A stretch of 64,000 nt of DNA, taken from Ruditapes philippinarum. Its lineage: Eukaryota. Where the stretch lies: assembly GCF_026571515.1 (NCBI RefSeq), contig NW_026855127.1, forward strand, positions 124,001-188,000, read 5' to 3'. The notes under the pieces were generated by a model. The model worked only from the letters and a program-made list of their open reading frames with translations. It was not told where the DNA came from and did not search any database. How positions within the stretch are numbered: the first letter of the stretch is position 1; each line of letters starts with the position of its first letter. Below, piece after piece: positions 1-64,000 of the stretch. The translations under genes were made by a program, and so were the position numbers.

Positions 1-3000
1 ATAGAGCCACATACGAAGGCATGAAAATTCGAGGCCCTTATGGGCTATACAATTTACAGATGAACTTTTGTTTCAAGACGGCTGATCATAATTTGACCAA
101 AACTGAGAACTTTCCTGATTGGAGCATTGAAGTGTTTGGTTCAGATGAAAGCTGTCCATCGGGTGCGTGTGTATCAAATAATATTGAGTATTTTGAGTTT
201 TGAATGTTAGATATCACTTTAATGAAGCGTGTCTCCAGATAGATGGTAATTTTTTTATGAAAAAAATTTGAAAATGTATTGAAAAGCAAAATATTGTGAA
301 TTGAACAAAGAAGTCACATTGAAATTCACACATTGCAAATGACATTTACAATCCACGTAAATCAAGAAAAAAAAAAGTCGTGAACATATACAAAATATCC
401 CTTTCTGCGTAAAATACACAATAGGAATATGGTGATAAATACAGCAACATCGGTCATTATACGCAGGTTGCATTTCTAAAGATATTTTGCTTATCTTGAG
501 GCATGCAGCGTTAAAGTGGTCTTAACTATATTAGCGCATCTTTTTTTAAGGTTAGAGGTAAATTTATACACAAGTTTGAAAATTCTTAAAAAAAACATAT
601 GGGCTTGTGGTTGTACCACTTAGCACAACTGGAGCAAAATTTATTCAGGAAGTATTATATCCCTTTCAATCATTTTCAGGGTTTGAGAAAGATTACTTCT
701 TAGCGTATTTCCCGCCTATATTGACCTGGAATGCAGATGGGTATACGCCATCGTTTGAAGTGCGACAGGGTCCGGATCATCGCAAGAATCATACAGGTTT
801 GTCTTTAAATTAATGCTTTAAAGCAACACGCAACCATAGTCATGCTGTTCTGTTGAAAAAAGCTTAATATATAGTAAACGGTTTCTTTTTGCTACGACAG
901 TTTTTGATGAATTAACGCGTTAAAAAAGGAAAAAAGGGTACTAAATTGTCAGATTATTTAATAGATTAAAAAAAATAATGTGTTTTGTTTCTCTCTCTTT
1001 GCTATTTTTATTCATTTGCTTAATTTTTAATTGAATCCGAAATTTTGTAATTTTGCCATGGTTAGCACAGAAAAATGTCCTCCTTCTTCACGATAACGCC
1101 CCCTTCCATACCGCCGCAGCTACAATGGAGGTTATCAACTCTTACAAATGGCAATTGTTGTCTCACCCTCCTTATAGCCCAGACCTCACCCCCTGTGACT
1201 TTTATTTGTTTCCAGAACGGCAAAAATTGCTTGCTGGAAAGAAATATAAGACAGTACCTAAAACATATGTCTACGTCATGGTTCACAGCGGGAATACAAA
1301 AGCTCCCACGAAGGTGGCAAAAGTGCGTAGACGTAGGTGGAGAATATTTTGAAAAACAGTAGAAAGATTTTTTTTATTATGTTGAATGGTTTTCGAGAAC
1401 GAGTCAAAAGTCCGGATATTTTCTGACATCCCCTCGTATATCAATTTCCGTTAAAATATATATTAAATATTTACATAGGCTTTTAGTGCATGTCGAAATA
1501 GATGTTATCGTTTTAAAATAGTCTTTGGTTTCCATTGATGTAGTAAGTGGATTCCATTGATGTAGTAAGTGGATTCCATTGATTGATGTAGTAAGTGGAT
1601 TCCATTGATGTAGTAAGTGGATTCCATTGATGTAGAAAGTGGATTCCATTGATGTAGTAAGTGGATTTGATTAATCAGTTATCGTTGGGGAAATTATACA
1701 GAAACAAGATGACTGATTGCCAATTTTTTTCTTTTATGTGTTTGATTTTCAACGAGCTTGTGGTAGTTCTTTGTTATTTCATTTTTAGATACCATAATAA
1801 CAAATTCATCTAAAATGCAACAGAAGCGTTATAGAATCATTTTTCATTTTAGATTATTATTTTACATTAAAATGTGTGAAAAGTTTAACAATTTCAATTA
1901 AAGATGGCAGGGCATTTTTTCATCTGAAAATCCATTTAACATGAAGCGGCATCGCATTGCAATCTTTTTCAGAAACTGCTTAAGAATTTCAATAAAAATA
2001 TGAGGGTTTTGCAATTTCAGCTCGTGGAATGAACTTACAATTGACATCTTACATAAGTTATCATTTCTATAGAAACATTTGTTTGATTTGAAATTAAGTG
2101 AAAGAGATAAACAGAGACTCTAACAGGACGCCGCAGATTTCTAAAAATATCGCGAAAAACGTGCTATAATTTGAAGGCACGGATAAATTTTAAAAATCTT
2201 TTCTTCTTTGCATAAAGGACTTAAATCCTTACGACACGGAAGTTAAAAGACACTGGCACCAATTGAATTTATTATCTAGGACGAAATTTGCAGACATACC
2301 GGTGTCACATTTATTTTGAATAAGGGTTCAAAATACAAAAACTTTTGTGATTTCAACTATAAAGTATATGAATTGTATTTAATAATATATGGAAAAAAAT
2401 GCAAAGTCATTAGACATGTATTACACAATCTTTACTTTTATCTCCAAATATTGATTGAAGTTATTTTCATTGAATTTAAGAACTCTTTTTATGTTAAATA
2501 AAATAGGAGTTTATTGAATACAGTCATAAAAGTATGTGAAGATCATGATACAGTTAAACTCTTAAGGCCATAGTATTTTCACGCTGGTGGCTTGATCTTG
2601 ATCTTTGACAGTGCGATCAATTTATGCAATGTGCAAAAACACGATACCATTACGCGAAACTACGATTCGACTGCGCAAAAAATACGCTGCACGATAGGAC
2701 AATATAATAGTGCTTTTAATAGCGCGTTTTCACGCTGTCCTATCATAATGGTGGGTCCTATTGCCTATAATCATAGTGCAACAAATATTATAAATGATAT
2801 TGTATCGCTTTTACATGTAAACACTGCCCACAAAATACAACTAAGCATAGCAAGGTCGCTATACCAGCCGTCGCCTAGGTTTATTCGCTGATTACTTATT
2901 GTATAAGTACATGTTATAAAATGTTGTTTTTATTTACGTACTTTGTGAAAAAAAAAAACAGTAAGGAAAACTCACGACAAGAAAAATAGATTAACAGCAA

Positions 3001-4770
3001 CAAACACAACAAAAAGTTATGGCTTCATCTTTTTAACTCATTGAAAAAAAACCGCAACAAAAGCATTTATCTATTAAAAAGATAAAAAAAACAACAACAT
3101 TCCATGTATTTAATTTATGATTCCATTTTCACATAAAAATGACTTTAATTTGACGTGTAGGTCATTATTATTTGTTTAAACTAAGTAATTACAATCTTCC
3201 TCATTAATTGTTTCAGAATAAGTGGCTCATTAATTTTAATTATATTAATATAAATAGATCAAATGGAATAACTATAAAAATGTATTTTATTTCTATTTTT
3301 CTGAAAGTCTTAAATTGTTATAATGTCTTTTTAGTTCATAAAACTTTTCTCCTATAAATAACAATTATTTATACACTGAGTCTGATTTAATAAATGGTTT
3401 TATGTAGACTATTGGAAGATAACAATGCCCATTTGTCCCTGAAATAATGCACGGGAAAGGTTCAACAAGAAGAAATTTATAAATACTCGAATTTACATAA
3501 AACGTTTAATGTAATAAAACTGAAGCATCATGCAAATTAATGAAGTCCTAATTGTTTTCTTTTTTATATGTGTCAACCATATTTCTTCCAAAATATAATA
3601 TGGGCAAATATTTATCAATAATTTTTAAAAATTGTTATATTTACAAAAGATGAAAACAGGGTGTAATCAGGGGAGTAAACTCTAACAGTTGTATACCATG
3701 TTCCTTTGCGCTAAATCAACATATACGGTGGCATATAAATTCGCTATGGACTTTTAAGTATCAGCCATAATTGTGTGGTAAATAACTACAAAATATGTTC
3801 ATATAAATACATCTAAATTAAAATATAGAATTGAGAAATCTTGCAAATTAAAATTGAATGATACAATTTCATTTTACATATTATTACATCTTGTATGACG
3901 TAATGATTTAGTCTATCTGTATAAAACATATAATTATATCTTCATTTCAGAGATATCTTTCACCCTGTGTAAACGTATCCAGGAGGACAGTGATGCTGAA
4001 ATGAACGTTGACGTATCGTATATTTTCATACAGGTTTGCAAGTCAACATTCTATTCATGTAACATCTTGTTCAATATTAAGCATGAACAGAAAACAGGAC
4101 TTTTATTAGAAGGGAGGGGGCGTAATAACTGTCGGGGATGCCGGGAGCGGTAAGGAAATAGTTCCTTTTCTGTCAGTCTGTTGGGCAGGGGCGAGGCAAA
4201 GCCTTCCTCCTCTCTCACAAACATATGAAAAGTCCATATTTTATTGTAAGTATTTTATTATGAAAAAACTATTATTTTTTGACATTTTTCGAAAATGTAT
4301 ATAAAAGTAGAATATTGTGTATTGAACAAAGAATTAATTTACACACTAAAAAGACATTAACATTCAACATATCGAATTTAGCCCGGAAGCCCTTGGCCAG
4401 TGAATATTTGTTTGGGCAATGAAAATTAGTTTGGGGCCTGCGTAAATTTTAAGAAAATTTAGTTAAATATATAGTAAAATTCTTAACTCTTAAAATCAAT
4501 GACTGCGTATTTTACAAATATGGTAAAAAATATGCAAATATAGCTTGACTGCTTGTGTATTATTGAAACAAGATTATCAGATCACGGAACTGTAAATATT
4601 GATAATTTTCGTCCATATTTTTCAGAATCCAGAATCAAAGCGGGAATGTGGTATTACTGATTCGAATATTCGAAATATTAACTACCCAATCAAATTGTCT
4701 GGGTATTTTTCAAATCACAGCGAACTTGTGTCTCTAGAATTCTGCTACTTTGATCCGTTCAATAAATTCG
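1..4770 (+). CDS. Exons 1-4 of the receptor: divergent apextrin C-terminal (ApeC)-like domain
   Basis: Joined peptide ...LQMNFCFKT...[21 protein letters not shown]...[12 protein letters not shown]...[16 protein letters not shown]...VSLEFCYF follows the ApeC motif order FCxK / WPxGxYCI..CPxGF / TxIxYCCR / PFxL..CQxV / LxYCYY. Splice phases 1-1-0-1 are consistent. Confidence 0.6.
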
Positions 4771-7700
4771 GTGAGTAGTTTTTTATATGCTAGACTGATT
4801 TTTTGATAACGTAGAGAAGCAATTTTATCTTGACTTATATCAATGTTAAAAACCTACTGGTATGACAATAAACAATGTAGCAAACTTTTTTTTAAATGCA
4901 TTACTTAGGAACTTTTGGTGCAAACTGAGATCAAATGAAGGGCATTGATGAAGTTGCAATCTTGATCACAATAATTAAATCATGTAACTCTTAGATCTAA
5001 GTGGACTTTGATTTTAAAATGTGGGATATAATTCGTGCGATTTTACTATGTTGGTAAGAAAGAAAATGAGGAAAGGTAAAAGCGTTCCTAAGAAACATTT
5101 TACTTTTTCTAAAGTATAAGTACATTTTCCTCAGGTTTGATTTTATTGAAATATATTTGCATATCTGAAGGCATGATTAACTATTTTTGTTTCGTAAAAC
5201 TTTTTGATTTCAGAGAACACACGGATTGAAAATGAAGGTGAGATCTTTAAAATCTTACAAATTGAAAAGAAACAATTACTATTGAATTATGTTTGATATA
5301 TTATAGATGTAAACTTCAAGATATACTATGCTCATCTTTGAGTGAAATAAAATGTTTGGGAAGCTCCATTCCTTATTGCAGGTCAAATAGCAAACTTGCA
5401 ACTTTTTTATTAAAACTTTTTTTAATGATACTATACATGTATATTCATATTGTGGCACATAATTGTATATAGAGTTTAAATCAAAATATGTAAACTCTAC
5501 GTGAAATCGTAACATGTCAATTTTATTATTACAAAAAGACAGTGTTACAATAGCGATTTCAATATTTTCAAATATAAAATTTTCGCACGATGTGTCTTTG
5601 AAACATTCAAAATGTACTAACAGCATCAAAATATAACATAACAGAAAAGGGAGTGAGAGATTTGTTGTTGCACAGTCTCTTATTCATTGTTAATGTATTC
5701 CCCGAAATGCCACACGGCAACAACAAAATAAAGAAAAACGGAATCCCTAAAGAACGGCCAAAACTGAGACAAATATTTATATCAAAGTCCAAAGGAATGA
5801 TTTGAACAATTAAAATCCATCTGCTGAAACAATTATAACGTAGATCATAGGAAAGAAATTATTTCTACCCACTCCATGCGTAAAAAACCAACAAACAGAG
5901 GACACTTTTGTTTTTTACTCTTATATTGTTGAAAATGCACTATTTTTACAATTTAATCCTTTCTCAAATATTCATTTTAGCTGAGAAAGTATAATCTTTT
6001 ATCAAAATTTGATCATCATAAATGACTCGTTCTCCTTTGTTCTTTGTCATTCCTTGCTGAAGACTTCTGATTAATTTTCCTTTTCAAATTTCTCCTGGGG
6101 TTTTACAATTCACATATTGGATCATAAGATATTAATTTTCTATAACTAATGTTGGGAAAATGTCAGTAATCTTTGGCAATCTTCAAATCATTTGATCTTT
6201 CCTTTTCATTCATTCGTAAGTTTTCGAATACCTATTTTTAGTAAATTTTTGTCACACTGAAGGGTGTTTCCCACTGTGACGTCGACGTCATTGTTCAGAA
6301 AATATCAAAATGGCGGCTTGTGTACTTATGCTCACAAGCTGGTCATAATATATATCTTTGATTGTTTTCAAATTTGTCCTTAACCCAAACTTTTGAGATT
6401 ACATTCCAGAGACAGACGTTCTTTTTACAACGAATAACATCAAAATAGAAGTTGACTGCATATCCGACCTTTTGACTTACAGAATACCCGGCGGCGGTAA
6501 GTTGTGAAGAATTGATAAAGGTGGGAAGATGTGAAAACATCGTTTGTAAGCTTTAAAAAACACTTGCAGCTAAAAGTAATTCTGTCTCTGGCAATTTTAA
6601 ATCATATATAGCATTGCCAAAGTTAGAAATGGTATTAAATTAGGGGCTGTGATAAGTTGTACAAACACTACTCTTGATGACTGAATAGAGCACATAAAAA
6701 AGTCCCCAAAACAGCATAACTGAAAAATGTTGCACGTTTGGTTTAATTGATCGATTTAAGGAAGGTTGGAGAGTGCAAGCTACCGTCTACGCCCGCTAGC
6801 ACCGGCTTACAAGGAGCTCAACATTTAACACACAATAGCAAACCTCTTGTTAAAATTGGTAACATCCGCAGTTATGTCCATATGGCGTTATAAGCCATGC
6901 ATGTCCAAACACACGTCTTCAATGCAAAACGATAAATGGCTCATTGATGGGCTCATTAGTTCATACAAATTCATTTTTAGTTCGATTGTGTTGGAAGCTA
7001 TTAGCTTATTGAAATACCGGGCTCATTGATGACAGGGAAAATTAAAAACTATGGTCCGCTCAAATTCGTGTTGCTTACTATTGCATACAAGACTGGATTA
7101 TCTATTGTTAACACCGGTGCTAGAAAAGGCTGTCTAACAGCCAAGTGTAAGACAAACCGCTGGCTTTAAAAGACGTTATTCCCCGACGTCATTTTGCCTT
7201 TATGATTAAGGTTGAAAATGCATACGCTTCTATAAGAAAAAAGTGCTCAATGAAAATTATTACTTTTCTTTCCATATTATAATTATTATGTTACACCAAA
7301 GAAAAAGAATCAAACGACGACTTTCGGTAAATACAGGGGTATTTAGTCGACTGGTAACTGTTTAGAGGAAACTCGGCAGAGCCTCGATACCACCATAAAT
7401 CAGTTACCCTCAAGCTAGAAATTCCGGTCTTTACCGGCCGCCTGTATAAGATCCTTATACCTTTTTATTACAGGTGGATTGTCCGTAAGTCGTTGTAACA
7501 TCATGACGTGGATTGTTATTGACGTCGGAATGTCGGTGATGGTGTCTGGAATATATATGCTTCATACAGATTTTCTAACAAGTAAGATATCATTAACTAC
7601 ATAAGTAAAAAAATCAAAGAACCCTTTGCAAGCTGGAAAAAATGTTGTCTGATAAAAATGTTGTTTGCTTTATGACTAGTTTTATCAAGTTCCAGTGTTA

Positions 7701-10700
7701 ACATAGCCTGAATGTCAGCTTGTTTGGAATTTGTCCAAAAGGCAAGTTACCACGCGTCTTATCTGGTACAAAACTGTTTGCAAAGGCATTTATAGTCCCT
7801 CTCAGTTATACAACTTGTACATTTTTTTTACCATTTACACTTGGCTTGAACCTTTACATCCCACTCCTTCCCCCACCTCAACCCAACGGTCAAACAATTA
7901 GACACACTGATACTGTTTCCTATAAATAACTTTATAATTGGCTTTAAACCGTAGTGCAAATACGTCCAAATAAATAAATGAAATATGATAATTTTCATAC
8001 AACAAAATGAAAATAAACCCCGTATTTAAAGACTAAAACAGATTGCATTTTTTTGTTTTTATAAACATTATGTCTTTTTTCACCTAACAGTCAGAAAGAC
8101 TTCTCTTTGAGTTTGTTTATTGGTTCAATTTAGAAGAAAGTAGTCTTGCAAGACACCAGAAAAAATAGGAAAAATATATCAATGCAGTGAAAAATAAATA
8201 TTTACGATGAAAAATAGAGAAAATGAAAATATACTTTTTATTTGAACAATATTTTCTAATATTTCGTTTATTAAGTACATTTGTATATAATAGAAATATA
8301 TATCTTATTTAACATCAGACACATGTTTGCTACTTTATTTTTTTCAATTGATTTCTACTTTTTAGCCGTCAGTGTTACAAATATTTTCATCGAGAGACAC
8401 AGATGGGGGATATTGCATCACGGAGCAGCAATTTGTTATTATGAAATTGAAAACTTTAAAGTCGGATTAAATGAAACCGAGACATCTTTGAAGTGCAATA
8501 GGTGATTTTATAGTTTGATAAAATAATTTTGACCTTAATTATACATAGATAGTATAGTAGTCAATATTAATGTTGCATTGTTTTATTAACTTATTAGTTT
8601 GATTACTATTTTATACATTTGAGACATATTAACATTGTGCAATGTTAAAAAAAGTTATTAGTTGCAAAAAACATCTTATTACAATAAAATTATCTAACGC
8701 GTAACAGTTACTCATTTACAAACAAGTGTATTTTAATGCTTTTCCAAATCAAAATCAAAATTACATTGTACTTAACAATTCCTTTGTTTTAAGAGATACT
8801 CATGTCATCTGTTTCGTGTTTTTGTTTTCGTATCTTTTTAGATTAAACACCTTTTTTCTTAATCAATGTACAACCGTCATTGCACGTCTTGATCAAAAAA
8901 TACAAATACCGATAAAAATGAAATATTCAATCTCCACCAGTAAAGCCAGAACGTCGCAATTAACTTAACTGTGTCGGTGCGACGTAAAACCTAATCAAAC
9001 AAACAAACAAAATGAAATGTTGAATGTTTCCAGGGTATTCGAAGGGAGGTATGTGACTTTGTTATCCCAGTGGAAATACGCGAGTACTTACCCTCAATAT
9101 AAAGAACAGTTGTCCGCAGCTAATATCTATGTGTCAGTCTTGTCTTCGAATAATCCAGGTAAGACATCTATTCACATTTTTTATTATGACATACACTATT
9201 GCATAGATAACGACGACAATGGACATGACGATGGTGGCAACGATGATGAAGACACTGAGGTAATGATATTGAAGAGATGTTGATAATGATGATGTAAAAG
9301 ATGATGATCATTATCACGATGCTAATAATAATAGTAGTATAAATGATGTTAAAAATGATTTTTAAGATGATGATGCTGATGATAATTATTATTATTATGA
9401 CGATATAAAAGATAATGATGGTAAAAATAATAGTAGTAATGATGATTATAATGATATAGAAGATAATGATTGTGATGATGCTTATGTTGTTGATTATTAT
9501 CATGTTGATGATAAAAAAGATTATTATCGTTATGATTATAGTATAAATGATAATTATAATGAAGATGATGTGAATGACGATGACACTGATAATGTTACTG
9601 ACGATGAAAATGATGAGGGTAATGATGATGCTGATGACGATGATCCTGATAACAATGAAAATATAAAAAAATGACAATGATTATTCTGCTAATGCCGCTT
9701 CTTTTATTTCTGCTACTGAGCAAAATGTAAGTGAACAAAGTTGAATTACGTTTATTAGAGATAATTGCAAACACATGTAAGGTGATGTTCACATTTCAGA
9801 TGTTAATGGTATGCTACACATACCATGCTCAATAAAGATGGGAATGGAGGATAGATCAATACAAAAGTTCCAAATAACAGCGTCATCCAGTGAAACAGCT
9901 TTTCCACCATACAATGCAAGGCCAGATTTAAGCGGCTGGTGCGCGTTGTTAACGGACGAAAAGCCATATATCCAGGTTCAGATTTATTTTGATTTGAATT
10001 CCGTCTTTTACCATCAGCAGTAATTGTACTTATTTACATAGTAGTAATTGTGCTTATTCGTTTTCTTCTTCTTCTTATTATTATTATTTTTTATTATTCA
10101 AAACAGATATCAAATGTTTATTTATCTTTTGATTCTTTGCGTGCTGAGGTAAAAGTTCGATCTACTGTACACAGACTCTGGTTTGATACCAAGCTAGATG
10201 TGGTCGGTCTTAGCATATTAAGGATAAAGTTTTACTTACGCATGATTGTATAATGGACTAGAGTTTTATGTGTGTATTCAGTTAGGCCTTACACCGCTAA
10301 ATTGCCAATACTGGTGTTTTGCAATTATACAAAATGACAAACGCATGAAGAAATTAATTAAGTATGTCAAGAGCAAGTTCCGCGTTAGGTTGTGTAAAAT
10401 TTACTGTAATAAACCATTTTGTAACTATTGCATCTCCACTATACAACATTTGTACAAATGTTTGTCTGTGAAATACATAATAATTTTATTATATTATTTA
10501 CTAAATGCAAACGTATACAATGTTGTTATTTGTACAAAGGTTGATTTGCTCGTTACAACTGTAGTTGATGGTATCACGATATTTAACTGGAACGAAACCA
10601 AGGAATCTATAATTAGTAACACATACCAAGCTACAATTGCTCCTGTTGGAAGTCGATCTTTTCAGCTAATGTATGGTTCCTCACTGAATAAATTTGTCCC

Positions 10701-13700
10701 ATATAATAACCGGGTATGTACAAGTATGCTCCCTATGATAGTGTTTTATCAAATGTCTTAGTGTCTTATTGTAGAGCTATCATCACAAACAATCGTTCTT
10801 GGAAGAAAATTTATTACCGCAACGCAAGAAACAACCTAAAATAGTTGCCAGTTCTTCTTGTCGCCCCGTTTTTTAGCAATTTAACCCAAAGATTTACGCG
10901 CTTTATAAAATAATAAACCTACAATTGTTTTGTTTAATGAAGGTTTATATAATGATATGTTTTGTTTAATTCATATATCAAACGAACATCATGAGACCAT
11001 GATTTCTTTCTTTGTCACAGAGTTTCCAGATTGACATGTCTTTAAAGTTCAATACTGAGCATCATTTTGTGCTTTACAAACCATTTGTTGCTAGATACAT
11101 CAGGGTATTTCCGCTCGCAATAGGGACTCTTCCATGTTTAAAGTTTGAACTATACGGCTGCAGGAAACAAGGTGAAGCATTATTTCCTTTATCATTAGTT
11201 TGTTCCCTTGTTGTTATAATTTATCTTATTACTCTTTTCTCATATTGCCGATTTGTGATTTGCTTTTAAGTTGTAAATTTGTTACAGACAAATAATTACG
11301 GTTCACTTCAAACTTGGATATATTTATCGGAATTTATTAAATATGTTCATACAAACATGCAGATTTTATTTATTTCTTTAGGACAACCATCTGTTTATTG
11401 TCGGAATGACACCTCTGCAGAACTTTTCACAGATATCAGCATATCACCGACATTTGGAACTAGATTTGCTGGTTACACTGATACGCAGGCCGAGGAGTGT
11501 TTTAACAAATGTATGAATGAAACAGACAAATGCAGCTTCTTTGAATATTATCGCAATTTTACTTCGTATCGTTATATGTGTAATTTATACTCAACTGATG
11601 AATTTAAACCACTATCTGGCAACGATGAGTTCTACAAGACACAAGCAAAAAGTAGCAGAGAAATTTACTACGAGGAAGCATTCGAATATTCTGCCTATAG
11701 AGGCATATTTATGTGTTGGAGAAGTAAGTTTATTAACTTTTTCTAATTTTAAATTTTTCTTAAGAGCTAGAAAACAATATAATTCAAGATCGAGCATTTC
11801 AGAAAAAAATGTTATTGTTTTTTCCACACAGGACAAAAAAGAAAAGAAAAAAACTAAAAATAAATATGGTCATTGCCTTAACTTTTTTATTTTGATATAA
11901 ACACAACTTCAGTTATAATTATTATATCATTTCAATCTCTAATTATAGTCAATGAACAATTTTCATTTTATTTGGTAATAAAAGTGCTAAAAGTAGATAA
12001 AAGTAAATACTTATTTCAAGTTTTTATGAGTTACTTTGTAAAAAAAGTGCATAGAATAACTGTCTATTTTATGTGGCAATATTCTCTTTTGTAGATACAA
12101 CACAATTCCAAGTACCTAGACTTAACCAGAGATATACTGGTTTGCTATACCTGAATGTGAGCGTTATATTAGGCAAACACCAAAGGAGAGTTATCTTCAA
12201 TCCGGGATACCCATTTTACTACGACGCACCTCAAATTTTCTCATGGGCAATTCATGCAGACAACTACATCAAAATAGCATTTTTAGACGTATCATTAAAA
12301 AGACCTGATGTAAGCCGTGCAATTGCAATAAATTTTTGAAGTCTATCAAGTGTAATATGTTAAATTGTTAAAGTAAAGGTTGCATTCATTATGCTTAAAG
12401 GGTAAAAACGTGCGTTAAATATTCAGTTTAAACACAGCTTGCGTTAAATATGACCTCTAAATACTATGGATAAAATCAATTTTAGAAACAAAGAAGCAAA
12501 AATACTAGATTAACAAGCAATGTTTTACTTAATAATGTCAAGTAACGTTGCTTATTTGACAAACAAGAACGTAACTAAAAATTTTTCCATTTTCAGAACG
12601 ATAATCCATGTTTTATTAACATCGCCACCAACAAAACGTGTTCCAATGACGTCATTCTACTGTTTAAAAAGCAAATAGATTTCGGTTTGCTCAACAACAT
12701 AGAAGATGGCGACTTGAGCATAGATTACAATAGCAATGGGTTTAATCCAATGATTCGTACAGACGTTCGCTCGCTTTATATGTATTTCTGGACATACAGA
12801 CATGAGGGCGAGGGTCGAGGCTTCAGAGCTCTCTTGTTTTCAGAAGGTTGGTGTTTCATTAAATAACTGCAAAATCATTGATTGATAACAAGTTATCTTA
12901 AGTAGGTCTTCCTTTGATTGATTAACTTGAAATCACTTGTCCCTAGCCGCTGTATGTTCAAATCCCGACAGAGACTTTGGATTCTTTCATGTGAGGAAGC
13001 TATCCAGCTAGCTTACGGAACGTCGGTGCCCGCTCGTGCCTTAAATAATGCACGGAGAGGCACCTGAGGTTTCATCCACTAGTAAAGCTGGAACGTCGCG
13101 ATATGACCTATACTGTGTCGATGTGACGTAAAAAACAACAACAACAGCAAATTTGATTGATTAAGTCCAAAGTGATTTTTAGAAGGTTTATATTAAATTT
13201 ACAGGGGACAAAGTTATTTTCAATATTTCATTGAATGAGAAAAAATGATTTTCAGAAGGTTTGTACATCATTTACTGAAGACAAAGTTATTTTCAGAAGG
13301 TTTATATTTAATTGACATTATGATTTGTTATAATTATATTTAATTAATTAAGTCCAAAGTTGTTTCCAGTAGGTCTCTGTTTGATTGAGTGAGAACAACG
13401 TGATTTTCAGAATGTTTACATTTAACTGACTTAGAACAATATGACTTTTATTAGGTTTAAATTTAAATGCCTGACGACTAAGTGATTTTCAAAAGTTCTT
13501 TTTAAATTAATCTAGGATAAAGTTAATTGCAGCAAGTTCATTGATCGAAGAAAAAGTGGTTTTCAGGGAATTTATATTTCATTAATTGAGGACAAAAAAT
13601 ATTCAAAATATTTATATTTCATAACGCATTAATGATGGCAAAGTGGATTTGCTTCTCGTTACTATTCAGTTGATGACTTGGATAGTTTGTCCCATTGTTT

Positions 13701-16700
13701 CATTTTTTAATCGTGTATAGATTTCGTTTTCTTTCACAATTATTGTATTTTTCATCAAAATGTCATTTAAAATTAATAAACAAAAGAAAAAGAAATTAAA
13801 ACTGTTGTCGTTCACATAACATAATTCACGTTGTATGTAAATGGGAAATCTGAATTATACACGCAGAAAATACATTACTAACGCGTTGTACAAATAAGAA
13901 TAATATTCAGTTTCAACATCAAACATGTCACAGAAAGTTATAATTGACAGTTATTTATGAACATGAATTTTAGATTTTGACGGTCTTAACCGCGGAAATA
14001 ATATTTTATTTTCCTCAGAGCATCCAGATTGTGGATTGCCAGATTGGGATCAGGTTTACAGATGTTATGAAGGCAGTGTCCGGTTTGCCTCACCAGAACT
14101 ATGGCAAATACCGCATTCGGCACATAAATATCGTTTTCTGTACCAACCATCAATTGAAGACGGATACATGCCTAACATTAAAGTTACCTTTGAAGTGTTT
14201 GACGTAAGCTGCAATACAGGTAATATTTTCATAATAGAAAGTGTGTGTGCATTTAGATTAATACATTAATGAAATTTAACTAAACTATGCAATAAATGAA
14301 AGATAAAAATGTAAATGCTTCTTGCTTTTGCTTACATCATTTACAGGCAATTTCTTCAGAGCAATTGGGTAACTATATGCTAATTCAAGTTAATGCCGAT
14401 ACACTTTCATTATTATTTGGGAAAAATCCAATTGGAATTTCCTGTAATTCCCCCAGACAAATTGTAAAAATAGCATTTTTGGTAGCAGAAAAGGTAACAA
14501 TACCATACAATGAAGGCAAGTATTTCTAATTTACCTAAAATATATCGTGTAAATGGTTTTTTACGTGTTTAGGACTCGGAAAATGTAAATTGTATAAAGC
14601 ACATGATGCAAATGCTGGAAGTTTAGTGATTATTATTCATAATGTCTGAGAAGAAAACAAACACCACAATGCTTATATCAAATTGTAAACATTGGGATTC
14701 ATATGATAAATGTATCTTTGTTTTATCACGTTGCAGATTCAAGTTTCACAATAAAGGGACGTTGGATCAACACTGAAATTTGCAACCGCAATAAACCTCA
14801 GAGAGCCATGCTCTTACGTCTAGAGATGGAAATAACATTCACTGTTGCAACAAACAGGGAGCCATACTACCCTTTGGAAGGATTTCAAATACTTGCGCAA
14901 CAAATAAATAGAGAAAATAGTTCCAAGATTCCATCGCCTTCTTTCTTCGACAATGTAGTTTTTGAATGCTTTGGTAAGCATCGATCAACTTGTCGAAATA
15001 AAATTTAAAATGTTCTTAAAGTATCCATTTAATAGTTTTCATTTTGCACATAAACCCTATTTCAGGTTATAATTTAGTAGCTTCGCATTTTTGTTACACC
15101 AGAATCCAAATCTGGTCGCCACCAGTTTAATATTTTTCTTTTTGCATATAAACCTATTTTATATTAAGTAGCTCCGCATTTTCGTCATACCAGATTCTTA
15201 ATTCTGGATACAAGAGAACAAACATCGTCTTAAACCATTTTATAAGTAAATTGAAAAAAAAAGAATTTATGTCTCGAAAAAATAGAACAAAACTAAAGAG
15301 GAACAGGTCATGATGGTAATTTTCTTCCTTCTGGAAATTTATTGAATTAGTTTGACAATTGGCTTATGTGTTTATAAACGCCCTGCAAACTAGATTGATG
15401 ATTTGTTATTACACAAATAGAGGAAAGAAGTTGTTTTTGTCGTCTTTTTCTTCTGTTGTGGCAGCCTTCCCAGGACCATTATTTAAGTGTAACTTTTAAT
15501 TGTAAGCTTAATATTTATAACAAACACTCGCCATACATATCTTTGTATGGTTATGTTGTATGTATGTATTCATTGCATGTAAACAATAAGTGTAAGTCTA
15601 GAAAATAAAAGATCACTTCTGTTCTGTTTAACTGATGGATGTCTGATAAATCATTTGATAATATCTTAAGTTTCAAAATCTGTCTTATATAGATCCCCCT
15701 TGTGCTGAGGTGTTGCCTTTTAGGGTTGAGGCAACAGAATTGCAGCCACCGTTCATCCATGCGTGATCGTAAGGTACGACTAAATGGGTTCGAAATGCAG
15801 GTGTCTATGCATCTCTTAACTCAAGCAGGTGAGGTGATGAGCCCCTGATGTTTCTTAAAGTTTATTACACCCGAGGTTAGCCAAATCCATCTTTTCTGAT
15901 TCGGCATTTTAGGGCCTAAATTGTGATAGTGCCCCGTGAAAAATGTTGACAAACTAATGTAAGGAACAATCTGATAATGTGCTATACGATAAGCATGTGT
16001 TTGCCAAACTTTTATGCGACCATATTTACGTATGTCTAAAACAATTGATTTCACTTACAGGAAGAAGAAACATTGTATTTATCTTGATTCAACTTGATCG
16101 ACTCGTTTTTCTTTTGTAGATGAAGATTGCTTCTACTTAGTTCTGCGTCCTGAAAAAGAGTGTAAGTTTAATATCACGTTGACATGATTTTCTTTAGTGT
16201 ATATGATATTTTAATTTCAATTAAATTTTTTGTCACATTAGGCATATTCTCTGACAAATGTGTCATTTTTACGATAGAGAGTACAATATGTAATTATTGA
16301 TAATTATTTTTTAAATTGAAAATATCTACATATTTCTTATTTACACCTCAGTGTGTGTTGACCAGTTTTCCAAATGCTACACGTTGTATTCGTTGCCGAC
16401 TGTATCGTTGATGTCTTCATGGTCAAATGCTGCTGTATATTGTGAAAAACGCGGCGGATATTTGCTTTCATTGCAAAGCAAGGAGGAAATGAAGTATTTA
16501 CAAATGATATTGTTAGAATTAAGTGCATTTACTCCGATGCTAGGATTTAGATCTCGATCTGCATATCTTGGTTTGTCATATTTGTTATGTGATCTCTTTA
16601 TTTTAGTTTTCTCTACATATTACATTAAGTTCTTTTAAGCGGCCTCAAACTTTTGTTGTTTTTGTTGTTCTTGGAAAAACAATTGTGTGATGTTTCAAAC

Positions 16701-19700
16701 TAAGTGTATCCGTAATTTTATTATTATACAACAACAATCTTCAAAACAGCGTCAGAGACGTTCGTTTCTAAAAATAGAAGAAACAAATCATCCGGTTTAC
16801 TTATTAGATATATAGAGGAGCGGTAGATTAGATGTAAAGAGAGGTTTCCTTGTGTCTTGTGTATTTTATTGTCGGCAGATTTCATTTTTCACCTTTATTC
16901 TTTTAATTTGACAATCATATGAAACAATTTATCTACAAATAATATTCTTAACCTTAAGAAAATCTGAAGGTCAATTAAACTAATAAGTAAGAATATTGAA
17001 CTATAATTTTAGCATATATTGCTTAAAATTTTTCAACAACAAAATTAGATGTTACCTTGGTGATTAAAAATTGTACTTTAGATGACTCGGCACCGACATG
17101 CATAAGAGGTCTATGTCCCCATATATTAATATAAAATTGTGTTGTATTTAATCAAACTTGATAATTGTCTTGATGGACAAGAGAACTTTTCATTATTATT
17201 TTTTCTGTGTTGATAAAAAATAATTTCTTTTCGTTGATTTTAAATTATATTCCCTGCAGGACTATCACGATACTTCAATAGTGAGGGAGCGATTGAGGAA
17301 CGCTGGGCAGATGGATCGCCTTTAACATTCACAGCTTGGTGACTTCTTTCTCTTTTATTCATGTCAATTTTTTACCATTTTAAGTAACCGTTTATATCTG
17401 TATTTGTAATTAGTTAATCATTGTTTTTAATGTAATTTATGTGATAAAATGTCTTATCAAATGCTACATGCTTTATAAAGAGGGAACAGTATATTGGTCA
17501 TAAAAATTTAAACCTATTGAATAATTTACATTTAATAAAGTAGAGATTAACTTATTTGAATGATAAAAGTTGTCAACACTTAACCTGCTGAAACAAATAA
17601 TTTACAGTAATAAGCCTTTGACAAAACTATAGAGCCAGATCAGCCAACACATTCATGGAATCAGATCAGGCACTACACTGTTGGAAATGTTTGAAAACTG
17701 AAAAATGTCTGTTTGGTTTGTTTGTTGTTGGTTTGTGTGTATGTGTTTTTTTTAAAGCTAGGCAAAATTTATGAGCTTCTTTTCAAGCTAAGGAGTGATT
17801 CATGTCAAGTGAAGCCAAAATCATTTTCGTTAATTTTAACATTCTTAATAAATAGGTTTGTACGAGATGACTCTTTAAGTGTGCAGTTTAAAGGTGTCGA
17901 AGCGGTGAGCGGAAGTACGAATTGTACAATTTTACATTTTGGTAACGTAGAAAATGATAAACTTTGGTACAGGATTCCTTGCTCGGAGGAAGTTTATTAC
18001 TTTGTATGTGAAGAAAGGTTTCATTTTAATATATCTACTGACGTAGATATAGGTAAGTGTTTTAATAGGTTGAATTTGGTAATTATAATTATTTTGTATC
18101 TATTAGTAACATCCAATCATTGCTTTTAAAGTGTAACACGTGACCATCTCGCATATATTTAATCAGTTACAGCATAATAAAAGCATAATTCCCCCTTTCT
18201 ACAGATTATGATATTTACTTATTTCTGAGAAATAATGTGCCTTTCAATTGACTTGTTCATCCTTCTATCTGGAGAAAACCATTCTTCGGCTTTAGGGAAA
18301 TAATAATTTTGGGTATAATTGTAAATTGGTCCAAAATTATATTATTGCAAACAAATTGAAATCTTGGATGTCGTTGACATAAATCAAATAATATAGATAA
18401 CATCTGTGATACTCATGATTGTTACTTAAAAACTAGAGAAGCAACAGTAAATAATAAATACACACGTAAATAAATTATACAAAGCAGATCCCTTTTTTTC
18501 GTAACAATTTTCTGATATATTGTAAGGTTTTGCTGTTACTACTGAGACCATCCAGAAATATAAAAAGTATAAAGACCTTAAGCTTCCAAAATAGAGAACG
18601 TCTAAGATTGTTTTGTTCCTATAATTTGAAAATAAGTTATCTCATTATAGATATAGATGCGAGGGAATATCCTGATACTGGAACGGACCTATATGATATC
18701 AGGCATATGCTATTTGAATGTTCCGAAGATGAGTTTGTATCTCCACTCTCAGTTTGTAACGGTGTTGTTGAGTGTTCGAACAACGAAGACGAACTTCACT
18801 GCAAAGGTAAGTTTTGACCGCCGATGTAAGTTATTAGTCATGCTATATTTGTTCAATTAAATACAAAATTATAATAAAAATAGTGTACAACACAGAAAAA
18901 GAACACAGGAAAACAAACACAACGCGTTTGTATTAATTTATTTCAGAGTGTGTTGAGATTGCAAATAAAAATTTATCATTTTTAGTGAAGATGGACGTAA
19001 AATAACCTCCTCACATCGTTCATATTGCGTTCTTACGTAATTTTTGTTGCTATTGCCTGCGCTTTTATGGTTGGTTATGTGCTTTATGCCGCGCTCACAA
19101 AGAAAAGCGAATAATTTTATTTGCACTACATATAAGCGCATTTGCGACACAGTGACGTTCGGATTCAAAGTATTGCTTACAAGCAAAAAACAAAATTACT
19201 ATGTATATTGAAACTACCCAATGAACGTATTAGAGACACGGTGGCATATGAATAAAATGTATTGCTTACAAACAAACGATAAAGTTTCTGTTCTAAATTC
19301 TCTTTTGCTTAACAATTATTATATATTGCCATACATTTCAGAAAAAAGAAATTGCACCAAAAACTATTTCCAATGCACGGATGGCGAATGTATTCATTCC
19401 AGTAGAGTATGTGACTTTAGACAGGATTGTGCTGACAATTCCGATGAATATTGTGGTACAACTTCTTACTTTCTATTTTTAGATTTCTATTTTTTGAAGG
19501 GTTTCAGCCGCTTATGAGATTTTATAAAGTGTGTTTGATTTAAAGCAGCATGCCTCAAGATTTGTGATAATTGTTACGAAAATTTTGAAGAAAAAAACAT
19601 ATTTAAGTTAAAATATTAGCGACTGTTAACCATGAAAGTAGTTTTGCGCACTGCAAACTGCAACTTACAACCAAAGTTAGTATCAAAAAAATTGATTGAA

Positions 19701-22700
19701 ACTAAAATAGTCCTTTCATGCAGTAGAAAAATGTTGAAAAATATTCGAAATCAGTCATTACATGTCATCTCTTACCTTAATCGTGAATCTTTTATTATAA
19801 TATTTTTCATTAAATCTTTGCATATTTTTCTCAATTTTATTTAGACATACAGCTTTAATGTATGGTCGGATTCAACGATTCAACGATATTTTAGTAATGT
19901 TTCGTTGCTAAAATGGGAAATTGCATCTGCTTCCATTGCATATGTAATCATAATAGAATGCAATGTATGAAGACTGTTGCTTGTTATTTTTGGACGCACC
20001 TTGTATTGTTCTTGTCATAAGAATCGTTTTTTTATGTCGGTTTTCTCGTTTTTGTTTAACAACTTTTTCTTTGAGCAAATTGTAGCTTTCTAGGGATGAA
20101 TAGCTCTTGTCGTTGGTTACAACATTTATAAGATGAATGTATGATTGGTTGGTGGGGCTATACATTGCACCAATACTGCAAAGGTCTGAAGGAAGACCTT
20201 AGCTGCCCCTTAGTGCATTGTTTCAGGCACGAGTGGGCACTTAAGTAGAACCACCGACGATACCTTAGTTAGCTGAATAGTTTCCTCCCATGAAACAGTT
20301 TGAAGTCAACGGGCTTAATCACTAGGCGAATGACGCCCAACGCGTGTACTTTAGCGTTGTTGTTGTTGTTTTATGTTTGTTTTATTTTTAATTTGCACGG
20401 TTTTCATGGTAAAACATCGAATATAGTAATTTATTTCATGCTTTCCACTGTTTTATTGCAATATATCAGATGATTTTATTCTGATAAACCATGAGTGAAA
20501 TTTATAAAATATAATTTTCACTGTAGCCGGACAATATCTGAATGCGGATGAAAAGAAAATCAAACTTAAACGGAATAACAGGCAAAAATAAATGCTGTCA
20601 TGCGTAAATTTTGCTTCTTTAAGAAAAGAAGGTCGATGTCACCATACACCATATTAAAAATGTAACAAAATTAAAGAAATTTAACAGAACTTTATTTCAA
20701 AATTGATGATGTGACATCATGATGTGATGACGTCACAAAAGAGAATGCACGACGTTACGCAGCGAAAGCAGTAAAAAAAATACTTAAAACCACTTAAAAA
20801 GAAAATTGATTTGTTATACATATAAGAAATATATTTCATTCGTGAACACAAGCTATTATAGTTTAACTCGCGGCTACGCCACTTGTGAAAATATTGCATC
20901 TGGTGTTCACTCAATGAAATTATATTTCAATCATACATGCAAAACAAATAATTTTCTCTATTGAATTATGAACGAAAGCAATTTTCAGTATTTGTGCATC
21001 ATTGAAATAATAAACAGTAAGATAAATAACCCATTAAAACAATCTAAATATTAAGCAAATTAATGTTATTAAATTGTATATGTGAATATAATGGTTTAAC
21101 GCTAAACTATATTATGTTTTTACAATTCAATAATACATGTACCAAAGAAAAAGTCAATATTTTTACAGATTACCAGGCCTGTTCACTGGCAACGGAATTT
21201 GAGTGCAAAAACTACCAATGTATTCCAAAGTACCAGGCTTGTGACGCTGTCCCACATTGTGTAGACGGTAGCGACGAGAAAGACTGTGGTAATATTTACT
21301 TATGAAAATCAGAATGTAGCAATTCAGATAAGACTTTATAACCAGTATCAACACCTTTTCTTGTATAAAGATAATAATTCACACAAATGATTATTCTATT
21401 TTTAGACCATGCGCACATACATAGCTTGATTAATAAATCAAATAAAGCGGGAAAATACAATTAATCAATTAACTTTATTGTATAAAGAACATTATTTACA
21501 GCAATACCAATGTTAGTAATAACAAAAACAAAAGGCCTGAAACAATCGTCTGGGATACAAGTGATGATTTTATTGAATAAATGATTTTAAAACCTTATCT
21601 TAAAATTATCATATTGTTTTCAGCAAACTGCAACATAAGTGTATCCTTTCCGTGTATAGACAAACGCTGCATTCCAAGGGAACTTCTTTTTGACAATCAT
21701 CCAGACTGCTTAAATGGCGAAGACGAAGATTATGGTAGAAGCTTTTACGAACTTCATTCGTGTGATGATGTGCTTCTTGCTGGTATCTGGGAATCTGGAA
21801 TATATTATATAGGTCAGTAATTAAACATTTTCGTGGTTTAGTTTTGAATTATTTAACCCGAAGTTAACGGAAATGCCATTTACTTGCACTTACGTTCCAA
21901 AGTTGTTTATGAACATGCTCAATCAAACCGAGCTTGCAACAGTTTCAATATTGCCGTTTTAGGCGTAATTTATGGATTGCTTTTTCACTTTTGCCACATC
22001 AGTGGTATAAGTGCCGTGTGAAAGCCTTGACAAGTTGCACGTATATTTAATTAAAGATGTCATATTTTCGATCTTTGAATATTGTTCAGCACAGGTTTGT
22101 GGTATTTTTAATTTCTTCTATATTGACCTTTTTCAGTTTGGGTGATTTTAGCATTCTTACTTAAATGCTGTATAATCACCCTTGGTGCCTGCTTTTCAAA
22201 ATTGTCTTTTGTCGTCTTGTCTGTGATGTGCAGGCTTCATAACCGTTGATCCCCTTTCAAAATTATTTGTGTTAGTTCTGCCAATTGTTATCTTGTTAAG
22301 GGCACACGCTTTCCTTACCTTGGGGACCAAACTCCGCTTTTCATGGAATAACACTCAAATGTCACATTCAAGGTTTCATGATGACCGTCGTTATCCGAAC
22401 CTGCAATATTTGCTATTTTGTCGTTTTGGGTGTTTTTTATGGATTCCGTTTTTCTCTATTTTACCTAGGAAATAATCATGTATACTACACATAAAATAAT
22501 AGCTAGTTTGATAGTCGTCCATAAAATATAAGTCGACACTTTAACATGAGTTGCTAAAGTTTATTTGAGTATTTCAATTATAATTGACGAATCAGGCGAT
22601 GTCATACAATTTGTTCACTTCGTATAACCTGTTTTTAGAATATAGATTTTTGTTTGCAAATGTAGAACGAAACTGATATCAATTAACCTTATTCTTATGT

Positions 22701-25700
22701 TTCAATGATTTCAGATACTCTTTACAATTTGAAAACCTTACTTAAAAGTACAGTTTGATTGTCAGCAGACCTGTTTTTTCTTCATTAATATTTAAACCCG
22801 ATCGATCAAAATAAAGTCGAAACGAAATTGAACCATGTTATGTTTCTAAAAGTAGAAAAGAAGAATCATATCGTCAGCGAATAAAAACAATATGAGTGTC
22901 AAGTCTGCTTTTTGTAAATTATCTTGTAGCTACCAGATGGACGGAGTGTATATTTGACTTTGACAATCAAACAATCACGATGACTATTTCAAATATAGAT
23001 TGGAGTCCCGGTTTCGAAGATAGAAGTATTTACTTGATCCCGTCAATGTTAGACTATAATGGTTACATCTGTTATCAGACGGTAAGGTCGTCTAAATGAT
23101 TTCCTCATAAAATTACAGAACGAAACAGATTTTTTTATCATCAAGGCCTTTATAGTTTCTGTTTCAGTAACGCCCCAAAGTTAGTTTTAGTCGCGTTTTG
23201 TAGTTTTTGTTTTAATCACTTTCTGTGATTGTTTCAACCACGTTCTGTTATTTTAGTTTCAATCACGTTCTGTTATCTAAGTATCAAATCACTTCATATT
23301 ACGTTTGTTTAAATCACGTGTTTTTGTTTCAATCACGTTGTGAATTGTTTTGTTATTATCTTTGTAACAGTTCCATCTAGATTTACCGATAAGCAGAACT
23401 ATGCTTAGTCAAGACAATAGTCTCTCTGAATGGAAGGAAAAGAGTATCAAACTTATTGGTAACAGCACAGAGGCCATTCTAAGAGGGTATACTTTTCTTT
23501 TAACCAATGAACTTCTTAAATTGTTTTTTTAATTAGATTTTTGGAACTGATCACAGCAATATTGGGGATACAAAGATGAAAAGTTTGTCAACAAACTGTA
23601 AATAGCTTTGTCAGTCTGCATGTATGTGCAGGGTGATCTGATTTATCGCTAATGGCAAACACTAATCACTAGGTCCATGGTTTACGCTTCATAGTTTTAA
23701 ACTCACACCGAGTAAATATTAAAAGACTTTTTAAACTATAAGGATTAGCCGATACAGTGCAGGAAATTAGGAACGTGTCTTTAAAATTTCAAAATAAATA
23801 AAAGTAAAAAGATCGATTGTTGTATGTCAGTTAAAGGGGCACGAGGGATGTTGCACTTATTTATTATCCCTCATGTACAGACTTAATCAAACCGAGTCTG
23901 CAATTTTTATGTAATTTTATTGTGATTAATGCTTCCGAGGGATCACTTTGTTTCCAGATTTTTATTTTGTATATTCTCTTCTTGAATGGGTTGGCCTTAT
24001 ATCATTCTTTATCGGTATCGGCTCGAATCCTTTATTGTACATTAAAATTGTTTATTTCAAATTGTTTGATCAATAATTAAAAGAACAAACGGTCAGTCTG
24101 AGATAAATCCTGTCTGGTTCCGTACCGACACTGTATTATTGTATTTAAGAACGCTAATAAACCGAGATGAATTCACTGGAAATGTGCAAGTCTCATTTGG
24201 TACGAATTACAATCGACAGAAATTAGCATTTGGAATTGGGCCAATCACCTGTGTTAAAAGTGAGTACAATGCTGAATTAAAGAAATACTGGATACATAAC
24301 ATTTAAAGATGAAACGCGCATCTCGGTTAAAGCCTTTTTAACGGTCACTTATAAATAAATTCTAAAATTCTAATTAAAGCAATTTAATTTACATGTAGGA
24401 GCTCATTCTTTTATAACAGCCTTTGATTAAAGAAATTGACGTTGATAGTCTTTACTTACTTTGTAACTATAACATTTATCACACACCCGTGTCGATTTTG
24501 CGACTCCGTAAATATGGTATTGCACGGCCGTGCATATATTTTGACGTGACGTCGTTAGCGTTATACAAACATAGTGTAAAGTTGCGCTAAATGTTACCGT
24601 TATACTATAGGCGCGTCGATGTAAAATGACTCTTATTTCACTTTTAACGGTCTTTATTTTGGGTATGTGATAAATAGAATATTAAATTCGTGTAAGTTCA
24701 TTTCTGAATTTATTGCACTCGTTGAATGAAATAATATTATATTTATTAATAATATAATTTATTCAACTTATGCAATAAATTCAGTATTGAACTTACACTC
24801 ATTCACTATCCTATATGTATTTTACTAGATTTGACAGACGGCATCCGAACGAACTTGATTGTACCAGAATACATTTCTGCACACGTGACTAAAGGGACCG
24901 AATGGAGGAATTTAACTTCTTGCGGCCTTCTAGCTAAACCAATATTTACAAAAAGATCATGTGTATTTGATGTTGACGGGCAAAAACCAGTTGAAGGTTG
25001 CAGATCACTTGAGCATCTTCAAAATTGTGGTATGGTACAAGCAAGTGCTGGCAGATACCAGTTCCTTTGTTTGGTTGTTTGTTTGATTACGACTTAAACA
25101 CATTTTTTGGAATTATCACTGCGACCGGTCTACTTAACAAACAAACTGTATAACTTACCACTGATACCTAATTTCTCTGAAAGTGACCAAAAATAATCCC
25201 AAATGGTTACTTCACCAGTGAGAGACAAATTACCATCAGACTCTCTGTCCGAGATCCATTAAAGCCTCGTCCCACAATTGAACAAGAGACCCTTAAATTA
25301 CTTTACAATACTGAATTAAATATGTTAACAATAAGTTAAAATATTTAAATAAGTAGTACTTTTATGCATACATAAAATTGTGCTTCATATATTAGTAAAA
25401 TGAATGAATAATTATAATCTAAAAATTTGATGATATGTCAAATCATCTGATGATGCCGATTAGAATAAATCTTTAAAACGATTTGGATAAGTCGCTGATC
25501 TCAATCATTACTTTTGTTATCATCAGTACATACAGATATGTGTTGATCTGTTCCCTATTATGTGTAATTTTATGTTTTGCAGAATTTATCAACTGCGAAC
25601 CGCATTATTTTAAATGCCCCGGAAGCTTTTGTATACCATATCATTTTGTATGTGACGGTCGGATTCATTGTCCAGATTCATTTGACGAAAGAAATTGTTG

Positions 25701-28700
25701 TAAGAATTTTTCATTCCTGTTATGTATTTGTATTCAGAATGTAAGTTGTACTCCGATAATCTAGTGTAACATTATTAATATTTCTTTCACGATTAACTTT
25801 TCAAATTTTAACATATCATGTGTAAAATTAATTGTTATTGTTTGGCATTACTTTAATAAAAAAGTTTAAAAATGTCCAGATTGAGGAAATTAATAGATAA
25901 ATATATAAAATATGTTTTAAATGTTATAAATTTTCTAATTTACACTTCAATATACAGACAAAAGGTTACTTGCAACACATGCAAACACATGCAAAAGACA
26001 CATTTGTGTCTCCCGTGGTGGTAAAAAAAATAAAATTAAAATATTCGTTTATCATATATACATCATGTCCTGTATGTGTTATTTTTCTTTTCAGCTTCAG
26101 GTGCAAGAATTAAAGGCATACTTATCTACTATATCGGTAAGGATGCGGAAATTGAAGATGCAGCACACAACTTGGCTTCACAAATGTTCTCAGAAGATAC
26201 ACATATTCAAATATTTTTCACTGTTAAGCATAACATCAAAATGACTGAAAATGGCCAGTCTTCTGTATATTTGGTCCGAACATATAACGTGTTATCAATG
26301 ACAGCACTTAGTAAGAAATATAAAAAGGAATATAATATTTCAATGGATAACTTTGAGAGTGATGTCGAAAAGCTGATACGTTTCAACGGCACGAATGAGA
26401 CTTTCTCCGTGTTCTTACAGAATGGGGAGCTACGTAAGAAAGAAGAAGACCTTTTCCATAAATTTGATGAGACGTTAGCGACTCAGTATAGGTTCAGAAT
26501 AGAAAAAGACGGTTCTTTCTACAAAAATCTACAGGTATCAATGTCAAAAGACGGAAAGACAAAATATTTAAAACTGAACAACTGGAAACTTTTAAGAAGT
26601 GGAGGGACATTGCTTTTTCCAGAAATATTTAGTGGTATGTATTTTCTTATAACAACTCATCGTTCAGTTTGATTACTTTGAGCTTGTTTGTTTTTCAAAG
26701 CAGACAAAAGCGTAACATTTCATTAAATATAGACAGTGAATTAGATAAAGGCGCAAAAAAAAGAAACAAAAAAAATTGCAAAGACTTAACAAAAAATAAC
26801 CCTGATGAAGACATGTGAGAGTCGAAACGTCGGTTATCATCATTAAATAACGTCGGTTATCATCATTAACTAAACCTTAAAACTTATCCTGTGTTGATTG
26901 TTCCGATTTGATTGATTTTCTTAAAAAATAAAATATATAAGCCTAGACTTGAAGTCTAATAATGTCACATTAAAATAGAGTAAGTAATAATTATGGGCAA
27001 TATATTTGTCTATGATTCCAAGTAAAGAAATCCTCAACGCAATATTCAAAGAAGAAAAACCCAAACACAAAAAATAGCAGAACTGTAATGAATTCCAGGA
27101 TAACTTGTTTAAATCTGCCTCCCTTACAAAACTTAATATCTGCAATTATATGATTTACAAAAGGGGAAAACTTAGTGTTACAGTTGATTTGTAATATAGT
27201 TTGCTGATAACTATTCAGATGTTTATATATTAGATAAAAGTGAGTATTGTGCTTAATTGGCGAAAGTTTCACGTTATATCTTTAAATGTGTTGTACATAA
27301 CACAAATGTTTTTCCTGACAGTATCTTAATAATCATTTTGTATCTTTTTACAGCTAACCACGGTTGTCATAATGCATTTCGATGTAGCTTTAGTCACGTG
27401 TGTCTACCTTTTGAACAAGTTTGTGACGGACGAAAACATTGTCCACACGGAGACGACGAGGATCTATGTCATTTTGTTTGTCCTAACAATTGCACATGTG
27501 AAGGGTACAGCTCATCATGTCCCAGTCTACAGTACAATGTTTTCAATTCGATATCAAGTCTTGTACGAATTCTAGATATAAACCATTGTAAGGGTTTAAA
27601 CGGAACGCTGGATATAAAAACAGACTTGTACTTTTTAATAGAACTCAATGTTTCATTTTCAAACATACGACTCATCCATAATGAGTCATTTGCTCATACA
27701 AGAAATATTCTGATTCTAGATTTAAGTTACAATTTACTATCGTTTATTCAAAAAGAGATATTCAAAGATCTGAGGTTTATAAGGATACTTTTACTTGAGG
27801 GAAACGAACTCATTTCTACAATAGAACCAAACGCCTTTTATGGTTTAGGACTAAAACATCTTTCTGTTACACACACAATGCTACAAGTTGTATCCAGGCG
27901 AATCTTTAATGGATTCAATGCAACGAAACTAGATTTATCATATAACACTATCGAAACAATTGAAGACAATGCATTTGAGGGATTGCACGTTGAAGAACTA
28001 GATATAACGTTTAATCCCATTAAAAACTTTGGAAAAGCAATGTTTACAGGCGTAACCGGTTTGCAAAAATTAAAAACTCCGATGTACAAATTTTGTTGCA
28101 TGCGCCCGATTTATTTGGAAGAGAATAAATGCTTTCCACATCAAGATGAGTTTTCATCCTGCGGAGATTTAATGAGAAGAACCAGTCTACAGTTTTTGCT
28201 ATGGATCATAGCAGTTCTTGCTATTGTTGGTAATATTCTGTCTGTGGTATTCAGAATGGTCTTCGACAAGAAACGCATCAAAATGGTGTATGGAATTTTC
28301 GTGACCAATTTAGCATTTTCCGACATGTTGATGGGATTTTATATGCTTATTATAGCTATTGCTGACAGACTGTACCATGATAGGTGACTTTTTATGCCCC
28401 CACAGAGTGGGAGCATATAGCGTTGCACTTGTCCGTCCGAGTGTCCGTACGTCTGTCCGTCCGTCCGTCTGTCCGTACGTCCCGAAATCTTTTGAACGCA
28501 ACTCCTCTTAAACCGGATGGCAGATTTCGCTTAAACTTACAGGGATGAACAACCTTAATGTGTAGATGGTAGCAAAGGAAGGAATTTTTGCTGCGACCAA
28601 ATTTAACAGAATTATGGCCCTTTGTTGATTTTTTCACTATATACTATGTAGAAATTTTGTGAACGCAACTCCTCTTAAACCGAATGGCAGATTTTGCTTA

Positions 28701-31421
28701 AACTTACAGGGATGAACAACCTTAATGTGTAAATGGCAGTAAAGGGAGGAATTTTTGCTGCGACCAAATTTAACAGAATTATTGCCCTTGGTTGATTTTT
28801 TCACTATATACTATGTAGAAATTTTGTGAATGCAATTCCTCTTACACCGGATGGCAGATTTTGCTTAAGCTTTCAGGGATGAACAACCTTAATGTGTAGA
28901 TGGTAGTATCCGTGTCCTATGGACACATTTCTAGTTCTAGTTAGGTCTTGTCTGTTTCATCTTTTAAAATATCTAAGATGTATTTTTCTTTACATAATTT
29001 AAGAACCTGGACAAAAGTTTTCTTTTCTAGTTTTACTTTTTTATATTTACGTTGTTATATGTAAACCACCTGTTTCATCTTGGAAATCGATTGGGTTAAG
29101 TTAAGGTAAAAGAATTAAGCAAACAAAATCTGTTTTCGTTTGTGTTACTATTAAGACATAAAGATAAAGATAAAGTAACAGCATTGTTCACTGAATGTTT
29201 CTTTGATATTACAATTAGAATGTATCGTAACTATTTCTGTTTCGTATTACATTCGTACCGTAAGGTTCTGTTTCAATAGATACATAGAGGAAGACGAACG
29301 CTGGAGAAGCAGTGGATGGTGCAGCCTGGCTGGAATTATGTCAACAGTCTCCTCCGAGGCAAGTGTCCTTTTCGTTTGCTTGATTACTATCGATCGGCTC
29401 CTGGTTATCAAATATCCCTTTGGTTCTTTTAAGATATCGACAAGGCAGGCTAAAATTGTAGTGTCAATTTGTTGGTCTATTTGCTTGATTGTTGCCGTTA
29501 TTCCAATCATTGAATCTAAATATTTTGGAAACCAGTTCTATTCAAAATCAGGGGTTTGCCTGGCACTACCTCTTTCAAAAGAACGCTCCCCCGGATGGCT
29601 TTACTCTGTACTCATATTTATTGGATTCAATTTCGTTACATTCATCTTGATCGCACTCGGTCAAATTCTTATCTTCTGCGAAGTGAGACGGGCTGCGTCA
29701 ACTATGAAAAAGAAGAGTTCTGCAAGACGAAATGACCTGAAAGTTGCAAGAAATCTTCTGCTTCTTGTCGGAACAGATTTTGCCTGCTGGTTTCCAATTG
29801 GTTGCATGGGTAAATATTAATTTCACGTAGTTTTCATTAACATATAAATGTTATAGAATACAAATGTAATTACACTAGGCAAAATTGATATTAAGTGTTC
29901 TTCTACTCAAAAGTATCGCTTGCAGCTCATAAACTTGAAAATTCACCATGATAATGATGTTCGAATGCAAAAGACATTTTATTGATTATTGAGAATACAA
30001 GTCTAAAAAATGTTCATGAACCAACATAATTCCATGTTGAGCATAGCACTGATACGTTTTTAGGTATTATGACATTACATGGGTATTCTATACCTGGGGA
30101 GGTTTATGCTTGGACTGCAGTTCTAGTTTTACCTATCAATTCAGCTATCAATCCATTCCTATATACACTGATGGCAATCATTAGCAAGAAGGTAAATTGT
30201 TTATTTTCACTGCTTTGAAACATCCTTTATTTTTCGTCTGTTGTTAAAAAAAAGTTCTAAAGCGAAAAACATGTCCTTGTGCCATGCTGCATTTTAAACA
30301 AATTCTGCGATTGTTTATTGGGTCTTACGTTTTTTGTCGATTTTTAATTCCCACAAAAGTGTATTTGTTCTTCATTGTTTTCGAAGCATGTTACATCTTG
30401 TTATTCCGTTTGCCATAAATGCAAATTAAACCTACATTTCATTTTACTAGAGTTTTAACCCAAGTGAAGATGAACAATCGCGCCCTGAGGACATTGAAGG
30501 TAAGTTAGTATAGATAAAATTTTAACAAACAGAAATTTTCAATAGGTTTAAACATAGATCTATCATATACAGAAATACATTTTCCCCATAGAATAATAAC
30601 TTTATTAATTATTGATGTACGTTTTAGATACCTAGCTATTTGATAGATATTTAGTATAAAAATAGGTCTCATGATTGACCAAACACTTGTAAATTGTTAA
30701 TTAATTACTTAAAAGACTATTATATATATTTGATTTATTTTAAAGAAAAAAGGTCAGCATTTTTGCGGGCATGTCAAGGTCTATGGTTCCCGGATCCTGA
30801 CATCAAATACGAAGTTCATCAGTTAACTAGTGATATCATTACGCAGTTGAAGCCTGCAGAGCGTTTGATGATCTTTGCTAAAATGTTCAAAAGTTTACAT
30901 CTGCACCATAGGCATGGATTGTTATTCAAGAATTTAGACACGGAAAAGGTTTTGGTTTACTTGCGAGGAGGGCAAATCGTATGTATTATAATCTTGTCCT
31001 TATCGTTTGTATTTCTTTCAGAACTTTGTTGCGTTTAGTTTATCATTACTTGATTAAATCTTGTTTGATAAAGTTTGTAAATATAGAGGAATTATTTGCC
31101 AAGAGAAACTTTTTTTTTATTTTCGAAAGAGACGATATTTTAAGCAGACATTAGCATTTGTTGATCTTTAGTTACCAACTAAACTTAATCTCCGATCAGC
31201 CTTCACCGTTTTCTTGTCCGTTGATTTCTTATAAATGTCAATTTAAAAATATTTCTTTACTATTTTTATCTGTTTCAAGGAAGTTCTGTTTATGAATATT
31301 CTTTCAGATTAGTGGCGGTGGTCTTAGAATCATCCACAAACCAACGCCTTTTTCAAGAAAAACAGAATCGAAGCAAGACATGTACATTGCGGGGATACTT
31401 TTACGACCTTTAACAAAATGA
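1..31421 (+). CDS. Giant multi-exon GRL101-like / LGR type C GPCR (LDLa-LRR-7TM) with a mosaic lectin/CUB/discoidin ectodomain and a kinase-like tail; 5' incomplete
   Basis: Hand-assembled exons, all GT-AG and phase-compatible: <5-162, 680-796, 3951-4033, 4626-4770, 5214-5237, 8366-8501, 9034-9158, 9800-9975, 10540-10713, 11021-11171, 11382-11723, 12095-12309, 12597-12846, 14019-14219, 14737-14973, 16120-16161, 16352-16570, 17260-17338, 17856-18052, 18651-18806, 19342-19455, 21169-21288, 21624-21812, 22930-23081, 23371-23486, 24150-24259, 24829-25029, 25583-25699, 26095-26634, 27354-28383, 29280-29809, 30064-30191, 30451-30499, 30746-30978, 31308-31421 (TGA). The sum is 6970 nt with no internal stop. 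LGR-C hallmarks: hinge [21 protein letters not shown]6 [11 protein letters not shown]7 [12 protein letters not shown]. Confidence 0.85.
1053..1438 (+). mobile_element. Mariner (DD34D) transposon 3' fragment, frameshifted, with right TIR
   Basis: LLHDNAPFH...[16 protein letters not shown] has exactly 34 residues between the two Asp. It continues in another frame as [26 protein letters not shown]. The end ...ttctgacatcccctcg|TA (reverse complement TACGAGGGGATGTCAGAAA) is a mariner-type terminus with a TA target. Confidence 0.92.
1531..1666. repeat. 22-bp minisatellite, 6 copies (TCCATTGATGTAGTAAGTGGAT)
   Basis: Head-to-tail near-identical units; one has a 4-nt insertion and one a T>A change. 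Confidence 0.95.
8366..9158 (+). CDS. Exons 6-7: N-terminal half of a C-type-lectin-like domain
   Basis: W..CYY...C..GRYVTLLS...IYVSV resembles CTLD beta1-alpha1-alpha2-beta2. Splice sites: tag|CC, AG|gtgatt, cag|G, G|gtaaga. Confidence 0.55.
8932..9010 (+). mobile_element. 3' fragment of tRNA-derived SINE with (AAAC)n tail
   Basis: ctccaccagtaaagccagaacgtcgc..tgtgtcggtgcgacgtaaaac matches the 3' end of the copy at 12926-13151. Confidence 0.75.
9205..9680. repeat. Degenerate (GAT/AAT)n trinucleotide low-complexity tract
   Basis: Runs of gatgat/ataata; explains the Ile-rich spurious ORF 9168-9677. Confidence 0.9.
9800..11171 (+). CDS. Exons 8-10: F5/8 type C (discoidin) domain
   Basis: [32 protein letters not shown]|VDL..VDGI...[20 protein letters not shown] is the canonical FA58C pattern. 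Confidence 0.92.
11382..11723 (+). CDS. Exon 11: PAN/apple-like domain
   Basis: [20 protein letters not shown]...CNLYS (C-x3-C-x6-C..C-x-L) in a symmetric phase 1-1 exon. Confidence 0.75.
12095..14973 (+). CDS. Exons 12-15: two divergent CUB domains
   Basis: CUB1: [26 protein letters not shown]...LYMYFWT..GRGFRA. CUB2: [34 protein letters not shown]. Confidence 0.8.
12835..13640. repeat. Degenerate ~41-bp tandem array (consensus approx. aaagtgattttcagaaggtttatatttaattgactgaggac), interrupted by the SINE
   Basis: Recurrent ttttcagaaggttt..acaaagt units at roughly 40-bp spacing. Confidence 0.7.
12926..13151 (+). mobile_element. 5'-truncated tRNA-derived SINE with 13-bp TSD
   Basis: B-box GTTCAAATCC, body gaggaagctatccagctagcttacgg..gcccgctcgtgcc..aataatgcacggagaggcacctgagg, (ACA)n tail. 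Flanked by tttgattgattaa at 12913-12925 and 13152-13164. Confidence 0.88.
16120..18052 (+). CDS. Exons 16-19: C-type lectin domain
   Basis: [61 protein letters not shown]. Confidence 0.92.
18651..21812 (+). CDS. Exons 20-23: four LDL-receptor class A repeats (first and fourth lack one Cys pair) plus the start of the fibrinogen-like module
   Basis: [24 protein letters not shown]; [29 protein letters not shown]; [31 protein letters not shown]; [28 protein letters not shown]. All exons are phase 1-1. Confidence 0.92.
20184..20330 (-). mobile_element. Degenerate SINE copy (same family as 12926-13151)
   Basis: Reverse complement reads gaggaaactattcagctaac..gtcggtggttctac..gtgcccactcgtgcctgaaacaatgcac..ggggcagctaaggtcttcc. 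Confidence 0.75.
21750..24259 (+). CDS. Exon 23 (3' part) to exon 26: shortened Caspr/neurexin-IV-type fibrinogen-like module
   Basis: [39 protein letters not shown] parallels the Caspr pattern SCExY..G..SGxYxI..CxM..CEQxF..EW..YxLGPLxC. Confidence 0.6.
24829..25699 (+). CDS. Exons 27-28: GRL101-type Cys module plus LDLa repeat
   Basis: [24 protein letters not shown] followed by [35 protein letters not shown]. Confidence 0.85.
26095..26634 (+). CDS. Exon 29: 180-aa Cys-free alpha/beta domain, probably a degenerate vWA domain
   Basis: 540-nt open exon with strong sites (tttttcttttcag| and G|gtatgt), phase 1-1. Alternating beta/alpha segments GILIYYIG / [12 protein letters not shown] / IQIFFTV / FESDVEKLI / FSVFLQNG / [10 protein letters not shown]. 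Confidence 0.7.
26796..26860 (+). ncRNA. Minimal type I hammerhead ribozyme motif (Penelope-like) with a duplicated substrate strand
   Basis: ataacc-CTGATGA-a-GAC(atgtgaga)GTC-GAAA-CG-TC-ggttat. Stem I ataacc/ggttat, intact core, GUC triplet; AACGTCGGTTATCATCATTA is repeated directly downstream. Confidence 0.75.
27354..28383 (+). CDS. Exon 30: LDLa, LRRNT, about 7 LRRs, hinge, TM1-TM2
   Basis: [16 protein letters not shown]; CPNNCTC; LxxLDLSYN repeats; [13 protein letters not shown]; AIVGN; NLAFSD. Confidence 0.96.
28389..28936 (+). mobile_element. Non-autonomous Helentron-associated (HINE/DINE-1/pearl-like) element with internal 167-bp tandem repeats
   Basis: Starts TTTTTATGCCCCC, then a (GTCC/GTCT)n microsatellite and about 2.5 near-identical 167-bp units (starts 28494, 28661, 28828). 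It ends with a 3' hairpin gtgtcc-tat-ggacac and ATTTCTAGTT. Confidence 0.85.
29280..30191 (+). CDS. Exons 31-32: TM3-TM7 of the LGR 7TM domain
   Basis: [21 protein letters not shown]; [11 protein letters not shown]; NFVTF; TDFACWFPI; [12 protein letters not shown]. Confidence 0.96.
30451..31421 (+). CDS. Exons 33-35: cytoplasmic tail with a protein-kinase C-lobe remnant (pseudokinase-like)
   Basis: [37 protein letters not shown] resembles alphaE plus the catalytic loop (..GLxYLHxxG+IHRDLKPxNILV). [13 protein letters not shown] resembles alphaF (xKSDVWSxGVLL). Splice phases 0-1-0, stop at 31419-31421. Confidence 0.7.
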
Positions 31422-31727
31422 ACTTCATTAAATATATAGATTGTAAACAGAACGGCCGAGTCAACGCATTTACACATGCATGCAAACAAAATCTGATTAA
31501 GATACAACGGACTGATGTTTTACTTATTTTCTGATATTTGTTGTTGTCTGTTATTTTAATGCATGTTTATCGTCAGTGTTTTTGTAACCAAGACTTTTTT
31601 TAAAAAATACCTTATTTTATCTTTAAACTGTTTTCAAGTGTTATATTTCCTGTTTTAATTGTATGTCCAAATGAGACAAACTTGTTCATATATGGACAAA
31701 TATTTCTGACAATTTCAACACAATTTT

Positions 31728-31733
31728 AATAAA
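31728..31733 (+). promoter_or_regulatory. Candidate polyadenylation signal of the LGR gene
   Basis: AATAAA about 310 nt after the stop, followed by T/GT-rich sequence. The AT-rich context lowers specificity. Confidence 0.45.
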
Positions 31734-33273
31734 CTTTTTTTAAATTAATTCGTGTTTACGTGATATCAATATAATTTGTTTTTTTTTCAGAATTGCTTTT
31801 TCTTTGAATGTGTTTATGGTTATCTTATCTTGAAAATTGATATATTTATTTGTTTGATATAATTTTCCTTAACTGTCTGACTGTTTATATAATAAGCGGT
31901 TATTTTCTACGTTAAAATAGTAAAGAAATATCATCTTTACGGTGTTTTTATTATTTAATCTTATGATGATGTCAATTATTAAATCTTATGATGATGTCAA
32001 TTTTCTTGAAATATTCTATTTCAACATTTCAAGATATCTAATTTTATATTGACTTTTCAAGATATTTTTGCGATTTCAATGTATTTGTTTTTTCTATTTT
32101 TTTTCTGGAACTATCATTCTTGAAATATTTTTGGCCAGATACTTTAACAATTTAAAGGACACGATGTAACAGTATTAAAGGGACATACTTGTATCAATAT
32201 TATATTTATCGAAAAGCGTTGAGTTTTTTCCCTTTACAAGTGATTTTTGATACCAAGGACAGTTACTACCTGTACATAATTTCTTAAAATTAGACGATTC
32301 ATTATTATTTTTGTATTTATTACCATAGTTTAAAAATAAAATGTTGTGAATATTTCGTTTTTTTTTGTGTTTGTTTTCACAATGCTTTTGACTGTGTGCC
32401 CGAGACGGGGTTTGCATCATTTGTTTCAATTTTCTGAATAATAATAAGTTGCTTGTATTTGTTTTACAATATGTTTTTGTAGTTTATTCATTTACATAAT
32501 TAATTACATAAAAATAATTTTTACATATTGAGTAGATAGTTAAGAAGCTGTTTTGAAACTACAAACTATTTCGAGAATAGCAATTTCAACTTCATAAATT
32601 TAAGATTTTATTATGCACACCTTACTATTTCAACTTCGTGAATTCAAGGTTATAATAAGGTTTATAATGAAAGGAGATGATCCTTCAAACGCTGACAGGT
32701 GAAATCACCGATTCGGTTCAATTATGTCAGTTAATAAGAGATAATGGAAGAATTGATAGTGCATGCCAATCACCGTCCGCATCGGTTTTCAGTCATCAGC
32801 CCTAAAAATCACATCAAGTAAGGCACAAGGGGCATGAAAGCGATGAACAATGTTTCATAAATTTCCACTCAAGTTATGTACCTTGCACCTCTTGCTTCAA
32901 TATAAACGTAAAATTCTTAAATAGAATCGAATTTGAATGTTCATCAGATAAAACAAAACAGCATACAACAGTGAAAGTTCAGTTTAATATGTTGTTTTGT
33001 TAGTTTAGCATCATAATATGCCCCCTGTTCCTTGTCTAAGTAGTTTTTATAATTGTCCAATTCATTGTAATCATTGATATTTAAGCTTTTGATGTTAAAG
33101 ATGGAATAAAATCTTCTGAAGAGGGTACCAACGGGAGATGATAGAAGATGTCACACTGTTTTTAATCTATGATGAACAGACCCAATTAGATAAAGTACAA
33201 ATTGTTCAGTTAAATCGATGTCATTGAGCCCTCCCCATTCTAGAGCTGTATAATATAACTGGTAGTGGGAAAA

Positions 33274-33350
33274 ATATGATTAACAAGATCATCAAGGAAA
33301 GGCGGCGTTCAATGAACGCAGCCCCCACCCGTCCCAGCAACAAGAGCCAG
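33274..33350. repeat. Interspersed repeat; inverted copy at about 36540-36616 (possibly a retroposon 3' tail)
   Basis: aatatgattaacaagatcatcaaggaaaggcggcgttcaatgaacgcagccccc is the near reverse complement of gggggttgcgttcattgaacgccagctttccttgaagatcttgtttatcatatt. Confidence 0.7.
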
Positions 33351-34172
33351 CGGCAAGGAGCCCAGGAGGATCCCAAACAAAAACAGGGAAGGGCATAAGG
33401 CAGAGCACGGGCATGCAAACCACTACCTAAGAATAAATAATTAGAAACTGATAAGGAACTAAAAGAAAACAAATAATAGATTGAATATTAGGCCCATAAA
33501 GTCAAAAGGCACAAGGGAAGGGGACATGAAGACCTAAGATGTCCTTAAGATCAGTAAAATTAAGCACAATAAAGTACTTGAGTACAGAACGTACCTTTGT
33601 AAATTAGCAGAGTTATTTCTAATAATGTTCCTAGGTTAATAAAGCACACAGCGGTAAGGAAAACCGGCCGCTATGTAATTACAATGCAAAAGCGGCGGTT
33701 CCATAAAAAATGTTTACGTTGTTAATGGTAAGCATTTGCGTGTCAACGTTTTTGTAGGTGGAGTTTTTTTAAGTATTTTGTTAAATTAAATCTGTTAGGC
33801 CAAGCAAGTAAATGTTATCAGTTCTACTGAGAAGTACATTATGTATTTAAGTAAATGGAACTGGATTAAAGCATGTTTCGATAATCTCTTTGGCGATAAC
33901 ACAGTCTTTGACCTTCAAATCGTGAAATATCAAACTGAGTATGTATCTTTACTGAAAACATTTGCTTCCATTTATATTTTAATAAAATAAAAAGCAACAT
34001 TTGAAATACATTTCATTATCATCACATGAGATTCTGAAGCTATAAACTTCATACAATTCTTTTTATTTGCTTCATGACGCGAGTATCGCGAAATTCTTAA
34101 TAATACATTAATATACATAATCGAGAAAAACTGAATCCCCTAAACAAAGTCTAGCACAGGAAAATTAAAAAA

Positions 34173-34410
34173 GGTTGCAAGCTCGGTTTGATTGAGTCTG
34201 TTCATGGACGGTAATGGACATAGTTACCCTCTAAGCCCACTAACAACGGTTTAAACAGAATTCAACATTTAAATAAAGAAATGGTGAAATTTTGAATTAA
34301 GAAACATCCACAGATGTGTTCATACGACCGTTATCATGAAAACTTCAATGTGACACAGTAGTGCTATTCCATGAAAAGCGGTGTATGGTCCCAACGTAAA
34401 AGAATGCGTT
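34173..34410 (+). repeat. Representative copy of a locally abundant dispersed repeat (core tgcaggctcggtttgattgagcctgttcatgga)
   Basis: Related segments at about 21830-21940(-), 22166-22400(-), 23830-23903(-), 41503-41524(-), 43755-43850(+), 44709-45021(-), 53395-53426(+), 53878-53910(-), 63471-63577(+). Confidence 0.8.
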
Positions 34411-37400
34411 TTTCCCCTCAAAGAATCATTTTGAACAAACTACTTAACATTTTATCTTTTTTGTTGCTGTTGTTGTTTCCTTGCCAATTTGTTATTTTCA
34501 CGTTCTTATTGAGGTCCTATATATTTTAATGTTCTTAATTTTAAAAGCAATAAGACTAAAAATAGTCTAAAAATAGAAATTGTGTTTTTCATTTTATTTA
34601 TTTCCCACAAGACACACTCATATACTGTGTTGAATTTTCAACTGAATATTGCCTTAGGTTTCACAGCTAAATTACACAAATTCAATTTTCGTTTTAAAAC
34701 CTTTTAAAAGCAAGAACGCATTAAGATTCAAAGTATGACTGAAAATGACGGTGACGGATAAATAGGGTTTTAAATTTTACAGAAAACATATTAGGCACAT
34801 TGCAAGTGTACAATCTATTTTGGTTAAACCTGATTATTTTTTAAGTGGATTTGCATTGCACAGTCCATAGAAAGTCAAACGGATTTCTATATCAAAATAT
34901 TAAAATATTGCTACCAAAAGTATAGAGCCTGGTCAGATTTCACAGATGTACATAATGGCCTTGGTCTATGCTGGTTGCAAAGGCTAATGGTCAGTTCCAG
35001 TTTACGTTGATACGAAGGGTCACAGTTTTTTTCTATAGACATACAGGATAACGAGAATTGTTTTATATAATATATCCTTTAAAAAAATCCAACATTAAAG
35101 AATTAGTTAACAAAAACATTTTATAATTAGCGAACGAAATAGGTGGTCCTTTTCCTTTTTTTGCGAATTTTCTGCATTTTATTTTCGGTCATGCTGGACA
35201 GGCTACAGGCTAACATTCTCTAAAAACAATATAAAATTATTTTTTGCTCTTTCTAAAGAAGTATAAATCTATTTATTTCCGAGGCGTTAATGTCTTAAAC
35301 TGGCTGGTTCATCTTTAATATCAACATACAGAATCATACAGGATCATCAATAACACTTTTATGCGTATGTATCTGGTTGCATTTTGCAGGGATCTTACTG
35401 TCACTTGTTACTGTCAAACTTTATTATCTATTAAAAATGTTTGCAGAAAAAACAAATAAGCCATAATCAGTAACTGTAAGTAACTGTAGGTATTTAAGAT
35501 AGTATGAAGATAATATATGATTCTTAAAGAAACATAATAAATGTTTAGAATGGTACGTGATATATTTGATTTTTGGAGTTAAATACGTAAACTAATTTCA
35601 TGACACAAACACATCCCATAGAGACATACAAAACAAACAAAGTACAAAACTATATATAGAAAGATTCATATTTTATATGAATTACTTATATAAGAATACT
35701 TGTTTATCTAAATATATTATGCTTTGTACTACAAAAAGTCCTTTGAGACGCACCTACGCTTAATTATTGACGTCACAAAAACTTCTTTATAAAAGAATAC
35801 TCCAGAGCATCAATATGCTATTGACACTGGATTTAGTTTAATGGATATAATGAATTCCTTAAAATAGAACAATAACTGTAAGAATGCATTAACAGTTTTT
35901 TGGGATGGGGAATGGGAACGAGAAAAACATTATCAAATTATCAGGTTGTTCAATAGTTTAGAAGAAATTTACAATAAGTAAATTTTATTTATAATTTATT
36001 GAATTGATTTTTATAACTTATTGAATTGAATCATGATGTTTCCTGTGAAAATATCAATTTTCTCGAGTAATTCATTATATACTATTAGTCTGATTTTGTT
36101 TAGGATTCATTTTCAATTTAGTTTGAAATGTGTTGTTTACAGTAAAGTCAGACCAAAAGCACTCAACCCAAGCAAAATGTCTGGTGGTTTTCCTCGAGGC
36201 ATGATCGTTTTTTTTAATCGGCGATATGTTCTTTTTGTATATAAAGTGTTTAAATATTCGTGAAAAGACCATTTTTTCGAATCAACCGTTAATACACAAT
36301 GTGTCTGATTCCGTTACATTATCGTTTTATGTATTAGTTTGGAGGTGTTTTAATGCAATAGAAAGCCAAAAGCAGCAAAACAAGCAAAACTTCCGGGAGA
36401 CGTTTGATTGTTTTATTGTTTTTGTTTTTTTTTGGTTTTTTTTGTTGTTGTTTGTTCTTTTTTGACCGGCTATTGGTTCCTTCTTTATGTACAAAGTGTA
36501 TACATTTTCGTTAACGGCCTATAGTAAATGATATTATGACTGACTCGTTTTGATGGTCGGGCGGGGGTTGCGTTCATTGAACGCCAGCTTTCCTTGAAGA
36601 TCTTGTTTATCATATTTATTTTGACTTTATCGTTTTTGTACCTGTTATGAATTTAGTCATCTGGACGTGTTCACTAAAGTAGAAAATTACCCCTGTCAAT
36701 CACTTTAAAAGAAAAATGCCGATTTACATCGTTGACATTTTTACAATCCTCACATTTAATTTTAAAGCTTATTATAGTTTTGTATGTATTTTATCAGGAT
36801 TACATTTAGATACATGGATGGTAAGTAAAGGTTGGTGATTTAAATCATGAGATAGTAATGGTTGCCGGTTTCGCCCATTTCAAACCCGCGTAAAATTTAA
36901 TCGTTTTATCATAAAATGTCGCGAGTAACTTACAAATCCACGAGATTTTCTGTCGAAATCGTACGAAATTTTGCGAGGAACGTCTAAACCTCGGTATTTT
37001 ATAGCAATTGTTGGAAACGGTAAAGAAAAATTTGACTTCAGTGGCCGGTAGCGTCCATGCTTTGACACCAGATTTTATATCATATTAAAAGTCATTGCTC
37101 CTTTAGCATAACTTGAATGTAATGATGTATCATTGCAACAATTAAAAACAGTTGAAACACAACGAATTGGAACATTAATTGCTTCAATTTCTATATTTTG
37201 ATTATATTTTTGCCCTTTTATTTAAAAGTAACATTTATTTCTCTCACTTTACTTCGACAAAGATTGATTAATCTGTTCGCTTTATGGCGGAACATTTAAT
37301 GCTCACATCTCATTTGGGAATTACCATTATATTTGACGTGGTGTTCGAAAATTTTCTTTGTGTATATCATCTTAATAGTAATCTCTTTCTAATTTCGGGG

Positions 37401-38954
37401 CGAAACGAAGTTTGTTGTCAAAAAACATTAACATAAGCTTTTGAAAAAAAAGGTATTTTAGAAACATAAAACGAGTAAATTGCAATTTGAGAATAAAATG
37501 ACAGTGCTGTTTTAATTCAATTCTAACTTTAATTTTTCATTTTTTTAATTGTTCTTATTCCATTTCACTATTATTCAACCTTTATTTATAAAAATATTTA
37601 TAAATGTAGCAATTTACACCTGATATGATATAATAGTATAGTCATATTCGAAAGATGGTTATGCCCTAAGTGACCGTCTTAATATACACTCCGTGACCGT
37701 TTTCCGCGAGTTTTAGTTAGTTACTAGAAATGCGATGATTGCTTAAGGCTAAAAATAAATAGTTATTCTGAGAAGAAACTTTCATTCCATTAGTCAATTA
37801 AACGCCTCCATGTGCCGGAGTAGAGGTACGCAATTTTTAATTGAATAAGTGAAAAAACATAGGAACCTGTCTTGAGTACATATGACAAATCATGTCTATT
37901 CTTTAACTTCCAGTGGATGAGATAGTGAAAACAAGCAGCTGACATTTGTTAACATTTTGTTAACATTTAAAATGCTTAAATACAAATGTAACACTTTGCA
38001 ACGCTGGAGGGTACTTTTGAATTGGAGAAGTAGAAATATATCGAAAAAATATCAAATACGTACTTTGAGAATTGAAAAATCTCGCTCTCGGCCTAATGAT
38101 ATTACAAATTACATAAAATGTCGTGTAAATAGACATATTTAAGACACAAATTAAGGAGACTGACAAATAGGAAGGTAAATTTATTTGAAATTAGGTAAAT
38201 CTAGGAAAGACTTACGTCTGTTCGCCAAAGAAATTAATGTATATTTCAGATACTTTAATTAACTTCCTCTTAAGGTAATTTAGTTCCTGTTTCGGCAATT
38301 ACGTTGTACTTATGATGATTCAGTTGCACTGAATAAAGATACAAAATAATGAATGCTCTTACAGGATGCGTTTCAATACACCGAAACTTACATTTCGAAG
38401 AGCGTTCGTATGTTTACGTATTTTGTTGCAAAAAAATAAATAATAATAATTTGAGAACGTGTTGCGTTGCATTTCTTACATTGACACGTTTTGTGGCGAT
38501 AGTTTGCCATTTTACCGCATATAGTGTTTAGATTTTATTTTGTGTTAATGATAATTGTGTCCACTTTCATCACTGCCTTACTGTTTCACGTAAGGACTTG
38601 ACGAATTTACATAGTTAATTTTTCTTTTTTGTTCTTTATAATCATGAATGATTTTAATAAGATACCCTCAAGTCGGATGTTTTAAACTGATATGTATGTT
38701 TAGCAATGAATTTATGCAACTTGAAGATGACCATGATGATTTTCAATTTTGTCCACCATGTTATGAGCATAACCTTCGTAATCATATAAGTGCTGCAAAT
38801 CTGCTCGCTTCCGGAAAATCCATCCGCCAATATTTTGTTGTCGTGATGCCGCTAAATCTGTTAAAATTGTCAAAGTGTTCGTAATGTGAAGATATAATGA
38901 TACACATAGTTGTTGATACTGTAGTACCGACAGCAATGAAAGTTTAGCAATACA

Positions 38955-39190
38955 AGCGGTGGTAGTGCTGGTAATGGTTGTGGGAATGATACTGTAGTAG
39001 TAATACAAGTATAAGTGGTATTAGTGTAAGTGGTAGTAGTGGTAATGGTAGACGTGTGCTAGTGGTGACAGTTTTAGTGGTGGTGAAAGTGGTATCAGTT
39101 GTTGTGGAAGTAGTGTAAATGGCTGTGTTACTGATTGTTATGTTAGCAGTTCATATTGTTGCAGTGATAGTGACAGCAAAAAAAGTAGTG
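38955..39190. repeat. Degenerate (GTA/GTG)n low-complexity tract
   Basis: ggtggtagtgctggtaatgg..gtggtagtagtggtaatggtag. Confidence 0.75.
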
Positions 39191-40876
39191 GAAATCTTTG
39201 TCAGTAGTATACATATAAGATTTGTCTATTATATATCTGCGTTGGTTGTAGAACTAAATGTGGTAAAAACCATACCGTTAAGGGTCATTTATTTGTGAAA
39301 ATCAAAAGCTCTGCCTAATATAAAGACTGTATGGCAAAGCACAATGATAAAAATGATTTTAAATTTTCCACTAATCATGCGCTATATTTACATTTGTCAA
39401 AAGTGGATTCGCATACCAAACGTATAATGTTTGGGTACAACGTAAGTACAAAGTAAACTTATGACGAAATATTTCAACTTTTTCAAGTTAATGGTTTCAG
39501 TTATTATACAAATATGTAAAGAAACAGTGAATTTGAGAGAAGAAGCCGTACATAACATGCATCACGATCAAGCCGATGGAAAATTCTCTCGCTTCGAATC
39601 TGGTGACGCGCAATTAGACGAAGAATGAACTAAAATTATGTGTGCCCTGAAAATTGAGAAGGTTATTGTTTGTACCTTTTACACTATAACATCACGAATT
39701 TTACAGTAAGAAAGGAAAAATATCGTTTTCGGTTACTGCACAGTACTAATAACTCATCAAAAAACATTAATGGAAGAGCACTACTTGCTCAGTCTTCTCA
39801 CTATATGGACATTTCTCACTCAGCATAGATTTTTCCGGGAACATAACCCATTTAACACTGTTCTACCAATAAACAAAACTCATAGAGCACTTAGAAATAC
39901 TCACTTCCTACGCTTTAATAAAAAGTTGGGGTAAGGAAAGAAATTTACATGTTCAGAGGTTGGCTACAACTCGATTGTGGTTTGAAACAAATCATGACGA
40001 CGGGGGAATATTATAGTTTTTAGAAAAAGAGAAAGCATATCACAAAACATCTTGCTATCTAATTTTTACTCGATGGCAAGACCCCCTTGTGTAAATCATA
40101 TAAACTCGTCTTTTAGTGTTCTTTCTATTATATAACATATCTATATAAATAGACTTTACGATAATGATCTGTGTTACAAATAAGTTGAACATTGTTTTTA
40201 ACGTCTCATAAATCAGCGATAAAATCATTTAAAATGTCCTGTTCTATCAACAATTTTTGCTAATGTGTCAGTAAATGTAAATGATTCAAATCTTACTTAC
40301 CCAGAATCTAAGCTTTATCAAGATTATAAATAGAATAAAGCGGTTGCCGTAAATTAGAGCATTAATGTTGCCTGTGGGGGTTTTAAAGATCAAACATAAA
40401 CGCCCGTGGTGTCCATTTCATTTCATTAAATCTACTTTAAACGTCCAATAAAGTTTTACGCGCACAAGAAACCCATTGTTGCCTTATGAACATGTAAGGA
40501 GCGCAATTATAAGGTCGTTACCTCTAAAATAGAGTGTTATAAAGGTCAAGGTCAAACACTAATGTCAATTGTAAAAATGCAAACTTCTCGTGTCCGCTCA
40601 ACAATATTAAACTGTTTAAAACAACGTTAAATATATTGACACAAATAATCAACACCACAAAAAGGTCGCTGTCCCAAAGGTTAAACTAAAAGGTCAAGAC
40701 TCATAGCTCGACACTTCCTGTCATTTCCACAACTTAAAAAACGACTCTGAACAAATGAATTCAATAACGAATAAATGTGTAAAGCGGAACATTATAGGTC
40801 ACTGTGATATCATATTGGTTTTGTAGTACATTTAGGCTAAACACCTTATCCAGTAGACTCTCAGGAGAAGAGGAAC

Positions 40877-40930
40877 TACAACAACAACAACAACAACAAC
40901 AACGACGACGACGACACCAGCAACAATAAT
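40877..40930. repeat. (ACA)n(ACG)n microsatellite
   Basis: acaacaacaacaacaacaacaacaacgacgacgacgac. Confidence 0.9.
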
Positions 40931-43900
40931 AAGTAAGATAATATCAATTTACATACATGACCTAAAACAAGCGTTTTGCTAATTGTCCCTAGAATATTGA
41001 TAACATTGATGTCTTATTATGACTCATTGTTCTTTTACACATCAGTAACTCTTTATCTGTTATCGTCTCTAGAGATCATGTCTTCTTGTTTTCTTTCTCT
41101 GGAGTATAAAACGTGAAAGCCTTTCTTCAATAAGATTAATTTGAGGCAAAATATATTGTTCTCTCTCTGAAATAGTTCTATAGTTTTTGTCCGCTTTGTT
41201 AATATCAAGTAACGTAAATCCTTTCTTAGACAAAACCCGCCAGTTATTATGATATATAAATATACATTTATCAGGTCTTTAATACGATGAAAGCGTCGTG
41301 TAAAAAAAATCAAGATAAAATTTAAAAACGTATGTGTTGATTTAAGCATTTTTGGACCCACCTCAATACAGGTCAGTACCATATGTGTAACTGTCTTACG
41401 ACTACAAACCTTCAATTGAGTAAATTTGAATCAATAAACTTCATTGCAGTACTACAAATATCTTCGCAGTTTCATTTTTAATCTAGTCAGGTTTCAGTAA
41501 GGACTCAGTAAAACCGAGCCTGCGATTGACAGATATGTGTTCTTCTATGCTTTATTGTTATTAAAGAATGTGTACTTAAGGATATCCTTAGTAGCATGAC
41601 TGAACAGCTTAACTATACAGCAACAAACTGAATTTTGAAAGTTTTACTATTTACCCTGTTGGAACATGAAGAATAAAGCCTTTGCCACAAGTGTTTGGCC
41701 AAGCCAGCAAGCACATTCACAGCCGGCATTTACCATTTTGCCCGATTTGTCTCCGATAGCCCGCGAAGCACAGGCTCATGTCAGCCTTTTGAATGCATAT
41801 TAAGTCTGCTGGTATGAAACACGAACATTTTTGAGAGCGTGTATTTTCATAACATGATTTTTTCTCCATTAATGTTTCATGAAATCAAAATACTGCATAT
41901 TTTCTTCTTTTGTTTTTAGAACCGTAATTTACGACGCTTTCAATCTTTTAAATTCAGGAAAACATCTAAAAAAATAGGGAGTGACAAAACGTATTCTTAT
42001 TATGGAAAGTCATACTCGTAGTTTGATGACAGTTCTTGGAATAGTTCATATAAATACTTTTCGATGATACTTTTCTTAACAATCTTTTAAAATATCTTAG
42101 ATGTCTGCATTGTACATCCTTGTAATTCTTTGTAAGATATGATCTGGAAAATTTAGATTATGGCTTTTAAGAAAAGGTACGATGAAACTTGCCACATAAA
42201 AATAATTAAAACACTTTTGCTGAATTTGAACACAGCAAAACAGGAAAAAAGTTATTAAATTCATACTCGACGACCCTCAATCTGGTCAGCTTTAATTCTT
42301 GAACTGTCTGTAAACAATTTTTGGTATTCAATATAATAATTCAAAGTTAGTCAGGCAACAATATGGAGCCTTCTAAGACTTGATGGATATGCAGTTTGTC
42401 TGTGTTAGAGGACAATTAATATTAGTCATGGGTTTAGTGTAGTTTGGCCTTCAGAAAGGCAAACCTGTACTAAAATCCAATTCACATTTCTGCCTACAGT
42501 TTAAGACTATGAAATATAATAGAATGAATGCAAAAAAGGAGAGAAAACTTGTTTGTCAAAGTAAACATTCCTATTCTCAAGTATATATAAAACTTTCACA
42601 AGTAAGTAGATCTATGAATGATGGTGGTGAATGTTTCAGATTTATTAAAACCACTAAGTTATATAACTGTTTTACTAAATATATAATTTATTCATTGAAT
42701 ATATAAGTGTTACAAGGTCTGTAAGAATAAATATAATATTAAACTAAACAAACATATGTACCATTTTTATAAGCGACTATTTTCAAACGTCTGAGTATTC
42801 TTGATGACCTTTTGTACACGACCAGGATTTTGTTTTCGTTAACATGATATTGAGAAGAAAGTATGTTTGTTACTGATTACTAGTATATATATATATTTGT
42901 AAATTTTCTATAGTGTCTACAGCAAATCCACGTCTAGCCGGATTTGTCAATATTTTTATTTGCCCTGCTAGTTTTCATACGCTAATGGACACTCCTTACA
43001 AAGTAACTTTCAATTATTTCTGAACTGACATAAAAGACAAATATCTGGGAAACCTTTCCGTTTTTATAAGAAGATACCGGTATATGTCTTAGTTTGCTAA
43101 CACTTATTTTCTATTCAGTACATATGAAAGTTGTATCTATATTTCATATTTAAGTAAACTACATTAACGACATTTATAGTAAGCTGATAAAAAGATTTTT
43201 TTCTTTGCGCAATGTATCACAACTTAAAAATACCATGTTCAATGTGTACACAATTTATAAAATTTAACAGAAAACCCACATTAAACCCCTTTTTAGCTTA
43301 ACAAATAGAAAATTTAAAATTTTAAATTTTTTAAAAAATCTTTTTAACTTTTTTGGTGACTTTTTTATAAAACCCAAAAACACACAATTGTAATTAAAAT
43401 TTCCCAAAAGGTTAAAACGTCTGTAGGGTTTTTTTCAACGAAGAAAAACAACGTGCAATGTAAGACTTTTTCCCCAATATGCAATGTTTTTTGCCTTTAA
43501 GGGTGGGGCATGGGAATTGCGCCCCCGTTTTACCCCCCAATCTGACTTTAAGGGGCGCTTAATGGGTTCAAATTACTGGGAATCAAAAATACTCTAGCAG
43601 ATTAGATATTTTTACCCATGGTTTTGGGCTAAAAGGGTTTTGTAACACCCCGATTTTAGCCAAAACATCTTTCCGGGGTTTGGCGCCATATCGCCATATA
43701 TAACGAAAAATAGTATCCCTAAAGAAAGCTCAACACGAAAAAGTTAAAAAAATATGCAGATTTGGTTTGATTGAGCCTGTTCTTGGACGGTACTGGAAAT
43801 TGCTAAGTGACCATCCACACCCCTAGCTACGGCTTAAGCAGAACACGAAAATGGAAAAAGTTTTGGATTAATTGCGTTGGTGATGATATCTTTTCAATTT

Positions 43901-46900
43901 CAAATTTTTACACTTTAGCTAGCATTGAATGCATTTAACAAAGCAAGATGAAGTTAAGGTTGTTTAAGGCTTTCTATTATGAAGTCAGTTAAGTGATACT
44001 TTCATATAGTTGCAAGATTTATTATCTGTTCTTAGTAATTCTTCAAGATTAAGAGATACAGTGATTAGAAGACATGCCAAAAAAGAAAAAGAAATGCATA
44101 AAAACAAAATAATAAAAATCACTATAGAGACAAACAACAAATATATAAATTATACGTAAAATGAAGAATAGTGAAATAATTCACCTTTTATCGTAAAATC
44201 TTGTGTTCTCATTTCCCTACAGAATTCATTTTATTGATCGACTTGCTTTTATTACCGTATAGCATGGCGATAAAACTGCTCTTTAGTAAATGAATCTTTT
44301 GTCAGCGGTACAAATGACACGTTAATGGGAAACACTTTTACATTGAATACAAATTAGATACTTTAGACTGAAGTGATGAAGTGTAACATTACCTGTGAGC
44401 TTTTAGTTCATAACGAACACTAAGACATTTCTTAAAAAATTATAGATTTTGATGACAGGAATTATCGGTAGCATCTGCGGTTCTTTATGGATTCTGTTTT
44501 TCTCTATTATATTGCCATATAAATGTTGTTTTTGCCATGTTACGGCTTTAAAAAGCCTCCCCGTACATTTAATCAAAGATGTTAGATTTTCGATCATTGA
44601 AGATCGTTCAGGACGACATTATCGTGTGTTTACATGTAATGTGGATTTTTATTTGTTTCTTCTTTCGGCTTTTTTCAACTTGGGTGATTCCAGTATTCCT
44701 ACTTGAATACTGTATAATCACCCTTAGGAAACGTTGTCTTTTTAAATTTGTCTTTTGACGTCTTGTCTGTGATATACAGTCTTCATAACCTCAGATCCCC
44801 TTTCAAAATTCCATTTTATTTAGTTCAGCCTATTTTTGTCTTCTTTAGGACACATACATTCTTTTACTTCGGAACCATACGCCGCTTTTTATGGAATTGC
44901 ATTACTGTGTCAAATTGAAGGTTCCATGATAGCCGCCATATGAACACATCTGCGGATGTTTCTAAATTAAAAATTTCACCCTTTTCGTGTTTAAATGTTG
45001 AATTCTGCTTAAGCCGGTGCTTTCTTCTCCATTAATGTTTATCTGACTGTGCAGTTTTTATGCAGAAATCCCTTTATAAGATACGATTATAATACATTAA
45101 ATAATTGAAAAAAATATGATTAGAATCATGATCAAAGGAACATCAAAAAAAGTATTGATAGTAATGGTGTAAGAGTTCAAAGCAAATTAATGGTTAAATT
45201 AATTAGTATAATTTAAAGGGCATTACTTTTATTATTCTTTGAAAAAGTTGAAAAAAAAGAAACAAATTGAATAACAAATTAAATTGTTTAATATGCAATT
45301 TTCATATACATGTATCGTCTGCTTGTTAATAAACCCCTTGCAATGAGATACGACTATCAACATTGAAAACAAAAATAAAAAAGTGAAGATTCATTGCATC
45401 ATTTTGAATGAAATTGTTCCATAATTGTTTTCAAATCAATGAAACGTTAGACATTATACGTTAACAAATCACTTTTATAAAAATGATAGACACGGGGTTT
45501 CCTGCAAGAACCGTGAAAAAATGTCAACGAAAATCTCCCAGTAGACCATCAACGTTACTTTAGGAATTTGAATAACAAAGACAATAAATCATACTTAAAG
45601 GCGGATTTACAAGATACTTTCAACACAATTTACTTGTCACAACTTACAGACATTCAGACCGGAGAAATTATCTAAACGATTTTGATCGCGGCCATCATGT
45701 GAATGTATGATGAAAGGTAGTATTCAAACATCCAAAAATAATATCTGATATCATTATCAATATTAAAATATTTCAAATATCATTGAATGTAAGAGGATTT
45801 TATATTTCCATTATTTGGTGTGACAAAAAACATAAGTCATTAGAATCAAATATTTAACTTTGTTTTACTCTGAAAATAAAGAGAATCAAGGCGATATTAC
45901 AATCTGTGAAAACACTTGCTAATATGTGAATATACAGTTCAATGAAACCTAAATAAATGTTATTTATATTAATCGCATTCGGACAACAATGTATTATAAA
46001 TACCATAATAAAGCGTTAATTTGTGAGCATTTAAATATACAATTTTAATTTGTGCATTGCACCTACCTTGATGGCAATCATTTGAACCTTTGACAAATGC
46101 GTCAGTAGTTCGAGGCTTTAGATATGTAGTGTTCAACCTGGTCGAAATTCGAATTTTGAAAGCGATGTTCTTCATAATTTTTCTTTAAAGCAAATAAAAT
46201 CATTTGGTTTAATTTATTATTCTATTTTATAACAGTAACTAATATACTAGAGGATTTTGCAGCTGTGTTCTATAAGAATATTATTATGAGAATGATTTAT
46301 AAGGTAAAGCTATATTGTTTGAGTTTTATGTTGAATGGAATTGAACAGATACATGAGGTTAATGACATTTACCACAATTCATAAATATACATAAGGAATT
46401 TAATTTTTTTTATATATATTTTCTAAAGAGGTCTAATAAGTTTATAATGAAAAAGTATGTATGTATTTAAATACTAATGAATTCGTATCAAATGCAATTA
46501 AATATTGCTAAGTTACCACTTTGGTTTTCATTTAGTATAATGGGAAAGGTTTAAATTAAAGTTGCATTAACGTTTTGAAACCCTTAAATTTAAATAGAAG
46601 AAATAAATTGACAATTTCATGATTTGTGTTATGTGTATATAGTAGTAAATTGCTGAATTGGTATATTCAACACTGTGTGCAATCGAAATCAAATTTTGAT
46701 TATAAATATGATAAAATTTTGAAACCATATAAATATTCAAATAAAGATACCGACAAAGCTGTTTTTCAAGAAGCCTTACTAATATTTGTGAAAGCTATTG
46801 AATATCAGAAATGCATCACATTACATAGTCTATTATAAACAAAGTACTCAAGAATCCGACTTGTAGTTTTTAAGTATTTATTTTTGGTCTCATTCCACTC

Positions 46901-47794
46901 TTTCCAGGTGTGACAAATTTCCATAATTCGAGTTGAAATGTTTTTTGTCCGACTTTTCTGCAAAAGTGTTATCAAAGATATCTTTTTTTTATAAATCAGT
47001 TTTGTGCAAGCAAAAATTAAAAAGAACCATAGTTTTGTTCAAGTACATAAATAAACTTTAATTATATGATTTATATATCTAAAATACCTTGCTTACTCGC
47101 GCCCTTTTTCATATATTTATATTGGCCTCAAATTTACTCATTTAGAAATAAAACCGCCATGATTTTGTTAAACTGATTTTTTGATATTGGTTAAATGTAT
47201 TTAATAATATCTAATTCATTTAATGTCACACGTGACTTTGAATCTGACGTAAGGATAAAAAACTTTGTCATTTTAAAGCACGAAATGCAGCACGTTGAGA
47301 TTAATGTGCATGAAAGCTATTTCGATTTTTGTTCCATCGAAAATGCATGTATTTAGTTCTGATATCAATAAAGAATTTATTCCTATTAACCATCCCGATT
47401 TAGCAATTAGCAAAGTGATGTCATGCTAATATGTTGTTGTCATTATGAGCTAAAATGACTATATATTTGAAAGATTGACTTTGATAATGGTAATAATGGT
47501 GGTTGACCAACAGTTGATATTGAAAAATGTTTTGAAAAAAAAAATATGCCTAAAATAAAAAAAACGTCCAACTGTTTTTTTTATAAACTTAACGTACAAA
47601 GTAAATTCCAATGGTTATTTACAGAACTTTTATTTAAGCATCTGATTTATTTATCGTTCATACGAAGTAAATAGAAATATAACAACATTTAAATTTAGTT
47701 TGACTGTCTCCTTTCGTTCCCTATTGCACTTGGATTGGCTTAATGCCACTTTAAAGTGTTACTTGCCTATTTTCCAAATGTAACTTTTTGTAAG

Positions 47795-48130
47795 TTGTAT
47801 CTTGAATTCTAATATTTACATTGACTTTCATTATATGATACAGCCAGCCGAATACAGGTCTATAAAACTGAGAGGAATACATTGAAGGTAAGAAGGCTAT
47901 AGTTTTTAAGAAAGTATCGTATCAATATCTGAATGTTACTTTAAGGTGTCATTTTTTGTATTTTTAAATGAAATCTTTTGTGAACTTGTATCTTGAATTC
48001 AAATATTTACTCAGCCCTTTATTTTATGATACATCCAGTCAAATACAGGCTTATACAACTCCGAAAGGAATCATTTATCACAAACCTTTAAAGTTGAGAA
48101 GGGTATTGTTTTTTTTTTAAGAAAATGTAT
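47795..48130. repeat. Diverged tandem duplication, ~191-bp period, 2 copies
   Basis: ttgtatcttgaattc(t/a)aatatttac..atgataca..aatacagg starts at 47795 and 47986. Confidence 0.75.
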
Positions 48131-50594
48131 CAACTTATAAATATTTAAATGTCAAAGGATTTATTCTGTCGTTAGAATTTCAGAGACTTCTGATAAGATT
48201 CAGTCTTTAATTCAAATTATTGATTCATGTAAGATAACTTACTCGTCGGTAACAATATCTGGAAAAAAGCCCTGTTATAAGTGTACTGAACAAGGTTGTT
48301 TCTTTGGCAATGCTTTTTCTTCTTGTAGATTTGCTAATATGTTTCCTGCTATGTGTGAAAGCCAATGTTTTCGAGCTTTCAAAATAAGATACTTTTGTCT
48401 CCAAGTATTCACCTGTTTGACCACACTGCCACTTCTCTAATGCATAAAGCATTTTATGCATTTTTTTCTTGAGCATATATGCAATTGAGTATAAAAATAC
48501 TAATAATATCAATGTTATTGCTTTACAAGAACCTTCCTAAGAATTCATAAGATGGTATTCTGGCCTTTTAGAACTTACTAAAGCCTGCTTTTACAGGTTT
48601 AACATTATATGTTTTCAAATTTGTTCTACAGTATTACCGTTTGTAGTTTAGATAATATGTATCAATGTATTTGTTTACACTTTGCAAACCAAAAAGGCAT
48701 AACAGGTTAAAATATTAATGCATATGTGTTTATACATATTTACAATACTGGAAACAGCTCTGGCAATATGATTCTATAAAAGATGATAATGATGTCTATT
48801 TATGATGCCTGAATTTAAAGTTGTGTTTTAAACGAATGGTTTGTTTAATGTTCTAATGCCTTTCAATGCAAATGAAATTTAGTCAATTTGCGCTTTAGAT
48901 TAAGCATAAAGCGTAAGTAAGAAACGAGGCTTTAAAGATTGTTTGGCAATCACTTGAAATGCTCACTCAGTCATTCAAAAATATCAACAACCCCCACTCG
49001 GAGAAGCTACTGAAAAAAACAAACATTCACATAAACGAACAACAAAAACACACATGCATCTACGAACTAAATGTAATATGAAGAGGTAAAAGAATCGCAT
49101 TGTCAATCGAGGCGTTGTCGTAAAATCTGGAGTTTTATTTCCCTATAGATTTCTTTATATTGATTAACTCGCTTTTACTGTTGTAAACAAACTGTATATG
49201 GCACTTAATCTGCCCTTTAGTAAATGAATCTTTGTCAACGATACAACTGACACGTTAAAGAGACACACTTTAACATTTAATGTAAATAACATACTGCCGT
49301 TTGTAATGCGGCTTCTTAATTTGTTGAAAATTCATTGATAACGACTTTAAAAGGCCTAAGCTTTTTATTTTATTAAATTGGCAATCCCAGAAGTATTTAC
49401 TTGAAATACTTTAATAAATTGCCAATAAAACTTTTAAATTACCACATATTGAACAAACACTATTGGTGATATTTACATACAGACATGACAAGACGTCCGA
49501 TAATAAAACTACTTTAGCGTTTGAATTTCAAAATTGTTTTCATGCCTGTTTTGATAAAATCTTAATTATTAATTTGTTTAAAATAAACTGTTTGGAAAAC
49601 GAGGCATTGTCAATGATATTTAAAGATAGTTTCAGAGTTGTAATCCCTTTTCTACCTAGTTAAAATATTAAGCAATATAATTAATGTAGTATAAATAAGA
49701 ATAAAATGACGATAGTACTAATACTAATAGTGATTTTCATAATAATAGGCTTAAAAGAAAAGCATTGATGCAAAGCATCAAAGGGCGTCCAAGCAAGAAA
49801 TGCAGCAAGTGCAGATGAACTAGTAGATATATGATGACAAGATATTCTTATAAACTCTTCAATGGTTCATTGGTTTTTACCAGAATTGTATAACACTTAT
49901 GAATGAACGGACGAAAGACATTGTTCATTATTTATAACTTTGATTGGCATGCTAGAAATTATAGTATATTACTTGTTATTTCTTTATGATCGTGGTTATT
50001 AATAGCAACGGATATACATGTATACAATCATTTATAATCCATATGTGTAACGCATTATCAACACCACACTTCACTTGTGTAATTGTCCCTTATAATGTTA
50101 TCGCTATTAGCAAGACCCCCTCTTAAGGTATCTGTTCATACTTAGTAACAATATGACACTTGTTATATTACCATGTCGATCATGTTGTGCATAATTGTTT
50201 ATTATACAATAATTGTAATATCTATTTTAATAAAAAAAAATACAGATTTTATGAATCTTGTTTTATTTTATTTTTTGTGTGTGTTTTATGCGCTATTTTA
50301 ATACTGAGTTTTTACGTTTACTACTATTTTAAGAATTCAATTGTCATATTGACCGACGATTATAAGTCAAAACTTAACTGGAAAAAAGTAAATTATGGTT
50401 AATCTTTCAATATATAATAGTGTTTATTCTTAAACCATATACATGTTCATTTGTATTTTTCTTTATCATTTTTTAAATTATCAATCAATTGAATAATTCA
50501 TAAAATCTGATTTGTAACTTTGAATTGTATCATAGGTTGGGTACCTTTCTGTTGAAAAAGTGTCAGAGTTAAATCGTATACATATACATGCACA

Positions 50595-50910
50595 GTGCGG
50601 TAACTGGAGTGCGGGTATCAGTTACCCGCACTCCAGATAATGACCGTGGATTGGTTCATTTTTGCCGGGGTTTACATATTGTGACGGCAGAGAAAGGGAA
50701 AGGGGCAGAACTATCATATTCAAATGCTCGTTCATTGGTTAATTTTTTCTGGGGTTTCATATTATGACAACAGGGAACGTGCTGTCATGTTTGACTATGA
50801 TACAAAAGAGAAAGAACACCAAAACACTCGGCAATCTGATTTATACTCGGGGGCTACGCCCCCTCGTACAAATCAGATAGCCTCGTGTTTCGGTGCTCTT
50901 TCTATTACTA
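50595..50910. mobile_element. Hairpin-bounded non-autonomous element (unclassified)
   Basis: Perfect 14-bp stem ctggagtgcgggta/tacccgcactccag (50604-50636) and a second long hairpin atctgattt..ctcgggggc-tac-gccccctcg..aaatcagat (50834-50878). Confidence 0.6.
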
Positions 50911-53900
50911 ATTCCTCGGCATCTTTACTAAACACGAATAACAAATTAAATAAAATGTTTCAAAGTTGATAGTGTCATATTAATGCCATAAAAATGCACT
51001 TTTTTTCTCAATTATTGTACATATTTATTGTTTTTATCTCATATAGATAAAATAAAACATGCGATTTGTGTTGTTGGTTTTTTTTCGAATGGTATGTTTA
51101 TGTATAATAATAATCAATAAATTTGAGAGTTGATCTGTGTTTCTTATTAATTATTGTAACCAAAGTAAGTGACAAACATTCATTTTGAAAAAAAAGCTTA
51201 TTTATCTGTAAAATACTTGTTCTGTTTTAACATCTACTCCAAAACCGGGAGAGACCGGACAATAAACGTGTGGTACTATTCGCCGGTCACTAGTAAATGC
51301 CGGTTAAAATAGACCAGGAGAGACCAGGAATTACAGATATGAGTACATCCCTCTATAAATAGATTTTCGGAATATTTAGGTCATCAACTCATCATTCTAT
51401 TTACAGCTTTCGGAATAACATACCATAATAACCCACTGTGTACTACAAAATGAAACTACCCGAAGAGAGCGATTTATTGACGGAAAAGGTTATTTTGCAT
51501 TGCGAAATTCTCCAGTTCGCTATTCATTGTACATATCGCGACTAATTAATAATCAAGCACCCTCATACCGATCGGAATGATCGGTTTTTTATTATGAACA
51601 ACTATAAAAGGCTCGAGAAGTTGCTGTCGCCCTTTCACAAAATCTGATTTCATTCCATAAAAGGCGCTGCGCTTCGGCGCGGACGCCAAAAATATATAGA
51701 AACTTCTTTTATAGTGTGGAAATAGTTAATATATGTACGCAAGTAGCCTTAATAAAAGGAAACGAAAATGATCCTGTTGCAAAGTAGCATTGACTCAGAA
51801 CAAAAAAAACCGAGTCTGCCTTGCAAGTGAAAATATAAATGAAAATTTCTCAGTTGTCCATTTCCTCGATTAGAACAATTTGCATTACAAAGACGATCAA
51901 TCATACTTAGGATACTTTTAGCAAAATTTACAGGACATATTTCCAAGAATATCATTCATTTTGCAAAAATTGTTTGTCTTTTTTTTCTCAACACTATGTC
52001 TGCTGTAATAATAAATCATTAAATAAGAAATAATTTTTTTTTATATTTTTATTACAATGATAAATTACCATATTTCATTAATCACTGTTAAATGCATACA
52101 TAATGTTATTATTTTGGTGAATAAATGTTTATGGTTTGGCCATTCGTATTGAGGTGACAAAATGAATCATTATAATACATGACCTATGCTTCATCCTTGA
52201 AATCTAGCGACTGAGGATCGTAATTAAAATCTGTATTTTAAATCTAAATATTCCTTTATGACAAACATTTGAACACTCAGACAACGTAGTTTTTTATAAA
52301 TAGTTGATAATGAAAAAGGTATTGTTAATATGTTCTAATAACAGTAAAATAAATACAAAAGAATGCTATGTTACCAATTTCATTATTATTAAGTATTATG
52401 GCTTTTACCTTGTAACATAAAAATGAAACAAATATTGTTTAATTCTACGATATGATAACAGATCTTTATTATTTTAATATAATCTATGATTTTTTTTAGA
52501 TTATCGTTTTGGAAAAAAAGTCGAGCTATCGTTTTCGTCGTACAAAATCTTTAAAGAAGCCCACTTTTCAAACAATTTAAAGATTAACAACATGAAACTT
52601 TTAAGATTTTTTTTATCTTGACATGGTGAAGTTGTAAGACAGAGGGCATAATAATGAAAGCTATATTTAGATATTATGTCAATAGGATATGTAACATTCT
52701 GTTAACACGTGTATTTCTTGAAATACCCGGTTTGTCGTCATGTCATAAAGTAACTCATTTCACTATTACAACAAGTGGAAAAGTGTTCCTGTTAATATCT
52801 TTGATTTTTATTCAAGCCATATCTTATTCCATAAAGGCATTTTATGTCGCATGTGACTAAGTATTTGTCGTAAAGATCAAAAGAATTTGCTTTCAAAAGA
52901 ATTACATTTACTGCAGCACGTTAAGATTAATGTGCTCATGAATTTCATTCTCCAAGTTATGCATCGAAATTACATTTATCAAGTTCTGATAACCGGAAAA
53001 AATATTTTTCATAGAAAGCCATTTAATTATCCAAATTTAGAAACTGAGACTGAATCAGAATCAGAATCAAATTATTTTAATTTGTGTTCTGTTATATGTA
53101 ATTAAGCCCATTTGTCTTCATATACAGTTTTAAATCATGTAAATTCGTATTGATTAACTCAAAGGTGTGACTTTCAAACATTTTCTCATATGTTCATAAA
53201 CCATACCATGTTAAATATTTTATGTCATTACAGTATATAAAGTCTGAATTATATTTGATGTTTTCCCCTCAAAACCAATATCAAATAATTTCAACTAGAT
53301 TTCATTTCTATAAATACATGTATATTAAAACTTTAATAAGCTTTACGCAACAAATATAGATATGTAGAAGCAATTAAAAATATTAGATGAAAATTGCCGA
53401 CTCGGTTTGAGTGAGTCTGTTCATGATGTTCATAAGAGATAATGTTAAAAACGTGCTGGATTTAATAACCCCGATGGACCAGAAATTATAAAAACACATT
53501 TTGCATCATGATCGTCAGAAACTGTGTTTATATAGATAAAGATACAAACGGAAATAAAACAGATTAATGTGATTAATTTACACGTTGTTAGCTCTAATTA
53601 ATATGAATTATCTTATTTCCTTTTTTATTTCATTTTATTTTTAATCACAATACAAACCTTTATGAAATTCATGAAAATAATATAATTGTCTCCTATTTCG
53701 TTTAAAAGAACTCCATTGAGGTCCATAAATCTATATATTTGAATTATTTTCAAAATAAGCTGGGCAACTTTAAACAGAAACGTATGCAAATGTTATTCAG
53801 AACAAAATACCCAAAAAGAGATTGAAGATCGTATCATATGCTCTTCTTAGCCCGTTTTGAGCACTTTTCATAACCTTTCATGAACAAGGTCAATCAAACC

Positions 53901-56629
53901 GAGCCTGCAACATTTGCATTTTTTTCGTTTTGTGCGTTCTTTAAGGATTCTTTATAATTTTCTATATTAATAAAAAAGATATTCTGGAGAATGGTTTTAA
54001 ATTCTGCACACAGTATAATTTGTTTAGACCTACTTCAACGGGAACATTAATCTTGAAAAACTATTTCCAGTCCTGTCATGTCCAAACACCTCAAAGGATT
54101 CCTAAAAAAGACTGACAATATATTTATTTCAGGTCTCTTTGTCAGAAAATGTGCATTGAATAAAGAGCCGTTTTCATTATTACCCGCTGGGAAGTCAGTA
54201 AAATATAAGTAAAAAATGAAGGCCTTACAAAGCTCTTAAATGGGTTATCTTACATTTCTTATACAAGTTATTCAGCGATATCTTTTGTTTAAAAGTTTTG
54301 CGTCTGTGTTTGTATCGGCGAAACGACCAGAATCTTAAATAAATACGTCAGAAGATTAAATGTTGCATTCGTTGACAAAATTTTCTATTGTACGATGGTT
54401 AATTACTTTTTATGATTATAGTTATTCTGATAATTTTACATTTAAAAATTATTGTAAAATATATCTTTGAATCGCAGAGCCAACTTACTTTACAACGTTT
54501 TTCTGTATTTCTCTGTCATATTTGAGAGGAAACAATGACAAACACTCTATCCAGACAATTATTACGGTCTGGGTGTTGACTTTGATAAAAAAAGGACAAT
54601 ACACTGTCAGTTACCTATTTGCTAGAAACTTCTGAAAGCAATCTGTTCACAAGTTAACTACGCAATAGACGTTCTCAATTTATATATATATAGTCATGTT
54701 AACTTTATGATAAGCATAATGTCAATCAATATTTTGACATTGTTTGTCAGCAGTCACATTTTCTCGCTGTTATCTTGTCATGCTGTCCGGTTGAGCTGTT
54801 GTGTGGACTGTGGAATGTTTGTGCATTCCTTTCCCTCGGTTAAAATGAGATTCTGTAACATCACCAGTTACATGTACCAGTGTTCATTTTATGATTTTTT
54901 CTGTCTTATTTAGTTTTATGACGTATGCTTTTGAAATGATACATGTAATTATGATCCCGGACATACATTTAAAACACCATTTGTCTGATTGTTGGCAGTT
55001 TCGTTTTTGTGTAAGTTTGCAGGGTCCTCTTTGCAAAACATGAGGACCTAGGCCATAAACCAAGCAATATGTCGTGGCTTGGTCGTCTTTGAATCGTCGA
55101 CTTGTTTTTTTCTATTATCGTAGACCGACTTAAAATTTCAAATGCAAGGTCAGTGAGACTAAATGCTAGTGAATATATACTTTCGATTGGTCACGATACA
55201 GTGGTCATATAGTTTTCTATGAATGCAATTAAGTGATGTGTTGTAAAATGAACGCTACGTATATGATCAAGTAGATTGTTTTAGATCAGAGGATATTCTT
55301 TATAGCATTATAAGGCTATAAGCTCTAATGCAAGGAAAATGGAAGCAAGATAAAGTCTCAGAAATTTCCTCAAATGAGACTTTAAAGTAAAGTTTAACTA
55401 AAGTTTTTCTCGTACCAAGATTGTTATCAATATTAAATCTAAAAGAAAAGTAAGCTAAAAGTATTTGTGTCAAGTTTAAAATAAAACGACATTTGAGTTA
55501 TAATTAAGGCCTCGCTTGCATGTGTTTTAATGAATCTTCTTAAAATGCACAATATTGAAGAGAAAAATGATATTCATTCACTTAAAAATCAATTTAAGAA
55601 ATCTGTTCATAAACATGAGTTACATGTACATAGATTCAAGGCAATTTTAAAGTAAATGTAACACAAGGATATAAAGGTCAAAGAGCCAAAAAGTCTTCAT
55701 TTAAAATGCTATAACAAAACTTAATATTTCTATGGTTCTTTCGTGAATTAAAATCACTGGAAATAAGTCGCTGGTAACAATATCTCCTCAAAATGTACAT
55801 ACTCTGTCTTTGAAGTACGATTACATGTTTTGCAGAAGGAGTTACCTAATAACTATTTAATATTCCTGTACGTTTGGTGTTGTTCTCATGTTTTAATACC
55901 AGAAATCATTACGGCAAACAAAATATCAAGTTTTATATTGTAGACGGAAAGAAACCTATGGCGCAAAAATATTTTTTTGCTGAATTAAGGTTATCTAAAA
56001 TGATATAAATATATACATTATATGACTAGTAATAAGAAAGTAAATAAGTAAAACTGGCTACAAATAGACTAATGACGTCTTTGTGACGTGATTGTTTGAC
56101 AACAATTTTGCTGCTATGTGACGCTCGGTTCATGTTATTTAATTTGATGTGTACATTCATTTGTGATTAATGTGCTAACTAGGCATCATTTTCTCTGTTG
56201 CGAATAGTTACGCATGCTTGGAAACAAAAGATATTTCGAATTTTGATGTAGAGTCAAATGTACTACTTTCAATAGTTTAATAGTTTCAAAAATTTCAATA
56301 GTTGTATAACGTACTGTAATAGACATTTATATATATATTAAATAAAACGTGTATATATTCTAAATACTCATTCATTAACATTCCAACTACAAGTAGAAAC
56401 AGGTCAAAATAAACTCGCAAAAAAGACAACCCTTACTGCGTAAATCATATGGTGATAGGTACTGAAAATTAGTCATTATTCGTACATTACATATAAATTA
56501 AAACTTGAATCGTTTTACTTGTAAACTTTTCTAAAAATCTTTGAACATTTTTTCTCAGGTATAATTTCTTGAAATATTTTTGTAGATCTGGAGACACGAA
56601 GAATTAATTTTATCTCAAGTCTAGTAACC

Positions 56630-57160
56630 ATAAAAGTATAGAAAAAAAGTTACAGAAATAAACTAAAATTAACTACACACGTCTGATCGTAATAAAATAT
56701 TTAACTTATATATCCAAATGAATGTTTATGAACAAGTCATCCACAAATGTAAGTGGTTAATCGTATATAAAAGACTGCGAATGAAATAATTTTAATTTGG
56801 CTACTAAAAATATCATATCAAGATACAGAAATAAACTTATTTTATTGACTACACACGTTTGACCTTAATACGATATTGAACTTATATCTCCAATTGTATA
56901 TTTATGGTCGTGTCTTCCACAAATGTAGGGAGGGGGATAATTGCCAATGAAAAGCTTTTATTTTGGATATTAAAAATGATTATATCAAGATACAGAAAAC
57001 ATAAAAGAAATATAATTAACTTTTGACTACACACGTCTGACCTAAATACAATATTTAACTTTTATATCCAAATGAATATTAATGGGCATATCATCTGCAA
57101 ATGAAGGCGTTGAAACGCATTAGAAGCACTACCAATTAAATGCTTTTATTTTCGAATGAT
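56630..57160. repeat. Diverged ~177-bp tandem repeat, 3 copies
   Basis: actacacacgt(c/t)tga..aactt(a/t)tat..ccaa at 56672, 56848 and 57026. Confidence 0.8.
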
Positions 57161-59049
57161 GATTACATGATTATACCCAGATTTAAGAATTGAGGTCGAA
57201 TGTTATTCGGAAACACGTTTATGTCGTGTTTATCTTCCTGTCTATGATATTTTACTAAATTGATACTTCTATAACGTAATGAATTCCGATATCATAATAT
57301 ATATTGCAAAGGAACATAATGTAAATCTACTAATGAGTTTCTGTTTGCTTATAATATATCCTCATATGCAATATAGTCTCTATTAGTTCATAAACAATAA
57401 TTTATTAGTTTTAAGCATCCATAAAATATAACTGTCGTTTTGTAGTACTTGTTCTGTTTTTTTAATTCAGAAGTTGTACTTCTAGGTGAAGAAAATTGCA
57501 CGAACCGAGAACTTAAATTGATATTGACACAATTATGTCAAAAATAAAAAAAAATCTGCAATAAGTTAAAGAAAATGAAAATTAAGAGAGTATTATATAT
57601 GAGTATTATATATATTACATTTTTCGTCTATTTCTTACATGTAAAAGAATAAGTTATATCTGTAAATAACGTAAACGCAATACAATAAAAATAAAAATAA
57701 ATATATGTTATTATAAAATATATTATTATACAGAATGTTAGGCAATAAATCATTCCTATACCCTTATTCTTATAAAATTTCTAAATGTACTTTTTAAAAT
57801 TTCGATTTTGGAAAATATGAAATTATATTAACCTTTATCAAACCGAAACTCAACCCATTCCCACAAAAATTATTTCCTTACAATGGTGACACCTAATAAG
57901 ACTTTGACCACCAACAGTTAATCAATGCAATACAAGCTGAACGTCCACTGCGAGAAAGAATATAATAAAATATCAAAATGAAAATATTTTTACTGAAAGA
58001 AGTACTTGTTCTAAAACTTTGCCAAGATAAATCTTCGGATACAAAGAATATGGTCATAAAAAGTAAATTGTTTTTAATGTCTGAAAACAAACAGGAAAAA
58101 TATGCATTAATTTTGCAGTGTAATTATTATATAATTCCAAGTACCGGCATAAATTTTTCAACTGTTCATTGTTACGTCTGGAAAAAAATACGTCATTCAG
58201 GAAAAACACATTTTTTAAAATATTGATCAAACATAATAATAACGAAGAAAAATAGTGTAAACATCTATAATAATTACAATAAGTTTTCTCTAAAAACATG
58301 AAGCCAAGTGGGAATGCATGAATGAGGAAGAAAAATCAGAAAATAATCAACTATACGTTTAGACAGAAAATGAAAGGTGTAATCGAGTGGACAATTTTCA
58401 CTTATGAATGACATTTAGAATAAGTATCTTTTATGTCTTGTAAACATGTTCATGTTTTACCAGTTACTTCCGTTATTACTGTCGTTTATTGCAATATCTC
58501 AAAAGTTTATAAAGTTTATAGATTACTCTTACTAATCAGAATCTATTTGTGACAACATTTTATTGATTATAAATTACCGACATATTACAAAAACAATACT
58601 TTTACGTTCGGTTAGTATTTTTAAATAACTTTGAGGTATTAAAACCTATTTTAAGATATCTTAAATCAATTTATGTAATTATCATGTGTATGAAAGCATC
58701 GTAAAAATGCAAGTTGAACTTGAATTCCATTTTTTAATTTTACTTGAAAATGAATGACTATTATGAAACACAAAGCAAACGATCTTTCTTTGACAATGTG
58801 TTTTTACCCGTTATATTCAATTTCTTAAGTTAATGTTACGAATACGAATTATCACTTGGACATCCCCGAAAAGTCTGATTTAAAAAAGAAAATGAATAGC
58901 CGTGACCAATAAGCGAATTGGAAAGTGATTGAATAATTTCATACATTTCATTGGAAACATATAACATATAAAGAAATTAACTTAAAACCAATAAATAAAG
59001 AGTAAATGCGCCTTTTGCGTGCAATAATATCTGCAAAATATCTTTTTAT

Positions 59050-59157
59050 TTATGTCGTGCTCACGAGATTCTATGTCGTGACCACGAGATAAATAAGTGG
59101 AGCGTACGAAATACTATGTCATGGCCACCAGTTACTAAGTCGTGGGAACGAGATAAT
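59050..59157. repeat. ~21-bp palindromic minisatellite (TCGTGnnCACGAGAT), about 5 degenerate copies
   Basis: tatgtcgtgctcacgagat, tatgtcgtgaccacgagat, ..., taagtcgtgggaacgagat. Confidence 0.7.
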
Positions 59158-61386
59158 TTATATCGTCTTAATATTTCAAATTCGCAACAAGCATGATGAA
59201 TATTTTCATAATGAATTGCCAAAAATAAAAAGCAGACTAAGAAAACAATGACCGAAGTATAGAACCATCAATTTCTATATTAATTATTATCTCAAAACTT
59301 TTCCGAAATAAATTCGTAATTTTAGGACACGATAATAGATAATATATTCCGTCTTAAGATTTGATAACGTGAGCATAATTTTATGATTAATGCAACATTT
59401 GCGTTCATTTCCAACACAGATATTGAACTGCCTGTCTTAATTTGGGGGTTAACATATCTAAACCAAAATTGAATGACAAGATGGGTGGATTGGGTAAATG
59501 TTAAGGGAAAAGATGAATGAACTGAATTGTGAATGTTTTATACTTTTATTAAGATCTTCAAACATATTTCCCATAATTGATCTTGAACTTGTTTGGCTGA
59601 TTTTAACGCATGTATATTTAATGGTTATATATCTTCAAGAAATATGCATTTGAAATTTTTAATTTATTAAAATTAACAGTGATTTGTAGGAGCTTTACCA
59701 TTGTAGCCGAAGATACACGAACAAAGTAAAGGTTGTGAATTAAGGCTTGATTGTAAATTACAAAAAAGGCCACACGTTCACTATTTCGCTAGTCACTATT
59801 GCATTTGGGAAGTACATGGTATGCAAGCAAAAGGTGTCTCATAAGTCAGAAATGGCTGGCCCTTTCAGAAGGGGTGACACTATAATAAACAAGACCTTTA
59901 CCTTTTATATAACATTGTTCCAAACATTATATCGTGCTGTATTTAACTACAAACGTCTTCGCGACATTGAAGTTATTACCTTCTGTTTTGCATGTATTCT
60001 CCTAAAATTCTCAATTCTAAACACATTTCAAATGAATATAAGAAACTAAAAAGAAGGATTAATCTTTTTCAGTTTGTACAAGTCTCGGTCGTTTCGTCAA
60101 TTTGAAAATTTTGATTTACCTAATCATGTGCCATCAACGTCATTAGACTTAGCATCATACCATTTTAATAGGTTAAAGTGTTTTTTTTTTATTTAAATAT
60201 TTCGATTATCAGAAAATGTATTTAGATGCAGGCCACATATGTTTCACGAATTTATTATTTATTGTACTTACATGGCTATAAACGATCGTTGATACATTTA
60301 TCAAATACAATGGCTGGCGTGCAATGAATAATTATTGCAAAACTTAATATACTAATTCTTTGCACCTAGCCCTTTACTGTAAAAAGTTGGTTTATTTTCA
60401 TGTCTTCTTTTTATATGTTGCAATTAGGCAAAAGTTTCAAAATCAAAACAGAACTTCCAAATTACTAGAAAGTCTTTGATATTTAATTTTTTGTATAGTT
60501 CATAACTTTTATGTTCTAACAATAACCGTTTTGACACTATTATTTTTAATTATCACAAAGGTAAGGGTACTATTGTCTACATTATAGATGCATTTCATTC
60601 AATACACTGTTCTCTTTCCTGCAATAACACATTAAGGCTTTCATAAGATGACTTGGCATTGAAAGGGTTCAAATGGGCTTTTTGAAAAGAATAAACAATT
60701 ATTACCAATACAAAACAAAACAGTTCTGTTATATTATCAATACAATACAGTTTATTTCATATTTGTACAAAACTGGTGTGAACATTTACCAAAATTTGAG
60801 TTTTCAATTATTATTTTCAAAACATAAATGCAAGAAGTAAATTCTTACTCTGTTATATCAGAGGAACACAACAATATATTCATAAATTCTGACAACAATT
60901 AATGAGACAAATAGTAAATAATATCGTATACAATCAAGAATAACAACAAAATAAAATGAAAACAAATATGTATTTTGTAAAGGATAAAAATGAACAAACT
61001 TTATGATTCATCTAACACAATTTGTTCAATAAAATGTTATGACATTGATAACTAATTACATTATCATGTTAACAAGATAATGATTAGAATGATAATGATA
61101 ATTAAATGTTATAAAATGATTGGTACTTTCACCAAAACCGGAGCGTTATCCATGATAGGTTTTGTTCTTTATTTATTTCTTTAAATAAACACAAACAACT
61201 CTGTTAATTTTTAATGTTGCTCTCCCGTGTTGATCGTTTTGTTTCATAATTCATGGATACAGTAAAATTCTTTTTATTAACTTGTTGTAGGTAAGATCAT
61301 TTCTGATCAATTAAAAGTAAGGTAATTCCTTTAGGTGCATGCCTCCAGATGAGCAAATATATTTCAAGAAATCAAACTTGTAGATT

Positions 61387-62352
61387 TCAAACTGGATGTA
61401 CCAGATTTTTCTTTTTGCACAGCAGTAGCTTCACTTCTTTTCTAAATTTGGTTCCGCTAAGGAAGTAAATAAAAAAATTGATAACATTAGTTATCAACAT
61501 ACATCCTGTAGCTAGTGTATTAAATAACAGAATTTCCGCGTCTTCATGTGAGTTGCCTTGCGGCCGCTGCGCACTTTTGTACATAAGTGAATATATCACT
61601 ATAGGGAAAACACAAACTAAGAATGTACCTGTTACTAAACTCAGTGTTACTGTAATTTGAGACATTTTCCCCCTGTATGCGTTCCCTCTTATGTCGTTTT
61701 CTTGAACATGACTGTTTCCCATACATCGTTTGCAATTCTGTATTGCAAACTTTGTGAAAATGTACACGTTTATTGTCAACAAAATGCCTAAGGAAGCAAA
61801 ACTTATTATAAATATATTAAACAACTGCCATACTCTCCAAACCCACTCTTTATATATATCATTTTCACCCAAACAATTGCCTTGTTTAGCAGTACTTATT
61901 CGATAAAACACATGACAAATAAGGATGAATGTAGTAATCGGAATTACTCCAATAGCAATGTTTGCATTTCGAAGAGAGCAATAAATATTTGATTTATGTG
62001 GGAAACGTATTCTGATAAAGCGCTCTATATTTAAAGCCACTACATACAGAATGGATGCCTGGCCAATAAAATATGCAAATGCCTTATGCGTTTTGCACAA
62101 CAAACTTGGTGAATTGTTGATATTATAACCGAATACAGCATCGACCCATATAACCGGAATCAGCAGCCAAAGGTTCATCAGATCTGTAATAGCCAGTGCA
62201 AGCATTAATCGGGCAGTTGAAAACTTTCGATGCCTTGCTTGTGTGAGAACCACTATTGTTATGATGTTCCCGAAAGTACCAATACACAATAGTAATGGTA
62301 CGACAAATTGATTGAAAATTAAATGAAGTCGAAATTCTAAAAAGATTTCCAT
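61387..62352 (-). CDS. Class A GPCR with the coding region in one exon, FMRFamide/peptide-receptor-like, 321 aa from the first ATG
   Basis: TM1 IGTFGN, TM2 LALAITD, Cys before TM3, TM3 NIERF..IRFP, TM6 FLVCVFP, TM7 INFFIYFLSGTKFRKE. The ORF-track start at 62409 is TTG; the first in-frame ATG is at 62352. A splice acceptor tttcttttccttacag lies at 62521 in the 5' UTR. Confidence 0.9.
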   Translation of the reverse strand: MEIFLEFRLHLIFNQFVVPLLLCIGTFGNIITIVVLTQARHRKFSTARLMLALAITDLMNLWLLIPVIWVDAVFGYNINNSPSLLCKTHKAFAYFIGQASILYVVALNIERFIRIRFPHKSNIYCSLRNANIAIGVIPITTFILICHVFYRISTAKQGNCLGENDIYKEWVWRVWQLFNIFIISFASLGILLTINVYIFTKFAIQNCKRCMGNSHVQENDIRGNAYRGKMSQITVTLSLVTGTFLVCVFPIVIYSLMYKSAQRPQGNSHEDAEILLFNTLATGCMLITNVINFFIYFLSGTKFRKEVKLLLCKKKNLVHPV

Positions 62353-62548
62353 ATTTTTTGTCGTACGGTAAATATTTTTGGTAAAGTGAACAATAGCTTC
62401 TATGTACAACCGTTTTTCATATACAGCCTTATTCTTCTTTATGTTGTATAGATATATCTATCAGCTTCCAGTTGTCAGATTGAAAATTTAGCAGCACAAA
62501 TTGGACGACTGTTTATATTCCTGTAAGGAAAAGAAATGTTGGTTAATT

Positions 62549-62620
62549 GATGGATGAAAGGATGGATGGATGGATGGATTGGTTTGATTGATGGATGGAT
62601 GGATGAATGGATGGATGGAT
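62549..62620. repeat. (GGAT)n microsatellite in the 5' UTR intron of the GPCR
   Basis: gatggatggatggatggatt..atggatggatggatgaatggatggatggat. Confidence 0.9.
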
Positions 62621-64000
62621 CGCGCTATGGACGGTTACTTAAGCTTAAATCGGAAGACACAGTATAATAATTATATAATCAAATCAATTCAAGGTTTACC
62701 TGTAACACTTTACTATCTTATGTAACTCTTTGTCATTTCTAATGCCTGGGTGCAATTTTGGTTGAGCATTTTGAATGTTGTACAAGTAATGATAGTATAA
62801 AAAGATCCCAAAATTAACGCAATATTCAAAGCATGTTTCGCTTTATAAATTACATCAGTGGATATGATAAAAAAACGAAGGAACAAATATTAAATGAAAA
62901 ATCTTCAATTATTAGATTTAAATTATTTATTATCATTATGGTATGTTACTAGTGCCCCACATTGCATTTCTATAGTAATTCATCAATGTTTATTTATTTA
63001 AACTGGTTGAAAACCATTAAAAGTATTTTTACATTTTTGCTTTTCATGATTTGAAATGCCAAAATTAAATAAGAATTAATAAAAATAGAGAACAATATTT
63101 TTAATATTTTTGGCCAAGTAATAATAGTCTTATTCTTGCCATTTTTAGACACATGAACATGTATATTGTTAATCAATCTAATAGATCTTAAGTAAAGTAT
63201 GGAAAAATATGAAAAAAATTACGTAGAGTTTTTCTTGTTAATAATGATTCTTGTGCGCATTTCGCATATAAAGTCGTTTTATTCATTACAATAATAACAT
63301 AATTTTCAAATAATTTTGTTATTTAAAACTGACGAACAGGCAACAGGAAAATTCAAGATAACTTTAAAAGAAATCAAAATAATTTTACCTTGTGTCTCGT
63401 CTCACCTTCATCACAAAATAGGAGAAAAAACAGAATGCATTAAGAACTCCAAGAACAATAAACATAGAATGTTGCAGGTTCGGCTTGATTAAACCTCTTC
63501 ATAGACAGTACTGGAAAGTGCTCTCTTCCTTCAACGCCCCTTAGCACCGTCTTAAGCAGAATTCAACAATTAAACAAGTTCACAGTGTTCTATAACATTC
63601 AATACATTTCAAAAGCGTCATTGATAGTCACAATGATATAATCATTCAAGGTTTCAGCGCAAACTGATTTATTGCCTCTTAATATATAATAATCATTTGC
63701 ATTGCCTCGATTTCGGAAGTGTGATCTGATTATAAAACGTATACACCTTTGAACTAGCCAATCAAATCTCATTGACCAAAGCTGTTACTGCTCATCTAGT
63801 TGAAATCTAGCTTAGCCTGCTGTGAGTTTGACGTGATATTTATGATTCTCAGATCTATCACACGCCTTTGTAATGAAATGTGTGCAATATCATAAAATTG
63901 TCCTTTTAAAAAATGAACCATTTTTCTGCCAGAAAATATATTGAAATATCTAAAAACAATGTTTCTAAATAGCGAAGAACTCTATTACATAAATTTTGAA

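What the first reader, a model, noticed from the sequence alone, without database searches (positions are those of the whole stretch)
26796..26868. Sense-strand intronic hammerhead whose local duplication may rebuild a functional stem III
Seen: a complete hammerhead core with stem I ataacc 26796-26801, CUGAUGA 26802-26808, an extra A, stem II GAC/GUC, GAAA 26824-26827, a GUC site and ggttat. As a monomer, stem III is only 1 bp around CG. The 20-nt duplication AACGTCGGTTATCATCATTA supplies a second ACGUC-GGUUAU. ACGU 26827-26830 can then pair with ACGU 26850-26853 (4-bp stem III, 19-nt loop), predicting cleavage after C26854. Established: minimal hammerheads of Penelope-like elements have palindromic stem III loops and work mainly as dimers. 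Inference: the pre-mRNA could self-cleave in the intron between most of the ectodomain and the LRR-7TM exons, tuning expression or yielding ectodomain-only RNA. It may equally be an inert Penelope relic.
Basis: partly seen in the sequence, partly recalled or inferred. Interest (0 to 1): 0.7.

Follow-up and report, generated by a model that had tools for sequence, protein, structure and literature searches.

The report
Penelope hammerhead stub in GPCR intron
A real minimal hammerhead-ribozyme motif lies in an intron of a receptor gene as the truncated tail of a Penelope-like jumping gene, and its small duplication is likely a copying slip that would give at most weak self-cutting, so this is probably an ordinary inert relic.

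Summary
The hammerhead is real and every coordinate checks. It is the 3' end of a 5'-truncated Penelope-like element (PLE): 127 nt, flanked by a 9-nt target-site duplication, from a young family whose long copy L050 has two hammerhead repeats around an RT + GIY-YIG ORF. The 1-bp stem III is the family norm (39 of 39). The 23-nt duplication does permit the proposed 4-bp stem III. Against a function: that fold is predicted 6 kcal/mol above the ensemble (natural dimer similar); this copy has two stem II changes; an independent duplication of the same segment sits in a copy with a broken core (L002); RNA reads show no ends at the cut site and no excess of upstream exon, though the gene is barely covered. 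Verdict: likely an inert stub with a neutral copying slip; weak in-vitro cleavage is not excluded. Whether raw reads hold the duplication stayed untested. The scan noted similar inert hammerhead stubs elsewhere in this genome, not this stretch.

The parts
26791..26799 (+). Left target-site duplication (9 nt); its last 4 nt double as the start of stem I (microhomology at the 5' truncation point)
   Evidence: same 9-mer at 26923-26931
26796..26922 (+). 5'-truncated stub of a Neptune-like Penelope element: hammerhead plus 3' tail of the pseudo-LTR
   Evidence: aligns to the last ~107 nt of the family element; 6 substitutions, a 4-nt deletion and the 23-nt duplication against young copy L006
26796..26801 (+). 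Stem I, 5' strand
26802..26809 (+). Core CUGAUGA plus the extra A between positions 9 and 10.1 that is typical of PLE hammerheads
   Evidence: PMC4209133
26810..26823 (+). Stem II, reduced to 3 contiguous bp by two changes at 26813-26814 (family: 5 bp with a 4-nt loop)
   Evidence: position 26813 is T in 43 of 43 other copies covering it, 26814 is C in 41 of 43
26824..26831 (+). GAAA, palindromic ACGU (26827-30) and monomer-register GUC (C17 = 26831)
26832..26837 (+). Proximal stem I 3' strand, used in the predicted inactive lowest-energy fold
26826..26871 (+). Tandem duplication, period 23 nt, 21 nt identical, copies differ at 26847/26870
   Evidence: one of 2 such duplications found genome-wide
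26850..26860 (+). Second ACGU-C-GGUUAU, the candidate substrate strand; predicted cut after C26854; also folds into a local 5-bp hairpin 26847-26860
26923..26931 (+). Right target-site duplication
26635..27353 (+). Host intron (719 nt, GT-AG, phase 1)
26095..26634 (+). Upstream host exon (540 nt, open, no Pfam hit)
27354..28383 (+). Downstream host exon: LDLa, leucine-rich repeats, start of the 7TM region

Best explanation
This is the 5'-truncated tail of a Penelope-like retroelement, carrying the family's minimal type I hammerhead, inserted sense into a GPCR intron, and its 23-nt duplication is likely a neutral copying slip that leaves the ribozyme predicted to be inactive or far too slow to affect splicing. 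Shown: family membership, target-site duplication, truncation at the start of stem I, 1-bp stem III as the family state, decay of stem II, a second independent duplication in a copy with a broken core. Inferred: the polymerase (most likely the element's reverse transcriptase during insertion, otherwise DNA replication later) paused just 3' of the stem II hairpin, slipped back to an AA microhomology and recopied the segment. Inferred: in the nascent pre-mRNA the proximal GGUUAU appears first and traps stem I together with core-to-CGUC pairing, the duplicated strand folds on itself, and the intron is spliced before any cut matters.
For: Family: 52 matches from 167 candidates, 40 scored; 41 matches from 213 candidates, best copies 96-100% identical to L006. 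L050 is a partial tandem with two hammerheads 3837 nt apart around a 740-aa ORF with RVT_1 (E 1.7e-11) and GIY-YIG (E 2.2e-6). Same 9-nt word flanks the stub. 39 of 39 matches to a pattern that allowed a longer stem III have none. Stem II change at 26813 is unique among 43 other copies. Duplications starting at the same 6 nt were found in 2 loci, periods 23 and 19 nt; the other (L002) has GAAA changed to AAAA and differs at 13 of 104 positions. Active fold: P 4e-5 at 37 C on 86 nt, 1e-6 to 3e-6 in longer context; a control with short loop III and family stem II gives 2e-2. MFE no better than shuffles, z -0.45. PMC4209133: a helix III mimicking the dimer, placed in one motif, cleaved mostly at non-physiological Mg2+ and far below canonical ribozymes. 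PMC2995048 passages: introns cut by a hammerhead were still spliced in cited in-vivo work. RNA: no molecule ends at 26854/26855; upstream exon has zero depth in 4 of 4 runs, downstream exon low depth in 2 of 4.
Against: The nearest-neighbour model is a weak judge here: the family's natural dimer scores the same +6.2 kcal/mol at 1 M, and the model ignores Mg2+ and core stacking. All core and stem I letters, and the whole second substrate strand, are intact in this copy although it has drifted elsewhere; the finding was picked for that, so this is biased. Infernal's only hammerhead alignment uses the duplication register. The insertion is present in animals of at least two studies (contigs bridging the left junction in X4 and the right junction in X12), so it is not a private new insert. 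Host coverage in RNA was too low (depth under 4, 4-12% of each run read) to detect a minor cleavage product, and no spliced joint of the gene was listed. The recurrence argument rests on two loci.
Confidence: 0.85

Rival explanations
1. The duplication makes a weak monomer ribozyme that cuts measurably in vitro at high Mg2+, but too slowly to matter in the cell. This overlaps with the best explanation as regards function; it differs in the bench outcome.
For: Complete three-way junction can be drawn; Infernal register; energy gap equal to that of the natural dimer but without needing a second molecule; engineered helix III gave some cleavage in PMC4209133.
Against: Two competing folds (proximal stem I trap, junction hairpin 26847-26860), stem III formed in about 1e-3 or less of the ensemble; weakened stem II lowers the active share about 4-fold; upstream element sequence that could extend stem I is lost by truncation.
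Confidence: 0.3
2. One reading: a co-opted monomer-active ribozyme cuts the GPCR pre-mRNA and tunes expression or yields ectodomain-only RNA.
For: Sense orientation, intact core, intact second substrate strand; precedent for intronic ribozyme regulation (Cpeb3, PMC10919898 abstract) and conserved amniote intronic hammerheads (PMC6155905 passages).
Against: Young transposon origin with target-site duplication; stem II decay; same duplication type in a copy with a broken core; only 499 nt to the 3' splice site; no ends at the site and zero upstream-exon reads while the downstream exon has some (low coverage); hammerhead-cut introns can still splice.
Confidence: 0.05
3. The duplication is an assembly or polishing artefact.
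For: No contig piece listed spans the duplication junction (588 pieces were not shown). The X1 contig from the unique flank stops at 26825 with 4 differences, which would fit a family-type allele in that animal (inference from where it ends).
Against: The two copies differ at one position, as expected of an aged duplication; a similar event of different length exists at L002.
Confidence: 0.07

Closest known systems
Minimal type I hammerheads of metazoan Penelope-like elements, variant with a small palindromic helix III (Cervera and de la Pena 2014, PMC4209133; read: parts 1-2 of 4, abstract to methods)
   Same: Type I topology, extra nucleotide between 9 and 10.1, G10.1-C11.1 pair, palindromic 15.2-16.2 region, location in the pseudo-LTR, mostly single motifs from truncated copies.
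   Different: This copy has a local duplication that supplies a second substrate strand in cis, a natural analogue of the paper's engineered helix III; its stem II is decayed.
Neptune-clade EN+ Penelope-like elements (Craig et al. 2021, PMC8557442; read: passages)
   Same: [quoted passage not shown]
   Different: No tree was built, so Neptune versus Nematis is not settled; the parent has a second ORF with C2H2-like fingers.
Domesticated intronic ribozymes: amniote RECK-type hammerheads (PMC6155905, passages) and the HDV-like Cpeb3 ribozyme (PMC10919898, abstract)
   Same: Sense-strand self-cleaving motif inside an intron.
   Different: Those are conserved across species; this one is a recent transposon stub, decaying, without shown activity or conservation.
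Animal non-LTR retrozymes (bioRxiv 10.64898/2026.07.22.740005; read: part 1 of 5)
   Same: Type I hammerhead of PLE origin.
   Different: No tandem array here: one hammerhead in the 64-kb window, flanked by a target-site duplication.

Membership tests
Type I hammerhead (sequence and fold) | Core CUGANGA, GAAA and NUH with stems I and II | tested here: met
   0 of 40 shuffles with 6-bp stem I
Type I hammerhead (sequence and fold) | Stem III able to form in a single molecule | tested here: inconclusive
   1 bp in the proximal register; 4 bp via the duplication, predicted P about 1e-3 or less
Type I hammerhead (sequence and fold) | Self-cleavage after C17 | not testable with these tools
   no molecule ends at the site, but coverage too low to test
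Type I hammerhead (sequence and fold) | Rfam hammerhead model above gathering score | tested here: not met
   (16.1 vs 56.3 bits); intact family copy also fails, so no weight
Canonical fast hammerheads | Loop I - loop II tertiary contact | tested here: inconclusive
   element sequence 5' of stem I is absent through truncation; no contact was modelled
PLE minimal hammerhead | Extra nucleotide between 9 and 10.1; G10.1-C11.1 | tested here: met
   A26809; G26810-C26823
PLE minimal hammerhead | Palindromic helix III region | tested here: met
   ACGU 26827-30; same in 39 of 39 pattern matches
PLE minimal hammerhead | Located in the pseudo-LTR of an RT + GIY-YIG element | tested here: met
   L050: two hammerheads 3837 nt apart around a 740-aa RT + GIY-YIG ORF
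EN+ PLE, Neptune clade | [quoted passage not shown] | tested here: met
   read from the L050 translation against motifs in PMC8557442
EN+ PLE, Neptune clade | RT phylogeny places it in Neptune | not tested
   no reference sequences fetched
Non-LTR retrozyme | Tandem repeats, each with a hammerhead | tested here: not met
   single site in the window
Domesticated intronic ribozyme | Conservation at the orthologous site across species | not testable with these tools
   no relatives held for G000; no paralog of the flanking exon found (1 match of 16 candidates)

The most novel reading that the evidence does not exclude
A polymerase stutter at the ribozyme core has turned a dimer-only Penelope hammerhead into a natural single-molecule ribozyme ('half a dimer' in cis) that cuts the GPCR pre-mRNA often enough to alter its output: a snapshot of how monomer-active intronic hammerheads arise from transposons.
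Probability: 0.05. Interest if true: 0.6.

Novelty: new member of a known kind. Interest (0 to 1): 0.2.

Why it matters
As an inert stub it matters little: such motifs occur in large numbers in animal genomes (PMC4209133). If the duplication did activate it, it would show a one-step route from a dimer-dependent transposon ribozyme to a monomer-active intronic one, the origin proposed for conserved amniote intronic hammerheads. The test is a cheap in-vitro assay. The side observations on the parent family (truncation hot spot at the ribozyme, second zinc-finger ORF) may be more useful for PLE biology than the locus itself.

Tried and rejected
Rfam on 4 kb and on 141 nt: no hammerhead at gathering level; uninformative because an intact copy also fails. 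The paper on dimer cleavage by small PLE hammerheads (PMC5785218) is not held; I saw only its title in a reference list and the review's summary. The look-up of sequencing runs: no RNA holder listed, not used as evidence. DNA contigs of 4 runs: no listed piece spans the duplication junction, 588 pieces and 147 loose ends not shown, so the artefact question stays open; both read-laying runs are used. Paralog search with the upstream exon found only itself, so no paralogous empty intron could be compared. Search for an older subfamily closer to this copy's tail: none, best 89%. Atlas look-up of the upstream exon gave no answer. The idea that the short stem III is decay was rejected. Loss of the tail's AAUAAA in both duplicate copies was considered as a sign of selection against intronic polyadenylation and dropped: AUUAAA remains at 26842-47 and such words are common in this AT-rich DNA. 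(26 matches) fixes the stem III sequence in its pattern and was not used for the stem III claim. Literature searches showed no listing that describes a natural local duplication rebuilding stem III of a PLE hammerhead; I judged most hits by title and abstract start only, and subscription journals are largely missing. Supplements of PMC4209133 (kinetics, fig. S6) were not opened and may bear on the rate claim.

Full report
Observation. Stem I (6 bp), CUGAUGA, an extra A, a 3-bp stem II, GAAA, and GUC followed by the stem I partner are present, once in a proximal register (C17 = 26831, stem III 1 bp) and once in a distal register (C17 = 26854, stem III 4 bp, 19-nt loop). The repeat is 21 nt identical with a period of 23 nt. 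My descriptor finds no other site on either strand of the window; 0 of 40 shuffled windows gave a site with a 6-bp stem I. Rfam gives no hammerhead hit on 4 kb and a sub-threshold RAGATH-1 match in the distal register on 141 nt; an intact family copy gives none.

Host gene. The motif is on the + strand of a 719-nt GT-AG intron, 26635-27353. The downstream exon encodes an LDLa repeat and leucine-rich repeats, and a later exon matches 7tm_1; several LDLa-like exons lie upstream. Four consecutive exons join without a stop (my third junction was set one base off on both sides, which keeps the frame). The label GRL101-like for this architecture is recalled, not from a call. The LRR region is itself ectodomain, so a cut here would give a fragment lacking the LRRs.

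What the motif belongs to. A genome search with 26690-26960 returned 52 matches from 167 candidates, 40 scored, nearly all confined to the hammerhead and its tail; a young copy as query gave 41 matches from 213 candidates. These counts are lower bounds. Longer copies share up to 3.3 kb upstream. [quoted passage not shown] The window copy is the last ~107 nt of this element, flanked by a 9-nt target-site duplication. Of 46 distinct loci (of 69 fetched up to L069, after I removed re-fetches of the same place and copies sharing one flank), 17 break off 36-43 nt upstream of the cut site, at the start of stem I, as the window copy does; my queries favour copies with a whole hammerhead, so the share is biased.

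Stem III is short by descent. With a pattern that allowed 0-30 extra letters in stem III, 39 of 39 matches had none. This is the palindromic-helix-III variant described in PMC4209133, thought to work as a dimer. The window copy is older than most: against L006 it has 6 substitutions and a 4-nt deletion besides the duplication. Two changes fall in stem II and cut it from 5 contiguous pairs to 3; the change at 26813 is seen in 0 of 43 other copies. The core and stem I are intact.

The duplication. An exact pattern found it only here (the reversed control had 11 matches). Two looser patterns each found 2 loci: this one and L002. L002 has a 19-nt duplication that starts at the same six letters, but its GAAA is changed to AAAA and it differs from the family at 13 of 104 positions. 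That G is the general base of the hammerhead (recalled), so L002 would be dead. Two independent events of different length, one in a broken ribozyme, point to a mutational hot spot, not to selection, although the order of duplication and core mutation in L002 is unknown. The 5' junction of the near-full-length copy L053 also falls at those six letters. My inference is a pause just 3' of the stem II hairpin followed by a slip to an AA microhomology, during reverse transcription or later replication. This rests on three loci.

Would the rebuilt fold form? ViennaRNA's lowest-energy fold pairs stem I with the proximal strand, ties the core to CGUC, and folds the duplicated strand into its own 5-bp hairpin (z -0.45 against shuffles). 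The active fold has P 4e-5 at 37 C on 86 nt, 5e-6 at 20 C, and 1e-6 to 3e-6 at 37 C in 181-366 nt of context. Controls: restoring the family stem II raises P about 4-fold; shortening the loop and restoring stem II gives 2e-2. Against my reading, the natural double hammerhead of two young copies also lies 6.2 kcal/mol above two monomers at 1 M, the same gap as the duplication fold, so this model cannot rule out weak activity. The closest experiment in print that I read is the engineered helix III of PMC4209133, which cleaved mostly at non-physiological Mg2+ and far below canonical rates (supplement not opened).

Would a cut matter? The predicted site is 499 nt from the 3' splice site. PMC2995048 (passages) cites transcription at 3.8 kb per minute, splicing within 5-10 minutes, and in-vivo work in which hammerhead-cut introns were still spliced while a fast HDV ribozyme blocked splicing; these are mammalian data. 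A slow, rarely folded hammerhead would therefore be unlikely to change the mRNA (inference).

Reads. DNA contigs of four runs from four studies: X4 bridges the left junction (26500-26847) and X12 the right junction (26863-26997, 11 differences); X1 stops 30 letters into the element, one short of the tool's bridging rule. No listed piece spans the duplication junction. RNA, four runs from two studies, 4-12% of each read: reads on the stub come mostly from other copies (family letter at 26813 in 13 of 16 and 14 of 15 reads; at 26870 in 54 of 65, 50 of 58, 42 of 42 and 63 of 63). No pile of molecule ends lies at 26854/26855. The upstream exon has zero depth in all four runs; the downstream exon has depth up to 3.9 per direction in X21 and X22 and zero in X23 and X24. 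This is the opposite of an ectodomain-only excess, but the coverage is too low for a test and no spliced joint of the gene was listed.

Comparison and verdict. By sequence, fold and location it is a member of the minimal type I hammerheads of PLEs; activity is untested. It is not a retrozyme array (single copy) and shows nothing of the conservation of domesticated intronic ribozymes (PMC6155905 passages; PMC10919898 abstract). Earlier notes of this scan describe another inert hammerhead stub in this genome and call the host a clam (unchecked, not tested here); none matches this stretch. Best reading: inert PLE stub with a neutral duplication, 0.85. Weak in-vitro cleavage without function, 0.3 (overlaps with the first). 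Co-opted regulator, 0.05. Artefact, 0.07. Interest 0.2.

Noticed in passing
L050:1326-1955 (- strand); also L041:1449-1904, L033:6325-6879: The parent PLE has a second ORF (197 aa from Met, open in L050) with C2H2-like fingers between the RT-EN ORF and the 3' pseudo-LTR; Pfam zf-C2H2 E about 1e-3, below cut-off. PLEs are described as single-ORF; a paper search for this gave 0 hits.
   Followed up: partly
L050:4168-4719 (- strand): A 184-aa ORF with no Pfam hit precedes the RT-EN ORF; it may be its N-terminal part split by a frameshift or stop in the copies seen.
   Followed up: partly
family loci L001-L069: 5' truncation hot spot: 17 of 46 distinct loci start 36-43 nt upstream of the cut site, only 4 in the next ~65 nt; either a reverse-transcriptase stop at the ribozyme or microhomology at the T-run. 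Query bias applies.
   Followed up: partly
L028 (~1501), L053 (~3198): L028 begins exactly at the predicted cleavage site; the near-full-length L053 begins 6 nt upstream of it, where both duplications start.
   Followed up: partly
window 26095-26634: Open 180-codon phase-1/phase-1 exon with no Pfam hit and no paralog; two SNPs shared by three DNA runs fall on third codon positions; zero RNA reads in four runs while downstream exons have some: possibly skipped, or a downstream start.
   Followed up: partly
window 28389-28984: 167-nt tandem repeat (3 copies) in the next intron, with very high RNA depth from other genomic copies.
   Followed up: no
window 24674-24814: 60-nt-arm inverted repeat with high RNA depth from other copies; MITE-like.
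   Followed up: no
window 34138-34415, 43700-43862, 44848-45021, 53376-53949, 63420-63580, 21896-22462, 23860-23921: A dispersed repeat family with several copies on both strands of the window (families D9-D19, I1-I14).
   Followed up: no
window 62457 and below (- strand): A 356-codon open frame that looks like the start of another rhodopsin-type GPCR by eye; not scanned.
   Followed up: no
window 30742-30990: Exon after the 7TM region with an HRH..FKNLD stretch, resembling a kinase-like C-terminal domain by eye; not scanned.
   Followed up: no

What the first reader, a model, noticed from the sequence alone, without database searches (positions are those of the whole stretch)
30451..31421. 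Pseudokinase-like C-lobe fragment fused to the cytoplasmic tail of a class A GPCR
Seen: after NPFLY the frame continues through three more exons, giving [33 protein letters not shown] and then [13 protein letters not shown]. Established: kinase alphaE/catalytic loop is YLHxxxIIHRDLKPxNILL and alphaF is KSDVWSxGxxL, with an invariant Asp and Gly. Here HRD is replaced by FKN; DFG, APE and the N-lobe are absent; the alphaF D and G are kept at a much shortened spacing. Inference: a catalytically dead, miniaturised kinase core kept as an interaction module. GPCR-kinase fusions are unusual in animals.
Basis: partly seen in the sequence, partly recalled or inferred. Interest (0 to 1): 0.85.

Follow-up and report, generated by a model that had tools for sequence, protein, structure and literature searches.

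The report
Dead kinase remnant on clam GPCR tail
A clam hormone-receptor-like GPCR carries, at its inner end, a conserved ~100-residue piece descended from the core of a protein kinase, which has lost what catalysis needs and probably serves as a docking or regulatory module.

Summary
RNA-derived contigs from two studies join 30191/30451, 30499/30746 and 30978/31308, so the GRL101-like LDLa-LRR-7TM receptor has a ~140-aa cytoplasmic tail.

The window's own tail exons give no Pfam, PDB-sequence or fold match. They have no paralogue detectable by translated search in the 1.4-Gb genome.

The tail is not an orphan. NCBI 'GRL101-like' proteins of Mercenaria mercenaria have the same tail (49-56% identity), and Ruditapes philippinarum proteins have a recognisable, more diverged version.

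Evidence for kinase descent:
- One Mercenaria homologue (XP_045203508.2, motif IKPENVLI) hits Pfam Pkinase at E 5.7e-4, below the gathering score, exactly at alphaE/catalytic loop.
- A profile of the close tails against kinases of this genome gives hhalign probability 90%, E 1.4e-6. The alignment runs in order from alphaD to alphaF, with the activation segment deleted.

So the tail domain very probably descends from a Ser/Thr-type kinase core. The N-lobe, DFG, APE and alphaG-I are missing, and HRD reads FKN, so it cannot catalyse.

It is conserved across genera, about half as well as the 7TM. The interaction-module role is inference only.

A kinase fold was not shown, because I did not fold or search the joined tail. 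Two other unchecked notes of this scan report similar tails elsewhere in this genome.

The parts
27354..28383 (+). Exon with one LDLa module, the LRR block and TM1-TM2 of the receptor (context)
   Evidence: Pfam LRR_8 E 7e-22 and Ldl_recept_a. RNA contigs cover it. 68% identical to Mercenaria GRL101-like XP_053379173.1. The acceptor AG lies at 27352-27353 and the donor GT at 28384.
29280..29809 (+). Exon with TM3-TM6
   Evidence: Pfam 7tm_1 E 1.7e-24. Joints 28383/29280 and 29809/30064 appear in RNA contigs. The divergent allele in X3 shows 13 synonymous and 3 non-synonymous listed differences.
30064..30191 (+). Exon with TM7, NPFLY and helix 8, ending in phase 0 at ..SKK
   Evidence: Translation read. 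The own-genome search found 91 matches (self included), whose similarity ends near the exon border.
30451..30499 (+). Tail exon 1: the juxtamembrane motif FNPSxxEQ, conserved across the family, followed by an acidic linker
   Evidence: Joints 30191/30451 and 30499/30746 in X1 and X3. The motif aligns with Mercenaria and Ruditapes tails.
30746..30978 (+). Tail exon 2 (77 codons from 30748): kinase-derived stretch from the end of beta5/alphaD through alphaE, catalytic loop and beta7
   Evidence: 49% identical to the tails of P0003 and P0031. It aligns to kinase HMM positions 88-129. The homologue P0031 hits Pfam Pkinase at E 5.7e-4 over the same stretch. hhalign gives 90.5%. In the ESM Atlas feature search, 22 of 30 nearest clusters are kinase sets.
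30847..30957 (+). The alphaE-like helix plus catalytic-loop/beta7 relic ([10 protein letters not shown]...EKVLV)
   Evidence: This is the core of every kinase alignment obtained.
30925..30933 (+). FKN at the place of the catalytic HRD triplet
   Evidence: Alignment. The other allele or sister form, P0001, reads FRD here. Mercenaria reads YKD or YKE.
31308..31421 (+). Tail exon 3: vestige of beta8 and the DFG region, then an alphaF-like helix that keeps the Asp and Gly. The stop codon is at 31422-31424.
   Evidence: Joint 30978/31308 in X1 and X3. 56% identical to Mercenaria tails. The alphaF alignment appears.
31365..31403 (+). The alphaF-like stretch [13 protein letters not shown]
   Evidence: It aligns to kinase HMM positions 174-187. 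The Asp is kept in four of the five aligned full-length homologues and the Gly in all five.
31425..31733 (+). 3' UTR up to a candidate AATAAA at 31728-31733
   Evidence: The X3 contig reaches 31649. The AATAAA was read. The poly(A) site itself was not shown.

Best explanation
The gene is a member of the greatly expanded clam family of GRL101/relaxin-receptor-like GPCRs (LDLa modules, LRR ectodomain, rhodopsin-type 7TM).

Shown:
- Three real, spliced 3' exons give it a ~140-aa cytoplasmic tail.
- After a conserved juxtamembrane motif (FNPSxxEQ) and an acidic linker comes a ~100-aa domain shared by GRL101-like receptors of at least three venerid-type clam lineages: this species, Mercenaria and Ruditapes.
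- This domain descends from the middle of a Ser/Thr-type eukaryotic protein-kinase domain. It keeps the end of beta5/alphaD, alphaE, the catalytic loop, beta7-beta8 and alphaF.
- The N-lobe, the activation segment with APE, and alphaG-alphaI are gone, and the catalytic residues are replaced. It therefore cannot bind ATP or phosphorylate.

Inferred:
- Because it is conserved across genera, and the alphaF Asp and Gly that normally brace the catalytic loop are kept, it probably still folds as a small two-helix plus beta-hairpin core.
- It most likely acts as a non-catalytic docking or regulatory module on the receptor tail, recruiting or holding a cytosolic partner.
For: Splicing and expression.

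Receptor identity.

The tail is conserved:
- Identity of window exons to Mercenaria XP_053379173.1 is 47% (tail exon 1), 49% (tail exon 2) and 56% (tail exon 3), against 74% and 81% for the 7TM exons.
- The tail HMM matches Ruditapes tails end to end at 23.4 and 14.0 bits, with 0 of 1000 shuffles as good.
- The divergent allele has more synonymous changes in tail exon 2 than neutrality predicts: about 8 of 18, where 3.7 are expected.

Kinase descent:
- Pfam Pkinase E 5.7e-4, residues 341-380 to profile positions 95-134, in homologue XP_045203508.2.
- The same tail scores 17.2 bits against a kinase HMM of this genome, with 0 of 1000 shuffles as good.
- hhalign of the subgroup profile against kinases gives probability 90.5%, E 1.4e-6, over 81 collinear columns from alphaD to alphaF.
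- The all-family profile scores 29.7. Column shuffles give mean 11.0, maximum 20.4 (n=300), and the reversed profile 14.9.
- phmmer of the sister allele P0001 against all PDB sequences puts protein kinases in the top three places, and 14 of the 19 hits are kinases, all aligned over alphaE and the catalytic loop.
- In the language-model feature search, 22 of 30 nearest clusters are kinase sets.
- Real kinases outscore their reversed copies against the tail HMM (Mann-Whitney p 6e-4).
Against: - The window's own exons have no Pfam hit even at E 10 and no PDB sequence hit.
- The best Pfam score in a homologue (19.8 bits) is below the gathering score of 31.7.
- The more distant Ruditapes tails show no kinase signal of their own.
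- No donor kinase, and no family member with a fuller kinase domain, was found (contig cross-check).
- Nothing here tests binding or any function.
Confidence: 0.75

Rival explanations
1. The tail is a real, conserved family-specific domain, but its likeness to kinases is chance or convergence: an amphipathic helix followed by a hydrophobic beta-hairpin.
For: The window allele alone scores in the noise among natural open frames. The all-family profile gives only 28% hhalign probability. No fold match was found. The Pfam hit is below the gathering score.
Against: Unbiased searches over all families pick kinases each time. The match always lies at the same kinase positions. It is collinear over alphaD, alphaE, catalytic loop, beta7-8 and alphaF. 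One homologue keeps a textbook IKPENVLI. The subgroup profile reaches E 1.4e-6.
Confidence: 0.13
2. The stretch is kinase-derived but is now only a decaying relic. It serves as a generic, largely unstructured GPCR tail (phosphorylation and arrestin sites) with no role for the kinase-like part.
For: The tail evolves about twice as fast as the 7TM. The catalytic-loop triplet differs even between alleles, FKN against FRD. Kinase features fade in Ruditapes. The second AlphaFold model has low confidence.
Against: About 50% identity is retained across genera where neutral sequence would be unalignable. The Ruditapes tails align end to end. The alphaF Asp/Gly and the hydrophobic pattern of alphaE and beta7 are largely conserved. 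Synonymous changes are in excess in exon 4.
Confidence: 0.1
3. The tail exons belong to another gene, or are non-coding read-through, and the fusion is a prediction artefact.
For: The X1 contig keeps 104 nt of intron before 30064, so some transcripts are incompletely spliced.
Against: One 1755-nt contig joins the LRR, 7TM and all tail exons in frame. NCBI models of Mercenaria and Ruditapes encode the same fusion.
Confidence: 0.02

Closest known systems
GRL101 of Lymnaea stagnalis and type C LGRs / relaxin-family receptors (RXFP1/2)
   Same: LDLa modules, an LRR ectodomain and a rhodopsin-class 7TM with NPxxY. The closest database proteins are named 'GRL101-like'.
   Different: To my knowledge, no kinase-like C-terminal domain has been described for them. 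A gastropod relative in the hit list (Batillaria, P0032) has an unrelated tail.
Eukaryotic protein kinase domain (Pfam PF00069) and classical pseudokinases
   Same: The order and sequence pattern of alphaD, alphaE, catalytic loop, beta7-8 and alphaF. The alphaF Asp and Gly are kept.
   Different: Only about 90 of some 260 positions remain. There is no N-lobe, DFG, APE or alphaG-I. Pseudokinases keep the whole bilobal fold; this does not.
GPCR-bigrams of oomycetes (GPCR-TKL, GPCR-PIPK) and Dictyostelium RpkA-type GPCR-PIPKs (PMC6033456, PMC5784254)
   Same: A 7TM receptor with a kinase-type domain fused to its C-terminus.
   Different: Those carry complete, presumably active catalytic domains on other GPCR classes in protists. 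Here an animal rhodopsin-class receptor carries a truncated, dead fragment.
Kinase-homology domain of receptor guanylyl cyclases (from general knowledge)
   Same: A non-catalytic kinase-derived module built into the cytoplasmic part of a receptor, acting as a regulator or scaffold.
   Different: The kinase-homology domain is a full-length kinase fold that binds ATP. The receptor has a single pass, and the domain sits between the membrane and the cyclase.

Membership tests
Rhodopsin-class GPCR, GRL101-like / LGR type C | 7tm_1 profile match with NPxxY in TM7 | tested here: met
   PF00001 E 1.7e-24 on exon 29281-29808. NPFLY lies in exon 30064-30191.
Rhodopsin-class GPCR, GRL101-like / LGR type C | LRR ectodomain preceded by LDLa modules | tested here: met
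   LRR_8 E 7e-22. LDLa at 21063-21302, 21581-21817, 25483-25761 and at the start of exon 27354.
Rhodopsin-class GPCR, GRL101-like / LGR type C | Closest named relatives are GRL101-like receptors | tested here: met
   Mercenaria and Ruditapes 'GRL101-like' proteins, 68% identity for the best.
Eukaryotic protein kinase domain (PF00069) | Profile match above the curated gathering score | tested here: not met
   The window exons give no hit. The best homologue scores 19.8 bits against a cut-off of 31.7, though at E 5.7e-4.
Eukaryotic protein kinase domain (PF00069) | N-lobe with Gly-rich loop, VAIK lysine and alphaC glutamate | tested here: not met
   Only about 45 residues lie between helix 8 and the alphaD-like stretch. 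The HMM and hhalign alignments start at kinase position about 83-88.
Eukaryotic protein kinase domain (PF00069) | Catalytic loop HRDxKxxN | tested here: not met
   The window reads FKNLDTEK. P0001 reads FRDLETEK. P0031 reads YKEIKPEN, which keeps K..N.
Eukaryotic protein kinase domain (PF00069) | DFG motif and activation segment ending in APE | tested here: not met
   About 25 kinase positions are skipped between beta8 and alphaF. At most an F..R vestige remains.
Eukaryotic protein kinase domain (PF00069) | alphaF with conserved Asp and Gly | tested here: met
   QDMYIAG aligns to sDvWslG. The Asp is kept in four of the five aligned homologues and the Gly in all five.
Eukaryotic protein kinase domain (PF00069) | alphaG-alphaI subdomain | tested here: not met
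   The protein ends nine residues after the alphaF Gly.
Eukaryotic protein kinase domain (PF00069) | Kinase fold by structure comparison | tested here: inconclusive
Only exon 4 could be folded by reference. The second (pLDDT 60) was too poor to search. The whole tail was not folded.
Pseudokinase domain (complete fold, degraded catalytic motifs) | Bilobal domain of about 250 residues | tested here: not met
   The kinase-like stretch covers about 90-100 residues of the C-lobe core only.
GPCR-bigram (GPCR with C-terminal catalytic domain) | Complete accessory catalytic domain after the 7TM | tested here: not met
   Only a fragment, lacking the catalytic residues. The definition is taken from PMC6033456.

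The most novel reading that the evidence does not exclude
Venerid-clam GRL101-like receptors, including giant mosaic forms with pattern-recognition-type ectodomains, use a built-in kinase-core remnant as a signalling adaptor. The remnant would recruit or allosterically control a true kinase or another effector. That would give these animal GPCRs a G-protein-independent output, analogous to the kinase-homology domains of other receptor classes. The family would descend from an ancestral animal GPCR-kinase fusion.
Probability: 0.25. Interest if true: 0.75.

Novelty: new variant of a known kind. Interest (0 to 1): 0.6.

Why it matters
Fusions of a GPCR to a kinase-type domain are known from oomycetes and amoebae. 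As far as I could find, they are not known from animals.

Here an animal rhodopsin-class receptor family carries a conserved, kinase-derived C-terminal domain that public annotation does not flag. That has three consequences:
- It shows that a fragment of the kinase core, far smaller than any recognised pseudokinase, can persist under selection.
- It offers a natural minimal alphaE / catalytic-loop / alphaF unit for structural study.
- It gives a concrete handle, tail-binding partners, on how a very large and poorly understood bivalve receptor expansion signals.

Tried and rejected
Searches with window sequence that found nothing useful:
- Pfam on the window tail exons and on P0001: nothing at E up to 10.
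- PDB sequence search with exon 4: nothing. With exon 5: only a chance tau-repeat match.
- Own-genome translated searches with exon 4, exon 5 and P0001: only the locus itself plus chance hits. The L002 hit is not a kinase.
- Six-frame scan of 18001-36000 with a kinase HMM: no further kinase remnant in introns or flanks.
- Search of 1.84 billion representative proteins and a word-based search with exon 4: only P0001, a 108-aa ORF on a 1162-bp metagenome contig.
- Both metagenome scans: blank.
- Region search with the P0003 tail: only itself.
- ESM Atlas with exon 5: no usable hit.
- Foldseek and VIA-align on the exon-4 model: no kinase.

Ideas dropped:
- My early guess of an IRAK/TKL-type origin. 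The KPEN-type loop of P0031 and the CAMK-type best PDB hits argue for a Ser/Thr type.
- A link between kinase and receptor genes. No kinase hit lies near a receptor paralogue among the scored hits; the only shared contig has them about 172 kb apart.

Blocked or left out:
The tails of the own-genome paralogues, and the two other noted loci, could not be read.
- The joined spliced tail was never searched or folded. Exons were handled one by one by reference.
It was not used, and later scripts read window.fa.
Full report
**1. What is in the sequence**

The + strand between about 21 kb and 31.4 kb of the window encodes a receptor with several LDLa modules, an LRR block and a rhodopsin-type 7TM. 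The Pfam matches are Ldl_recept_a, LRR_8 at E 7e-22 and 7tm_1 at E 1.7e-24.

The exons read from the DNA are 27354-28383, 29280-29809, 30064-30191, 30451-30499, 30746-30978 and 31308-31421. The third holds TM7, NPFLY and helix 8. The stop codon is at 31422-31424.

All borders are GT..AG and the phases fit. The tail after helix 8 is about 140 residues.

The protein runs five residues (RPLTK) beyond ...AGILL.

**2. Are the exons real?**

I laid three Logan contig sets and one raw RNA-seq run on 27200-31900. Contigs of X1 and X3 come from different studies. They carry joints 30191/30451, 30499/30746 and 30978/31308.

One 1755-nt X3 contig runs from the LRR exon through all later exons to 31649. 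Contigs with introns removed can only come from RNA.

Depth is low, and raw reads are few but present on exon 30746-30978. So the condition 'transcripts end after 30064-30191' is not met.

One X1 contig keeps 104 nt of intron before 30064. Some transcripts are therefore incompletely spliced.

**3. First pass on the kinase idea, window sequence only**

- Exon 4 (30748-30978) and exon 5 have no Pfam hit at E up to 10.
- Exon 4 has no PDB sequence hit. Exon 5 has only a chance hit.
- A translated search of the 1.4-Gb genome finds only the locus itself.
- A search of 1.84 billion representative proteins finds only P0001. This is an 89%-identical ORF on a 1162-bp metagenome contig, evidently an allele or sister species.

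I built a kinase HMM from 18 single-exon kinase domains of this genome.

| Query | Kinase HMM positions | Region | Score | Shuffles as good |
|---|---|---|---|---|
| Exon 4 | 88-129 | alphaE plus catalytic loop | 1.9 bits | 25 of 2000 |
| Exon 5 | 174-187 | alphaF | 0.1 bits | 16 of 2000 |

Among natural six-frame open stretches of 18 kb of the window and two unrelated loci, exon 4 ranks only about 11th. Taken alone, the window allele is therefore suggestive at best.

Three hints went further:
- P0001 reads FRD where the window reads FKN. It scores 8.5 bits, with 0 of 2000 shuffles as good.
- phmmer of P0001 against all PDB sequences puts protein kinases in the top three places (E 0.057-0.18). 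Fourteen of the 19 hits are kinases, all aligned over alphaE and the catalytic loop.
- In the language-model feature search, kinase sets are 22 of the 30 nearest clusters, at score 0.93 but with a low shared-feature count.

**4. The tail is a family domain**

Searching with the LRR exon returned NCBI proteins named 'GRL101-like' from Mercenaria mercenaria and Ruditapes philippinarum.

Two Mercenaria proteins have tails that align with the window tail exon by exon. They are XP_053379173.1 (P0003) and XP_045203508.2 (P0031).

| Window exon, compared with P0003 | Identity |
|---|---|
| Tail exon 1 (30451-30499) | 47% |
| Tail exon 2 (30746-30978) | 49% |
| Tail exon 3 (31308-31421) | 56% |
| LRR exon | 68% |
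| TM3-6 exon | 74% |
| TM7 exon | 81% |

An HMM of these close tails matches two Ruditapes tails from end to end, at 23.4 and 14.0 bits, with 0 of 1000 shuffles as good.

So the tail is not an orphan. It is a conserved C-terminal domain of this receptor family in at least three clam lineages. It evolves about twice as fast as the 7TM but is clearly constrained.

The population comparison agrees. In the divergent X3 allele the TM3-6 exon has 13 synonymous and 3 non-synonymous listed changes.

Exon 4 has 18 changes. Its three listed amino-acid changes are the same as those of P0001. If X3 equals the P0001 form, at least 10 of the 18 changes are non-synonymous. That leaves about 8 synonymous, where 3.7 are expected under neutrality. 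This last figure rests on that assumption.

**5. Kinase descent, tested with the family**

- P0031 reads YKEIKPENVLI at the catalytic-loop place.
- Pfam hmmscan of P0031 against all 24,736 families reports Pkinase at E 5.7e-4 and 19.8 bits. Residues 341-380 match profile positions 95-134.
- Against my own-genome kinase HMM the P0031 tail scores 17.2 bits. The best of 1000 shuffles scores 6.4.
- I built a subgroup profile from the window exons as separate rows, P0001, P0003 and P0031. Against the kinase alignment it gives hhalign probability 90.5%, E 1.4e-6, over 81 columns.
- That alignment is collinear from kinase positions 83 to 192. It covers alphaD, alphaE, the catalytic loop, beta7 and beta8, then skips about 25 positions (activation segment, P+1, APE), then covers alphaF.
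- The all-family profile, diluted by the Ruditapes tails, gives P 6e-4 and score 29.7. Column-shuffled profiles give mean 11.0, sd 2.1 and maximum 20.4 (n=300). The reversed profile gives 14.9.
- Real kinases outscore their own reversed sequences against the tail HMM (Mann-Whitney p 6e-4).

The window tail is plainly homologous to the Mercenaria tails. I therefore take kinase descent of the window tail as very probable, about 0.85.

The KPEN-type loop and the CAMK-type best PDB hits point to a Ser/Thr kinase rather than a Tyr or TKL kinase.

**6. What it is not**

It is not a kinase or a pseudokinase domain in the usual sense:
- There is no room for an N-lobe.
- HRD reads FKN.
- The catalytic-loop Asn is Lys.
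- DFG and APE are gone.
- The protein ends nine residues after the alphaF Gly.

What is kept is the alphaE hydrophobic pattern, the beta7 VLV, and the alphaF Asp and Gly. In kinases, from general knowledge, these two alphaF residues brace the catalytic loop.

**7. Structure**

- With a two-sequence alignment, AlphaFold gave pLDDT 71. The order of elements was strand, short helix, long helix, three strands. This fits beta5, alphaD, alphaE and beta6-8.
- With six sequences the model fell to pLDDT 60, and I did not search it.

The fold question is therefore open.

**8. How it probably works**

Shown: the tail is real, expressed, conserved, kinase-derived and catalytically dead.

Inferred: it forms a small two-helix plus hairpin core at the end of the receptor and serves as a docking or regulatory module. 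The conserved FNPSxxEQ motif and the acidic Ser-rich linker before it look like ordinary tail phosphorylation or sorting elements.

Nothing here tests a partner.

**9. Comparison and novelty**

The receptor is a GRL101-like LGR. Expansion of GRL101-type genes in a clam genome is on record (PMC6831834). This genome has about 90 matches to the TM exons.

GPCRs with C-terminal kinase-type domains are described in oomycetes and amoebae, as complete catalytic domains (PMC6033456, PMC5784254). My literature searches found no report of a kinase-like tail in GRL101-type or other animal GPCRs.

I class the finding as a new variant of a known kind.

**10. Limits**

I could not read the tails of the paralogues in this genome.
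- For the same reason I could not read the two other loci where this scan's first readers noted GPCR tails like truncated pseudokinases. Those notes are unchecked leads, not support.
- No family member with a fuller kinase domain was seen.
- No kinase hit lies next to a receptor paralogue among the scored hits.

Noticed in passing
window 28389-28984: The intron between the LRR exon and the TM3-6 exon holds three tandem copies of a 167-nt unit, preceded by a GTCC-type microsatellite. RNA contig word depth over it reaches about 1e5, and raw reads pile up on both strands, so it is a very abundant, transcribed genome-wide repeat. It has no Rfam match.
   Followed up: partly
whole genome G000: There are at least 97 further matches to the TM3-6 exon, about 70 of them open frames over the whole exon at 52-61% identity, and 90 further matches to the TM7 exon. 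This is a very large lineage-specific expansion of GRL101-like receptors. Similarity in paralogues ends at the same exon border after helix 8.
   Followed up: partly
window 30451-30474 and homologues: A short motif directly after helix 8, (K/S)FNPSxxEQ, is conserved from this species to Ruditapes even where the rest of the tail has diverged. It may be a sorting or phosphorylation signal.
   Followed up: no
window 27900-31650 (run X3): One RNA data set carries an allele or sister-species form that differs by about 3% in the receptor exons and 7.6% in tail exon 2, with small deletions just after the stop codon. Its three listed amino-acid changes in tail exon 2 are the same as those of the metagenome ORF P0001.
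   Followed up: partly
window 29960-30063: An X1 contig keeps 104 nt of intron in front of the TM7 exon while the downstream introns are removed. This indicates incompletely spliced transcripts or an internal start.
   Followed up: no
window 26076-26672: A 198-aa open frame on the gene's strand, between LDLa exons, has no Pfam match. It may be an unrecognised ectodomain exon or an intronic ORF.
   Followed up: no
Mercenaria P0008 versus P0039: Two NCBI models from one 90% cluster differ in the tail. The shorter lacks the alphaE/catalytic-loop-like part, which suggests alternative splicing or an annotation gap of that exon.
   Followed up: no
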